The notes under the pieces: model-generated | The model's input: only the letters and a program-made list of their open reading frames with translations | What the model was told of the DNA's origin: nothing | Databases searched by the model: none | From: Stegostoma tigrinum | Lineage: Eukaryota | Reading direction: 5' to 3' | Assembly (NCBI RefSeq): GCF_030684315.1 | Contig: NC_081388.1 | Coordinates: 21,993,015-22,057,014 of the forward strand | DNA length: 64,000 nt | Shown: piece by piece, positions 1-64,000 of the stretch | How positions within the stretch are numbered: position 1 is the stretch's first letter | How the letters are laid out: every line of letters starts with the position of its first letter | Translations under genes and position numbers: made by a program

Positions 1-59
1 CAGTAGAGTGACAGTTGAAGTTAAAGACCTCCCTACTCCTACACTCCAAAACCCTTGAA

Positions 60-510
60 GTAAGGGCCGACATTCCTAATTACCTGCTGCATCGATGTAC
101 TGGCTTTGTGTATTTCAGGTACGAGTACTTCCAAATCCCTTTGTGTTGTAGCCTTAGACAGATTTTCTCTTTTTAAATAATACTGTTATTTTGCTCTCAC
201 AAAAATGAATAACTTGACATTTCCCCATATAATACTGCATTTGCTAACTTTTTGCCCACTTATTTAATCTATCTATATCTCTCTGTAAACTGTGTGTATG
301 CCTCTTGCAACTTGCCTTTTCACCTACTTTTGTGTCATCTGCAAATTTGGCTATTAGACATTCCCTTCCACCCTCCAAGTCCTTATTATATTGTAAACAG
401 TTGCTGTCTCAGCACTGTTCCCTGTGGAACCCCACTGGTTACAGGTTTCCAACCTGAAAAAGAATTCATCATCCTACCTCTTGCTTTCTGCCCATTCACC
501 AAATTAAGTG
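60..510 (-). mobile_element. Old CR1 RT fragment
   Basis: Reverse complement encodes W.PVTSGVPQG.VL and KFADDT-like segments. Confidence 0.8.
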
Positions 511-1714
511 TTATTTAATGACTGTTAAGCTGCACTTTTTCAGTCCCATCAATAGATAATCACGCCAGCCTGAATATGCTGCATGTTTAATGTTCTTTTA
601 GGGAATGAAATCTGCTGTCATTCCCCAGTCAAGCTTGTATGCGATTTCAAACCTGGAGCAATGTGGCTGATTCTTAACTGCGTTCTAAAATGGCTTAGCA
701 AGCCTCTCAGTACAGGGACACTTAGGGAGGTGCAACAAATGCAAATATTGGCCTTGCCTGCGATGCCCGCATCACAGAAGAATAATTGAAAAACCTCACA
801 ATTTGGGAAAGGACAGTGATGAAGTGAGGATTAGAAATTAAAAAATGCTTTTTGCGCCCTCCTATTTATTGCCCCAGCATCCCTCATCATTGCTGTTTGC
901 AGATTAATAATTTGTGGAGCAATCTACGCAAATACTGTAGTTTTGCACTTAAATGAACATAACAAAAGTAAATCTTTAGATGAACAGCATTTTGTTTGTG
1001 ATCCTAATTGGCAAGGCACACTTCTAACGCTGTGCACCATAACACGACAGTGCACATTTCTCACCCACGATCTCAGCTGGGCCATATGGGTGAGGCGGAG
1101 CATTCCCATGAGCTACGGATGGAAGTTTAGATGGTTAGTCAACATAAAGTAAAAGAAAACAGGGACCATTTATCATCCATTTTTATTTTGTAATCTGATA
1201 ATGCGGAGAAAGACCATCATAACTGATTTCAAAAGGTTTAAATCCCCTTGCAACATTGCACATCACAAGCATTCATGTGGATGGCACTGTGCCACACCCC
1301 AGCTTAACAGCCATTGATTTTCAAATACTATCAGAATCTTTGACAATATTTCCGGCAGCAGTATACTACTCCAGCAAATATAAAAATGATTATTTTTCTA
1401 CCTTTGAATTTTTAAAAAACCATTTATCAAAGATAAAAGACAAGAGTTCAGAGACAGATGGGATAGAAATCACCTCCAAAGGCTGTCAAGGATCCTTTGT
1501 GAAATGAGAACGGGCAGCTTCAACCATGCTCTCAGTTGGCGTTCTGTTTGGAAAGCTGCCCCCACAATTCATAGCAATAAAAAGTGCACAGGTCTGAAAA
1601 GGGTGAGATTCTATGAGCTCTTGTGACCCTTTTGTTCATAATAAATCCCAATGCAGCATCTTCAGGCTGGCATGATCATCTACTGATGGCACTGAAGTAC
1701 AGCCTTTCAATCAT

Positions 1715-2045
1715 CAAATAATACTTAATTTGGTGAATGGGCAGAAAGCAGGAGATGGGATAACGTATTCTTTTTCAGGTTGGCAACCTGTAACCAGTGG
1801 GGTTCCACAGGGATCAGTACTGGGACAGCAACTGTTTACAATATATTAAAGACTTGGAGGGAGGAAGGGAATGTCTAATAACCAAATTTGCAGATGACAC
1901 AAAAATAGGTGAAAAGGCAAGTTGCAAGAGGCATACACACACAGTTTACAGAGAGATATAGTTAGGTTAAATAAGTGGGCAAAAAGTTAGCAAATACAGT
2001 ATTTTATGGGGAAATGTCAAGTTATTTATTTTGGTGAGACCAAAA
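1715..2045 (+). mobile_element. Old CR1 RT fragment
   Basis: tggcaacctgtaaccagtggggttccacaggga (WQPVTSGVPQG) and aaatttgcagatgacacaaaa (KFADDTK). Confidence 0.8.
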
Positions 2046-2564
2046 GAATACATGAACCAGATGGGTTTTTACAACTATTGATGATAGTTTCATATCACGT
2101 TGTAAGATGTGAACCCAAGTCTCTAATGCAATTATCAAAAGGCAGCCCCTAGTCCAGTATACGGTCCTTAAGGGACCCTAACCAGCCCACGACTGTTGTT
2201 CCATATACAGATTAGTGCATATGTAAGATTCCATAAGGAGATACTCTTGCAATCATAGGGTTTTTCTCTCCTACCTTTGCTGCTGATAGGCAGGAGATTT
2301 CAAGGGTCAGGCTGCTTACTAGGTGGATGAGGGGGATGAGTGTTCAGGTCGGAAAGCAGGTCAAGGGAAAAGGCTTCAAGCTGGTGAGCAAGACTTGGGA
2401 GAATAAGAATCATTCCTTCACTTGAGGTATTAACTGCATGAATGACCGTATTCAAGATGGCTGTGTGTCTATGTGTGTGTGTGCGCGTGCGCGCACATGT
2501 GCATGTGTGAGAAAAGGTTACCACTGAACAGAAACTAATCTGGACTAGCTTTATGGGTACTGTC

Positions 2565-3122
2565 AATACAAAAGCAGGTCAAAGGCAGTAACTCACCTCC
2601 CAATTCTCCAAAACATGTCCACCCACTGTAAGACACAATCAGGACTGTGATGGAATATTCCCAACAATATTCAAGTTGTTTGATACCCTGCAGGACTGAG
2701 CAGCCCTCTTGACTGGCACGACATCCACAAAAATCTACTCATTCCACCACCAATGCTCTTACTACATATTGTTGCTATCTACAAGATGCACTGCAGAAGT
2801 TCACCAAGGGTCCCTAGACAGCACCAGTCAAACCAATGACTACTACTATCTAGGAGGACAAGGTTGGGAGGTAAATGGGAAACTCCCAACCTGAAAATTT
2901 CTGTCCAAGCCACTCATCATCCAGATCTGGATGTATTTTGACATTCATCATTGTCACTGGGTCAAAATCCTAGAATCCCTCCCTAACAGCATTGTGGATT
3001 TACCAGAATTGAGAACTGCAATAGTTCAAGAAGGCAGTTCACCACCATGTTCTGAAGGCCAAATAAGGATGGGCATTAAACTCTGCCCCACTGAACAGCA
3101 CTCCATTCTATGAATGAATGAA
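2565..3122 (+). mobile_element. Old LINE 3' end sharing its tail with the second SINE family
   Basis: Degenerate ORF-end motifs (gtgatggaatattc, caaaatcctagaatccctccctaacagcattgtgg) and tail caccaccatg..ctgaaggcc..ggatgggc..aaa...gaatgaatg. Related pieces are at about 11700-12230, 13950-14200, 53900-54130 and 56400-57060. Confidence 0.6.
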
Positions 3123-3382
3123 GTAAATGTGCATGTGGGCCATGAAAGTGAGTGTGTGAATGTGTGGGTGCGAAGCAGAAGAAATCAGTCTGCTTGCTGT
3201 GTGTGAGAGAAACCAAGTGTGTGTACATGTGCTCGTATGTAAGGGAGTGTATGTATACATGTACATGTAAGGGAGAGGAAATATGGATACATAAAAGTGA
3301 CAGGCAGCATGTATGAGAGAAAGGGAGATGTGCACACGTGTGTATATGAGAGTTTTTGAGCATGAATGTGAGAACGAGTGTC

Positions 3383-3386
<4 letters not shown>

Positions 3387-3466
<80 letters not shown>
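3387..3466. repeat. Compound microsatellite (TG)22(AG)18 within a TG/AG-rich low-complexity tract (about 3110-3540)
   Basis: Directly visible. Confidence 0.97.
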
Positions 3467-3471
<5 letters not shown>

Positions 3472-5259
3472 TTACATGGTAGAATAGCGAAGGTGTGTGA
3501 GTGATAAGGGAAAGAGTGTGATGGATTGGGACAGACAAAGGCAAAGTTTGTGGCAACTTCATGATGGAGAGAGTCAGATTTACACACAGCCTTCCACTCA
3601 TTCTCATCTCTAAGAACTAACCATAAAAGAAGCCTGGGAAAAGAGGAAGAGCCAGACTGAATTCTCACGTTCATGCACAAAAACTCTCATATACATACAT
3701 GTGGACGTGGTGCCAATCAAGAGGGAAGTTCAGTACTGTATGGTGTCAAACTACTTGAATACTGGTGGACCTACACTCACTCAGGTCAGTGGAAATATTC
3801 CTCACAATCCTGATTGTGCATACATCAAATGCATGGTATGTCATGCACTGGACAGAAAAGCAGTTAAACCCAATTTAGCCCTGCTTCAATCCCCATCCCT
3901 GGAATTGTTTCAGTAGCTAGCTCTGTTTGTCTTTGTTTTAATTACTCATTTAGTTAAATTATCAACTTATAGCTTTGAATTTTTTTTCCCACTAAAAACA
4001 TGGTTACTTTGTTCCAAATTTAGTCTTTTTTGAAATTTGCTCACCAGGCCCCAAGTGAGAGAAAAAAAATTGAAATATGACTTCCCCTCGCTTGCCTGTA
4101 TCCCTTCCCACCCAACCACCCATCAAAAGTTTGGACAACCCTGCTGTGTATGACACTCTTCCAACAACATTACCACTGTACCCCCAACTCCCCCAGCATG
4201 GGTGATGTGAATTTCCTTATAAGCCTAATTCCAGGAGTTTTCTGTCCATTCTCTGAATATTCTCAACTGCATTTCTCATTTTTGGAATTGCTCCCATACC
4301 CAGGCACCCTATCAACCACAGACTTTGCATGAAAACTGAATTAAAATATGGATATTACTTGTGCCAATATCAGCAGACAAACATTTGATGTATTCCTGCA
4401 CTACTCTACTGTCTGCTATCTTAACAGCAGCATTAACAAATTTTAAATATATTGGTTAACAGTTTGTTAAGACAACATTAACGTTTTGCACATTGCATTT
4501 GTGAATTTTGATTTTTATTACAATAGCTTTTCTAGGCTTTAGTCTTATTTTGTGCTTGAATTGTTATCCAAAGCAAAACGTGCCCCTCTCTAGTGTAGGG
4601 AATACAGAGACTAATAGTCAGTATAGCTAGTGTTACTAAGTTCACTTATACAGACAAGTAAACTAGAATCTTCCTGCCGTGTTCAGTTGAGTACTATGCT
4701 AGGTGGTATACATGCCCATCCAGGCACAAGGAAACTGGATAACTGAAGTATAAGGCATTGCACTGTAGGACAATTATAATCCTGGCAAATATTCCCCAGT
4801 TGAGAAAAATAAATCGCCAGTCATAATGGGAGAGTTGATGATGACGACCTTTATTTTTGTGTACACTCCACTAGACAAAGCCAGTTCCTTGACTTAATCA
4901 TCATCTTTAATACCCTCACAGTGCCATTTTCTTCTGGCATTTTTCTTTTGATAAATCTGACCACACATTTTAAACAAGCTAATATGGTGCCAGCCCAAGA
5001 CACAGCCTGAAAGATTACTAAGCCTCTTACATATAGTTGGAGTCACAACTGCTTAATTCTGCATTATTATGCAATCAGTGACAGGACAGAACCTCTGTAC
5101 CAGGATAAATATGGTTCATTTTAATGAAGATTTTGTGTTTCGCAAGGAAAAACCCAGCTGAAGGGCTGAAGTCCACAGCACAGAGCAGCATCATTTTGTA
5201 AAAATAGATGAGATTAATCAATCAAGTCAGGAGATTATGGCGAATCTGGGTTTCAAAAT

Positions 5260-5886
5260 CAATAGACAATAGGTGCTGGAGTAGGCCATTCGGCCCTTCG
5301 AGCCAGCACCACCATTCATTATGATCATGGCTGATCATCCACAATCAGTATCCTGTTCCTGCCTTATCCCCATAACCCTTGATTCCACTATCTTTAAGAG
5401 CTCTATCCATCTCTTTCCTGAAAGTATCCAGAGAGTTGGCCTCCACTGCCCTCTGGGGTAGAGCATTCCATATATCCACCACTCTCTGGGTGAAGAAGTT
5501 TTTCCTCAACTCTGTTCTAAATGGCCTACCCTTTTTTTTAAACTGTGTCCTCTGGTTCTGGACTCACCTATCAGCGGAAACATGCTTCCTGCCTCCAGAG
5601 TATCCAATCCCTTAATAATCTTATACGCCTCAATCAGATCCCCTTTCATCCTTCTAAACTGAAGAGTATACAAGCCCAGTCGCTCCAATCTTTCAACATA
5701 TGTTAGTCCCACCATTCCGGGAATCAACCTCGTGAACCTATGCTGCACTCCCTCAATAGCAAGAATGTCCTTCCTCAAATTTGGAAACCAAAACTGCACA
5801 CAATGCTCCAGGTGCAGTCTCACCAGGGCCCTGTACAGCTGCAGAAGGATCTCTTTGCTCCTATACTCAATTCCTCTTGTTATGAA
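5260..5886 (-). mobile_element. CR1 3'-end fragment, young subfamily, copy 1
   Basis: ITRGIEYRSKE...CVQFW...ESRTRGHSL with a (CTATTGT)n tail. Near-identical to the copies at 15.3, 46.8 and 49.2 kb. Confidence 0.93.
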
Positions 5887-6659
5887 TTCTATATATTCCA
5901 GGAGGAGCTCTTGCAGTGCAACGGCAGTGTTCCTGCCCCTGAACCAGAAGGACAGGTTCAAAGTCCTACCTGCTCCAGAGGTGTGTCTTATAGGCTGATT
6001 AAAAATATTTATATGTTTAGGAGGAAAGAAATGTAGAGAAAGGCAGAGTTTCATAGCTCAGGTCGTCATCGGATAAGACACAGACCATATTATCAGCCTC
6101 AGTGCCATGCGTAGCTTAATGTGCCAACTTTGTTTCCCCACATAATAACAGGAACCCCTCAAATAGTTTGAGGCAACATTTCCATTTTTAGCTTTTGAGA
6201 TTACCCAATGCAGAACAAACCAAATATCAAACCTCAACCTCTAGCTGAAGTGGTTCAGAACAACAATAGCATATTGCCCTTATCTCTAAAATCATTGGTG
6301 AGCATACCCAATTGTGAATGGTTTTGTCAGAGTAAAAATGGGAGTATACACAAAATAGTTTACAATTACGTTGATAAATGCTGTTACTTTAAAATAAGAA
6401 CAGTCAGTGCAACAAAGGTGTTATCAATATAACCAGGTAAACTTAACTGTGGAGTGGACTCATGAAGAAATGTCAAAGAAACAATGTACAATAAACGTCT
6501 GGCATACTATGCCACACCAGGCGGTTGAGGTATACACCAAGATGATTCAAAATACCATTTTCTAATAGGCTTTAAAGCTCTAGATATTAATTGAAGGGCA
6601 TTCAATTGGCTCAACAGGTTTCCCTAGTCTTGAAATCTTCACGTTATGTAATCTAGACT

Positions 6660-6790
6660 CTGATGAAAGGTCTAGGCCCGAAACGTCAGCTTTTGTGCTC
6701 TTGCGATGCTGCCTGGCCTGCTGTGTTCATCCAGCTCCACACTTTGTTATCTTGGATGCTCCAACATCTGCAGTTCCCATTATGTCTAAT
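6660..6790 (+). mobile_element. PLE 3' terminal fragment with hammerhead core
   Basis: CTGATGAAAGGTCTAGGCCCGAAACGTC (6660-6687) followed by the PLE terminus ...gttcatccagctccacactttgttatcttgg...gcagttcccatt. Confidence 0.8.
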
Positions 6791-7669
6791 CTGAAATCCT
6801 GTTTTTAGCAGATCTTCTGGTCAGCCAATATTTGACATTGGTTGGTGCCAACTAACACATGAAGTACTCAGAAAACACTGGGGTGGTCCTGTATAATATT
6901 ACAGCTCCTTCTGCATGTACCCCTAACAGTTCTCACAATTTCACAGATGCAGTTAAAATGTTAGGAGCTGTCAGTTCTTACAAAACACAGTCACCAATAT
7001 TACCATTAATATATTGCTCAAGGTAAAGTCACAAGATTCCACAACAAAAGGCTGGCTAAGAGAAATGATGAGAGAATATAGCTAACTAAATCAAATAAGC
7101 ACAAACTTGATGGGTTATTTCTTCTCCATAAAAATTCTGCTCATCTCTTCTCACCTTTGTGAAAACCAAGAAGAGATTCTCTGATTCTATGCCATGTAAA
7201 CTTATTTAGTGATCTACTATTTGGGTGAAGATTAGGAAGTAAATCTTTACATGGCTAGTCTGCCATTCAAAGACAGTTCCATTTCACAACCCAGCAGTGC
7301 AGTTCCATAGCCAGCAAACAGAAGGTACCCAACAACAATGGGGGTAAATTTTCCTTCTTCTTCATGGAATATCCTTAATATTTAGAAGGGAGTGATTATT
7401 TAAAACTGGGCTGTTGCAACATAGCAGTCAATTAAAAACTAGTGAAATTGAATTTAGCTGCATTTATGCTCAGTTACAGAAATGGGTACTGCTTCATTAA
7501 AAGGAAAGGGATTATGGAACTCAAAAACTCACCTTTGGCCAAAGAATACGCTGTACATTGAGTACGTAGCACACAACTGAAATGTGGCAGTGAGATTATG
7601 CCTGAAGTGGACCTGCAGGCAAGCATTTACAAAAACCACACAATTACAGATGTTCTTTAAGCTTTATAA

Positions 7670-8140
7670 AATAAGACCATAAGAAACAAAAACATGAGTC
7701 TGGCCCTTTGAGCCTGCTCTGCTATTCAACTGGATCGTGAACGATCAGACATTCCTCACGTCCAATTTCTTGACCTTTGTCCCTAACCTTTGATTTCTTA
7801 CTGATCAAAAATTCAATCGCAACCTTAAATATACACAAGAACTGCGGCCTCTCAGTTCTCTGTGGTAAGGAGTTCCTAAGGCGTACAACCTTCCAAGAGA
7901 AGATATTCCTCCATATCTCAGTCTTAAATTGGCAACCCGTTGTTCTGAGAATATGCCCTCTGGTCCCAGACTCTCCCATGGCGGAAACATCGTCTCAGCA
8001 CTTATCCTGTCGAGTCGTTTAAAAGTCCTACTTGTTTTAATTAGATCACCTTTCATTTTTCTAAACTCCAGTGAGTAGAGTTCCAAACGGTTTAATCACT
8101 GCTCATAAGACCATACCAAGAATCATCCAAGTGAACCTTT
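7670..8140 (-). mobile_element. Old CR1 3' fragment
   Basis: LYSLEFRKMKGDLI...MFP...ESGTRGH in overlapping frames. Confidence 0.8.
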
Positions 8141-8339
8141 TAAATAAAGGACCTTTTATGATTTCAGATCATCCCAAAACAAGCTGCAGTATGTATGTTT
8201 AAAGTGTAGCCACAATTGTAATGTAAAGAACTATAGTAGCTTGAGAACAGCAAAGCTTTGCTAGTATAGAATCGTAGAATCTGACGAGTGTGGAAACAGG
8301 CCCTTCGGCCCAATAAGTCCACACAAACAGTCAGAGCAG

Positions 8340-8857
8340 GGGGAGGCGACATGTCCATCCTGGGCCTCCTGCAGTGCCATAATGATGCCACCCATAGGTT
8401 GCAGGAACAGCAACTCATATTCCGCTTGGGAACACTGCAGCCCAATGATATCAATGTGGATTTCACCAGCTTCAAAATCTCCCCTTCCCGCACTGCATCC
8501 CAAAACCAGCCCAGCTCGTCCCTGCCTGCCTAACCTGTTCTTCCTCTCACCTATCCCCTCCTCCCACCTCAAGCCACACCTCCATTTCCTACCTAGAAAC
8601 TTCATCCCGCCCCCTTGACCTTTCCGTCCTCCTTGGACTGACCTATCCCCTCCCTACCTCCCCACCCATACTCTCCTCTCCAACTATCTTCTCCTCTATC
8701 CATCTTCAGTCCGCCTCCCCCCCCCCTCCATATTTATTTCAGAATCCTTTTCCCATCCCCCTTTTCTGATGAAGGTTCTAGGCCCAAAACATCAGCTTTT
8801 GTGTTCCTAAGATGCTGCTTGGCCTGCTATGTTCATCCAGCTCCACACTTTGTTACC
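8340..8857 (+). mobile_element. PLE fragment (GIY-YIG C-terminus, C-rich 3' region, degenerate hammerhead)
   Basis: DMSILGLLQCHNDATHRLQEQQLIFRLGTLQP..INVDF, and ctgatgaaggttctaggcccaaaacatc near 8766. It abuts a short minus-strand CR1/SINE tail at 8265-8325. Confidence 0.88.
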
Positions 8858-9200
8858 CATGACGAGTTTGTTGATTCTAAACTGCTCTACCAAGCCAACC
8901 ATTCAGGTGCTTCACCAGAGAAGCCATAATCCACATGGACTGCCGTGGTTCAAGAAAACTCACCACCAGCTCCTAAAAGGTACGTTAAGAATGGGGTGAC
9001 ATCTACATTCGATAAATGAATTTTCAAAATCCTTCAGTACAAGAATTTATCCAATGAAGTGGAAAATTGCCCCGGTTTCACCTATCCACAAAACGTAGGA
9101 CAAATTCAATCCACCCAATTAATGTCCCATCATTTACACTAAATTGTCAATAAGTGATGGAAAGTAGTATCAACAAGTGCCTACTCCCAAATAACATGCA

Positions 9201-9439
9201 ACTGATGTTAACAAGGTGTAGAGCTGGATGAACACAGTAGGCCAGACAGCAGAGGAGCAGGAAAGCTGACGTTTCAGGTCTGCATCCTTCTTCAGTTTTC
9301 TGAAGAAGGGTCCAGATCCGAAACAGCAGCCTTCTGGCTCCTTGGATGCTGCCTGTCCTGCTGTGTTCATCCAGCTCTACACCTTGTTATCTCAGACTCC
9401 AGCATTGGCAGTCCCTACTATCTCCGTGTTACTGATGTT
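9201..9439. mobile_element. Short fold-back PLE derivative with 9-bp TSD
   Basis: Inverted arms acaaggtgtagagctggatgaacacag... and ...ctgtgttcatccagctctacaccttgt. The centre has back-to-back ctgaagaagg...gaaac motifs. ACTGATGTT occurs at 9201 and 9431. Confidence 0.85.
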
Positions 9440-11124
9440 GCTTGGCATCTGACAGGGTGATCAAGTCCAGACCTCATTACAGCTTTGTTTTAAAATCATT
9501 AAGAAAAGACCTGAATTTTAGAGGTGAAATAATGAATACCTGTGAGATCAAAAACAGCACTGGACCATATGTAACATCAAGCCTGGATTTTCGTAGAGTT
9601 GGAAAGACTCTGGACCAATTTGAAAATGGTAGATGGGACCAAGGTCACTGTCCCCATTCCCAGCACTCCAAATTTTCACAGGAGCAGGATACAGTATAAG
9701 TAGTAAAGCTGCACCATGCACTTTCACACTGGTCAACTCTATTGCAGCATCTCCTAGCCTTCCTCACAATTATCATCAATACAGTCCAGCTTCTTCAGTG
9801 AACCACGAGTCATGAAGTCAGTCGAGTCTTGAACTATTGTCTTTAATCAGGAAACATTTGAAAGATAAACTCAAAACAGTCTTAGCCATGCAAACGGAAT
9901 ACCAAATCATGTGCCCAACCATTTTCATTGCCTCATATAGCCCCATACCCCATGTCAAGCCTTCCACTCCCCATGGTTCCCTATGGCATTCACGATCTCT
10001 TCCAACCCCAATGCCTCTCATGCCCTCCAATGTTAACTCATGGTCCTTTCATACCTGTTTAATCAGTAGACACAATACACAAAACCATTGAACCCTACAC
10101 TAACAATGGTATGTTTGAAATTACTTAGAGAAAAAAATCCATTCATAATTCTTTGGTAACAAAACTGGTCTTCCTACAATGTTATAAAAGTGTCAATGAA
10201 ATATACCATTAAAGTATCAGTAATAGCAGCTTAAGCATTTCACAGCACTTAAACTTGCACAAATAAACACTGGAATGTTGACAGAGGTCACCGAAACAAA
10301 GTAAACAGTTCTTTCAAGCTATCCAAATAGCCTTCCGCTCACGTGATCATTTCACAAGTCTTGGCACTCAGCCAGTGGGTTGGTGCTGAGATAGAATGAG
10401 AGTTACAAGATGCCACGGGAATTTGTGGGGAGGGTATGAGTTGGCTTGAGGGGTAGGGGGGAAATGATAAGAGAGGTGGGGGCTGGGGTAACTAAAAACT
10501 TGCATTAAATCACAAACAGCTGAGACACAGCTATTAAGCAGTCCTCTCTGGCCCTCAGCAACCCCATGGCCACCAACATCTCATTTCTGAGGCCAGCATG
10601 GGTCTGATTCTATCCATAATCTGCTTCCTCTGCCCTTGAAGACAAAAAGCAACCATTTGGAAGCTTTTCTACTCAGGCTGGTATGACACGCCTCGAAATT
10701 TCCTTTGCTAGATCCACCCACCACAGTAGCAAAAATCTGCCTCAAGTAGCCCTATAAAATTAACATAGACATAGGTCCTTAACATAGGACATTACAGCAC
10801 AGTACAGGCCCTTTGGCCCTCGATGTTGTGCCAACCTTAAAGGTAATGCAAATTGGTAGGCAAAAAAAATGGTCTCCTACTGGCTGGAGTCTTGGCTGCC
10901 ATAAAAAAAACTAGCTGTAGTCGGTGGAGGCCAATTATCTCAACTGACATCCGAACCGCAAACATATGCGGCTTCAATCAAGATACTGCTGTTTCCTTTG
11001 CCCATGTTGTTACTTGGTAGTCCATCTGATTTCACACCTTTATAATTTTATATAGTATAATGCCACACTGACGAGGCAAATCTCAGGTTTGATTCCTAGA
11101 TTATGCTGAGCAGTTTGTTCTTCT

Positions 11125-11464
11125 TTATTCATTCACAGGACAAGGGTGTCGCTGGCTAGGCAGCATTTATTGCCCATCCCTAATTGCCCAGAAGGTCGTT
11201 GAGAGTCAACCACATTGCTGTGGGCCAGATGTAGGCCAGACCAGGTAAAGATGGCAGTGTCCTTCCCTAAGGAACATTAGTGAACCAGATGGGTTTTTCA
11301 AACAATCAACAATGGATTCAAGCTCATTAGATTTTTAATTTCAGACATTTATTGAATTCAAATTTCACCATCTGCTGAGGCAGGATTTGAATCTGGGTCT
11401 CCAGAATGTTATCTGGGTCTTTGGATTAACAGCTCAGCGATACCACTAGGCCATCGCCTTCCCC
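11125..11464 (-). mobile_element. tRNA-derived SINE (second family; name not certain)
   Basis: Head GGCGATGGCCTAGTGGTAT...GATTCAAATCC and tail GGGCAATTAGGGATGGGCAATAAATGC. Homologous to the copies at 36.7-37.4 kb and 56 kb. Confidence 0.8.
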
Positions 11465-11556
11465 ATCCAGAACGCATTGGAGCTTGATTTGAGCACTTCA
11501 CATGACAATTACTTATGAGTACCCTACCCTGAGGAGAGTCTTTGCTATTTGTTAAA

Positions 11557-12761
11557 TTGCCTTGCGTCAATCAATGAGCGGAAAAAGTCCGCCTTTTGAT
11601 GTTAGTGATTTGAGTAAACCAGACTTTGTCATAAAAATCTCTGGCTAGTGATCAGGTATGGAAACACATGGAGTTCTCTACTCCTAATGCAGGAATGCAG
11701 AATTATTTAAAATCCTTTACAGTCTGTGGGCATCCCTAGCAAGGCAAACAAATATTGCCCATCACTAATTACACTGGAGAAGATGGTGATGAACAGCCTT
11801 TTTGAAGTACTACAGTCTTTAAGAATAGTACAGCAAGCAATGTTAGGCACTTTGATGGTGAAGGAACGATATCATAGTTCCAAGTCAGTATGGTGTCTGG
11901 TTTGGATCTCACACGTGGTCACGTCCCATTCATCTCCTGCACTTGGTTCATCTAGGTGGTAGAAACCACTGGTTTGAAAGGTGCTGCCTGAAGAGCCCGA
12001 GTGAGTTTCTGCAATGTAATCTTATACATGTCACTGTGGCGGTGGCGGAGGAATGAATGTTGAAGCTGTTACATGGGATGCCAATCAAGCAAGTTACTTT
12101 GCCCTGGATGATGTTAGAGTGCTGTTGGAATTGCAGTCCGCAAAGTATTAAGTATTCTATCTCACACACAACTTTCGCCTTGTAAATGGTTTACAGGATT
12201 TGAGAAGTTACTCCCTGCAGAATTGCTGGCGTCTCAATACAAACCCATTTATAATAGCCTAAATGCTGATGGCAACTCAGACAGATACTCCTTTTGGCTA
12301 TTTCATTCAACTGCTACTGCCTTAACCAGCAGAAGCATCATATTTATACTTCTGCGCAGATTTCCTGTTCTTTGAGACAGCAAGTCACAGAGCTGGCTGG
12401 ATGGCATTTATTCACTAACAAGGAAGCCCCAAAACCTTGCTAAACAAAAGAATCATAGTCAAAATTAAGAACCAAAGTGTGGAGGCTCTTGACAAAATTA
12501 ATTCACACAACTATTTTTTGTGGCTGTTCATTTCACAAATACATGAAATCACATTGCAATCTGATCAAATCTTGTAACTTAAGGAGTCCCGAGCTAAACC
12601 TGGCCTGCCTCATTCAAGCACTGCAGATATAATGTCTATGTCTTGGTGATCGTAGGTCTCAATGACCTGCTTTCATTTTAATAAAATGCACTGGAAGCAT
12701 CACTTACTGATGAATGCACCCTGCTGCGGACTTTTTCCGCTCATTGATTGGCGCAAGGCAA
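11557..12761. repeat. 36-bp inverted repeat (35/36 identical); arms at 11557-11592 and 12726-12761
   Basis: ttgccttgcgtcaatcaatgagcggaaaaagtccgc and gcggactttttccgctcattgattggcgcaaggcaa. Confidence 0.95.
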
Positions 12762-15049
12762 AAAGTGACTGAATCAGCATGTTGCACTACAGGATTTCTA
12801 TCTTTGGCATCCACTTAGGCATTGTTTGCAGATAACTAATTACAGGGTGCAGATTCAAGTAACTGGATGTTAGTTTCACGGATTGATTTCAACCACTTCT
12901 TAAACTCAAGAAGCTAGCAACACAGCTCGAAACCCATCTGAAAAATCTGCACATTAACTTTTTCTAAATGATATAACCCCAGCTTTCCACACTGTTTTAG
13001 TTGGTAAAGGTTATATTCAATGTGAAATTTAGCAAAAAAGACCAGTTTGCTCCAGGCTTTGTCTCTGCTCTTAGCAGGAGTTGGAATTAAGACACTAAAA
13101 CTTGTCTCAATTCTCTAGGAATAAAAGACATCCAGCACTTCCATTTGCTAGAAAGTGTAAATGTTGAATAAGAACGTGGAATTCACAAATAAAATGACAA
13201 TGAAACAACAAGTATGTATCATTACAAAGGAAATCTGGCAACAACTTTCAGAACATGCATTCAATAAGTTGCACACAGAGATCCAGAGCTGCTGTCCGAG
13301 AAATTGTCCCTCACAATGTGCAGTTGCAAGTCTTGCTGACAGATTGGGCACTGAAGAAACGTGTAATGAGACATGCTTGAAAAATTCCATCTACAGTTCA
13401 AAAAAATAAACAAGGAAGTAGTTTTGTGTTTCTCATAATGAAGGGTGACATTTTTAAAATCTCCTCACAATACACTTAAACTATAACTCAAGCAATAAGG
13501 ACAGAAATATCATGCAAAGCAAATGGACCAGCAACGACATTGATATATTTGCTTGGAATTACTCTCATTCCACAAAACATTCTTGTGATGTGTGCCCCAA
13601 TTTTCTTTTTTGCTACACTTCCAGCAACATTATGGAATGAGAAAATATCAAGCTAAAGAAGAACAATATCCTGCTGAAGAGCATTTGCTTATAACTTGAT
13701 GATAGGTTCCTTTAGGGAAGGTGCAATTACTGGACTCTCCGAGATGACCAACAGCTTGGTTGGTATTCAGGTCCTCAAAACAATTAGTCGGACAGTATCT
13801 CTTTCATGCTAATGCTTTTTTCAAAAGCAACACAGAAGCGAACTTTCATAATGCATGAAAAATAACAGACATTCTTTTCCTACTTGATTTTTTTGACCAG
13901 AGAAGAGAATCATTTGCAGAAGTCAACAATAATTAATGGTGAACAACAAAAATGTTGAAAAAGGTGGTGGTGAGCCACCTCTTGAACCACTGCATGTGGT
14001 ATAGGTACACCCACAATGCTGCCAGAAATATTCAGGATTTTGATCCAGTAACAGCAAAGGAACAGCAATATAGCTCCCAAGATAGGATGGTATTTGACTT
14101 GGAGACCTTGGAAGTGATGATGTTTCCATGCACCTGCTGTTTGTTTGTCCTTCTAAGTAATAGGTGCCACAGGTTTTGAAGATGTTGGCAAAGGATGTTT
14201 GGTGAATTGAACTAGTTCACAATTTATCCCAGACAAATATTTATAGAAATTTCACTGCAGAAGGAGCATTTGTTTTATTTCATAGCTATCTTGCACTAAT
14301 TCATTTTTTCTGCTCCTTCTCATTATAATGTTGCTTAACAAAATTTAGAATCTTATCATTTTCACATCAGTCCTGTTGACAACAATGTGGATTCCTCTTC
14401 CATCTGAGAGAGAGGTTGGCTTCAGGCTTCATTTATATAGAATCTAGTCTATAAGTCGAGATTGGACAAAATGGATGATGGTAGGCAGGGGATCACTAAG
14501 AGATTAAATTGCAGCTGAGTTCTTATTATCTACTGATTAATTGCAATCTGTGCATGAAACAAATCTCCATTTTAGCAGTCTCATAATCTGTTCCTTAAAA
14601 TAAAAATTGATCTGCTGTTATGTTGGTTTGGGTCCAAGGCACTTAGAGATTTTTTACCTGATGAAATGCCTTTAATTATGTTCAGAAGCAAAAAAAAGTT
14701 CACGCACCTATATGCTGAATGAGACAAAAATATTTTCATCCTTGAATGGGTCACCACAAGCATTATTTTCAATGGTGTGAATATTAAAATTTTATATTAA
14801 TAAATGTCTATGGTCTAACATTTAGAATGCAGGTAAATATGAGAAACTGGAGGAGGCAAGCAATTCAAGTTATAAACAAAGGCATTAAATGGAACGTTAG
14901 CTAGAAAAAGGCGAACAAGATGCCCTGACAAATGTTGGATGTGTACCTTGCCCTTAAGAATGCTCACCTTTAAAAGAACTCCATGTACTGTGTGTATTGT
15001 GACTTTGCCCAGTAGTTTGTCATCATGGTGTATGTGCTGCTGGCAGACT

Positions 15050-15254
15050 AAGTGTGAAGCTGGATGAACACAGCAGGCCAAGCAGCATCTTAGGAGCACA
15101 AAAGCTGACGTTTTGGGCCTAGACCCTGGCGTAGGGTCTAGACCTGAAACGTCAGCTTTTGTGCTCCTAAGATGCTGCTTGGCCTGCTGTGTTCATCCAG
15201 CTCCACACTTTGTCATTGCAGATTCTCCAGCATCTGCAGTTCCCATTATCTCTG
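15050..15254. mobile_element. Short fold-back PLE derivative
   Basis: Near-perfect inverted arms around ctagaccct-ggcgt-agggtctag. The right arm carries an extra tail of about 40 nt. Confidence 0.88.
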
Positions 15255-15290
15255 AGCACATACACCAGTTGGTTTATTGCACAACTGTCG

Positions 15291-15954
15291 GACAATAGAC
15301 AATAGACAACAGGTGCTGGAGTAGGCCATTCGGCCCTTCGAGCCAGCACCACCATTCATTATGATCATGGCTGATCATCCACAATCAGTATCCTGTTCCG
15401 GCCTTATCCCCATAACCCTTGATTCCACTATCTTTAAGAGCTCTATCCATCTCTTTCTTGAAAGTATCCAGAGAGTTGTCCTCCATTGCCTTCTGGGGCA
15501 GAGCATTCCATATATCCACCACTCTCTGGGTGAAGACGTTTCTCCTCAACTCTGTTCTAAATGGCCTACCCTTTATTTTTAAACTGTGTCCTCTGGTTCT
15601 GGACTCACCCATCAACGGAAACATGCTTCCTGCCTCCAGAGTGTCCAATCCCTTAATAATCTTATACGCCTCAATCAGATCCCCTCTCATCCTTCTAAAC
15701 TCAAGTGTATACAAGCCCAGTCGCTCCAATCTTTCAACATATGATAGTCCCCCCATTCCGGGAATTGACCTCATGAACCTATGCTGCACTCCCTCAATAG
15801 CAAGAGTGTCCTTCCTCAAATTTGGAGACCAAAACTGCACACAATGCTCCAGGTGCAGTCTCACCAGGGCCCTGTACAGCTGCAGAAGGACCTCTTTGCT
15901 CCGATACTCAATTCCTCTTGTTATGAAGGCCAGCATGCCATTAGCTTTCTTCAC
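15291..15954 (-). mobile_element. CR1 3'-end fragment, young subfamily, copy 2
   Basis: ORF 15385-15954 is the CR1 ORF2 C-terminus, followed by a (CTATTGT)n tail. Confidence 0.94.
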
Positions 15955-16081
15955 TATATATATATATCATGGCATTGTTAAAGAAAACTTCTGTTTCAAA
16001 GTGTTTGAAAATATAGCCTAGAAATAACAACAAACATGGAAAAGACTGCAAAGAACTTTTAGAAAATGAAAATAAGATTCA

Positions 16082-16201
<120 letters not shown>

Positions 16202-17494
16202 TTAATTCCTGTCAAACAATTTGATCACTACACAATTATCATTACCATAACAAATACCTTCAGTATTCAATCACCTTTACAAAGTTTACTTTAAGAGTGA
16301 GGTAGCAGCAAAGTTTCTTTAGATAATCCAAGTGCCAACTGCTGAACAGATAATGAACTAACTTTCAATCACTTTTATTCTTTTTAGTTGTCTCATGTCT
16401 AGAAAACACATCCCAAGGACTGCTGAAGGAGAGTTTGGCATTCCAAAATTTAATCAAGTAGCAGGTTTTACGGCCATCAGATTTCCTGCCCTGTTTTTTA
16501 GAGTGGGAGAGAATGGTGACACAGTGATGTAATGTATGTCCAGTGGCAGCACACTGCAATGCAGAGTATTGCAAGTTCAGGATGCTCAATTGCAGTGAGT
16601 TGCAAGTCTCATTCGTGTTTTCATTAATAGCATATTGACAGGATCAAGTACGTACTTACAGGGATAGAAGTAAAAAATCTGAAGGTGTTGAAGGTTATGG
16701 ATCCACCAAGATAGCTGAAAACCTCTTTCCAATACATAAACTGTTAGTGTTCATTTGGTTTAGCTTAATTGGTAGCATTCTTCCTCAAGATGCATTTTCA
16801 AGTCTGACTCGAGGGTTTAAGCAAGCGACCTTTATAAACACTCAAATGTAATACAAGAAACACTGTCAAATTGTTACTGATTCAGGATTGATGCTAAAGA
16901 TCCCAGTGCACAACTGAAAAAATGATGAGATTTCATTTTTTGGCCAATGCTTTCTCTCAAATCAACATAAAGAGGAAACAGATTAACTGCTTCTTCGAAA
17001 CACAGTTTTTAGGATGATGCTGCAAGCATAATTGCTGGTGAGTTTGCCTATAAAACATTACTTACATTTAAGTATTATGATTTATGTAATCTTGGAAACA
17101 ACTGATAAGCTGTTATGTAAATATAGGCCCACATTTTCTTTATGTTGCTTTAAACAAAAATAGGTTACCTTCACAGTGAATGACCTAGATGCATTGCTAA
17201 GTATATGCTGAATCAACAATAATACACAACTCATTTGTCAAGATCATGATCTGATCTTAGGAGGTGTGTATTCTTTTGTAAAACAGGCTGAAGTAACTCC
17301 ACAAAGGCCAACATCCCATCACCAAGTCACCCTTTAAATACATTTGCATAGTACATGACACTGGCCCAGATAGCTCAGAGACAGGTCCTAGAGTGAACAA
17401 AACCCCTGACACTTCTGTCAGCCAGAGCTGCCTGATTTGACCAGATTAACAGCCCCAATCAGGGAACTCTTATTTTATGGCTCTTAGACTCATT

Positions 17495-17726
17495 AAGAAG
17501 CAAACTGCAGATGGTGTAAATCAGGAACAAAAACATAAGTTGCTGGAAGAGCTCAGCAGATCTGGCAGCATCTGTGAAGAAAAAAAAATCACAGGTAACA
17601 TTTCGCATCTGGGTCCAGTTCTGAGGAAGGGTCACTGGATCTGAAACATTAACGGTGATTTTTTTTTCTTCACTGATGCTGCCAGGCCTACTAAACCTTT
17701 CCAGCAACTTCTGTTTTTGTTCCTGA
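17495..17726. mobile_element. Short fold-back PLE derivative (second family), inserted in the Gypsy LTR
   Basis: Inverted arms tcaggaacaaaaac..agttgctgga... and ...tccagcaacttctgtttttgttcctga, with the central motif ctgaggaagggtcactggatctgaaac. Confidence 0.8.
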
Positions 17727-17813
17727 CATAGGCTTATTCTTTTTCCTTTACCTTCTCCTACAGTGTTCACAAGGTTACACCTTTCATGTGGTCCACATGC
17801 TTGTTCAGATCCA

Positions 17814-17927
17814 CTTCTCCCATGTGAATTTAGTATGTCAGAGGACCTGACCTTGCATCGACGATTCCTCCTTCTCCCATCTGAATTTAGTATGTCAGAG
17901 GACCTGACCTTGCATCGACGATTCCTC
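17814..17927. repeat. 57-bp tandem duplication (1 mismatch) near the 3' end of Gypsy pol
   Basis: cttctcccat[g/c]tgaatttagtatgtcagaggacctgaccttgcatcgacgattcctc, two copies. Confidence 0.95.
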
Positions 17928-20900
17928 TAACTCATGCAGGGCCATTCCTGTGGTTTTGATACCAAACTTCATCCCCTGAAATAAACTCCCCCTCACCCTT
18001 AAAAGGAGTTTTGTGTCCAGTGGCATTCCTGATGCCATTCACCCTCCCCACTAGGTCTGGGAATATCAGCTTTAATCTGGTGCAGAGTCTTCTCACCATC
18101 AGCAACGCTGCTGGAGCTGCTCCTGTAGTTGTGCCACAGGTGGTCCTACAATCAAACAGGAACCAGGACAGTTTGGTATTGAGTGAAGCTGCAGGCTGTT
18201 TCTTTAAGTCTGCTTCAAAGTTTGAGATGCTCTTCCCACCAGACCATTGGACAATGGACAGTATGGAGCTGTCCTTACATGCTGAATTCCATTTCAACTT
18301 TCAGAAATACTCTAATTTCTTGCTGGTAAATGGTGGACTGGGGTCCATGACCAACACCTCCATGAGTCTGTGTATTGCGAAAAATGCTCACAGCTTTCCT
18401 ATCATTTTCATGCTTGAGAAATGAACCCTCTGCGTGTCCAAAGACTGTGAATGAGCATCCTCAATGACTAAGAACTTGGCGTCCATAAAAGGATCGGCAT
18501 AGTTACATGTGACCAAGTCCAGTGCTTACCCAGACACTCTCAAGAATGTGGGGTGAGGCTGGGATGATTTTTGTCCATGATGGCACTCTGGGCACTGTCC
18601 CACCAGCGTTATGTTGGCATCTAGACATAACTTCTATCATCTTCCTTCTGGAACTCTGTGGATGACCTGGGAGGAGTTCAGCCAGTTTTTAGCAGTGGCT
18701 TTTGGTCGAGACAATCACTCCTGCTTTCCGTAATAATATACCATCCTCTATGCTGATCTGGTCTCGCTGGGTCTAGGAAGGTTTCAATTCTGGTTGTGAT
18801 GGTCCTTTTCTTACCACCACCATCACAAGCTGTTTTAGTTTTGCCAGGATGGGATTTTTTTGTTTCCACAGTCCGATTCTGGACACCCTTCCGGTCACGG
18901 CTGACAGTAAGTTTAAAAGCAGAATGAACTCTTCTAGTGGCAGCTTCACCAATGGTGTATTTACCAGTGGGAGGTGGCTCAAGGCATCCACATTTGCCAC
19001 ATGGCCTCCCAGAGAGTATTCCAACAAGTAAATATATGCACTCAGAATAAAAGTGCACTGTTGAATTTGACCTGAAGTTATGGGCAGCTTGGCCCTGACT
19101 GCTTTAACTAGCCCTAGCAGGGTTTGTAGTCCATTCCTATTACAAAAATATGTCCATAAAAAGGTATTGGTGGAACTTTCTGACTCCACAGATGACTGCC
19201 AAACCTTCCCTCTCTGTCTGGGCATATTTTCATTCAGCATTAGCCAAAGTCCTGGAAATATACACTATCAGGTGTTACTTGCAAAAGTTACTCTCCGCCA
19301 GGCCACCAGTGAGCCACCACTACCCCAATATCATATGCAGAGGCATTGCATGTCAGCATCACATCTTGCTTGGGATTGTAGTGTGCCAACACTTTAGATA
19401 ATGATAGCTGTTTCTTCTCTTCCGTAAAGGCCACCATTTTCATGGCTTACCCTTTTTCAGTAGCAGATGTGAGGGTACCAGGATGGAGACCAGGTTACGT
19501 ATGAATTTTCCATAATAATTCACCAACCAAAGAAAAGACCTAAACTCTGGTACTGACATGGGAGCCAGGGTACCTTTGATCACCCTCACTTTACCTTCCT
19601 TGTCAACTCTGCAACCCGAGGATTTCACTTGGGTGCCTGGAACACACATTTGTCCCTCCTAAGGCATGCATCCACCTTGGAGAAATGTTCAAGAACCATG
19701 TCCAAGTTTTCTTAATTCATCTTCCAGGTTATTAGCACATCAACCACATAAATGACGACTTGGGGTAGACTTGTAAAATGTTCTCCATCATCTGCTGGAA
19801 AATAGCACAGGGTAATGATACCCCAAAAGGCAGTCTCATATATTGGTACAAACCCTTATGGATATTAACTGTAGCATGAAATTAGATTAATCCTCATTTT
19901 ATGGTAATTGCAGGTACGGATGACTCGTCCAGCTTTGTGAAGGCCAGCCACCCGCTGGTTTTGCATCTAAGTCATCTATGCGAGGGATTGGATATTTATC
20001 AAGCTGCGAAAAGCAGTTTAACATTTGTTTGAAGTTCCCCACAAAGGCAAACTGACCCGTTGGGCTTCACAACCAGTGCTGCTCATTCTGCAAACTGTAC
20101 TGGTTTGATCATTCTTGCACTTTCCAGTTTCCTGATTTCTGGCTCTACTTTTGCATGTAAGACAAATAGGACCCAAGCGGGCCTTACAGAACCATAGAAT
20201 TGCTTCTTGGTTAACATTAAGAGCGTTGATTGTGGCTAGACCTTCCTGAAAAACATCCAGGTATTTACTTAGGGGCTTCACTCAAGTAGCTATTTTCCAA
20301 TCAAAAGAAATTCAGCCAATCAAGTTGAATCTTTCTCAACCAATTTTGTTCGAACTTGTTTGGGCCCAAGCCTTTTACTACAATTAGTGGTAACTGAGCC
20401 AGCTGCTTCTCATAAGACACTGGAACCAAAGTTGTACCCATAATCTGTAGGGGTTCCTGGTATAAGCTCTTAGTCTAGCCAAGGTATTATGTAAATTATG
20501 GGGTCTATAGCAAATTTTGGTAAAGACTGGTCCCGCAATCACTGATACAACTGGCACCAGTATCAACTTCCATTAGAACTGGGTGACCATTTAACCAGAT
20601 ACTTATTTTAATTGGTTCTGATTTGGACGTTGTTAAGTAATTTGACTGTCCAAACCCCTTGTAGGCAGACTTCTAAGGTGTGCATGCTCCTGGACACTGG
20701 CTTATGAGTTCTCCTACTCAATTCAGGTCTAGTGACACTCTTTTGCTGTCTCGATTTTGCATACAAGCAGCAACTACTATGGTCTGCTGGCCTGGATCCT
20801 AAAGAGAGTTTTAGACATTTGGTCAAGGCTCGGCTTTGTTTTGGAGTTTTGCTGTGAGCTGATTTGCAGTCCCTCTGTTCAGATGTGTTGAGTATGGTTA

Positions 20901-21242
20901 CGCAACTACCTTCACTCTCAAGTGGTATTCCCCAAGCTCAATCAGACTGGTGCCAGTGTTCACTTCCATTGGAGTAGTCTGTAACTCGTGTTCCACTTGC
21001 TGCATTTTCTAGTAACAAAGCCAGTTATGATCCCTGTTTGAAGTCCAGTTAGGCTTCAGCTAGTAGGTGCTTTTGCATGATCACACCATTAAACCCACAC
21101 ATCATATGGTCTCTCATCATCTCACTTAGGGTTATACCAAAATCACATGCCTCTGCTAGCCATCTTAACCTCATCAAAAATCCCAAAACATATTTCCCTG
21201 GTTCTCAAACTGCTGAATAAAACAGATGGGATCTCAGTAAAT

Positions 21243-21425
21243 AAAAACCCAAAAGAATTGCGGATGCTGTAAATCAGGAACTAAAACAAAGTTGCTGGAA
21301 AAGCTCAGCAGGCCTGGCAGCATCTGTGAAGGAGAAAACAGTTAACACTTCAGGTTCGGTGACCCTTACTCAGAAATGGTTCACAGATGCTGCCAGACCT
21401 GCTGAGCTTTTTCAGCAACTTTGCT
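21243..21425. mobile_element. Short fold-back PLE derivative (second family), inserted in Gypsy gag
   Basis: Same arms as the 17.5 kb copy, flanked approximately by a duplicated ATCTCAG. Confidence 0.8.
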
Positions 21426-23994
21426 TGCTAGCATCTCAGAATCAGAGGAGACTTGAGGTCATAATATTCCTTAGCTAAATCCATTAACTCTTGAAATGGT
21501 TTAGTATCTGGTGCCTCAGGAAATGTCAGGCTCCTAATATCCAAAAAAAAAGCTGCAAGTCCACAAGCTGTTAGGCGAATTACTTATGCTCGATACAGAG
21601 TGATACTATTTGTTATCACATAGCCTGCCATTACACACTATCTATCGGTAATCACTAAGAGGCCGCATTAACAACTATTCACCCTCCTACCCAGATTGTT
21701 ATCAACTCCTTTGTCTATTCAACTGCTCTTCTCTCTCTTTGGGCTCTGTCCTATCATTCACTCCTTACCCCATGCCCCTCTCTATTTTGTGCATATAAAC
21801 CAACAGCTGTTTTCCCAGCTACCATTGGACCCAAAACACGAAGTCTGATTTTTTTCCTTCACAGAAGCTGCCAGACTGCCTGAATTTTTCCAGCAACTTC
21901 TGTTTATGTAGAAGAATTAATTGTTGGTTTCTGCCTGTCCCAATGTTATTTGCATGGAAAAATTAGCAGGTTTTTTCCACATACTGGACCCGGATTCTGA
22001 GTTAAGCTTCCCAAATAGTAGCATGATGCCAGAAATGCTTACCCTAACTCAAAGGCAACTGTTGAGAGAATCTCTTCAAATGCGCCATTTTCTCTTGTCA
22101 TCTCTGAAATAACTCCATGAAGGTCAGAATCTGTCACTAAGTCACCCTTTATTTCCACATACATAGTACATGACACTTACCCAGGTAGCTTACAGCTAGC
22201 TCCTACAGTGAACAGAATTCCTGACATTCCTGTTTATATCTGTCAGACAGAACTCCATAACTGGACGAGGTTAACAGTCCCAGCAAACTCTATGAAGTCC
22301 ACTAGGCTGACTTTGTTCCAATTACCATACAGCCTTTCTGTAACCTCCCTTAACCCTGTCCCCAGGCCTCTACCATTAAAAGTCATGAACTGGTGGTAAG
22401 GTGAGGAGTGTTGTTTCGGCATTTTTCATGCCAACCATGCCTCTAAACAATGCTTTCTAATATTAGATTGGTATCGGCTCAAATGAGGGAATCACAAGCA
22501 CGTGGATTCCTTGGAATCATTAGACTCACACACTAAAGAATCCTGATTTTCCAAATGGTTTCTAATTTTTCCCAAATATTCAGACATCGCTCTTGTCCAC
22601 TGTTAAAGAGAGTGGTTTTAGACAAAAACCTCAAATATTAACCACTTTAAGTAGAACATGTTAAATGCTGTGCTATCACTTCAGTAATACTATAGTGATA
22701 GATTTGCTTTATACATTCCTATTCCACAGTTGGTGGTGTCTTGAACTATTAAGGCCATATGCTGTGGAATTTTCATCCTAAACTTCTCAAAAATAATCTA
22801 CTGTCCTTAAAACACACTTCTTTGACCAAATCCAGACATTTCCATTGGTGATATTTGTCCATTTCTATTCCTATTGAAGCTCATGATCAAATCGCTTCAG
22901 GACCGTGTATAAACATGGGTTCTAAATGTTAAAAAGAGTGGAAATGTTCCCAAACCAAAAATGACCTATGCCGGGTTACTGTCCTATTTTGGCTGACTGG
23001 TACCTTAACCAAGCAGCATTCTTCTTGATGCATGGCTAAGGTAATGATGACTATGGATTACCATGTCATATTATTAGGGATAGCGAAAACAAAGAGAGAA
23101 TGATGAGGACGTCACTGCAGGTTGTGTTTCTGTTGTCATAACCACAAGTCCTAAGCACTATGGACATTTCTGATTGCAAGACACATTTTGGAATTACAAG
23201 AGTGCTGATGCAGCAAAAATGGCTGTAGATGTAACAAATGACATCTGGAGGGGGAAGAGATCCCTGAAACATCACATTCAAAATGTGCAAAAGAAACTCC
23301 AAATAACCTTTCAAAGGAGGAAAAAGGAAAGTCAATAAAGACTGGACTGTGATCTTATGGCCACACAGACATAACCTGCTAAGCAGAAAGCCACACCATG
23401 CAGATTATGTCCCAAACCGCAGATACATTTTGAAGAATGCACAAGGACAGATGTCAAAAACAGCTTCATCTCTACTGGATGGGTTATTGGGACTAAAAAG
23501 TGTGAACTAGCCTGGATTAGCACGCTGTGAAGGTCATACTTGAACCATCACACAGTAATCCATGGGTTGCAGATAAAGGGGACTCTCACTCTGAGCCAGC
23601 CAATTAGCAAGACAGACAAAATAGACTACAAAAAGGCTCTCTCACCCTACTTAATGGAATTCAGTCACAGTCGTAAGGAATCAGAAACACTCTCATACAA
23701 CCTGTGAAAATAAGAATTTTGAAATTCATTGTTGAACTACCTATATCACATGACCAGTAACCAGTTTTGCAATAGCTGCAACATTCAACTAGTAGCCCTT
23801 TGGGAACAATCCAGAGACTGGTCTGCATATCTGCTTTCTTTCACAAAGTGCTTTGATCATTTTGGACTCATCTCTTTCTAATCTGTTTGTTCCATTATGA
23901 ATTATTTTCAAATTCAGTCATTAATAAGCTCTCTTTGTTCACTCAAGAAAGCCTGGTTAAATTAGCTCATTTTAAAACATAAGAGTCTACGGTT

Positions 23995-24500
23995 CTAGTC
24001 ACCAAGCTACAGGAAGAATTTGAGAGGGCTCAGAAAAGATTTACCAGGATGTTGCTAGCACTGGAGAGTTTGAGTTGTAGGGAAATGATAGATAAGCTGG
24101 GACTTTTTCATTGTAATGTATGAAGTTGAGATATGACCTTATAGAGGTTTATAAGATCATGAGGGGCATCGATAACGTGAATAGCAAAGATCTTTTCCCT
24201 AGGGTGGGAGAGTTCAAAACTAGTGGGCTAATTTTTAAGGTGAGAGAAGAAAGATTTAAAAGGGTCTGGAGGGGCAACGTTTTCTCCCAGAGGGCGGTTC
24301 ATATGTGGAATGAACTGCCAGAGGAAGTAGAAGATGTAGGTACAATTACAACATTTAAAAGATATTTGGACAGTACATGAATAAGAAAGGTTTAGAAGGA
24401 TATGGGTCAATGCAAGCAAGTGGGACTAGGTTAGTTTAGGAAACTTGGTCAGCATGGGTGAGTTGGACCAAAGGGTTTGTTTCTGTGCTGTATGGCTATG
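23995..24500 (+). mobile_element. Old CR1 3' fragment
   Basis: DLIEVYKIMRGID...FSQRAVHMWNELPEEV plus a 3'UTR. Confidence 0.85.
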
Positions 24501-25454
24501 TGGATCCGGGAGAAAGGTATTGCCATCGAATCCATTTTTAAATGATGCTTGTTGCAATCGATCAAGGTGGTCAGTGAACAAAAGAAAGGGGGGTTAATTC
24601 AATCCACCCCTCACCCAAGTATCCCATCTGGAAACATTCCAAGTTATGTAACCTCGCCTGGGAACTGGGTATAATATTGTTCTTGTTGATATAAACTCCA
24701 GCTGAATGTCATCATATTCAGTAGCAAAGGAGAAAAATAATAGGTCGCTGATCAGGAATGGTTGTTCAGGAATGCATACTATTACGACAGGGGTTGGATA
24801 CAACAATGTTGAAGCTGTAACAAATTAAAAGAGCCACCACAGGAGTGCTGCTGAACTGATAAGCTTCAAACGTATCCTGTTGTCTCAGTCACCCCTCGCA
24901 GAGACCAAAGCCAAGCAGATATAATTTCCAGAACAGCCACTGCAATTAAAACAGTTCCACTGCACAAGTGAACAGTTTGATGTTTAAGCAGACTAAAAAT
25001 ATAATTTTCAGTCACAAGGAGGATCCCTCAAATTTCAGATTTTCTTCTGTTCATCAAGACAGGCTATTTTTTTTCTACTCAATACCTGCCCGAAGAATCT
25101 GCATTCTTACACGAGTTAGATCATCTTATCTGTAAAAACATGTGTAGCTTTGACTGGGTACAAATACCGTCTTGGTGCTTAGTGTTATACATTACGTTTT
25201 GAAAATGAACAAAGAATCATGCAATACTCAGCTTATTATTTTTACAGCTAGACATAAAAGACCTGCTGTTAAGCTGTTTCTCTTATATGCATAGTTACAC
25301 GCTGGGAAAAAAAATTCCCCTTGCCTTCCAAGTATACTTCAGTTTTCTGAGTCTTCATTCAGCATCCCAGAAAGAGGACACATTGAAACTATCAACAAAA
25401 AAGTTAAAACCTTACTTTCTAGTGGGAAATAAGAAGTTTCATCAAGAGGCGCTT

Positions 25455-25915
25455 AGATATCTGGAATGAACAAGGTGTTTTATGAGGATTGTTTGTACAG
25501 GCTGGGATTGTTTCCGCTTAAGTTTAGAAGAGCAAGGTATGACTTGATTGAAGTTTAAAAGATCCTGAACCGTCTTGACAAGGTGGATGTCGAAATGACG
25601 TTTCCTTTTGTGGTATCAGTCCAGAACAAGGGGACGATGTGTAAAAATTAGGGGAGCTCTTTTAGGAAAGACATGAGAATTTTTTTCTCCCAGAGGGGTG
25701 TGTAACTTTGAAACTCTAATTCAGAAGGTACTGGAGACAGATCATTGGCTATTTAAGCTAGATATGGATAGATTATTGTCAGGTAAGGAATCAAAGGTTA
25801 TCAGATATAGATGGGAATGTGGAATCTGAAACACAATCAGATCAGTTGTGATATTATTGAATGGTGGAGTAGGGTCAAGCGGCTGAATGTCTATTTCTGC
25901 TCCTATTTAGTATGC
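25455..25915 (+). mobile_element. Old CR1 3' fragment
   Basis: Degenerate 'gacttgattgaagtttaaaagatcctg' and the 3'UTR motif 'gaatggtggagtagggtcaagcggctgaatg'. Confidence 0.7.
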
Positions 25916-26583
25916 TCAGATGGAAGGTTTAAAATGATAAAAGGGAACTGATAGAACTGACCAAGATGAATTGCTCATTGTAGTCAAGAGTCCAAACACC
26001 AAGGGAAACTATTTAAAAATAATTAATAGGAGCAAGGAGAGATTGTTTCCATGAAAGTAACTAAATTTTAGCTTTATTGTATGATCACACCATTAAACCC
26101 ATGTATTGTAATTTGGTCTCCTTAAAAAGTTAAAAAGATCGCATTACATATTTTGCAAAACAAAATTCTTTTAGTGCTCTATTATTCATGTTTTTCATTT
26201 GATTATTTACTATTCATATTTTATTACATCATCCTATGACCCGTAGGATGCCAGCATATACTGCCCTTCACCAAATGCCCTTGAGAAGGTGACATTAAGC
26301 AGCTTTTTTGAACACAATTAGGTGGCCTGCATGGCCTTTTCAGAGATTAATGAAGAGTCAAGCTCATTACCTTCACCCACATGCAAGACTGAACGAGGTC
26401 AGCAGATTTTCTTCCACAAACAACCTCTGAATATTTTCTGGTGGCACAAAAATGTCATTACATTCATCAATAAAGCACCTCAAAACAATTCACTGCCTGT
26501 GAAGTGCTATGTAATGTTTAACAAGATTTTTTTTGTTTTTGAATCCATCTTTGTGTATTCTTGTTATTTTATACTGAATTACA

Positions 26584-28833
26584 GAGCATTTTGATGATAG
26601 TGACCATAACTGCCTCACATTCTACATAGCTATGGAGAAGGAGAGGATTAGGCAGAATGGGAGGATATTTAATTGGGGAAGAGGAAACTATGATGCGATT
26701 AGACATGAGTTAGGAAGCATGGACTGGGAGCAGTTGTTCCATGGTAAGGGAACTATAGACATGTGGAGACGGTTTAAGGAACAGTTGTTGGGAGTGATGA
26801 GTAAATATGTCCCTCTGAGACAGGCAAGAAGGGGTAAGATAAAGGAACCTTGGATGACGAGAGCGGTGGAGCTTCTTGTGAAAAGGAAGAAGGTAGCTTA
26901 CATAAGGTGGAGGAAGCTAGGGTCAAGTTCAGCTAGAGAGGATTACATGCAGGCAAGGAAGGAGCTCAAAAATGGTCTGAGGAGAGCCAGGAGGGGCCAC
27001 GAGAAAGGCTTGGCAGAAGGAATCCGGGAAAACACAAAGGCATTTTACACTTACGTGAGGAATAAGAGAATGGTCAAAGAAAGAGTAGGGCCGATCAGGG
27101 ATAGCATAGGGAACTTGTGTGTGGAGCCTGAGGAGGTAGGGAAGCCCTAAATGAGTTTTTTGCTTCTGTCTTTACGAAAGAAACCAACTTTGTAGTGAAT
27201 GAAACCTTTGAAGAGCAGGTGTGCATGCTGGAATGGATAGAGATAGAGGAAGCTGATGTGCTGAAAATTTTGTCAAACATTAAGATTGACAAGTCGCCAG
27301 GCCCGGATCAGATTTGTCCTCGGCTGCTTTGGGAAGCGAGAAATGCAATTGCTTCGCCACTTGCGAAGATCTTTGCATCCTCGCTCTCCACTGGAGTCGT
27401 ACCTGAGGACTGGAGAGAGGCAAATGTAATTCCTCTCTTCAAGAAAGGAAATAGAGAAATCCCCGGCAATTATAGACCGGTAAGTCTCACGTCGGTCGTC
27501 TGCAAGGTGTTAGAAAGGATTCTGAGGGATAAGATTTATGACCATCTGGAAGAGCATGGCTTGATCAAATACAGTCAACACGGCTTTGTGAGGGGTAGGT
27601 CATGTCTTACAAACCTTATCGAGTTTTTTGAGGATGTGACTAGAAAGGTTGATGAGGGTCGAGCTGTGGATGTGGTGTATATGGACTTCAGTAAGGCATT
27701 TGATAAGGTTCCCCATGGTAGGCTCATTCAGAAGGTCAGGAGGAATGGGATACAGGGGAACTTAGCTGCTTGGATACAGAATTGGCTGGCCAACAGAAGA
27801 CAGCGAGTGGTAGTACAAGGAAAATATTCTGCCTGGAAGTCAGTGGTGAGTGGAGTTCCACAGGGCTCTGTCCTTGGGCCTCTACTGTTTGTAATTTTTA
27901 TTAATGACTTGGACGAGGGAATTGAAGGATGGGTCAGCAAGTTTGCAGACGACACAAAGGTTGGAGGTGTCGTTGACAGTGTAGAGGGCTGTTGTAGGCT
28001 GCAGCGGGACATTGACAGGATGCAGAGATGGGCTGAGAGGTGGCAGATGGAGTTCAACCTGGATAAATGCGAGGTGATGCATTTTGGAAGGTCGAATTTG
28101 AAAGCTGAGTACAGGATTAAGGATAGGATTCTTGGCAGCGTGGAGGAACAGAGGGATCTTGGTGTGCAGATACATAGATCCCTTAAAATGGCCACCCAAG
28201 TGGACAGGGTTGTTAAGAAAGCATATGGTGTTTTGGCTTTCATTAACAGGGGGATTGAGTTTAAGAGTCGTGAGATCTTGTTGCAGCTCTATAAAACTTT
28301 GGTTAGACCGCACTTGGAATACTGCGTCCAGTTCTGGGTGCCCTATTATAGGAAAGATGTGGATGCTTTGGAGAGGGTTCAGAGGAGGTTTACCAGGATG
28401 CTGCCTGGACTGGAGGGCTTATCTTATGAAGAGAGGTTGACTGAGCTCGGTCTCTTTTCATTGGAGAAAAGGAGGAGGAGAGGGGATCTAATTGAGGTAT
28501 ACAAGATAATGAGAGGCATAGATAGAGTTGATAGCCAGAGACTATTTCCCAGGGCAGAAATGGCTAGCACGAGGGGTCATAGTTTTAAGCTGGTTGGTGG
28601 AAAGTATCGAGGGGATGTCAGAGGCAGGTTCTTTACGCAGAGAGTTGTGAGAGCATGGAATGCGTTGCCAGCAGCAGTTGTGGAAGCAAGGTCATTGGGG
28701 TCATTTAAGAGACTGCTGGACATGTATATGGTCACTGAAATTTGAGGGTGCATACATGAGGATCAATGGTCGGCACAACATTGTGGGCTGAAGGGCCTGT
28801 TCTGTGTTGTACTGTTCTATGTTCTATGTTCTA
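26584..28833 (+). mobile_element. Young 5'-truncated CR1 LINE (end of APE endonuclease, RT, 3'UTR and tail)
   Basis: Starts at EHFDDSDHN (end of the endonuclease domain). ORFs 26632-27150 and 27195-28745 are joined by one 1-bp frameshift. It has RT motifs and ends in a (GTTCTAT)n tail. Confidence 0.96.
27195..28745 (+). CDS. CR1 ORF2 reverse transcriptase region (open frame within a truncated element)
   Basis: 516-aa frame with KSPGPD, NYRPVSLTS, QHGF, YMDFSKAFDKVPH, SGVPQGSVLGPLLF, KFADDTK and RPHLEYCVQFW. It is not an autonomous gene. Confidence 0.9.
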   Translation: MNETFEEQVCMLEWIEIEEADVLKILSNIKIDKSPGPDQICPRLLWEARNAIASPLAKIFASSLSTGVVPEDWREANVIPLFKKGNREIPGNYRPVSLTSVVCKVLERILRDKIYDHLEEHGLIKYSQHGFVRGRSCLTNLIEFFEDVTRKVDEGRAVDVVYMDFSKAFDKVPHGRLIQKVRRNGIQGNLAAWIQNWLANRRQRVVVQGKYSAWKSVVSGVPQGSVLGPLLFVIFINDLDEGIEGWVSKFADDTKVGGVVDSVEGCCRLQRDIDRMQRWAERWQMEFNLDKCEVMHFGRSNLKAEYRIKDRILGSVEEQRDLGVQIHRSLKMATQVDRVVKKAYGVLAFINRGIEFKSREILLQLYKTLVRPHLEYCVQFWVPYYRKDVDALERVQRRFTRMLPGLEGLSYEERLTELGLFSLEKRRRRGDLIEVYKIMRGIDRVDSQRLFPRAEMASTRGHSFKLVGGKYRGDVRGRFFTQRVVRAWNALPAAVVEARSLGSFKRLLDMYMVTEI

Positions 28834-31464
28834 AAACTGACATTTGACCAGCTCATTCACACTCAAAGCTAGCAAGCCAGACACTGGGCAAACCCATCTT
28901 CTAAATTTGCCATGCATCCTTGAAAGAAGAGTCTGCTCTTAATATTTAGTTAGATTAGAGGTTTAACATGTAGGGAATCATGATTAGAGGTTTACGGACT
29001 GCCTTCATGATTCAATTGATCAAGATTTTTCACAACCAGTTCATCTTGTAATACATTTTAATTCACCTTCCCAGATTCATTGCATCTCCCTCAGCAATAT
29101 ATCATCCTGAATGCTGCAATAGGGCAACTTGTTTCTGGACATTTATCAATTATGAAACCATGTGTTATTACAAGTGCAGAGACACATATCACTCTCACTT
29201 TGTGGAATACACAATTCCCTTCCATTCTCTGTTCTAACATTGGGAAGCACAACCTGCATCTTATTCCTCGCAAATCTAATATTTTAGTTCAGAGTTCTAT
29301 GAACATTAATATAATCAAATGCAGATACTTAATTGGTCTTAAAGGACATAAAATTAAAAATTAAATTAAAGTGTCTTAATTGTGTGAAGTAGATGCTTGT
29401 TACAATGAAATGCTTGCAATGGGAAAATGCATCTTCTATATACATTCAGCTCTGCATGTTGTACTTTTACACAACAGATCCAAGCTTGGAGAAAAACAAA
29501 TTGATTAAAACTCAAGTGGTAAGATTATGCTTTGAAATATCTGAATTAACGTTTGACTCCTTTTTGTGTTAGGAATTGCAAGTCTTGTAGTGTCTTGGCT
29601 AATTCAGTAATAGCGAGAAACTAACAGCCCACTTTCTTCATAGATTACTTCAATACAGAAATGTTTTTAAACAACCACAGTTCTTAGAGTAGTGATTATA
29701 TCTTCATATTCATTTTTGGGAGATCAAGATCTCTTTCAAAATGTCTGCTTTCTAGTTTGATTGATTTGCAATCATTTATACTATTTCTGAAAGAAACAAA
29801 AAAATCATTTCTTTTCAAATTTGAGACAAGAATAATAATGAACTCGTTTATCTTTTACAGAACTCAAACCTACATTACTAATATGCCTTTAAGTTGTAAA
29901 AATTACCACAACAGACTACCCAGTCAATCTTGTCTGGACAACATGTTTTGGAAATAATCTAATAATGAGCGAAGCTGTAAGCTTGAATTTACCAAATTAG
30001 AGTATGGTGATTTGGAACACTTACCATATTTTGAATATCTCAGCTGTACATCATGAGGGGATCAAGAGAGAATGACTCTCACTCTTGGCCACTCTCGGGC
30101 AACTTATTAACAATGATTATTGACGTATGTCTAGATCTGGCGGATGCTTGGCTACAGATGATGCTTCAACTGAATGGAATAAATTGATCAATAACTCATG
30201 TTTGAGAGATAAGTTTGACTAACAATGAGAGATTCAACAATAAATTCTTAGAACAGAGTTCCAAGTTTAGTTATTAATATCGTCAACAATACTCCAAGAG
30301 AGTAAGTTTTCCCTGTTCTCTACTTCATGGGAAAAGAGGAAAGTTAAGTCTTGGAAGAAGGTAGCTTTTAAATTTTAAATAAAAGAAACATACTGGAAAT
30401 AAGAAATAAAAACTGAAAATGCTGCAGAGGCTCAGTAAGTCTGGCAGCATCAGTGAAGGGAGAAACAGCGTTAATGTTCTTTTTTGGAATTCTATTTATA
30501 TATAGATTAGTTGTAACATTTGTATCAAGGGAGCCATGATTTTCAAATAAGAGACAGAAAGATCGTAGGAAAGCAACAATTGAATACATAAAAGCTTTAA
30601 AACCATAAAATACATAACAAATACAAATTTTGCCTTGGATATTTCAGAATTACTGCTATAATAGTTTCAAATTAACAACAACCAAATTCCTTGTCACGGA
30701 CCATTCATTACAAGAGAAATTGAGATCTAATTTTATATTGCCACATTTTTAGAACGAGGGTGCAGCTGTCTTCTAATATTCCACACAATACAGAAGATTT
30801 GTAAATAGTTGTACATTAAAAAGGTTTTAATGCTCAGATTAGTTTTGATTTCAGTTTAATTTATTTTGAAATCAGAACAACTATTGAGTTCTTAGTTGTT
30901 GTAAGCCAAGGACTATTCTGAAATGCAATGCTCAAAATACACAGGGGTTTCAGGCAAAAGTCTCCAAAACACCTGAGAAAATTCACTCATAGGTGTGACC
31001 AAAAAAAGAGAAATGTTTCCCCTCTGGTTAAATGTTTAAGAGCTGCTCCTGGAAGTACAGACTGGATCCCTCCCATATTTGCATCTGACAGGCTGGCAGG
31101 AGAGCCTATCAGCGACAAACGTGGCAGAAAACTAGTCACTGATTGGAGGAGCAGCAAAAGCAAATGCTGACTTTTGTTTTATTTGTAAAAGTTTGTACAA
31201 GTTATTTTGAGATAAAACTTTGCTAACTTGTTGTCTTCTACCAAATTTAAATGCTAAGAAGTTGAGGAAATGAGTGCTTTCCTTCAGTGTTGTGACTTTA
31301 TATTTAGTAGAATTAATAATTATTGCGAATATTGATAAATTCTGCTTCTGTGAAAGTCCAAATACCCCATATAGCGAATCAAATTACAACATCACCTCAT
31401 AAATGAGGTGGTGAGAATGAAAAAGTAGTCAGTGAAAAGATCAAAAGAAACCCTCGATAAAGGA

Positions 31465-32856
31465 ATATTATTTTGACAAAGTGTGAAGCTGGATGAACAC
31501 AGCAGCCAAGCAGCGTCTCAGGAGCACAAAAGCTGACGTTTCGGGACTAGACCCTTCATCAGAGAGGAGGATGGGGAGAAGGTTCTGAAATAAATAGGGA
31601 GAGAGGGGGAGGCAGACTGAAGATGGAGAGAAGATAGATGGAGAGGAGAGTATAGGTGGGGAAGTAGGGAGGGGATAGGTCAGTCCAGGGAGGACGGACA
31701 GGACAACGAGGCGGGATGAGGTTAGTAGGTAGGAAATGGAGGTACAGCTTGAGGTGGGAGGAAGAGATAGGTGAGAGGAAGAACAGGTTAGGGAGGCGGG
31801 GACAGGCTGGGCTGGTTTTGGGATGCAGTGGGGGGGGAGGGGACGAGCTGGGCTGGTTTCGGGATGCAGTGGGGGGAGGGGAGATTTTGAAGCTTGTGAA
31901 GTACACATGGGAACCCTGCAGCCCAATGGTATCAAAGCGGAATATGAGTTGCTGTTCCTGCAACCTTCGGGTGGCATCATTGTGGCACTGTAGAAGGCCC
32001 ATGATGGACATGTCGTCTGAGGAATGGGAGGGGGAGTGGAAATGGTTCATGACTGAGAGGTGCAGTTGTTTATTGCGAACCGAGCGGAGGTGTTCTGCAA
32101 AGCGGTCCCCAAGCCTTCGCCTGGTTTCCCCAATGTAGAGGAAGCCACACTGGGTACACCACTGCACAATAAACAACTGCACCTCCCAGTCGCGAACCAT
32201 TTTAACTCCCGTTCCCATTCCTTAGACGACATGTCCATCATGGGCCTCCTGCAGTGCCACAATGATGCCACCCGAAGGTTGCAGGAACAGCAACTCATTT
32301 TCCGCTTGGGAACCCTGCAGCCCAATGGTATCAATGTGGACTTCACAAGCTTCAAAATCTCCCCTTCCCCCACCGCATCCCAAAACCAGCCCAGCTCGTC
32401 CCCTCCCCCCACTGCTTCACAAAACCAGCCCAGCTCGTCCCCTCCCCCCACTGCTTCACAAAACCAGCCCAGCTTGTCCCCACCTCCCTAACCTGTTCTT
32501 CCTCTCAACTATCCCCTCCTCCCACCTCAAGCCGCACCTCCACTTCCTACTTACTAACCTCATCCCGCCTCCTTGACCTGTCCGTCCTCCCTGGACAGAC
32601 CTATCCCCTCCCCACCTAAACTCTCCTCTCCACCTATCTTCTTTTCTCTCCATCTTCAGTCTGCCTCCCCCTCTCTCCCTATTTATTTCAGAACCCTCTC
32701 CCCATCCCCATCTCTGATGAAGGTTCTAGGCCCAAAACGTCAGCTTTTGTGCTCCAGAGATGCTGCTTGGCCTGCTGTGTTCATCCAGCTTCACACTTTA
32801 TTATCTTGGATTCTCCAGCATCTGCAGTCCCCATTATCTCTGATATTATTTTGACA
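31465..32856. mobile_element. Penelope-like element: inverted (fold-back) pair of GIY-YIG-plus-3' arms with a 14-bp flanking direct repeat
   Basis: The minus arm (about 31476-32160) encodes CTQCGFLYIGETRRRLGDRFAEH...RRLQEQQLIFR. The plus arm (about 32164-32842) is its inverse. ATATTATTTTGACA occurs at 31465-31478 and 32843-32856. Confidence 0.93.
31535..31562 (-). ncRNA. Minimal hammerhead ribozyme core in a PLE arm (sense to the CACNA1A pre-mRNA)
   Basis: Minus strand reads CTGATGA-A-GGG-TCTAGT-CCC-GAAAC-GTC: CUGAUGA box, helix II, GAAA box and GUC cleavage triplet with a palindromic ACGT helix III, as known for PLE-associated minimal hammerheads. Activity is untested. Confidence 0.7.
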
Positions 32857-33289
32857 CCTACACCATTGCCAAAACTGAAGTTACATGCAGTAAATCTTAA
32901 TCTAACTCAAGACCATCATATCTGCTAGTTATAGCACTGTAAATCCTGAAACTTCTGGTAACATTGCTTTACAATTTATTTGGTGTCTTTGACATTTACC
33001 TAAAATAATTGACAGCATATGTTTGCAAAATTTTTAGTATAGTCACATATGTGACACTAACCACGTAACTAGTAAGTGGTTCCAATATTTCCTGGTTTCA
33101 ACTTAAATCTCCAGCATCATTAGTATTTATTTTCATATGATTACCTGGCAGTAAAGAACTTGTCTTTTTTTTCCAGGAATATCCATGTTTCCGATGCTTT
33201 CTGTCTTGCATCAATAAGACAGACACGAGAATACAAACGTTTAAATGGGCAACAGCACCATCAGACAAGTTGAATGAGTGAGCAAATGC

Positions 33290-34635
33290 ACAGCACATGA
33301 AATATAATGTGGATAAATGTGAGATTATCATAGCAAGAGGATTTGAGTACAGGAACAGGGTTGTCTTGCTGCACTTGTAGAGGAGGACTTGGTAAGACCA
33401 CCTGGGCAGCTCTGTACAGTTTTGCTCTCTGCCTGAAAAAGGATGTTCTGGCTATTAAGGGAGTGCAACAAAGGTTGGAATGGCAGAACTGATGTATGAA
33501 GCTCTGTTAGGAAAGGCAAGTCAAGGCAGGGCTTACACACTTAATAGTAAGGTCCTGGGGAGCGTTGCTTAAAAAAAAAGAGACTTTGGTGAGCAGGTTC
33601 ATAGTTCCTTAAAAGTGGAGTCCCAGGTAGACAGAATAGGAGGAAGGTGTTTGGTATGCTTTCCTTTTTTGGTCAATGCACTGAGTATAGGAGTCGGGAG
33701 GTCATGTTGCAGATGTACAGAACATTGCTTAGGGCACTTTTGGAATAGTGCATGCAGTTCTGGTCTCCCTGCTATAGGAAGGATATTGTGAAACCTGAAA
33801 GGTTTCAGAAAAGACTTACAACGATGCCGTTGGGGTTTTGGAGATTTTGAGCTATACGGAGAGGCTGAATAGGCTGGGGCTATCTTTCCCAAGGCATTGG
33901 AGGCTGAGCGGTGGCCTCATATAGGTTTATAAAATCATGAGGGGCATCGATAGGGTGAATAGACAAGGTCTTTTCCCTGGGGTGGAGGGGTTTCAAAACT
34001 AGAGAGCATAGGTTTAAGGTGAGAGGGAAAAGATTTAAAAGGGATCTGAGGGGCAATCTTGTCATGCACAGGATGGTGTGTGTACGGAATGAGCTGCCAA
34101 AGAAAGTTGTGGAGGCTGGTACAATTGCAACATTTCAAAGGCATCAGAATGGGTATATGAGCCAAATACTGACAAATGGAAATAGATTAATTTAGGATAT
34201 CTGGTCTGCATAAACAAGTTGGACCAAATGGTCTGTTTCCTTGCTGTACTACCCTATGACTCTGAGTACATTCACTTGAGTTTAAAAGAACAAGGGAGAT
34301 CTTATAGAAACCTATAAAATTCTAACAGAACTAAACCGGGTAAACACAGAAAGCATGTTCCCAATGACTAGTGAGTCCAGAGCCAGGGATCACAGTCAGT
34401 GGTTATGGATTAGGAGAATCTTTTTAAAGCAGAGTGTAGCGAGCTTGTGGAATTTCTGCCACAGAAAGCAGTTGAGAGCAAAGCATTGAATGTTATCAAG
34501 AAAGAGACAGATAAAATTCCTAGCGCCAAAGGGTGTGTGGCAAAAGCAGGAACAGGTACTGAGTATGATGATCAGCCATAATCCAAGTGAATGGTGGAGC
34601 AGGCTCCAAGGGCTGAATGGCCTATTTTCTATGTT
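33290..34635 (+). mobile_element. Nested old CR1 fragments (at least two subfamilies)
   Basis: A CR1 3' end (33500-34265) is inserted in another CR1 3' end (33290-33500 and 34265-34635). CR1 ORF2 C-terminal motifs and 3'UTRs are recognisable. Confidence 0.8.
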
Positions 34636-35168
34636 TGAACAGAGAGGCTGAATAGGCCAGGACTATCTTCATACTGCATGAAAGGCAACATGTTGATCAG
34701 CTGGGCAAGTGAACTGGTTTGTCAAGACATTACCATATGGAATACACCAAAATAAGGTTACCCCATAGCTTTTGAATGAGTTAGAGTTAAAAAAAAGAGG
34801 CAAATCAGCTCTCACTATTTTAGACGAGTCCTAAGAATGTCACCAAGCTTTTGTTTGATTGAAAAGTTGATAATGCCTCGATAGACTCCTTTTGCCTGCA
34901 GAGGATCAGGTTCTGCATGTGAATAGCAGCTTTTGACAAGTGTGAATTAGCCATAATATTTTGGTTCAAGTTTCAGTGCTTAAATGAACCAGTTAATTTC
35001 TTACTGGGAGCAAATTCTGGATCTGAAAGGTGTACAGTCCACATTTTGAAAGAATGTGCATCATTCAGATCCATAGTCATTTGCCTGATCGATCACTAAT
35101 CCTATTTAAGAAATTCTCTAACAGGGTAAAATGGTATCACAACAGACTGCTGCGTGCAGTCAACCGAT

Positions 35169-35262
35169 TTCAGCACCACCAACAGCTCCCACGGGTTCAG
35201 CAAATTTCAGAACAATGGACAGAAAATTCTTATGTACAGTTTTTAGTACTATGGACAAAGTA
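35169..35262 (+). promoter_or_regulatory. Cluster of three RE1/NRSE-like (REST-binding) motifs
   Basis: TTCAGCACCACCAACAGCTCC (35169), TTCAGAACAATGGACAGAAAA (35206) and TTTAGTACTATGGACAAAGTA (35242), compared with consensus TTCAGCACCACGGACAGCGCC. All are in the same orientation with starts 37 and 36 bp apart, in sequence with no recognisable repeat. Confidence 0.5.
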
Positions 35263-36744
35263 AAGTTGACTGTATGCTACCTACCAAGCAGACAGCTAGT
35301 ATCTCCAGAAAGAGCAAGTGCTTAGACATTTGGTGAGTGAGGGAATTTTAAGGATCATCACTTTCTAAAATCTAGTATAATCTGTATTTAGCATTTAACT
35401 ACAAATTACTATAAAATTTAAGTTCCTTCCAGTCTTTGAAACAAAAAAGCTGGAGAGTCAGCTACAGTCAGTTTAAAAGCTAGTCAGAACTAGTTTCTTC
35501 AGCCAGCAGTGCCTGACTCATTTCTAGTATTTCAGATGGTATAAATATACATGGTTTTGCTAAGCACACAAAGTAAGCGAGCATCAAGATAGCAGCTTGA
35601 GATACTGTACAGTGTACGGTGTAAACTGGGAATTTGATACAATGCTGCCTAACCTTTAACGAAAATAAAGTGCTTTAAGAGAGGATGCCAGAATGTAGAC
35701 ATTGAATCTGAAAACTAAAGCCTATTTAGGTCAGCAGACATGGTGTTGTTAGTTGGCGAGTTTTAACTTTTATTTTCTGATTTGTCTAAAAGGGGGCAGT
35801 CATTTAAACTGGTACTGAGGTGACATAGGTGTTGTATTAAATTTATAGATAAGCCAGTTAATAGCACTTGATAAAATACAGATTATAATCAAGTGATATT
35901 TTTAACTTAAATCAGTTAAATAAAACAATTTTTTAAAAAATCAGGGCAGCTGATATGTTGTAGCTGTAGCACAGGGGAGTTGGTGTACATCTGAGCAATG
36001 CACTGCAACCACATCTACAATAATTACCTGTAATGTGAAGAACTTTGGATCACTGTTGACATTCTGCAATTCAAGCTTCTGAAGGAATGATGAGGGGAGG
36101 GGAATGTTATCTCAACAGTTTGTTTCAAGAGGCTGTCATACTCTTTTGATCAGATTTGATATATGTAGCCTGTGGTCAGCTTCATGGGAATTTGGCTGCA
36201 AGTGAGGCAGGTATAGGGATCCAAAAGGTTGCACTGGAGGAGCCTAAGCCCTAAGAGAGTTGAATGTGCAGCCCACAGATTACTGTGAAACAAATGGATT
36301 CTGATTCATTTGGATGGGGAAAAAAAAGTGAGGCTATACTATGGGAGTGCCTGGCTGAGTTAGGACTACTGTCCTGGCACATTGAGGCTGTAGAGAGGAA
36401 AACAAATTATATAGTTGGGGGGAGATGTGGATTTTTTTTTGTAAAGAGAAAGAAAAGGCATTAGCATAAAGAAATAACAAAGTGCGATGGGAAGGAGCAG
36501 AGATTACAAGCATAAATGTGTACCAGAAAGTAAGGTCAGAGTAGCCAAAACAGTTTTTTTTAAGAAAAGGCAGAATCAAAGGAATTAAACATATGTATCA
36601 CTCAGTTAAATGCACTGAAAGTAAAAGAGAAAAATTCTTACAATAGCTATATCAGAAGCATGGTTACGGGAGGTCAAAGCTGGTACATAAAATTTCAGAA
36701 AAACAAGAAAAAAGAAAGGTGGTGAGTCTGTGTTTTCATAAAAT

Positions 36745-37430
36745 TTATTCATGGGATATGGGCATTGCTGATTAGGCCAGCACTTATTACTTGACCTCAT
36801 TGCCCAAATGATAGTGGAGAGTCTTCCACATCGGTGGGTCCGGAGTCAGGCCTCCTTAGAAGTACTTTAGTTAACCAGATGGGTTTTTAATGGCTATCAA
36901 TGGTGATTAAATGGTCACCATTTGGCCAGCTTTTTAATGATAGTGAAATTTTGAATTCAACAAGGAAAAAAATCTACCTGTCATTGTGGGACTCAAACCC
37001 GTAACCTCAGAATATTAGATTGAGGATCTGAATTACTAGGCCAGTGACACCACCTCCCCCATAGTGATAATGTCACTGGACTAGAAATCCAGAACCTCAG
37101 AGCGATGTTCTGGGCATGGGTTCAAATTCTGCAATGGTAACAGGTGAAAATTCAATTCTATAACAAACTGGAATGTAAAAACTAGCCTAATAGGAAGCAT
37201 GTAATAACTGTCAACTAACATAAATTCTCATCTAGTTCACTAATGTTCTACGGGGAAGCAAATACTTTATCCTTAACTGGTCTGGCCTACATGGGACTTC
37301 AAGCACACAGTTATGTGTTTGGCTCTTAACTATCCCCTGAAATGGTCTAGTAAGCCACTCGCGTTAGGGCAATTAGGCATGAGCAATAAATACTGAGCTA
37401 GCCACTGACACCAATATCCCATGACCAATA
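36745..37430. mobile_element. Head-to-head pair of the same tRNA-derived SINE
   Basis: The minus copy at about 36745-37059 directly abuts the plus copy at about 37060-37430. They share the aacccatctggttcactaatg-like and ggcaataaat motifs. Confidence 0.72.
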
Positions 37431-40400
37431 AAACAAAAAGTACCATTAATAAAGAGAATAAAACCAGTAAAATTTTGAGAAATCTTGGTTTCAAAGATCA
37501 AGATGGGGAATCAATTTAGGTAAACTAGATACAGCAAAGGAAAGAAGTCACCAGTAAAGGTTTTTTAAATTTAAAAAAACATGGGATATAGGTGTCGCTA
37601 GCTGGGCTGGTATTTATTGCCCATTGTAAGTGCCCTGCTGGTCAGCTGCTACTTGAACAACTGCAGTGCCTGAGGTGTAAGTACACCCATAGTGTTGATA
37701 GGTCAGGAGTTCTAGGATTCTGGCCTAGCACAGGGACAACAGCTTTAGCAAGCTGAGCAATAACCACTCGAAGTTAAGAGGAATGAGAAGTGATTTATTA
37801 AAACAGGAGAGATTCTGACAAAGGGGCTTGACGGAATTGTAGGAATGTTCCTTCTCCTAGAGCAGTCTAGGACTCAGGGCCACAGTTAAAAATAAAATGA
37901 TTCTCTCATTGAAGAAAGTAAGCAAGAATTTATTCCACACCTTTGGAATTATTCTTCCCACACAGCAGTGGAGGCTGGGTCATTAAAGACACAAGGCTAC
38001 ATTACACAGATTTCTGACCAACAAGGAAGACAAGATTGGGGAGTCAGGAGCTGGGTACAGGCAGGAAAGTGAAACTGGAGGCCACAATTCAATCTCTCTT
38101 CACAGATGCTCCTCACCTCCCGAGTGTTTGCCGCATTTTGCATTTTTGTTTTAGATTTTCAGTGTATGCACAAGTTTTTATTTTGTTTTCATATCAATTG
38201 GCTAAAATCATATAGTTTTACTATAAAGACAAAATACTGCTTAAAATTAGATTTCACAATATTATTACTGTCATTTTCATTCTCTGCTTCATGTTAATGG
38301 TATGGAAATGCTGTCAGATTTCTCAATGTCTTGTTAACTCTGGCAACAAATATTGTTCTATTTTGAAAGACATCTACCACAGGTATCCAAGCAGCCTGCC
38401 ATCTTCAGATTGTTACTAACTTTTAATATGGAAATTGGGGGGCCTATTGGGAGTCTTAGTCAGAGACTGTGCTGTGCATACACTAATCAGTTCAAAGGAT
38501 GACAGAACCAAATATGTTAGTAAAATCAAGTGTCAAATTAACTTTGTTTGTCCATGTACGCCTCCTCCAGGATTCAGAAAAGTAACTTGGTTCTCCCGCT
38601 AGAAACCCTCCATAAAACTTACCATTTAGAAGACATTTATTTGATTTTGTCCTTAAAACCACAAAGATCTCTTTGCCTCCAGAAGACATTCTTACACAAA
38701 GACCAAACAAAAGTCAAATTCAGCTATATGAACTTTATAAATATATTTCAACTGTTTCTGTCTTTCTTTACTTCCCTGTCCAAAGTCTTCATTAGTATGC
38801 TCCAGGGACAACTGAAAGAAAACTTGTAACTGTAGAATGGAAACGAATGAGCCTTTTCGGTTAATATGAACATCGGTAATTAGAATGAAAATATGAAAAG
38901 CATTTAATTGCCACAGGCTGTTCAAGGTCATCAACGTCAAGTTTGTATGGATCAGGTTCACAGTAAAACTTCCTTAACTTTAGAATAAACTTGGTCTTAA
39001 TATTTAAATATATCAATCCTAAATTATGAACAGGTTTGTGTTTAGTTACCCTTTTAGCAATGGATTTAAATATTCTCCAATCTCATACAACATCGAGTCT
39101 ATCATCAGTGCAGTTTGGAGACTTTGGAAGCTACAAATTCATTCACTTAAGAGTTTGTCATCCCAGGGATAGTTAGTTTAAAAGCTTTTAAACTATTTGT
39201 CTGCACTGAATTTAGCAAAAATGGTCCCAAACATGAAGAGTCAGTGTGGGACCTTCTGTTTCTTTTTGGGTCTCATGCTCAATAAATAGGTGCCTAGAAA
39301 CCCGACCTGATGTTTTTGCAAGGTGTGCTGCATCTTTCTCCAAACAGACAGCTGAGAAAGCAGCAGACAGCCTTCCTCCAGAATACAGTCCCTGGAAATG
39401 GAAATCCTGCCTAGAAACAGTTACCAGCAAGTCAGTCAGTCAGAGGAGTAGGGGAATACTGAAAGATAGTGTTCAGCAACCATCCCTCCTGCCTGATGTC
39501 CAGTTCCTCAATCAAGCACAAGTCAATGCAAATCAACAGATACCACACCTTCTCAAAACTAATAGCCTATCCACAATGGTTTACCAGTCAGATGGACTGA
39601 CTCTCTGTCATACCTGAAGATGAGATACTTTGGCCCAGGTGGGAATAGACCCTCAAGTGGTTGTTAAGTGACTAATTGACAATTTAATGGCCCAACTGGC
39701 AGTGAAGCAGGAAGGTCTGGTTTGGGCTTTCCCAGTCATAACTTAATTCAAGTAAAGGTGGGAAAGCACAGGAGATCTGGGATATTACCGTCCTGCCTAA
39801 CTAAATTGTCTTCCTATTTCCAGGCCCACTACATCTGGGATTGGAAGATTCAGCTCAACGTTCTGGAGATCTTCATTTCCACACCTCCAGCACATTTCAT
39901 GTTTCTAGAGGTGGACTTGTATTTCTGGAGATAGTTATTTCTTGGGGCTAATGTTGCATCTCAACTTCAGTTAAGAAATGAGCACTATAATTACTCAAGA
40001 TGGTGGGTGAGATTTAATGCGAGTAAAGATGAACATATCTAGGCTTGAAGACTAACAACCACATGTGACAACTACCAGTCTGTCATTGTGACAGTAATGA
40101 AACAGTGGGCAAGGAGATTACTGGGACTGACATTCATGATTGAGACACAGCTAATTAAAACATATTTATTGAAAAGAATTTTTAAGCTGTAGAACCACTA
40201 TGATTCAGCAATGTAGTAACTTAAAACTTAAAAAGCATTTAGTAACTTAAAACACCTCAATGTCATTTTAAGGCAGAAATAATCCCTCTCGAATTTACGT
40301 TTTTCTGCATTGAGTGCACATCATGCTTCAAATGGTCCACATTTTAAAAATCATCTTGCATAGTTCTGATTATTTTCTGTAAAATCTAAACAATTTTGGA

Positions 40401-43400
40401 CTATTTAATGCACTTTTCTACCGTACCCACTGATATACCATGAGTAAAACCTATAGGAGATAACTTGTAAATTACTTCTGGACTATTTGGCTATACAGTA
40501 CTTGAGAACAATTTCAAAAAAGATTAAACGTCATACTATGTATTTGTAGGTACATAAAGATTTTTTTTAAATGTAATGGATTACATCAGTTTAAAAGTAT
40601 CATTCTTTTAACATATCCTGGGACCACAAACTCTTAAGTGAACTTGTAACTTCCAGAAATGAGATTCACATATCAAAGAAACACATTCAACTGTTAATCT
40701 AGCAACACTGTTGCACTTGTTAAACTGAATTATTTAACTCCGAATGAGATCTGCCCTCATTATGTCATTGGTTACACTAGGTTTGAGTTACGGATTTTGG
40801 TGAAGAAACATAACAGCTGTGAGAATCTCAGCATGTGTAATTTAGGTATGTTACTGTATGCAGAGATAATGGGAACTGCAGATGCTGGAGAATCCGAGAT
40901 AAGGTGTAGTGCTGGATGAACACAGTAGGCCAAGCAGGAAAGCTGACGTTTCGAGCCTCAACACTGTATGCACACTGGAGTAACAGTGTGATAGTGATGG
41001 ATGAGATCAGCAGTTGCCCTACTAATCTTGAAACTTGACATTAAGTTTGAATTTGCTCATGGAACTGGAGACCTCCATACTCAATTTCACTAAATCAGTA
41101 TTTCCTACAGCTTGGACTTCAACAGGAAAATGGGAAAAACCATAGCCAACATTCTGCCCTCGATCCTCATCAAAATTTCCCCCGACTTTTTTGAAAAATG
41201 CTACAGTTCCACAGCTATCTAACAACTTTTCACATTCTACATTTAGGGGTTTTAAATCATAAGAGTTGAAGAATGAAACCCAAGGTGGCTTTGTTTACTG
41301 TACTATGAATGCCTTGAAATAAGAGTCTACAACCATCAGACATTTGGAGGTTGAATGAACACCTTACTGAGTACAAGTAAAAGTCACAAGAAATCTTGAC
41401 CCTTAACTTCAAAGCAGTACCCAGATTCAATAGCGGCAAATCTTCCAATTTCTGATAAGTTTTTGACTTGATTTTTTTTCCAAATGGTCTAATTGAAATT
41501 GACAGACATTTTTGAGTTAGGAAATTTACTTGAGTAGAATTGTCTGTTCATTGTATCTTAAAATTTTTTTTAAAAATAGCTTTGTGACACAGCATAGTTA
41601 TTAGTATTCATGTCCTTTTACTCTTGTGTAATAAAAATTGTTCCATTTCAAGCAGTGAAATTGGTGGCGTTATTCTTTTAGTAAATAGCTGGGATTTCAG
41701 ATTTCCCTTCCAAAAATTTAAATATTACTGGTTTCTGGCTGATTCTAACAAACTCCACAAATACCAAATGGCCTGCTGAATAATACCAGAATTTCGTCTG
41801 TGTCTTGCTTTTGCAGATGCCTCCTTTTCAGCATCCCCATTAAGTGAACTGAGGAAGGGGCAAGAAAGTGAATATGCAACAATTTCATGGAGACAAAATG
41901 TCAGTTTGTATCAGCTACGCCATCGAGTGGAGAAAGAAATGTCTGACATGAACTTATTCCTGTGGACCCCTCACACTAGCTTGGGGCTATACAAGAGAGG
42001 AGTGGTGACCTGCATGTCATCTTGATTTAGAAACACTGCATGAGAGGAAGAGGTGCACTTTTCCTTAAATGGATGTTAAGAGAATTGATAAGGCGTATAA
42101 TAAACTAGCTTACTATGGTTCGTTAAGGATTTACAGTACACAGACATATTTTGAATTTGTCATATTGTGCTAAAGATGCAAAACAATCTTTGAAGAAAGT
42201 CAAGTTTTTCCTGTTTTTACAGCCTTGAGGCAGGGATAACCAACCTCTTTTGTGATGAGCACTCGGCGGGAAATAAGCTTAATCCTGGTTTTGTCAGCAA
42301 CACTCAAATCTCATGAATTAAAATAATTTAGGAAAGGTGACCAAAAGTAGAAGTTCAACAGATAGTTCTTGATGGCAGAGTTGGAGAGAATGAATAGGCA
42401 AAAGAAAATGACAGCATACAGAAGACTGAGATAAACAATAAGCCAGAATCAGTAGGAAGATCAGTGCTGTGAATAAGTGGTTAATAAAGAATTAAACACA
42501 GTCCTTTGGAGATTGGAAAAAAATGAAAATTTTTAAAAAGTATAAATCTGGAGATTTTGAGCCAGTGGAGGACAGGTAGCATGATTAAATGAGCCTTTTT
42601 ACAAGTTAGGGAGAGCACCACACCTGGAAAAACCAACATCAACTCGGTATCACCAAGCAAAAGGAGTACATACTTTGTCGTCATTCCACTTTTATCTTCA
42701 AATAAAAAAGGTCAGGTTGCAAGTGAACAGGAATGCATTGACAATATGCTGCCCACCTGCAGGGAAGCAGGAGAACTTCCAATCTGACTGTTGTGATACG
42801 ATTTTAATGATTAGGATAAGTTGATACTATGCTTTTAAAAAAAACTATTTTTTAAAAAAGCATGCTAGATTGTAGGCGTTTATAAATAAAGGCATTGAAT
42901 ATAAAAGCAAAGGTATGCATATTTATAAGTTACTGGTTAAGCCTCAGCTGGAGAATTGTAACTTATTGGGTGCATCAAACAATTTATTAGGAAAAGGAGT
43001 AGATGAGATTTACTGGAACGGTAGCAAAGATAAGGTTCACAAAGATTGGAGTATCTAGGGTTCATTTTACAGAAGAGGTTAGGGGATCCAGTAGGTGTTC
43101 AAAATTATAAAGGGTTTTGATCAGCATAGATGGTAGCAACTGTTGCAACTAATCCGAAGATTGATAACCAGGATGCACACATTTAAGATGATTGGCAAAA
43201 GCACAATGAGATTTTTTAAGTTTTATTTTATGTAGTAATTTATGCAGTGCCCAAAATAATTATGTAAACAAATACAACAATAACTATCAAACAGGATAAG
43301 GTTTGGGAATTAAATAGCTCTGTCAAAGGGCCTTCATGGGAAGGGTAGATTGCATAGTTTCTTCTGTGTCATTAGACTCTGCAGCTACAAAATCTCAAAT

Positions 43401-43479
43401 ATATATGCCTGTTGTTGCAAAATATAAGAATATATAAATAATTGATAGCTATTGTAACACTATTAGCTTAGTGATACAT

Positions 43480-44260
43480 TGGAGAGGTGTGGTGGACAAC
43501 GAAGAAGGTTACTTCAGAGTACAACAGGACCATGATCAGATGGGCCGACGAGTTGCAGATGAGTTTAATTTAGATAAATGTGAGATGCTATATTTTGGTA
43601 GGGCAAATCAGGGCAGGACTTGTACACTTAATGCTAAGGTCCTAGGGAGTGTTGCAGAACAAAATGACCCTGAAGTGTAGGTTCATAGTTCCTTGAAGGT
43701 GGAGTTGCACTCAAGGTAATGAAGGTGGTGTTTGGTATGCTTGCCTTTATTGGTCAGTGCATGGAGTGCTGGACTTGGGAAGCGATGTTGCAGCTGTACA
43801 GCGCATGAGTTAGGACACTTTTGGAATACTGCATCTAATTCTGGCCTCCCTGCTGAACATACTGTGAAACGTGAAAGGGTTCAGAAAAGATTTACAAGGA
43901 TGGTGCTGGGAATGAAGGGATTGAGCTATAGGGAGAGGCCGAATAGGCTGGGGCTACTTTCCTTGCAGCATCGGACTCCAAGGGATAACCTTATAGAACT
44001 TTATAAAATCATGAGGTGCGTTGGATAGGAAGAACAGGGGAGGTCTTTTCCCTAGGGTAGGGGAGTCCAAAACTAGAGGGCATAGGTTGAAGGTGAGAGA
44101 GGAACGATTTTTCATGTAGAGGGTGGGGTGTGTGAGAAGTGAGCTGCCAGAGGAAGTGGAGGAGGCTGGTGCAATTACTACAGTTAAAAGGCATCTGGAT
44201 GGATATGTGAATAAGTAAAGGTTTAGAGGGATATGGGCTAAATACTGGCAAATGGGAATT
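43480..44260 (+). mobile_element. Old CR1 3' fragment
   Basis: EFNLDKCEML.FGR and ERVQKRFTRM...DNLIELYKIMR, frameshifted. Confidence 0.85.
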
Positions 44261-44269
44261 TACTATTTC

Positions 44270-46284
44270 CATGGTTGGAACACCGTATTGAGAAATTAGG
44301 ACAAGCAACCTATTTTTCAAAGCTGGACTTACACAAAGGATACCGGCAGATACCTTCATCCACGGGAGCAAAGAAAATTTCAGCTTTTGTAACACCAAAT
44401 GGAGTGGACAAATTTAAAGTCATACCATTCGGTATGTAAAATGCACCAGCAACATTTTGAAGACTAACCAATAAGGTCAGTGGGATTACCCAATTGTATG
44501 GTATAAATCGCTGATCTGGTGATTTTTAGTCACACATGGAAGGAACATTTGCAGCATTCATCTCAATTGGTCGAACATCTTCAGAAGGTGAGCTTGGTGA
44601 TAAAGCTGGCCAAGAATGAGTTCATAAAAGCCCAAGTCACGTTCCTTGGGAATGTCATTGGACATGAACAAATGGCTCCACCGGATATGAAAACAAATGT
44701 TATCCAGGAGTTTCCCATCCATCGATGAAAAGGGAAGTATTACAATTCCTGGACGGAGCAGTTTTTTAATTGAAATTTAGTACCAAACTTTAGGAGCATG
44801 GTTGCTCCACTGACTGCCTTCCTAAGAAGTGCAGGAAATTCCAGTGGACAAGAGGATTATCACAAGGCAGTTGGCAGCCTGAAAGCTGTGCCAACCACCA
44901 CCCGAGTATTAGCCATACCTAATTATGCAAAGCTATTCAAAGTGGCTATTAACACTAGTGATTTGGGTGATGGTGGTGTACTCTTCCAAGATGACAAAGA
45001 GAAGATAGCAAGACCTATTGGATATTTTTCCAGTAAGTTAAATATTCATCAAAAGGAATACTTCACAATTGAGAGAGACCATCAGTTTGGTGTTGGCATT
45101 GCAACATTTATAAAAACCAAAAGAAATGCAGATGCTGTAAATCAAGAACAAAAACAAAGTTCCTGGAAAAGGTCAGCAGGTCTGGCAGCATCTGTGGAGG
45201 AGAAAACAGAAGTTCTGAGGAAGGGTCACACCTGACGCGAAACATTATCTCTGTTTTCTCCTCCACAGATGCCACCAGACCTGCTGAGCTTTTCCAGCAA
45301 CTTTGTTTTTATTTCAACGTTTATGTTGCCAATACTAATATACTCATCAATATATACTAATCATAACCCTTTTACACTTTTGGAAAAATGTAAAAGGTAA
45401 AAATAGCATACTCTTTATAATGGAGTTTATTGTTACAGATATTTAAATGTGAAAATTATACATGCTGCAGGATGAGAGAATGCAATTGCCGAAGCATTGT
45501 CACTATTTTGAAGGAAATTAAGGTGTCCGGTGGAGGAAGAAAGGGATTGAGATGAGCTGTATTATTGAATGTTTGTGTGCTTAGAATCAATGGTTATGTA
45601 CAGTGGTGTACCAAACAGTGTAAGACTAAAGATTTTTTATAAGAAGAAAACCATCTTTGTATATTGGCTGTTCATTTTTAAGGGGGTGGAGCTATGTTGA
45701 TACTACAGCTTTTAGAGATATATTTTGTCCTTTTATTTGAAGAGAGGTTTTCAACAATAGGCATTGAGCTGTTTCCTCCAAGTCAATAAAGTAAACAGCT
45801 TGAGGAGCCTTGGGGCTTTTTATTTAATTTCAAACAATAGAAGTGGCATGAATGAGTGGAGTCAGGCTCCCACAGAACCGGGGTTATAGTTCAGCTTTCA
45901 GCAATTATTGAGTTTTGAAGTTGGCTATGGAAGCTCTGTCTCACATGTAGTTCTGGCAGCAGAGAGAGAATCTGTTTTACTGAATTTTCTTTGCCAAGGG
46001 TGTGTTTACAGGGTGTTACTAATATTGGAGCAGCTGCTGCTTAGTAGTTAAATAATCTATTATTCTTTTCGGTTTTCCAATAGAGTTAAAGTTACACAAA
46101 TTCTTCTTTGTACTGTTTGTATTTTAACTGTGCAGTAAGAATAAACTATGTTTTGCTTAAAATTGAGTAGCGTACCAACCAAATTACACCTAGAACACGG
46201 CACCTTAAAGAAGGTAAAAGTTAGGATGTAGGCTATCTCTTTGATATGTCTGAAAGGGGTTTGGTCTGGTCCAGTCCACAACCA
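44270..46284 (+). mobile_element. Decayed Gypsy element 3' half (RT-RNase H, PPT, probable 3' LTR at about 45695-46284); Gmr1-like domain order
   Basis: Motifs EKLGQATYFSKLDL.KGY.QIP, SAFVTPNG...PFGM.NAPATF, VTFLG.VIG, RPIGYFS.KLN.HQK.Y.TIE and H..G.EN..AEALS are followed by the purine tract aagggggtggag and a TG-initiated LTR-like segment containing AATAAA. Confidence 0.8.
45111..45312. mobile_element. Short fold-back PLE derivative (second family), inserted in the RNase H region of the Gmr1-like element
   Basis: Inverted arms around the centre ctgaggaagggtcacacctgacgcgaaac. It interrupts the LQHF|NVY coding remnant. Confidence 0.82.
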
Positions 46285-46812
46285 TGTCCAAACTTAGGGT
46301 CACCAATAAATCCAAGGAATTCAAGGTAAACCTTTTGACAGTGATGGGATATAGAAAATGATATGGCATGGAATGCTGATGCAAGTATTAGAGATACATT
46401 GCAGGGGAAAATAAATTAAGGGAGGAAAAAGGAATAGAGGAATACAAAATGAAGGCTAAAGGAAGAAGTGTGGCAAGAAGGGCATAAAACATCACATAAA
46501 CCAATTACGCTTTTTTCTATGATGTTAATTGTATCCAACTATGAATTTTAGCTTCTCTGTGGACAGAAACTTTAAGATATTCCAAGGGAATTTCTAAAAC
46601 AAAAATTAATGAAATTAAAAAAGTTAATCTTGGAAAATTATTCACTACAAAAAAAATTCTAGGGAGTACAAAAATACAGTTAGGAAATGAAAGAGGCAGA
46701 GAATGTAAAAAAGCTGTGGGAATAGAAAAGAAAAATCAAGAAAGCCCATCAACATGAATATATAAATGACGCAATTAGATATCTTTAGGTTTGATAAATA
46801 CAATAAGAGAAC

Positions 46813-47493
46813 GTACAGCAGGCAGTGAAGAAAGCTAATGGCATGCTGGCCTTCATAACAAGAGGAATTGAGTATAGGTGCAAAGAGGTCCTTCTGCAGC
46901 TGTACAGGGCCCTGGTGAGACTGCACCTGGAGTATTGTGTGCAGTTTTGGTCTCCAAATTTGAGGAAGGACACTCTTGCTATTGAGGGAGTGCAGCATAG
47001 GTTCACAAGGTCAATTCCCGGAATGGCGGGACTATCATATGTTGAAAGATTGGAGCGACTGGGCTTGTATACACTTGAGTTTAGAAGGATGAGAGGGGAT
47101 CTGATTGAGGCGTATAAGATTATTAAGGGATTGGACACTCTGGAGGCAGGAAGTATGTTCCCGTTGATTGGGGGGGTGGGGAAAGAGTCCAGAACTAGAG
47201 GACACAGTTTAAAAATAAGGGGTAGGCCATTTAGAACAGAGTTGAGAAGAAACTTCTTCATCCAGAGAGTGGTGGATATATGGAATGCTCTGCCCCAGAA
47301 GGCAGTGGAGGCCAACTCTCTGGATTCTTTCAAGAAAGAGGTGGATAGAGCTCTTAAAGATAGTGGAATCAAGGGTTATGGGGATAAGGCAGGAACAGGA
47401 TACTGATTGTGGATGATCAGCCATGATCATAAATGAATGGTGGTGCTGGCTCGAAAGGCCGAACGGCCTACCCCTGCACCTATTGTCTATTGT
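46813..47493 (+). mobile_element. CR1 3'-end fragment, young subfamily, copy 3
   Basis: ORF 46825-47406 is the CR1 ORF2 C-terminus, with a G-rich in-frame insertion near 47170 and the tail ctattgtctattgt. Confidence 0.94.
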
Positions 47494-48165
47494 AATTTAG
47501 AATTAATGTATCAAGAGGGACAATATTGTTGTGCATTATGTTTGTACAAAGCTTTTGCAAAACAAATGACATGTATTTTCTAATTTATATATTTCTTATC
47601 TGTATAATGCTGAATATAATTTACACCATAATTTTAATATGTGTGCAAAGCAAACTTTTCTGACTGGTTTCCATTTTTCAGCAAATCTGTACAAGTGAGC
47701 ACACGTGGTGACATGCTGTTTTCCATTATCCACTTACTTTACTGTGTCTCACAAAAGTCCACCATATAATTAACTTTAACTTGAGCAATGCCATTGTACT
47801 CCATAAGTGTTGCTTCTCAAACTAAATATTTAATTAATAATACCTTTAAGGTTAGACTGAAATTTTGCCTAATGAAAAAGTTATCCATGCTCTTCTATAT
47901 CATCAATTAATTCCAGCAACGTGAGCATTACAACTTCTGATATACTTTAAAATCGTGACAGACCATACAAACAACTATCATGCTGTGGCACAAAAGGAGA
48001 AACTCTTAATACTAGAGTGGTAAATCAAATAGTACAGGTATATTTAAGGACAAGTTAGGCAAGGATTATATGGTGAAGGAAACAGATGATGACAATGGTA
48101 TATTTAGGTGAGGTAAGATAGGAAGAGGCTCATGTGAAGCAATGAACAGCATGGACTAGTTGGGC

Positions 48166-48227
48166 CAAAAAGCCTGTTTCAGTTCCTCACGATGTACAAA
48201 AAGCCTGTTTCAGTTCCTCACTATGTA
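48166..48227. repeat. 31-bp tandem duplication in an old CR1-type 3' tail
   Basis: caaaaagcctgtttcagttcctcac[g/t]atgta, two copies. Confidence 0.92.
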
Positions 48228-49209
48228 ATCCAATGGAATTAAAAAAAACTCTTAGTTACCTACCTAATAACAGAAACAGAGGTATGTCTGATTGAGTATA
48301 ATTTGATACTGTTAGCTTCACGCCAATGCACAAAAAATTGAACAATTTAAATTTACAGCACTTGGCATTTACAAGTGATAACAGTTGCAACAGGTCAGTG
48401 ATTAGGAACTGGACATCTAATGGGAGAGATGATGGTGGTGGTTAGTGGGGTATGCTGGGCGGCGGGGGGAATCTCAAAAGACAAGAAAGGTCTGGAAATA
48501 TGTGAAACATGAGGCTGATGGGGGTACATTTACTAAGAAAGATGTGGGCAATGAGGCCCAGAGAGTGAACACACTGCAACCAAAACAAAACTGGTAACAA
48601 CAGGACCTCACACAAGAAGCAGACTGCTCAGCGTACTGGAGGGTGTATAAGGAATGGAGTAGGACTCAGAAAATAAGGTTCTACAGGTATTTATAGGGGA
48701 ATGGGGAATATCAAATCTGAAAATTAATCCTCTGCGGTGCAGAAATACAAACAACTACAGAGGAGGATCTTAATGTCGACAAAAACATGGAACTGCAAGG
48801 ATAACACTTGAGAAATTCAGCCACTGAAACATTAAGAATAATTAAGCCTTCATTAGGAAGGGAGTGGAAGAGATTAAAGTTTCCTCTATTTTTGATTGTA
48901 AATATCCTACGTGAAATCAGTTTAATGGTCTAAATCTACTTCCTTAAGAACCAAAATCTTGAAGATGTGCAAGGGGTTACTCTTCTGAGATAGGGCAAAT
49001 TAAAGTCTCTACGTAATACCGCAACTGAAATGCTTGGTTCTAGTATTCCACAGCACCAACACCAGCAGTCACAGAAGAGGTCAGGTAAGCGTTGGATATA
49101 AATCAGTATACATAGGATATGGTATTAATTCTCCTAATAAATGTGCTTGTTATTTTTTCCTAAAAAAAAGTCAGTCTATTTTCTTTCACAGTGCTCAAAT
49201 GACTGGCAA

Positions 49210-49897
49210 AAGAAAGCAACCATGCAGGTACAGCAGGCAGTGAAGAAAGCTAATAGCATGTTGGCCTTCATAACAAGAGGAATTGAGTATAGGAGCAAAG
49301 AGGTCCTTCTGCAGCTGTACAGGGCCCTGGTGAGACTGCACCTGGAGTATTGTGTGCAGTTTTGGTCTCCAAATTTGAGGAAGGACACTCTTGCTATTGA
49401 GGGAGTGCAGCGTAGGTTCACAAGGTCAATTCCCAGAATGGCGGGACTATCATATGTTGAAAGATTGGAGCGACTGGGCTTGTATACTCTTCAGTTTAGA
49501 AGGATGAGAGGAGATCTGATTGAGACGTATAAGATTATTAAGGGATTGGATACTCTGGAGGCAGGAAGCATGTTTCCGCTGATGGGTGAGTCCAGAACCA
49601 GAGGACACAGTTTAAAAATAAAGGGTAGGCCATTTAGAACAGAGTTGAGGAAAAACTTCTTCACCCAGAGAGTGGTGGATATATGGAATGCTCTGCCCCA
49701 GAAGGCAATGGAGGCCAACTCTCTGGATACTTTCAAGAAAGAGATGGATAGAGCTCTTAAAGATAGTGGAATCAAGAGTTATGGGGATAAGGCAGGAACA
49801 GGATACTGATTGTGGATGATCAGCCATGATCATAATGAATGGTGGTGCTGGCTCGAAGGGCTGAATGGCCTACTCCAGCACCTATTGTCTATTGTCT
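49210..49897 (+). mobile_element. CR1 3'-end fragment, young subfamily, copy 4
   Basis: ORF to 49809 is the CR1 ORF2 C-terminus, followed by the tail ctattgtctattgtct. Confidence 0.94.
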
Positions 49898-50857
49898 AAA
49901 AGCTGGATAAAAATCTTACACAAGTGGAGTTTGAGCTGGTATTACATAAACAAAATCATTAGCACCTAGGCTGCACCAAAAAAAAATGCAGAACACACAC
50001 TTTTCAGAACATGAGTAAAGAATATGGATTAAAATCAAAAAAGATGAATTAACCTAAACAATTCCTAGAATTCCCAGTGCCAGAAATTCTAAGACACATG
50101 TACCCATTGTCATTTCTTTTCAATTCTTCTGCTAAGTGTGTGTGGATATAAAGACATGAAAAAGGAACAGATTAGGACTTGGTACCAGTATAGACTTTCA
50201 ACAATCTGTGCATCTTATCCCGATGATCATGTGTTCATTGGTGTGCATGTGACCAAGTGAGCACAGGCATGAAAAAAAATCCTATTCATCACCACAACCT
50301 CTCTGAATGGTTCCTTAAAATAGGTACAGCCCCACGTCAGCAACACCAGTTAATGCATCCTTCTCCCATCAGGCATTTAACTAGCTCAGATTCACTACAA
50401 ATATAAAAGTATGCAATTATGCACCAAATAAAAGGTTTCTTAAATTTATTCTAAAGCTATGATCAGATGGGGTGTACCAATAACATTTTTTTTCAACTGC
50501 AAATAGCTGTTTATATATCCTTAAAGTGAAATTGGCTGCATCACAGTGTGGAGGAATTTTTAAGCATAGCAACATTTTTGGTAGTGATTGGTTTTATTTT
50601 GTTTTTTTTTTGCAAATAGTCCTCTCACTGCAATGGCAAAGCAATCGCCATCCAATTTACATGAAGGGCCAGTCACAGAAAATGCTACCATTATACGAGT
50701 GGAACTGACATTGTACTATCATTTATGCCCGCGAGACTGACATATGTACTTTCTACTGTGAAATTCACATCATTTTGATTTTTTTAATCAATCGATTTAC
50801 ACTATTTGCTTGCATGTAAGGTATTAAAAGATAATCAATAAATTAGACAAAATAAAA

Positions 50858-50866
50858 AAAGGATAT
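50858..50866 (-). promoter_or_regulatory. U12-type (minor spliceosome) AT-AC 5' splice site of CACNA1A intron 1
   Basis: Minus strand reads ...GAATGGCC|ATATCCTTT, a perfect match to the U12 donor consensus RTATCCTTT. It lies exactly where homology to Cav2.1 stops. Cav alpha-1 genes are known to have a U12 intron at this position. Confidence 0.92.
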
Positions 50867-51126
50867 GGCCATTCAGTGATCTTTTTGGCATATTTTCTTA
50901 CAAAGTTGTCTTCACTGAAGAGAAAGAGAGATCTGTTAACTGTGAAGCAGTTTTGTCGGACTGGGATAGGATTGTAGAGAGCCATGGTCCGGGCTCTTTG
51001 GGCCATCGACTGCTTGTACATCCTTTGAGGTGCTCCTGGCGGTCCGCCCTGACGGCTGCCGCCGCGTCCTCCGCCTCCTTGGCCGGCTCCATACCTGGCC
51101 GGCACCTCGTCTCCAAATCTCGCCAT
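50867..51126 (-). CDS. CACNA1A: First coding exon of voltage-gated calcium channel Cav2.1 alpha-1A subunit (N-terminal cytoplasmic region up to ...KKITEW-P)
   Basis: Translation [87 protein letters not shown] matches the Cav2 N-terminus. 'MARFGDE.PARYG', '[24 protein letters not shown]', 'VRQNC' and 'YAKKITEWP' favour CACNA1A over CACNA1B/1E. ATG is at 51126-51124. The exon is 260 nt and ends in phase 2 inside the Pro codon, as I recall for mammalian exon 1. Confidence 0.93.
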
Positions 51127-52000
51127 TCTATAAACAGATGCCAAAGATCACCATTCAGTAGATAAATACGGCAACTCCACATTACATCCCATCTGCTCCA
51201 ACACTGGTGCACATGCAATTAGTTTAGATTTTTGCCCTGTTTTTCTTAGGTTTTCATTGTCCAGTGGCTAATTCTTCATAAGACTGGGTCATTTGTAGAT
51301 TTAAGAAATATTTTCCCCTCGTGTCAAAAATCAAATATATGATCTCGTCGTTTTTGCATCTGCAGTTTTTTTTACTCCCTCGATCGCCTTTGCATCATCT
51401 GCATCTCAAAGCTGTAGAATCCCAGAGTAAAATCCACACAGCCTCCCAGGCAAACATCCACCATCTACTCATGCCTTTCATCGGTTTCCATCAGATACTG
51501 CATCGCCGAACATTTTTCGTCCTCTCTCGTGTATTTATATTAATCAGGATCTGGACTGCGAGTACCCGATCGACTGGTGAAGCGTAAGCAATGGGAAGCA
51601 TCTGATCAGATTTATGCAGCCAACCAACAGCCCACAGCATCAAAGCTAGCCACATGATTCCTACTGCCCAATGAGGGAACGAAATCTGATTTTATTCAAA
51701 AAAGCTCAGGGAGAGGAAAATCAAAAAAAAATTTCTTTTTTTGTAAAGTCCACCCTGTTTTCGGAGAATGCGGCAGCAAAATTTGCTTAAGATATCAACC
51801 GGCAACATTACCTGATGGACTAAACGCCAGATCGAGTTATTGGTCTTTAAGTATAAATCTTCCACTGGTTCAAATTTCATAATGCCAAGAAAAGCAGTAC
51901 GAGGAATTTAGTGGAAATAGGGTGCTTTTCTATTTCGATCCGTACTCTCTGAAATTCTTATCAGTTCTAAAGCTTGCAAGGTAACACTCTAACATTGTGT
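51127..52000 (-). promoter_or_regulatory. Putative CACNA1A 5'UTR and proximal promoter
   Basis: Repeat-free, with visibly more CpG than the flanks, and directly upstream of the ATG. Contains a CCAAT motif (ctgcccaatgag, about 51664-51675). The TSS cannot be located from sequence. Confidence 0.55.
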
Positions 52001-52364
52001 CTAATAGTCCTTTGGTGGGATATAACTGGAGTAAAGTCGAAGCTTTTAATCGTGCATTCAAATACTAAACTAAAAGCAAAACAACATTCGATGTCTCATA
52101 CAGAAGAAATGTTGTTTTCCTTTTACTTTGGTATTCCTTGTGAACTGTTCTGATGAGTACAAGATAAAAAGCTTTGATGAAATGTGTTTTTCAGCAATAA
52201 ACAAAACTGTTTAATTGCATCTGCACCTTAATTTCAATCAGTACCTTGACACAATATTTCTCGTTCTTAGTCATTCAGAAATATGTTTTATATGGTATTC
52301 TATCATCCCTTTCTTCCTTTGACTTTCAGCCCTCGGCCCCATCCCCTTAATGTGGTATGTATCT

Positions 52365-53190
52365 AAACCAAAACAAAATGCTGGAGAAACTCAGCAGGTC
52401 TGGCAGCATTTGAAGAGTGAGAAATAGAGTTAACATTTTGAGTCCAGTGTGACTTTTCAGTGTGAAATGAAAGAGGAACAGCCAGGGGAGGGTAGGGAAT
52501 GTGAAAAAAATGACTATTCTCTGAAGTTGTGGAACTCAGTATTGAATTCTACAGGCTTTAAAGAGCCTAAGCAGAGGTTGTTCCTCCAGCTTGTGTTAAA
52601 TCTCATTGGAATACTGTAGAGGGCCAAGGGTGGAAAAGTTAGCATGGTAGCAAGATGGTTGAAAGAAACGACATGCAACTGGAAGGTTGTCTCCAATGCA
52701 GCAGAAAAGTTCCACAAAGTGTTCACACAGACTATATTTGGTCTCATAAATGCAAAGGAGGCCACATTGTGAATAGTGAATATGGTAGATTAGACTGAAC
52801 TCGCAGAATGCTACCTTACCTGAAAGATTTGGTTGTAGGATGAAGAGAGAGATGAAGGGACAAGTGTTACATCTGCTGCAATTGCATGGTAAGGCGCCAT
52901 GCAGGAGTGAGGAAGTGTTAGGAGTGATGGACGTGTGGACCAAATGTCATAGAAGAAATTATCCCTGCAGAATACTGGTAGTAGATGAGAGGGGAAGATA
53001 TCTTTGGTGGTGGTATCCTGCTGTGGCAGAAATGGCAGAAGATGAACATGGAAACTGGTGGTTTACAAAGTGAGGACAAGAGGAACCCTATTGTTATTTC
53101 AACAGGTACAGGAAGGGGTAAAGGTTGAATTGTGAGAGATGGATCATATATGATTGAGAGGCCTGTTAATCACGGTGAGGGGTACTCACC
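52365..53190 (-). mobile_element. Old PLE fragment (GIY-YIG region and terminus)
   Basis: PCNCSRCNTCPF...CGLLCIYETK resembles PLE CGLLYIGETK. The terminal motif gctggagaaactcagcaggtctggcagcat is present. Confidence 0.7.
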
Positions 53191-55412
53191 CAACTTCTTA
53201 AGAATTTTAATTGCACACTAAGTACTTTATCTGACAGCCCGTTCTATGTACAATCATTTATTCAATGTTAAATGTATGTCTTTGATTTTGACATACCTCT
53301 TCCAAATTTAATATTCTGCTTTTTTATACATTACAAATTGTTTTGGAATTTTAAAGCCTTGTTTAATATGTCCACTCTTTCGTAATATTTTTTATGTGCT
53401 GAAATATCTTCAATTCATAAAATCTTTCCATTTAAATAAGTACAACAATTCCTTCAGTTCCCCTTCAGTCATGAACTTTTAAAGTGCCTTCATATTGATT
53501 AAACAAAACTGTCAATAATGAGCTTAAATAAATTACCAGGAAAAGCCATCAAAGCAAGCAGAATAAACTAGTATAAAAGGCATCAAGATAAATTCCAGGA
53601 GCAAAACAGAAACTGAACATCACCTTATAACATGAAACAGGATCTATCATGGATTCCATCTCTCAGAGTTACAGTGCACAAATCTTTTGATGACTGTAAA
53701 TGTCATAGCTTTAGTTTGCTATATTTTTGATTGTGAAATAAAACAGGAAAAGGTCTGTTTTGAAAATGAAGAATTGTGGAAAGGATTATTGCACTTCTTA
53801 AAATGTTACGAAAACTCATTGTAAGTGCTGTTTACACTGCTGTTTGTTCAGTCAGTAGGTTTAGACACAGATGAGCTGGATCTAGGGATTGCTTTTTTAA
53901 AAATTCACTCGTGAGATGTGCGCATCACAAGCATTTAATGCCCAACACTAGTTGCCTTTGAGAAGGTGACACTGACATGCCTTCTTGAGCTGCTGTCGTC
54001 CACATGCTGTGGACAGACCCACAATGCCAATAGGGAGGAAATTCCAGGACTTTGACTCAGTGACAGTGAGGGAACAGTGATTTATTTCCAAGGATGGTGA
54101 GTGCTTGGAAGGGAACTTACAGGTAATGATGAGCACAAAATGAGATTCAACCAGCAGTAAGTAGTTGATTGATCAATGGACTGATGACCAGTTGGCAATG
54201 ACAAAGTGCTTCTGCCGGCCAATAATTATGTGATTGGCACAAGCTGTTCAGCTACTTGGGAGCCAGTGAAGATATGGTCAGAAGCCATTGGATCTCTGGA
54301 AAGGAAGGTGCTGTTCTTTACTCTGTAGTAAAAATAACCTTAAACCTGAAGAAAGCCTGTTTATTTCTGGTCATAAGATGCTGCAAGTTGTAGATCTTAA
54401 CTAAAATGTCTGAGACTTTATATGTATGAACTATTTGCTCTGTGCCTTCAGCAATCGAGTAAAGGTACCTGCAGAAGGACTATCAAGGGCTAACAAATCC
54501 TGACAAGTCAAAAGAATCATCTCGGCAAACCCTGTGAACACAGACTATTGAACTGCCTTCCTAGCCTTTACCTTTACCCACAACATTCATGTTTATTTTA
54601 GAACTACAGATGCTGGAAATGAAAAGCAAAAACAGAAATTGCTGGAAGAACTCCACATGTCTGGCACTGTAACAGAGTTAATATTTTAGGTTTAGTGAAC
54701 CCTCTGGCCAGACCTTGGAGGAGCTCCACAAGGAGGTCCTGTAAAATGCATCTAAAATGGGTGAGTCATCTCCACAAAGTATGTACAATTTACCCTATCA
54801 AGCGTTCACAACTCCTATACAATGTTCTAGGTAAAAATTTTGCATGAATATTTTCCAATCAGTGAATCTTCCTTTGAGTGAAAACTTATCCATGATTCAG
54901 TTCCAGCCTGAAAGCAAACAATGAACAGAGAACTGAAAGTTGTATTAAGCTTAATTCCTTCAACTGTTTGCTAATAAATGGACAACTCCTTCACTTCAAC
55001 TGTCAAAAGATTACTGAACTGTGTCTTCTATTGCTTCTATCAGTATGTCGACCAGAACAAAATTGGCTAGTATCTTGCTAATGCACAGGTGAGTGTTCAG
55101 TTTGTGTCTTGTACACTAACTCTCCAATTAAGGAATTCACTTAAAGCCATTCTCCTGCCTTAACGCTACACTTATTCATTTTCAGATAACACTCTGAATG
55201 CTAGAGTTGAACCTACCTCTACCACACTTTTAAGCACCGCATTTCAAATCTTAACCCACGCACTGTGTGGGGTGGGGGGGGGAAATCTTGTATTGCTTTT
55301 TTTTGTCAATTACTTCATCTGTGCCATTTTATTGTTGATCTTTTCAAGAGTGGAAATAGTTTCCCGTACCTGTTTAGATATGTAGGTCATCTAGATAAAA
55401 TTACAATATATA

Positions 55413-55427
55413 GTGTGTGTGTGTATG

Positions 55428-55459
<32 letters not shown>

Positions 55460-55465
55460 TATATA
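55413..55465. repeat. Compound (TG)n(TA)n(CA)n microsatellite, self-complementary
   Basis: gtgtgtgtgtgtatgtatatatatacacacacacacacacacaca. Confidence 0.9.
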
Positions 55466-56026
55466 GTATCTTAGTATATACGTAAAACTACATGACCTGA
55501 ACACTTATTTCACAAAGTTAACCTCAATGTTTTTAATACGTGAAGGTACATTGGGCAGTGTTTTTTTTATGGAACTTAGATTCAATTTCAGTCTTAGCTG
55601 AAAGGATGAAAGCCTCTTCTCTACTAGGCATCTTTTAAGTAAAAAGGGAAGTCTGCATTCGGTTCCTAATAAATGTGAACACATATCACGAATGTCCATA
55701 GGTTGCAATTGATGCCTACTTTACAGAGATGGTTATTATAGACAGAGGAAAAAAATGACAGTATCAATAAATTGTTGTCAGATGTTATCAAGCACATAAT
55801 CTTATGGCCCAATAGTTGAATACCAGCAAAGTATTTATGTCATAGGAATCGGGAAAATCTCCCCACTTTTTGAAGTCAAAATAACATGATTATGCTTGTT
55901 GGAAGCCAATTATCCCAGCACAATTTCAGGAAATCCTCAGGTTAAATATTTTCTAATCAACCTGTTCAGACATGTCATTTTACACATCTGGTGCAGTTGG
56001 AACTTGAATCTGTGCCTCCTGACTCA

Positions 56027-56375
56027 GTGGCAATGGCCTAGTGGTATTATCACTGGACTGTTAATCCAGAGACCCTGATAATGTTCTGGGGAGCCAGATT
56101 CAAATCCTGGAATGGCACATAGTGGAATTTGAATTCAATACATATCTGGAATTAAGAGTCTAATGATGACCATGAATCTATTGTTGGAAAAACCCATATG
56201 ATTCACTATTGCCCTTTAGGGAAGAAAACTGCCATTCTTACCTGGTCTGGAAACTTAGCTGCATGTGCCTCCTGATCCACAGCAATGTGGTTGACTCTAA
56301 ACTACCCTCTGGGCAATTACAGATGGGCAATAAATGCTGCCTGGCTAGCAATGCCTTCACCCTGTGAATGAATTA
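56027..56375 (+). mobile_element. tRNA-derived SINE (second family)
   Basis: tggcctagtggtattatcactggact...gattcaaatcc...gggcaataaatgctg...gtgaatgaat. Confidence 0.8.
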
Positions 56376-58099
56376 TTTTAAAAAACTACCGTACCACAAA
56401 TGGTTCTTCAGGGTAGTATCCTTAGTTCAAAAATCTTCAGCTACTTCAGCAATGACTTTCCTTCTGTAATAAAGGTTAAAAATGTTTTTGACTATTTAAG
56501 ATTGCAGCATTCACTACCATTTATAGTTTCTCAGACACTGAAGCAGTCTGTAGCCATACACAGCAAGATCTGTACAATATTCAGCCTTGGGCTGATAAGT
56601 GGCAACTAATATTGGGAAAAAAAACAGAAAATGTCAGTGACCACCTCCCACAACACAAAAGCCTATCATTGCCAGTGACATTTAATGGTATTACCATTGC
56701 TGAATCTTCCTAGCATTAGCCATTGTTCAGTGATTTAACTGTACCAGCCTATAACAGCAGATCAGAATCTGGGAATTCTTAAACAAGCAACTCATCACCT
56801 GACTACCCAAAACTAGTATGCCATCTGTGAGGCACAAGTTAAAGAGTGATAGAGTACTCCCTACCTACCTGGATAAATGCTGTTCCAACCACACAAGCAA
56901 CTCAAAAGCCTGCTTAATTTGTTCCCCACCTTAAGCATTCAATCTCTTCATCCTGATACACAGAGGCAGCATTATAAAGAAGCATTGCTGTAGTTTGCTA
57001 AGCCTCCAAGAGTTAACAACAAATGCTGCCCTTACAAGTGTTGCACATATTCCATGAAAGGGAAATAAAATCAGTTGATATAACTTACACTGTTTGCCTT
57101 AAAATCTTTGCATAATTTTGAACAATCCTTTTAGACCTGTCCATAACATAAATAACTGAATATACCGCAAGAATTTGAGTGTTTCAACATAAGTGTATCC
57201 TCCCATCACTCTGCAATCTTGATAAATCAATGCTGCAGCTTACATACGACTCCAATATTCCATCTATATTGGCTTGTTCAAAGATGTATATGCTAAAAAG
57301 AAAATCTTGCAAAGTAATTCAGTTATGAACTAATCACTATATACTCATTACCACTCATTATTGTATTCAGTCCTCCTGCATGGAACTCAGCATTCAATTC
57401 ATCTTAAATAAAAACTGAAAGAACTGCAGATGCTATAAATCAGGAACGATCAATTCGTCTTGTTACAATCCCAGACCGGATCCCAAGTTGATCCAATTAG
57501 GAATCACATCTTATTAAAAATAGGTGGAGTATCAGCAGACTATCTGGACATGAAGGAACATTTTAGCAATTTCAATTCAACTGCTGTTCTTCCCACATTT
57601 TATTGTAGAAGGTGTCCAAGAACACTGATCAGGACACTTCTTCTCCCAAAAACAAAGACTAAATTGTATACCTAATAATATCACCCCATCTATTATTTTT
57701 TTAAATTCAGTACATATTGGAATCAAATCTGAAACTTTGCTGGTCTTTACGCCCGAATATCATGCCAAGAAATACATATTCAACAGAAGAAAATGATGAG
57801 TTCATACAAATGTTTAAATATGAATGAAAAGTCTTGTGTTACGTATTTTAGTCCTAAAGAACAACTTTAGATGCTCAAAACATTCTGCTATGATCAGCAC
57901 TTTTACAAATGACCAGTATATATTAGATTAACCGAGTCAAAAATTTTATCACTTAACATGCAACACAATCAAGGAAACACTCTTTATTGTACAATGAATG
58001 ATCCTTTATAAGAAGCTATTACTACATCATAGGAGACAGAAAAGGGCCTCTATTCTGAAACATCAATTTTGAACAAGGAGGAGGTGCTCAGCCCAGGAT

Positions 58100-59320
58100 T
58101 AAGACACAGGAGTGGAAGTAAGGCCATTCAGCCCATCAAGCCCACTCCACCATTTAAATCATGGCTGATGGGCATTTCAACTCCACTTCCCTGCACTCTC
58201 CCCGTAGGCCTTGATTCCTTGAGATCAATGATTTGTCAATCTCTGCTTTGAAGGCATCTAACGACCCGGCCTCCACCGCACTCCGTGGCAACGAATTCCA
58301 CAAGCCCACCACTCTCTGGCTGAAGAAATGTTGTCTCATTTCCGTTTTAAATTTACCCCCTCTAATTTTAAGGCTGTGCCCACGGGTCCTAGTCTCCCCA
58401 CCTAACGGAAACATTTTCCCAAGAGTCCACCCTATCTAAGCCATACATTATCTTGTAAGTTTCTATTAGACTTCTAAACTCTAATGAGTACAATCGAGGA
58501 TCCTTAGCCGTTCATCACACGTTAAACTTACCATTCCAAGGTTCTTCCATGTGAATCTCTGCTGGACACTCTCCAGGGCTAGTATGTCCTTCCTGAGGTG
58601 TGGGGCCCAAAGTTGAACACAGTATTCTATATGGGGCCTAACTAGAGCTTTATAAAGTCTCAGAAGCACATCACTGCTTTTATATTCCAACCCTCTTGAG
58701 ATAAATGACAACATTACATTCACTTTCTTAATCACGGACTCTACCTGCAAGTTAACTTTTAGAGAACCCTGGACCAACACTCCCAGATCCCTTTGTACTT
58801 CTGCTTTATGAATTTTCTCACCATTTAGAAAATAGTCCATGCCTGTATTCTTTTTTCCAAAGTGCAAAACCTCACATTTGCTCACATTGAATTTCATCAG
58901 CCATTTCCTGGACCACTCTCCTAAACTGTCTAAATCTTTCTGCAGCTTCCCCACCTCCTCAGTACTACCTGCCTGTCCACCTATCTTCGTATCATCGGCA
59001 AACTTCGCCAGAATGCCCCCAGTCCCTTCATCCAGATCATTAATATATAAGGTGAACAGCTGCGGCCCCAACACTGAATCCCGCGGGACACCACTCGTCA
59101 CTGGTTGCCATTCTGAAAAAGAGCCTTTTACCCCAACTCTCTGCCTTCTGTCAGACAGCCAATCCTCAATCCAAGCCAGTAGCTCACCTCGAACACCATG
59201 GGCCTTCACCTTGCTCAGCAGCCTCCTGTGAGGCACCATATCATAGGCCTTTTGGAAGTCTAGATAGATAACATCTACTGGGTTTCCCTGGTCTAACATA
59301 CTTGTTACCTCTTCAAAGAT
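58100..59320 (-). mobile_element. 5'-truncated CR1 LINE with RT core (different subfamily)
   Basis: ORF 58481-59410 contains YLDFQKAYD.VPH, TSGVP.DSVLGP, KFADDTK and RPHIEYCVQ. ORF 58154-58414 is the C-terminus. The element is frameshifted. Confidence 0.93.
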
Positions 59321-60290
59321 TGAAATAGCACTAAGAATTCCACGAGTCAGCTCACAAGGGGAGGGGAGCTTCATAATAATATTAGATTGTAATCGCCAGC
59401 TTCCTAGCAAAATTAGTCAACTATTCGTTTCCTTCCTTCCATTGTTCTCCACTTCTTATTTCCACATCCAGCACATTTTTTAGTTTGTCATATCCTGTCT
59501 GGTTCTCATTCACTTAGCCTCACCACATGCGTCAGGATCATTATTTCCTTTTACGTCATATTCTAAACTATATTTATCTTTAGGATTCCTCACATTGTTC
59601 AGGTCCTGATACAGTGGCAAGCAATGGTTGACCGTGATCTTTTTGCACCTTTCCTCATAATTGATCTTGTGATCTGTTTTGATGACAGTCATATTCTAAA
59701 TGGAGGCTTGTGCACAAAGTTTTGTAGCTGTACGGTGGTTTTGATTTGATTTGATTTATTACTGTCACATACCTAGGTATAGTGAAAAATTTTGTTTTGC
59801 ATGAAGAACAGGCAGATCATACCATGCAAAGCGCATTAGGTAAATGGAACAGAGCAAAGAATACAATGTTGTAGCTGCAGAAAAGATACCCAAAGAGCGA
59901 GATCAACATTAAATTTAAAATTTGGCAGGAAAGAAGCATGTCATAACAATAATGTTACATCAGCGTAAGCCATGTTTGTCCTGTTAGCACCCTACAGAAT
60001 TGACAGCTTCATATATTACCACCAATACAATACAAATCAAAACAACAGTTCAAAATAAGTATCTCTGTTCATTTATAGTCAGAAGGGATGTAGAGTTTGA
60101 TGGAAATTGTAAAAATATGAAACTTACATCATCAGGATCAGTGTAAAGTCCTTTATTAACAAAGGTAAGGATGGCAAGGGCATTCAGATCTTCCATCAAA
60201 AATGTTCAAGGATAAGATATAACTAGTAATACTGTGACTTCTCTTAACTTTCCTTTGTAGTTCAGAAATACTAAATATTATCAAACATAC

Positions 60291-60603
60291 AGTTTAGATT
60301 CCTGACAGTGTGGAAACAGGCCCTTCAGCCCCACAAGTCCACACCACCCCTTGGAGCATCCCACCCAGACCCATCCCCCTATAACCCACACACCCCTGAA
60401 CACTACGGGCAATTTAGCATGGCCAATCCACCTAGCCTGCACATCTTTGGACTGTGGGAGGAAACTGGAGCACCTGGAGGAAATCCACACAGACACGGGG
60501 AGAATATGCAAACTCCACGCAGACAGTTAGCTGAGGCTAGAATCGAACCTGGGTCCCTGGCGCTGTGAGGCTGCAGTGCTAACCACTGAGCCACCGTGCC
60601 ACC
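60291..60603 (-). mobile_element. HE1-type V-SINE (tRNA head, V-domain, CR1-derived tail)
   Basis: A box TGGCTCAGTGG, B box GGTTCGATTC, central GTGGAGTTTGCATATTCTCCCCGTGTCTG...TTTCCTCCCACAGTCCAAAGA, and tail GGGCTGAAGGGCCTGTTTCC similar to the CR1 3'UTR at about 28785-28800. Confidence 0.88.
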
Positions 60604-63284
60604 AATTACCTCCCTATATTCTCAGTGTTTAAGTAATTCTAACATATTCTCACTCGTACACAAGATTTTAAAACCATTGAAAGGGTGAGTTTAATAAAAG
60701 TTAAATCTTTTCTTTCTTCTTATACCAAATGCAACTTAGACTTCTTTCTTTTGATGTTTATTGATCTATATATGGAAAATGTGCATATCCAAAAATGGCA
60801 TACAGCTCAAATCTTTATTGCGAAAACAAAAGTTTTAGATTATTTTGCAGATAAAAACTTCCAATCAAAAGGTAATACATTTACTCACTCATATCTCTTT
60901 CCAATTGTGTTCACGTGGTTTGTATTCCAAGTTTGTTCGCACGGATATATTACTTAATCATGTTCAAATTAATTTACAACTATATTATCCAATCATATTC
61001 AAACTAATACATGTGATTATATTATTCAATCACATTTACAAATTCTAGCAGTTATATATCTTCTAACTGAGGGCATGTATTCTCTGATTACAGAAAATTT
61101 ATGCAGTCTATTTTCAACCCTATTAGTCCCTACTATTGCCAACACCTAGGCAGGGTTAAGTTTTGTTCAGGATCATTTGCATTTCTCTCAATCTTACATT
61201 CACTCTGCAAAATTGTAGAAAGAAGTGTGTCATGATGATACAACATATGAACTACTGATTTTCAAAATCCATCAGCTGATTTAATATCTTGAACTTTCAT
61301 TGACTGACATTTTAAAAAGGGATTGAAACACTGATGTAAAATTAACACAGGCGTCACCCAACCCATCCAGGTTGGCCAGATTTCATGAAATCACTGAATT
61401 AAACTAAGATCAATGAAACCAATCAGCCAGGCTCTCCAGTAGTTGCAAAAGGGTCCTCATCTCCAACTTAATTTATAGCACTATGAGAATTTTCATATAT
61501 TGAAGATGAAACATCACCTACAGTCACCAAGCCTGGAAACAAACTTCAGCAAACAAGCTATTATTTCAAGGGACTATTTTGCCTACAGCAGAACTGAACA
61601 TAGGCTCAAGAAAGCTGTCTCGCCTCTCAAGAAGAAAAGCACCTGGTAGCAGAACTGACTGAAAAGGACATCAAACAGAAAAGAACAGAAAGTATAACTG
61701 CAATATTCACTGCTGCTGATAGTCCAAGAAACCAAATAATCCTGGCCTTGGGTTAAAATTGTATCGCTCAAGGATGTCAAAAGGACATTAAACTAAACAT
61801 AATTATCTTGTACTGAAGATTATTCCATTTTAAGAGAGTGTGTGTGGATGAGTGAGTAAGAGAAATGAGTGTGTTTCTGTGTTTGTCTGTGTGTCAGGGA
61901 GAGACAGAGAGAGAGAGGGGAAGATGAGTGAGTAAGAGTGTGAATGAGAATGACTAAGTGAGTGAGAGAGTATGAGTGCGCGTGTTTGGAGGGAGTGGTG
62001 GGGGAGAGCAACAGAATGAAAGATGCATGCTTGGCAGTGCATTTTTATTAATTTTCTCAGGGTTAGCAAATAATAAACCTACTCCTTTTAATTCAAGAAA
62101 TTTTGTGATTGACTCCTTAATACTACACTAAAAATCATTTAATTACATTTTTAATTAAAGGCAGGCATAGCTTTGAGATAAGAAGAATTGTCAAGACCAA
62201 GCAAAAAAGTTGAAAAGTGAGGAGCCAGTTAACTGTCTCTCACCTGATTGTAGTCAATAAATGTGTGAGTTTGTGAGGAAGTGTCAACCCTAGTGCATTA
62301 ATCTTGCATTAATGATTGGAATTCACCTAATATTGTCAGATTCTGAGAGTTTTGACTTGCTATTAGAAAATAAATTACAAAATTTACCAATTTTCAACAC
62401 CTATCATAAACTAAGACATCAACTTTGTCTTCTGGTCAAGGTGATACAGCTACTGCATGCAACAATGCCACTTAATTATCCACTGGGGCTCACTCAATGT
62501 TGTTACAGATATCAGACCTATTCTCTTTAGTCAGTGTTAACCACCTCTTCCATAACCAGATTATCACCTGTCACAGTCAGATGTTAATCTGACTCAATGT
62601 CTGTGCTTACAATGGAATGATTCTTGAGGTGTAATATTAAGATTGATAGATTCAGTGGTCGTGGCCACATTGGTAACAAAAACATCGGTAGAATTTTGAT
62701 AAATCATCAACCACTGAACCAGCAACCCCGAATATTTTTACATTGAAGATACATCAATGGTTTTATCATTGTCATGTACTGAATTAGTGCACTGTCTTTT
62801 ATCCTCAGTACTTAGGACGCAGCTATGCCCAAAACACATGAAAACAACCTGGATGAGGGCAATGATGCAACAGTTTACTAATGGCTCAAAAACAGGCAGG
62901 ATTGAGAGTTATGAGATGGCAAGGAAGCTTCAAGATGATTCAGACAAGTTGTATGAGTGGATAAAAACATGGCAGATGCAGTACAGCATGGCTAAATATG
63001 AACATGTCTCCTTCACCACTAAAAACAGAAAGGGAAAGTGTCATTTTAATGGTGACATATTGGGAAATGTGGATGTATGAAGGGATTCAGATGTCCATCT
63101 ACACTAGACTGGCAGATGCAGCAAGCAAGGAAAGCGACTAGTATATTGGCCATCATGACATGACGATTTGAGGTCTGGTGTAGCCTCAGCCATTGGTAAG
63201 ATTTTAAAAGTCCAACATTAGAATCCTAGAGTCATACAAGCACAGAAACAGGCCCTTCAGCCCAACTCATCCATGAACTCATCC

Positions 63285-64000
63285 ATGGGCCCCAGCTATG
63301 CCTGCCTCTTTGTAGGTTACGTGGAACAGTCCCTCTTCCGCACCCACACAGGCCCCAAACCCCACCTCTTCCTCCGGTACATTGATGACTGTATCGGCGC
63401 CGCCTCTTGCTCCCCAGAGGAGCTCGAACAGTTCATCCACTTCATCAACACCTTCCACCCCAACCTTCAGTTCACCTGGGCCATCTCCAGCACATCCCTC
63501 ACCTTCCTGGACCTCTCAGTCTCCATCTCAGGCAACCAGCTTGTAACTGATGTCCATTTCAAGCCCACCGACTCCCACAGCTACCTAGAATACACCTCCT
63601 CCCACCCACCCTCCTGCAAAAATTCCATCCCCTATTCCCAATTCCTCCACCTCCGCCGCATCTGCTCCCACGATAAGACATTCCACTCCCGCACATCCCA
63701 GATGTCCAAGTTCTTTAAGGACCGCAACTTTCCCCCCACAGTGATCGAGAACGCCCTTGACCGCGTCTCCCGTATTTCCCGCAACACATCCCTCACACCC
63801 TGCCCCCGCCACAACCGCCCCAAGAGGATCCCCCTCGTTCTCACACACCACCCTACCAACCTCCGGATACAACGCATTATCCTCCGACACTTCCGCCATT
63901 TACAATCCGACCCCACCACCCAAGACATTTTTCCATCCCCTCCCCTGTCTGCTTTCCGGAGAGACCACTCCGTGACTCCCTTGTTCGCTCCACACTGCCC
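63285..64000 (+). mobile_element. Young PLE reverse transcriptase fragment (5'-truncated, runs off window)
   Basis: Manual translation from the ATG at 63285 gives MGPSYACLFVGYVEQSLF...LFLRYIDDCIG...FINTFHPNLQFT...LTFLDLSV...HFKPTDSHSYLEYTSSHP, a PLE-type RT core and thumb. It is CpG-rich. Confidence 0.92.

Follow-up and report, generated by a model that had tools for sequence, protein, structure and literature searches.

The short fold-back elements (hairpins) of the window, the whole 64-kb stretch of DNA analysed in this study, are the smallest insertion form of two Penelope (PLE) families that are Neptune-like; they were probably, though by no means certainly, made anew from run-off cDNAs that start at two nicks and are joined by microhomology. 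As elements, they are plain transposon debris of a familiar kind, present in great numbers. Their value lies in the large record of breakpoints left in stubs, which makes the PLE mRNA start site, the two-nick mechanism with priming from both nicks, and the use of uncleaved RNA as the main template testable. The data lend no support to a retrozyme, a viroid, or self-cleavage as the explanation.

The preliminary description listed five fold-backs, at 9.2, 15.05, 17.5, 21.25, and 45.1 kb, and took them for inverted, tailed PLE termini with minimal hammerhead remains in two sequence families. These points were confirmed. All five are real inverted-arm structures (arms 79–94% complementary), the 9.2- and 15.05-kb copies belonging to family A and the 17.5-, 21.25-, and 45.1-kb copies to family B, and a tail on one arm is present in each of them. 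Positions within termini are given relative to C3 of CUGANGA, which is set as 0. The 9.2-kb element (9209–9424) consists of an untailed arm on the minus strand (9209–9295), which is the 3′ terminus of PLE family A from C3 (0) to +90 (3′ end site 1), and a tailed arm on the plus strand (9297–9389; −3 to about +90), continued on that strand by a PLE tail of about 35 nt (9390–9424) ending at 3′ end site 2 (+128; compare the bimodal 3′ ends of the sample below). The arms meet head-to-head at 9296–9299; this junction is the loop of the hairpin and borders the hammerhead at its front edge. A 9-bp target site duplication (TSD) had been reported for this copy, and the repeat ACTGATGTT is exact (9/9) at both flanks, 9201–9209 on the left and 9431–9439 on the right. 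It is probably the core of a longer TSD: when lengthened to 9195–9209 and 9425–9439, the repeat covers 15 bp with three mismatches (12/15 match), a length consistent with the 9–17-bp TSDs at other copies.

The motif in these termini resembles the minimal type I hammerhead described in the available text of PMC4209133, with a predicted cut after GAAACGUC (or GUU), and the 3′ product would start at +28. At the centre of the 9.2-kb copy, the sequence quoted earlier and CTGAAGA...GAAAC on each strand are present, but neither core is intact. The tailed-arm core on the plus strand (CUGAAGA at 9300–9306, stem II at 9308–9319, and GAAA at 9320–9323) reads GAAAC-AGC, that is, U16.1 of the cleavage triplet is lost. 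The untailed-arm core on the minus strand (CUGAAGA at 9295–9289, predicted cut after 9268) keeps GUC, while G10.1-C11.1 is lost and stem II is broken. The motif is found on both strands because the element is an inverted repeat in which each motif follows its own antisense copy, and transcription of the rod reaches the antisense arm first. Both strands fold into rods (plus strand, −141 kcal/mol, z −14.8; minus strand, −140.6 kcal/mol, z −13.2). Unpairing the core from the rod is calculated to cost 22.5–23.5 kcal/mol; the modelled fold would disfavour self-cleavage by about 23 kcal/mol. A strict minimal-hammerhead descriptor (CUGANGA, stem II with G10.1-C11.1, GAAA, palindromic 15.2-16.2, and UH) had no match on either strand of the 64-kb window, and the hammerhead was absent from the 30 matches of an Rfam scan of the window at E ≤ 10, which were generic miRNA hairpins. 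Inspection ruled out a type II or III topology with the cut upstream of CUGA: the sequence upstream has no triplet and stem III that would suit it.

In the other fold-backs of the window, the arms were cut at different points. The 15.05-kb copy (15046–15254, family A, tail on the right) has both arms cut at +7 and no CUGA core on either. The family B copies lie at 17503–17726 (arms −5 on the plus strand and +14 on the tailed minus strand), 21239–21426 (−5 on the tailed minus strand and +45), and 45106–45313 (−4 on the plus strand and +33 on the tailed minus strand). With −3/0 at 9.2 kb, the longer arm thus stops at the front edge of the ribozyme, and 20–33 nt separate it from the predicted cut at +28, which lies downstream. 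Of the five, only the 9.2- and 45.1-kb copies have a direct TSD, that of the latter being 14 bp with two mismatches; the flanks of the 17.5- and 21.25-kb copies gave no convincing direct TSD. In place of a direct TSD, the 15-kb hairpin has a perfect 13-bp inverted flank duplication (15026–15038 and 15255–15267); among 20 sampled hairpins lacking a direct TSD, no such inverted match longer than 9 nt was found.

The window also holds related copies that had not been listed before. A long family A fold-back of 1.37 kb (31474–32843) carries GIY-YIG coding remains, a TATA-like box in both arms, and a perfect 14-bp TSD, and its junction lies near 32160, inside the endonuclease coding region. Solo stubs were likewise missing from the earlier list, for example a tailed family A stub on the plus strand (6658–6787) whose 5′ end at −2 shows the hotspot described below without inversion. 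A longer, 5′-truncated, untailed family A copy lies at 8344–8855 (plus strand). A young family A copy on the plus strand, a piece of the reverse transcriptase (RT) region, runs off the end of the window (63255–64000), and an older diverged PLE copy lies on the minus strand (52366–53182). Pfam gave no match on two further PLE pieces. Other repeats were noted in passing: an open RT frame of 537 aa at 27132–28745 (RVT_1, E = 5e-35) and four LINE 3′ ends of 650 bp that are 92–97% identical (5252–5886, 15296–15955, 46813–47493, and 49228–49898), CR1-like in our reading; an inverted pair of 400 bp and 90% identity from a LINE-like RT region (186–584 and 1651–2048); and a hairpin with 42-bp arms from an unrelated repeat (37008–37112), with a second copy near 56.0 kb.

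The parent elements were recognised in long copies (L086, L118, and L132) that carry DKG, YIDD, and a GIY-YIG-like motif with two cysteines, and in L086 a CX4CxxC linker motif precedes the endonuclease. A CX2-5CxxC linker in this position is a Neptune trait that is common to Nematis too, according to the accessible part of PMC8557442. By this linker motif, the parent is described as Neptune-like. Family B long copies are about 50% identical to the family A protein. The Pfam matches of the parent (RVT_1, E = 0.007; GIY-YIG, E = 0.0025) are both below the curated cut-offs, and all parent copies seen contain stops or frameshifts; RT plus a C-terminal GIY-YIG in a single ORF, as in endonuclease-positive (EN+) PLEs, are recognised by motifs in frame-disrupted copies. 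Complex insertions of EN+ PLEs, as described in the portions available of PMC3846280 and PMC8557442, have an inverted 5′-truncated copy, an optional 30–40-bp tail, and a TSD. Here, partial-tandem pseudo-LTRs (pLTRs) with an inverted 5′ piece were found in L135 and L145–L174, and tails and TSDs are present in the sampled hairpins described below. L135 is full-length, with an inverted piece, a 5′ pLTR, an ORF (ATG at +167 from C3), and a 3′ pLTR, the unit being 3,596 nt. Among other arrangements, a family B insertion (L088:6496–7213) shows nested inversions in four alternating pieces. At L102:4912–5547, a 39-bp head-to-tail array of about 10 units of the TATA-to-C3 segment (−48 to +1) lies upstream of a family A terminus; it could stem either from the template having jumped several times at the site where the RNA presumably starts, or from later slippage.

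We sampled the genome (3.2 Gb, 835 contigs) blindly with 134 stretches of 10 kb at round coordinates of large contigs (1.33 Mb), split into 74 discovery and 60 hold-out stretches, one stretch being all N. Termini were located by an anchor at +40 to +98, independently of the junction. The 414 anchors gave 401 aligned termini, of which 354 were kept (score ≥70, 3′ end at or beyond +75, not at an edge). The hotspot window of −8 to +9 was fixed on the discovery set, in which four end assignments were corrected by hand; later counts were automatic. The 30 best BLAST loci were excluded from the counts, because they had been chosen by likeness to the junction. The sample contained 64 hairpins (roughly 48 per Mb) and 135 solo stubs; extrapolated to the whole genome, this makes roughly 150,000 of the former and 320,000 of the latter. 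Their 3′ ends are bimodal, near +90 and +130.

The 5′ ends are concentrated at the front edge of the hammerhead. Among termini at risk, 58/105 of family A in the discovery set and 51/98 in the hold-out set ended in −8 to +9, and the corresponding values for family B were 24/29 and 39/43. The earlier proposal that junctions cluster at the ribozyme was thereby upheld: the hold-out set has 90 ends in this interval against 7.8 expected (P = 7e-62). For family A, the end hazard is 0.038 per nt in the hotspot and 0.004–0.005 on either side. The upstream edge is sharp, as 51 of the 53 family B ends in −9 to 0 lie at −6 or downstream. Solo stubs (A, 54/85; B, 38/50) and hairpin pairs (A, 55/88; B, 25/40) show the hotspot alike. 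In some solo stubs (L057, on the minus strand near 9280; L236; and L264), the TSD and the 5′ end are separated by a short inverted piece derived from the 3′ end of the element itself, resembling a much-reduced second arm.

Promoter-like motifs stand upstream of the hotspot in long copies. TATTTA[TA] was found at −34/−35 in 53 of the 64 long family A copies with a locatable core (75 examined), and no other TATA-like word occurs in the 3,596-nt unit. Of 29 long family B copies, which had been fetched by a query containing the motif, 20 have TATAAA at −32 to −34, followed by TCAGTT with A at −4; this A is the predicted +1 and the first base of the 4-bp stem I. The spacing corresponds to that of a Pol II TATA box and initiator. 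From the TATA-like box at −33/−35 and the initiator-like motif at −4, both short and of low information, we infer that the hotspot is the mRNA start, located at the hammerhead. Sub-family A1 has no A at −4. In Drosophila virilis Penelope, the promoter is TATA-less and internal, and an intron precedes the hammerhead (PMC2377424 and PMC4209133, in the text available), so the TATA/initiator layout is not universal. The stubs lack the TATA box and would have no promoter of their own, and the hairpins are likely dead on arrival.

Two other explanations of the hotspot were weighed against an mRNA start. Self-cleavage at +28 had been suggested to define the template end. Four termini (A, 3/227; B, 1/85; together 4/312 at risk) do stop at +28, and a recognisable minimal core is kept in the families, the strict descriptor being passed by 46/164 family A and 1/62 family B sampled termini reaching C3. 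The main ends lie at −8 to +9, upstream of the cut, and no hold-out end (0/157) falls at +28; ends in +26 to +30 number 10 against 7.1 expected (P = 0.18), and the three family A cases sit on an AGCT palindrome, two of them representing one insertion. Without a significant excess at +28, self-cleavage does not set the main end, and we regard it as a very improbable cause. It is rather unlikely, though less so, that the hairpins form anew while the hotspot marks a place where RT stops or RNA is processed, either the hammerhead's front edge or a pyrimidine-rich tract. This would agree with the lack of a cap-derived extra G (18/106 against 25.5 expected), with the C/T-rich sequence just upstream in family A, and with the near-full-length copies reaching +9, of which 4/24 stop in the hotspot and 20/24 run past it; under an mRNA start, the latter would require read-through RNAs or strand transfer. 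However, the fold should halt RT on its 3′ side (+19 or later) rather than once crossed, family B shows the same edge despite a different upstream sequence, and both families have TATA-like boxes at start-site spacing.

With the hotspot taken as an mRNA start, the pLTR could be compared with retroviral U3-R, a possible but doubtful scheme in which a TATA/initiator start at the first base of the hammerhead is followed by a strong-stop cDNA. RT would start internally, about 90–130 nt downstream, and yield this cDNA; its jump to the 3′ pLTR would restore the promoter and produce partial tandems, and failure of the jump from both nicks would leave hairpins. If this scheme were true, the hammerhead in the first 35 nt would act as a self-decapping switch that removes RNA from the template pool.

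As for the inversion, two nicks, one in each DNA strand and about 14 bp from each other, are likely made by the enzyme of the element, and one cDNA would be primed per nick from two internal start sites. Primed at the 5′ pLTR, both cDNAs would likely run off the mRNA 5′ end just ahead of the hammerhead, and their two ends are probably joined by microhomology. A TSD of 9–17 bp was present in 44/64 hairpins and 0/223 controls. Exactly one arm is tailed in 57/64 hairpins; in length, the tailed arm exceeds the untailed one in 24 and falls short of it in 33, and the arms are equal in 7. Rare variants common to both arms were enriched in family A (17/80 against 1.4 expected; 34/44 pairs usable) and not clearly so in family B (2/44 against 0.8 expected; 15/20 pairs usable). 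Such sharing may reflect either one template or later conversion, and both arms may derive from one template under two-nick priming. In two hairpins (L280 and L288), one arm seems to belong to a different sub-family than the other, a situation that would require two templates. The 64 hairpins fall into 62 junction classes, two of which recur. Two exact seams recur genome-wide with 631 and 80 perfect matches, and the commoner one has a 4-base microhomology. The first 20 copies scored for the 631-copy seam were evenly divided, 10 with the tail on the long arm and 10 with it on the short one; for the first 30 copies of the 80-copy seam, it was on the right in 20, left in 7, both in 1, and unscored in 2. 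An identical seam was found on several sub-lineages.

These features bear on two other routes to the hairpins. A single cDNA, or an antisense template as proposed in the accessible text of PMC3846280, might fold back and self-prime the second arm, and the shared rare variants, the short overlaps at several junctions, and the near-palindromic TCAGTTCTGA in family B would suit this. However, a tail absent from the template cannot appear on the arm copied from it, and in 33 of the 57 unequal pairs the shorter arm alone is tailed, as is the short arm in half of the scored copies of one seam; extra trimming steps would be needed. Since self-priming cannot tail the copied arm alone, two cDNAs from opposite nicks fit best, and we consider self-priming improbable. 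The other route, raised in the preliminary description, is independent spread of the hairpins as non-autonomous units that resemble retrozymes or viroids. The test proposed there, whether identical junctions recur at independent loci, comes out positive at face value, as exact seams and two of the sampled junction classes do recur; the tail, however, changes sides on the same seam (10:10 and 20:7), which is impossible from copying one master that keeps its tail on one side, and the recurring seams are therefore best explained by joining events that took place repeatedly at one and the same end. In addition, the sampled junction classes differ in 62 of 64 cases, solo stubs share the end site, one seam occurs on several sub-lineages, untailed arms stop at the fixed site 1, and none of the 64 hairpins has a strand-biased A>G run (largest imbalance, 3). 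As for a viroid-like rod carrying a pair of ribozymes, only 15 of the 64 sampled hairpins extend to C3 in both arms (26 do so in one arm and 23 in none), two intact cores are present in 2/64, and the cores would be buried in the duplex. Unit spread as the main source of hairpins is thus largely refuted, and apart perhaps from rare passenger copies we hold such units to be highly unlikely.

Comparison with known systems places most features of these insertions. Hammerhead viroids have a rod-like fold with core sequences in both strands; in the present elements, the two-strand cores are a plain consequence of the inverted repeat, and there is a risk of taking hairpins of this kind for retrozyme or viroid-like RNAs. 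Non-LTR retrozymes, as defined in the available part of bioRxiv 10.64898/2026.07.22.740005, are head-to-tail tandems with at least two complete cores. The hairpins resemble them in being PLE-derived, non-coding, and hammerhead-bearing; in contrast, each is one head-to-head inversion, and most of the cores are truncated or mutated; they lack both head-to-tail units that each have a complete hammerhead and a fixed-structure unit that is amplified. The minimal hammerheads of metazoan PLEs, in the accessible text of PMC4209133, are type I without helix III, and pairs on opposite strands 100–700 bp apart are mentioned there; hammerheads in pLTRs and nearby opposite-strand pairs are already published. 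The present motif resembles them in the lack of helix III, the palindromic 15.2-16.2, and the extra base before stem II. That text proposes cleavage and circles as templates, whereas our breakpoints suggest that the template is mainly RNA that has not been cleaved.

Inverted insertions with one tail and flanking TSDs are likewise already published in the available portions of PMC3846280 and PMC8557442, the latter of which describes the making of PLE tandem and inverted ends as undefined. We found nothing on a 5′ hotspot at a PLE hammerhead, twin priming in PLEs, or mini-hairpins in the literature searched, chiefly the article text of openly accessible papers. In the same two sources, Adineta Pen2/Pen2a share the head-to-head inversion, one-sided tail, TSD, and partial tandems with the insertions studied here, which show them in short and long form. 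In our hairpins, the unit is only about 130–260 bp, is present at the density given above, and has a sharp 5′ hotspot where the hammerhead begins at its front edge. The distribution of tails speaks against self-priming as put forward for Pen2/Pen2a in PMC3846280. The Poseidon element PAc of Anolis belongs to another clade, and its ORF begins inside the hammerhead, whereas the first ATG found here is at +167; the text of PMC11167929 available to us describes neither a genomic 5′ hotspot nor a hairpin product. According to that text, insertion of PAc does not require hammerhead cleavage, and RT in vitro starts at two internal sites that define the tail, much as the ends near +90 and +130 do here. 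PAc also cleaves and extends both strands in vitro, and with this the two-nick model agrees.
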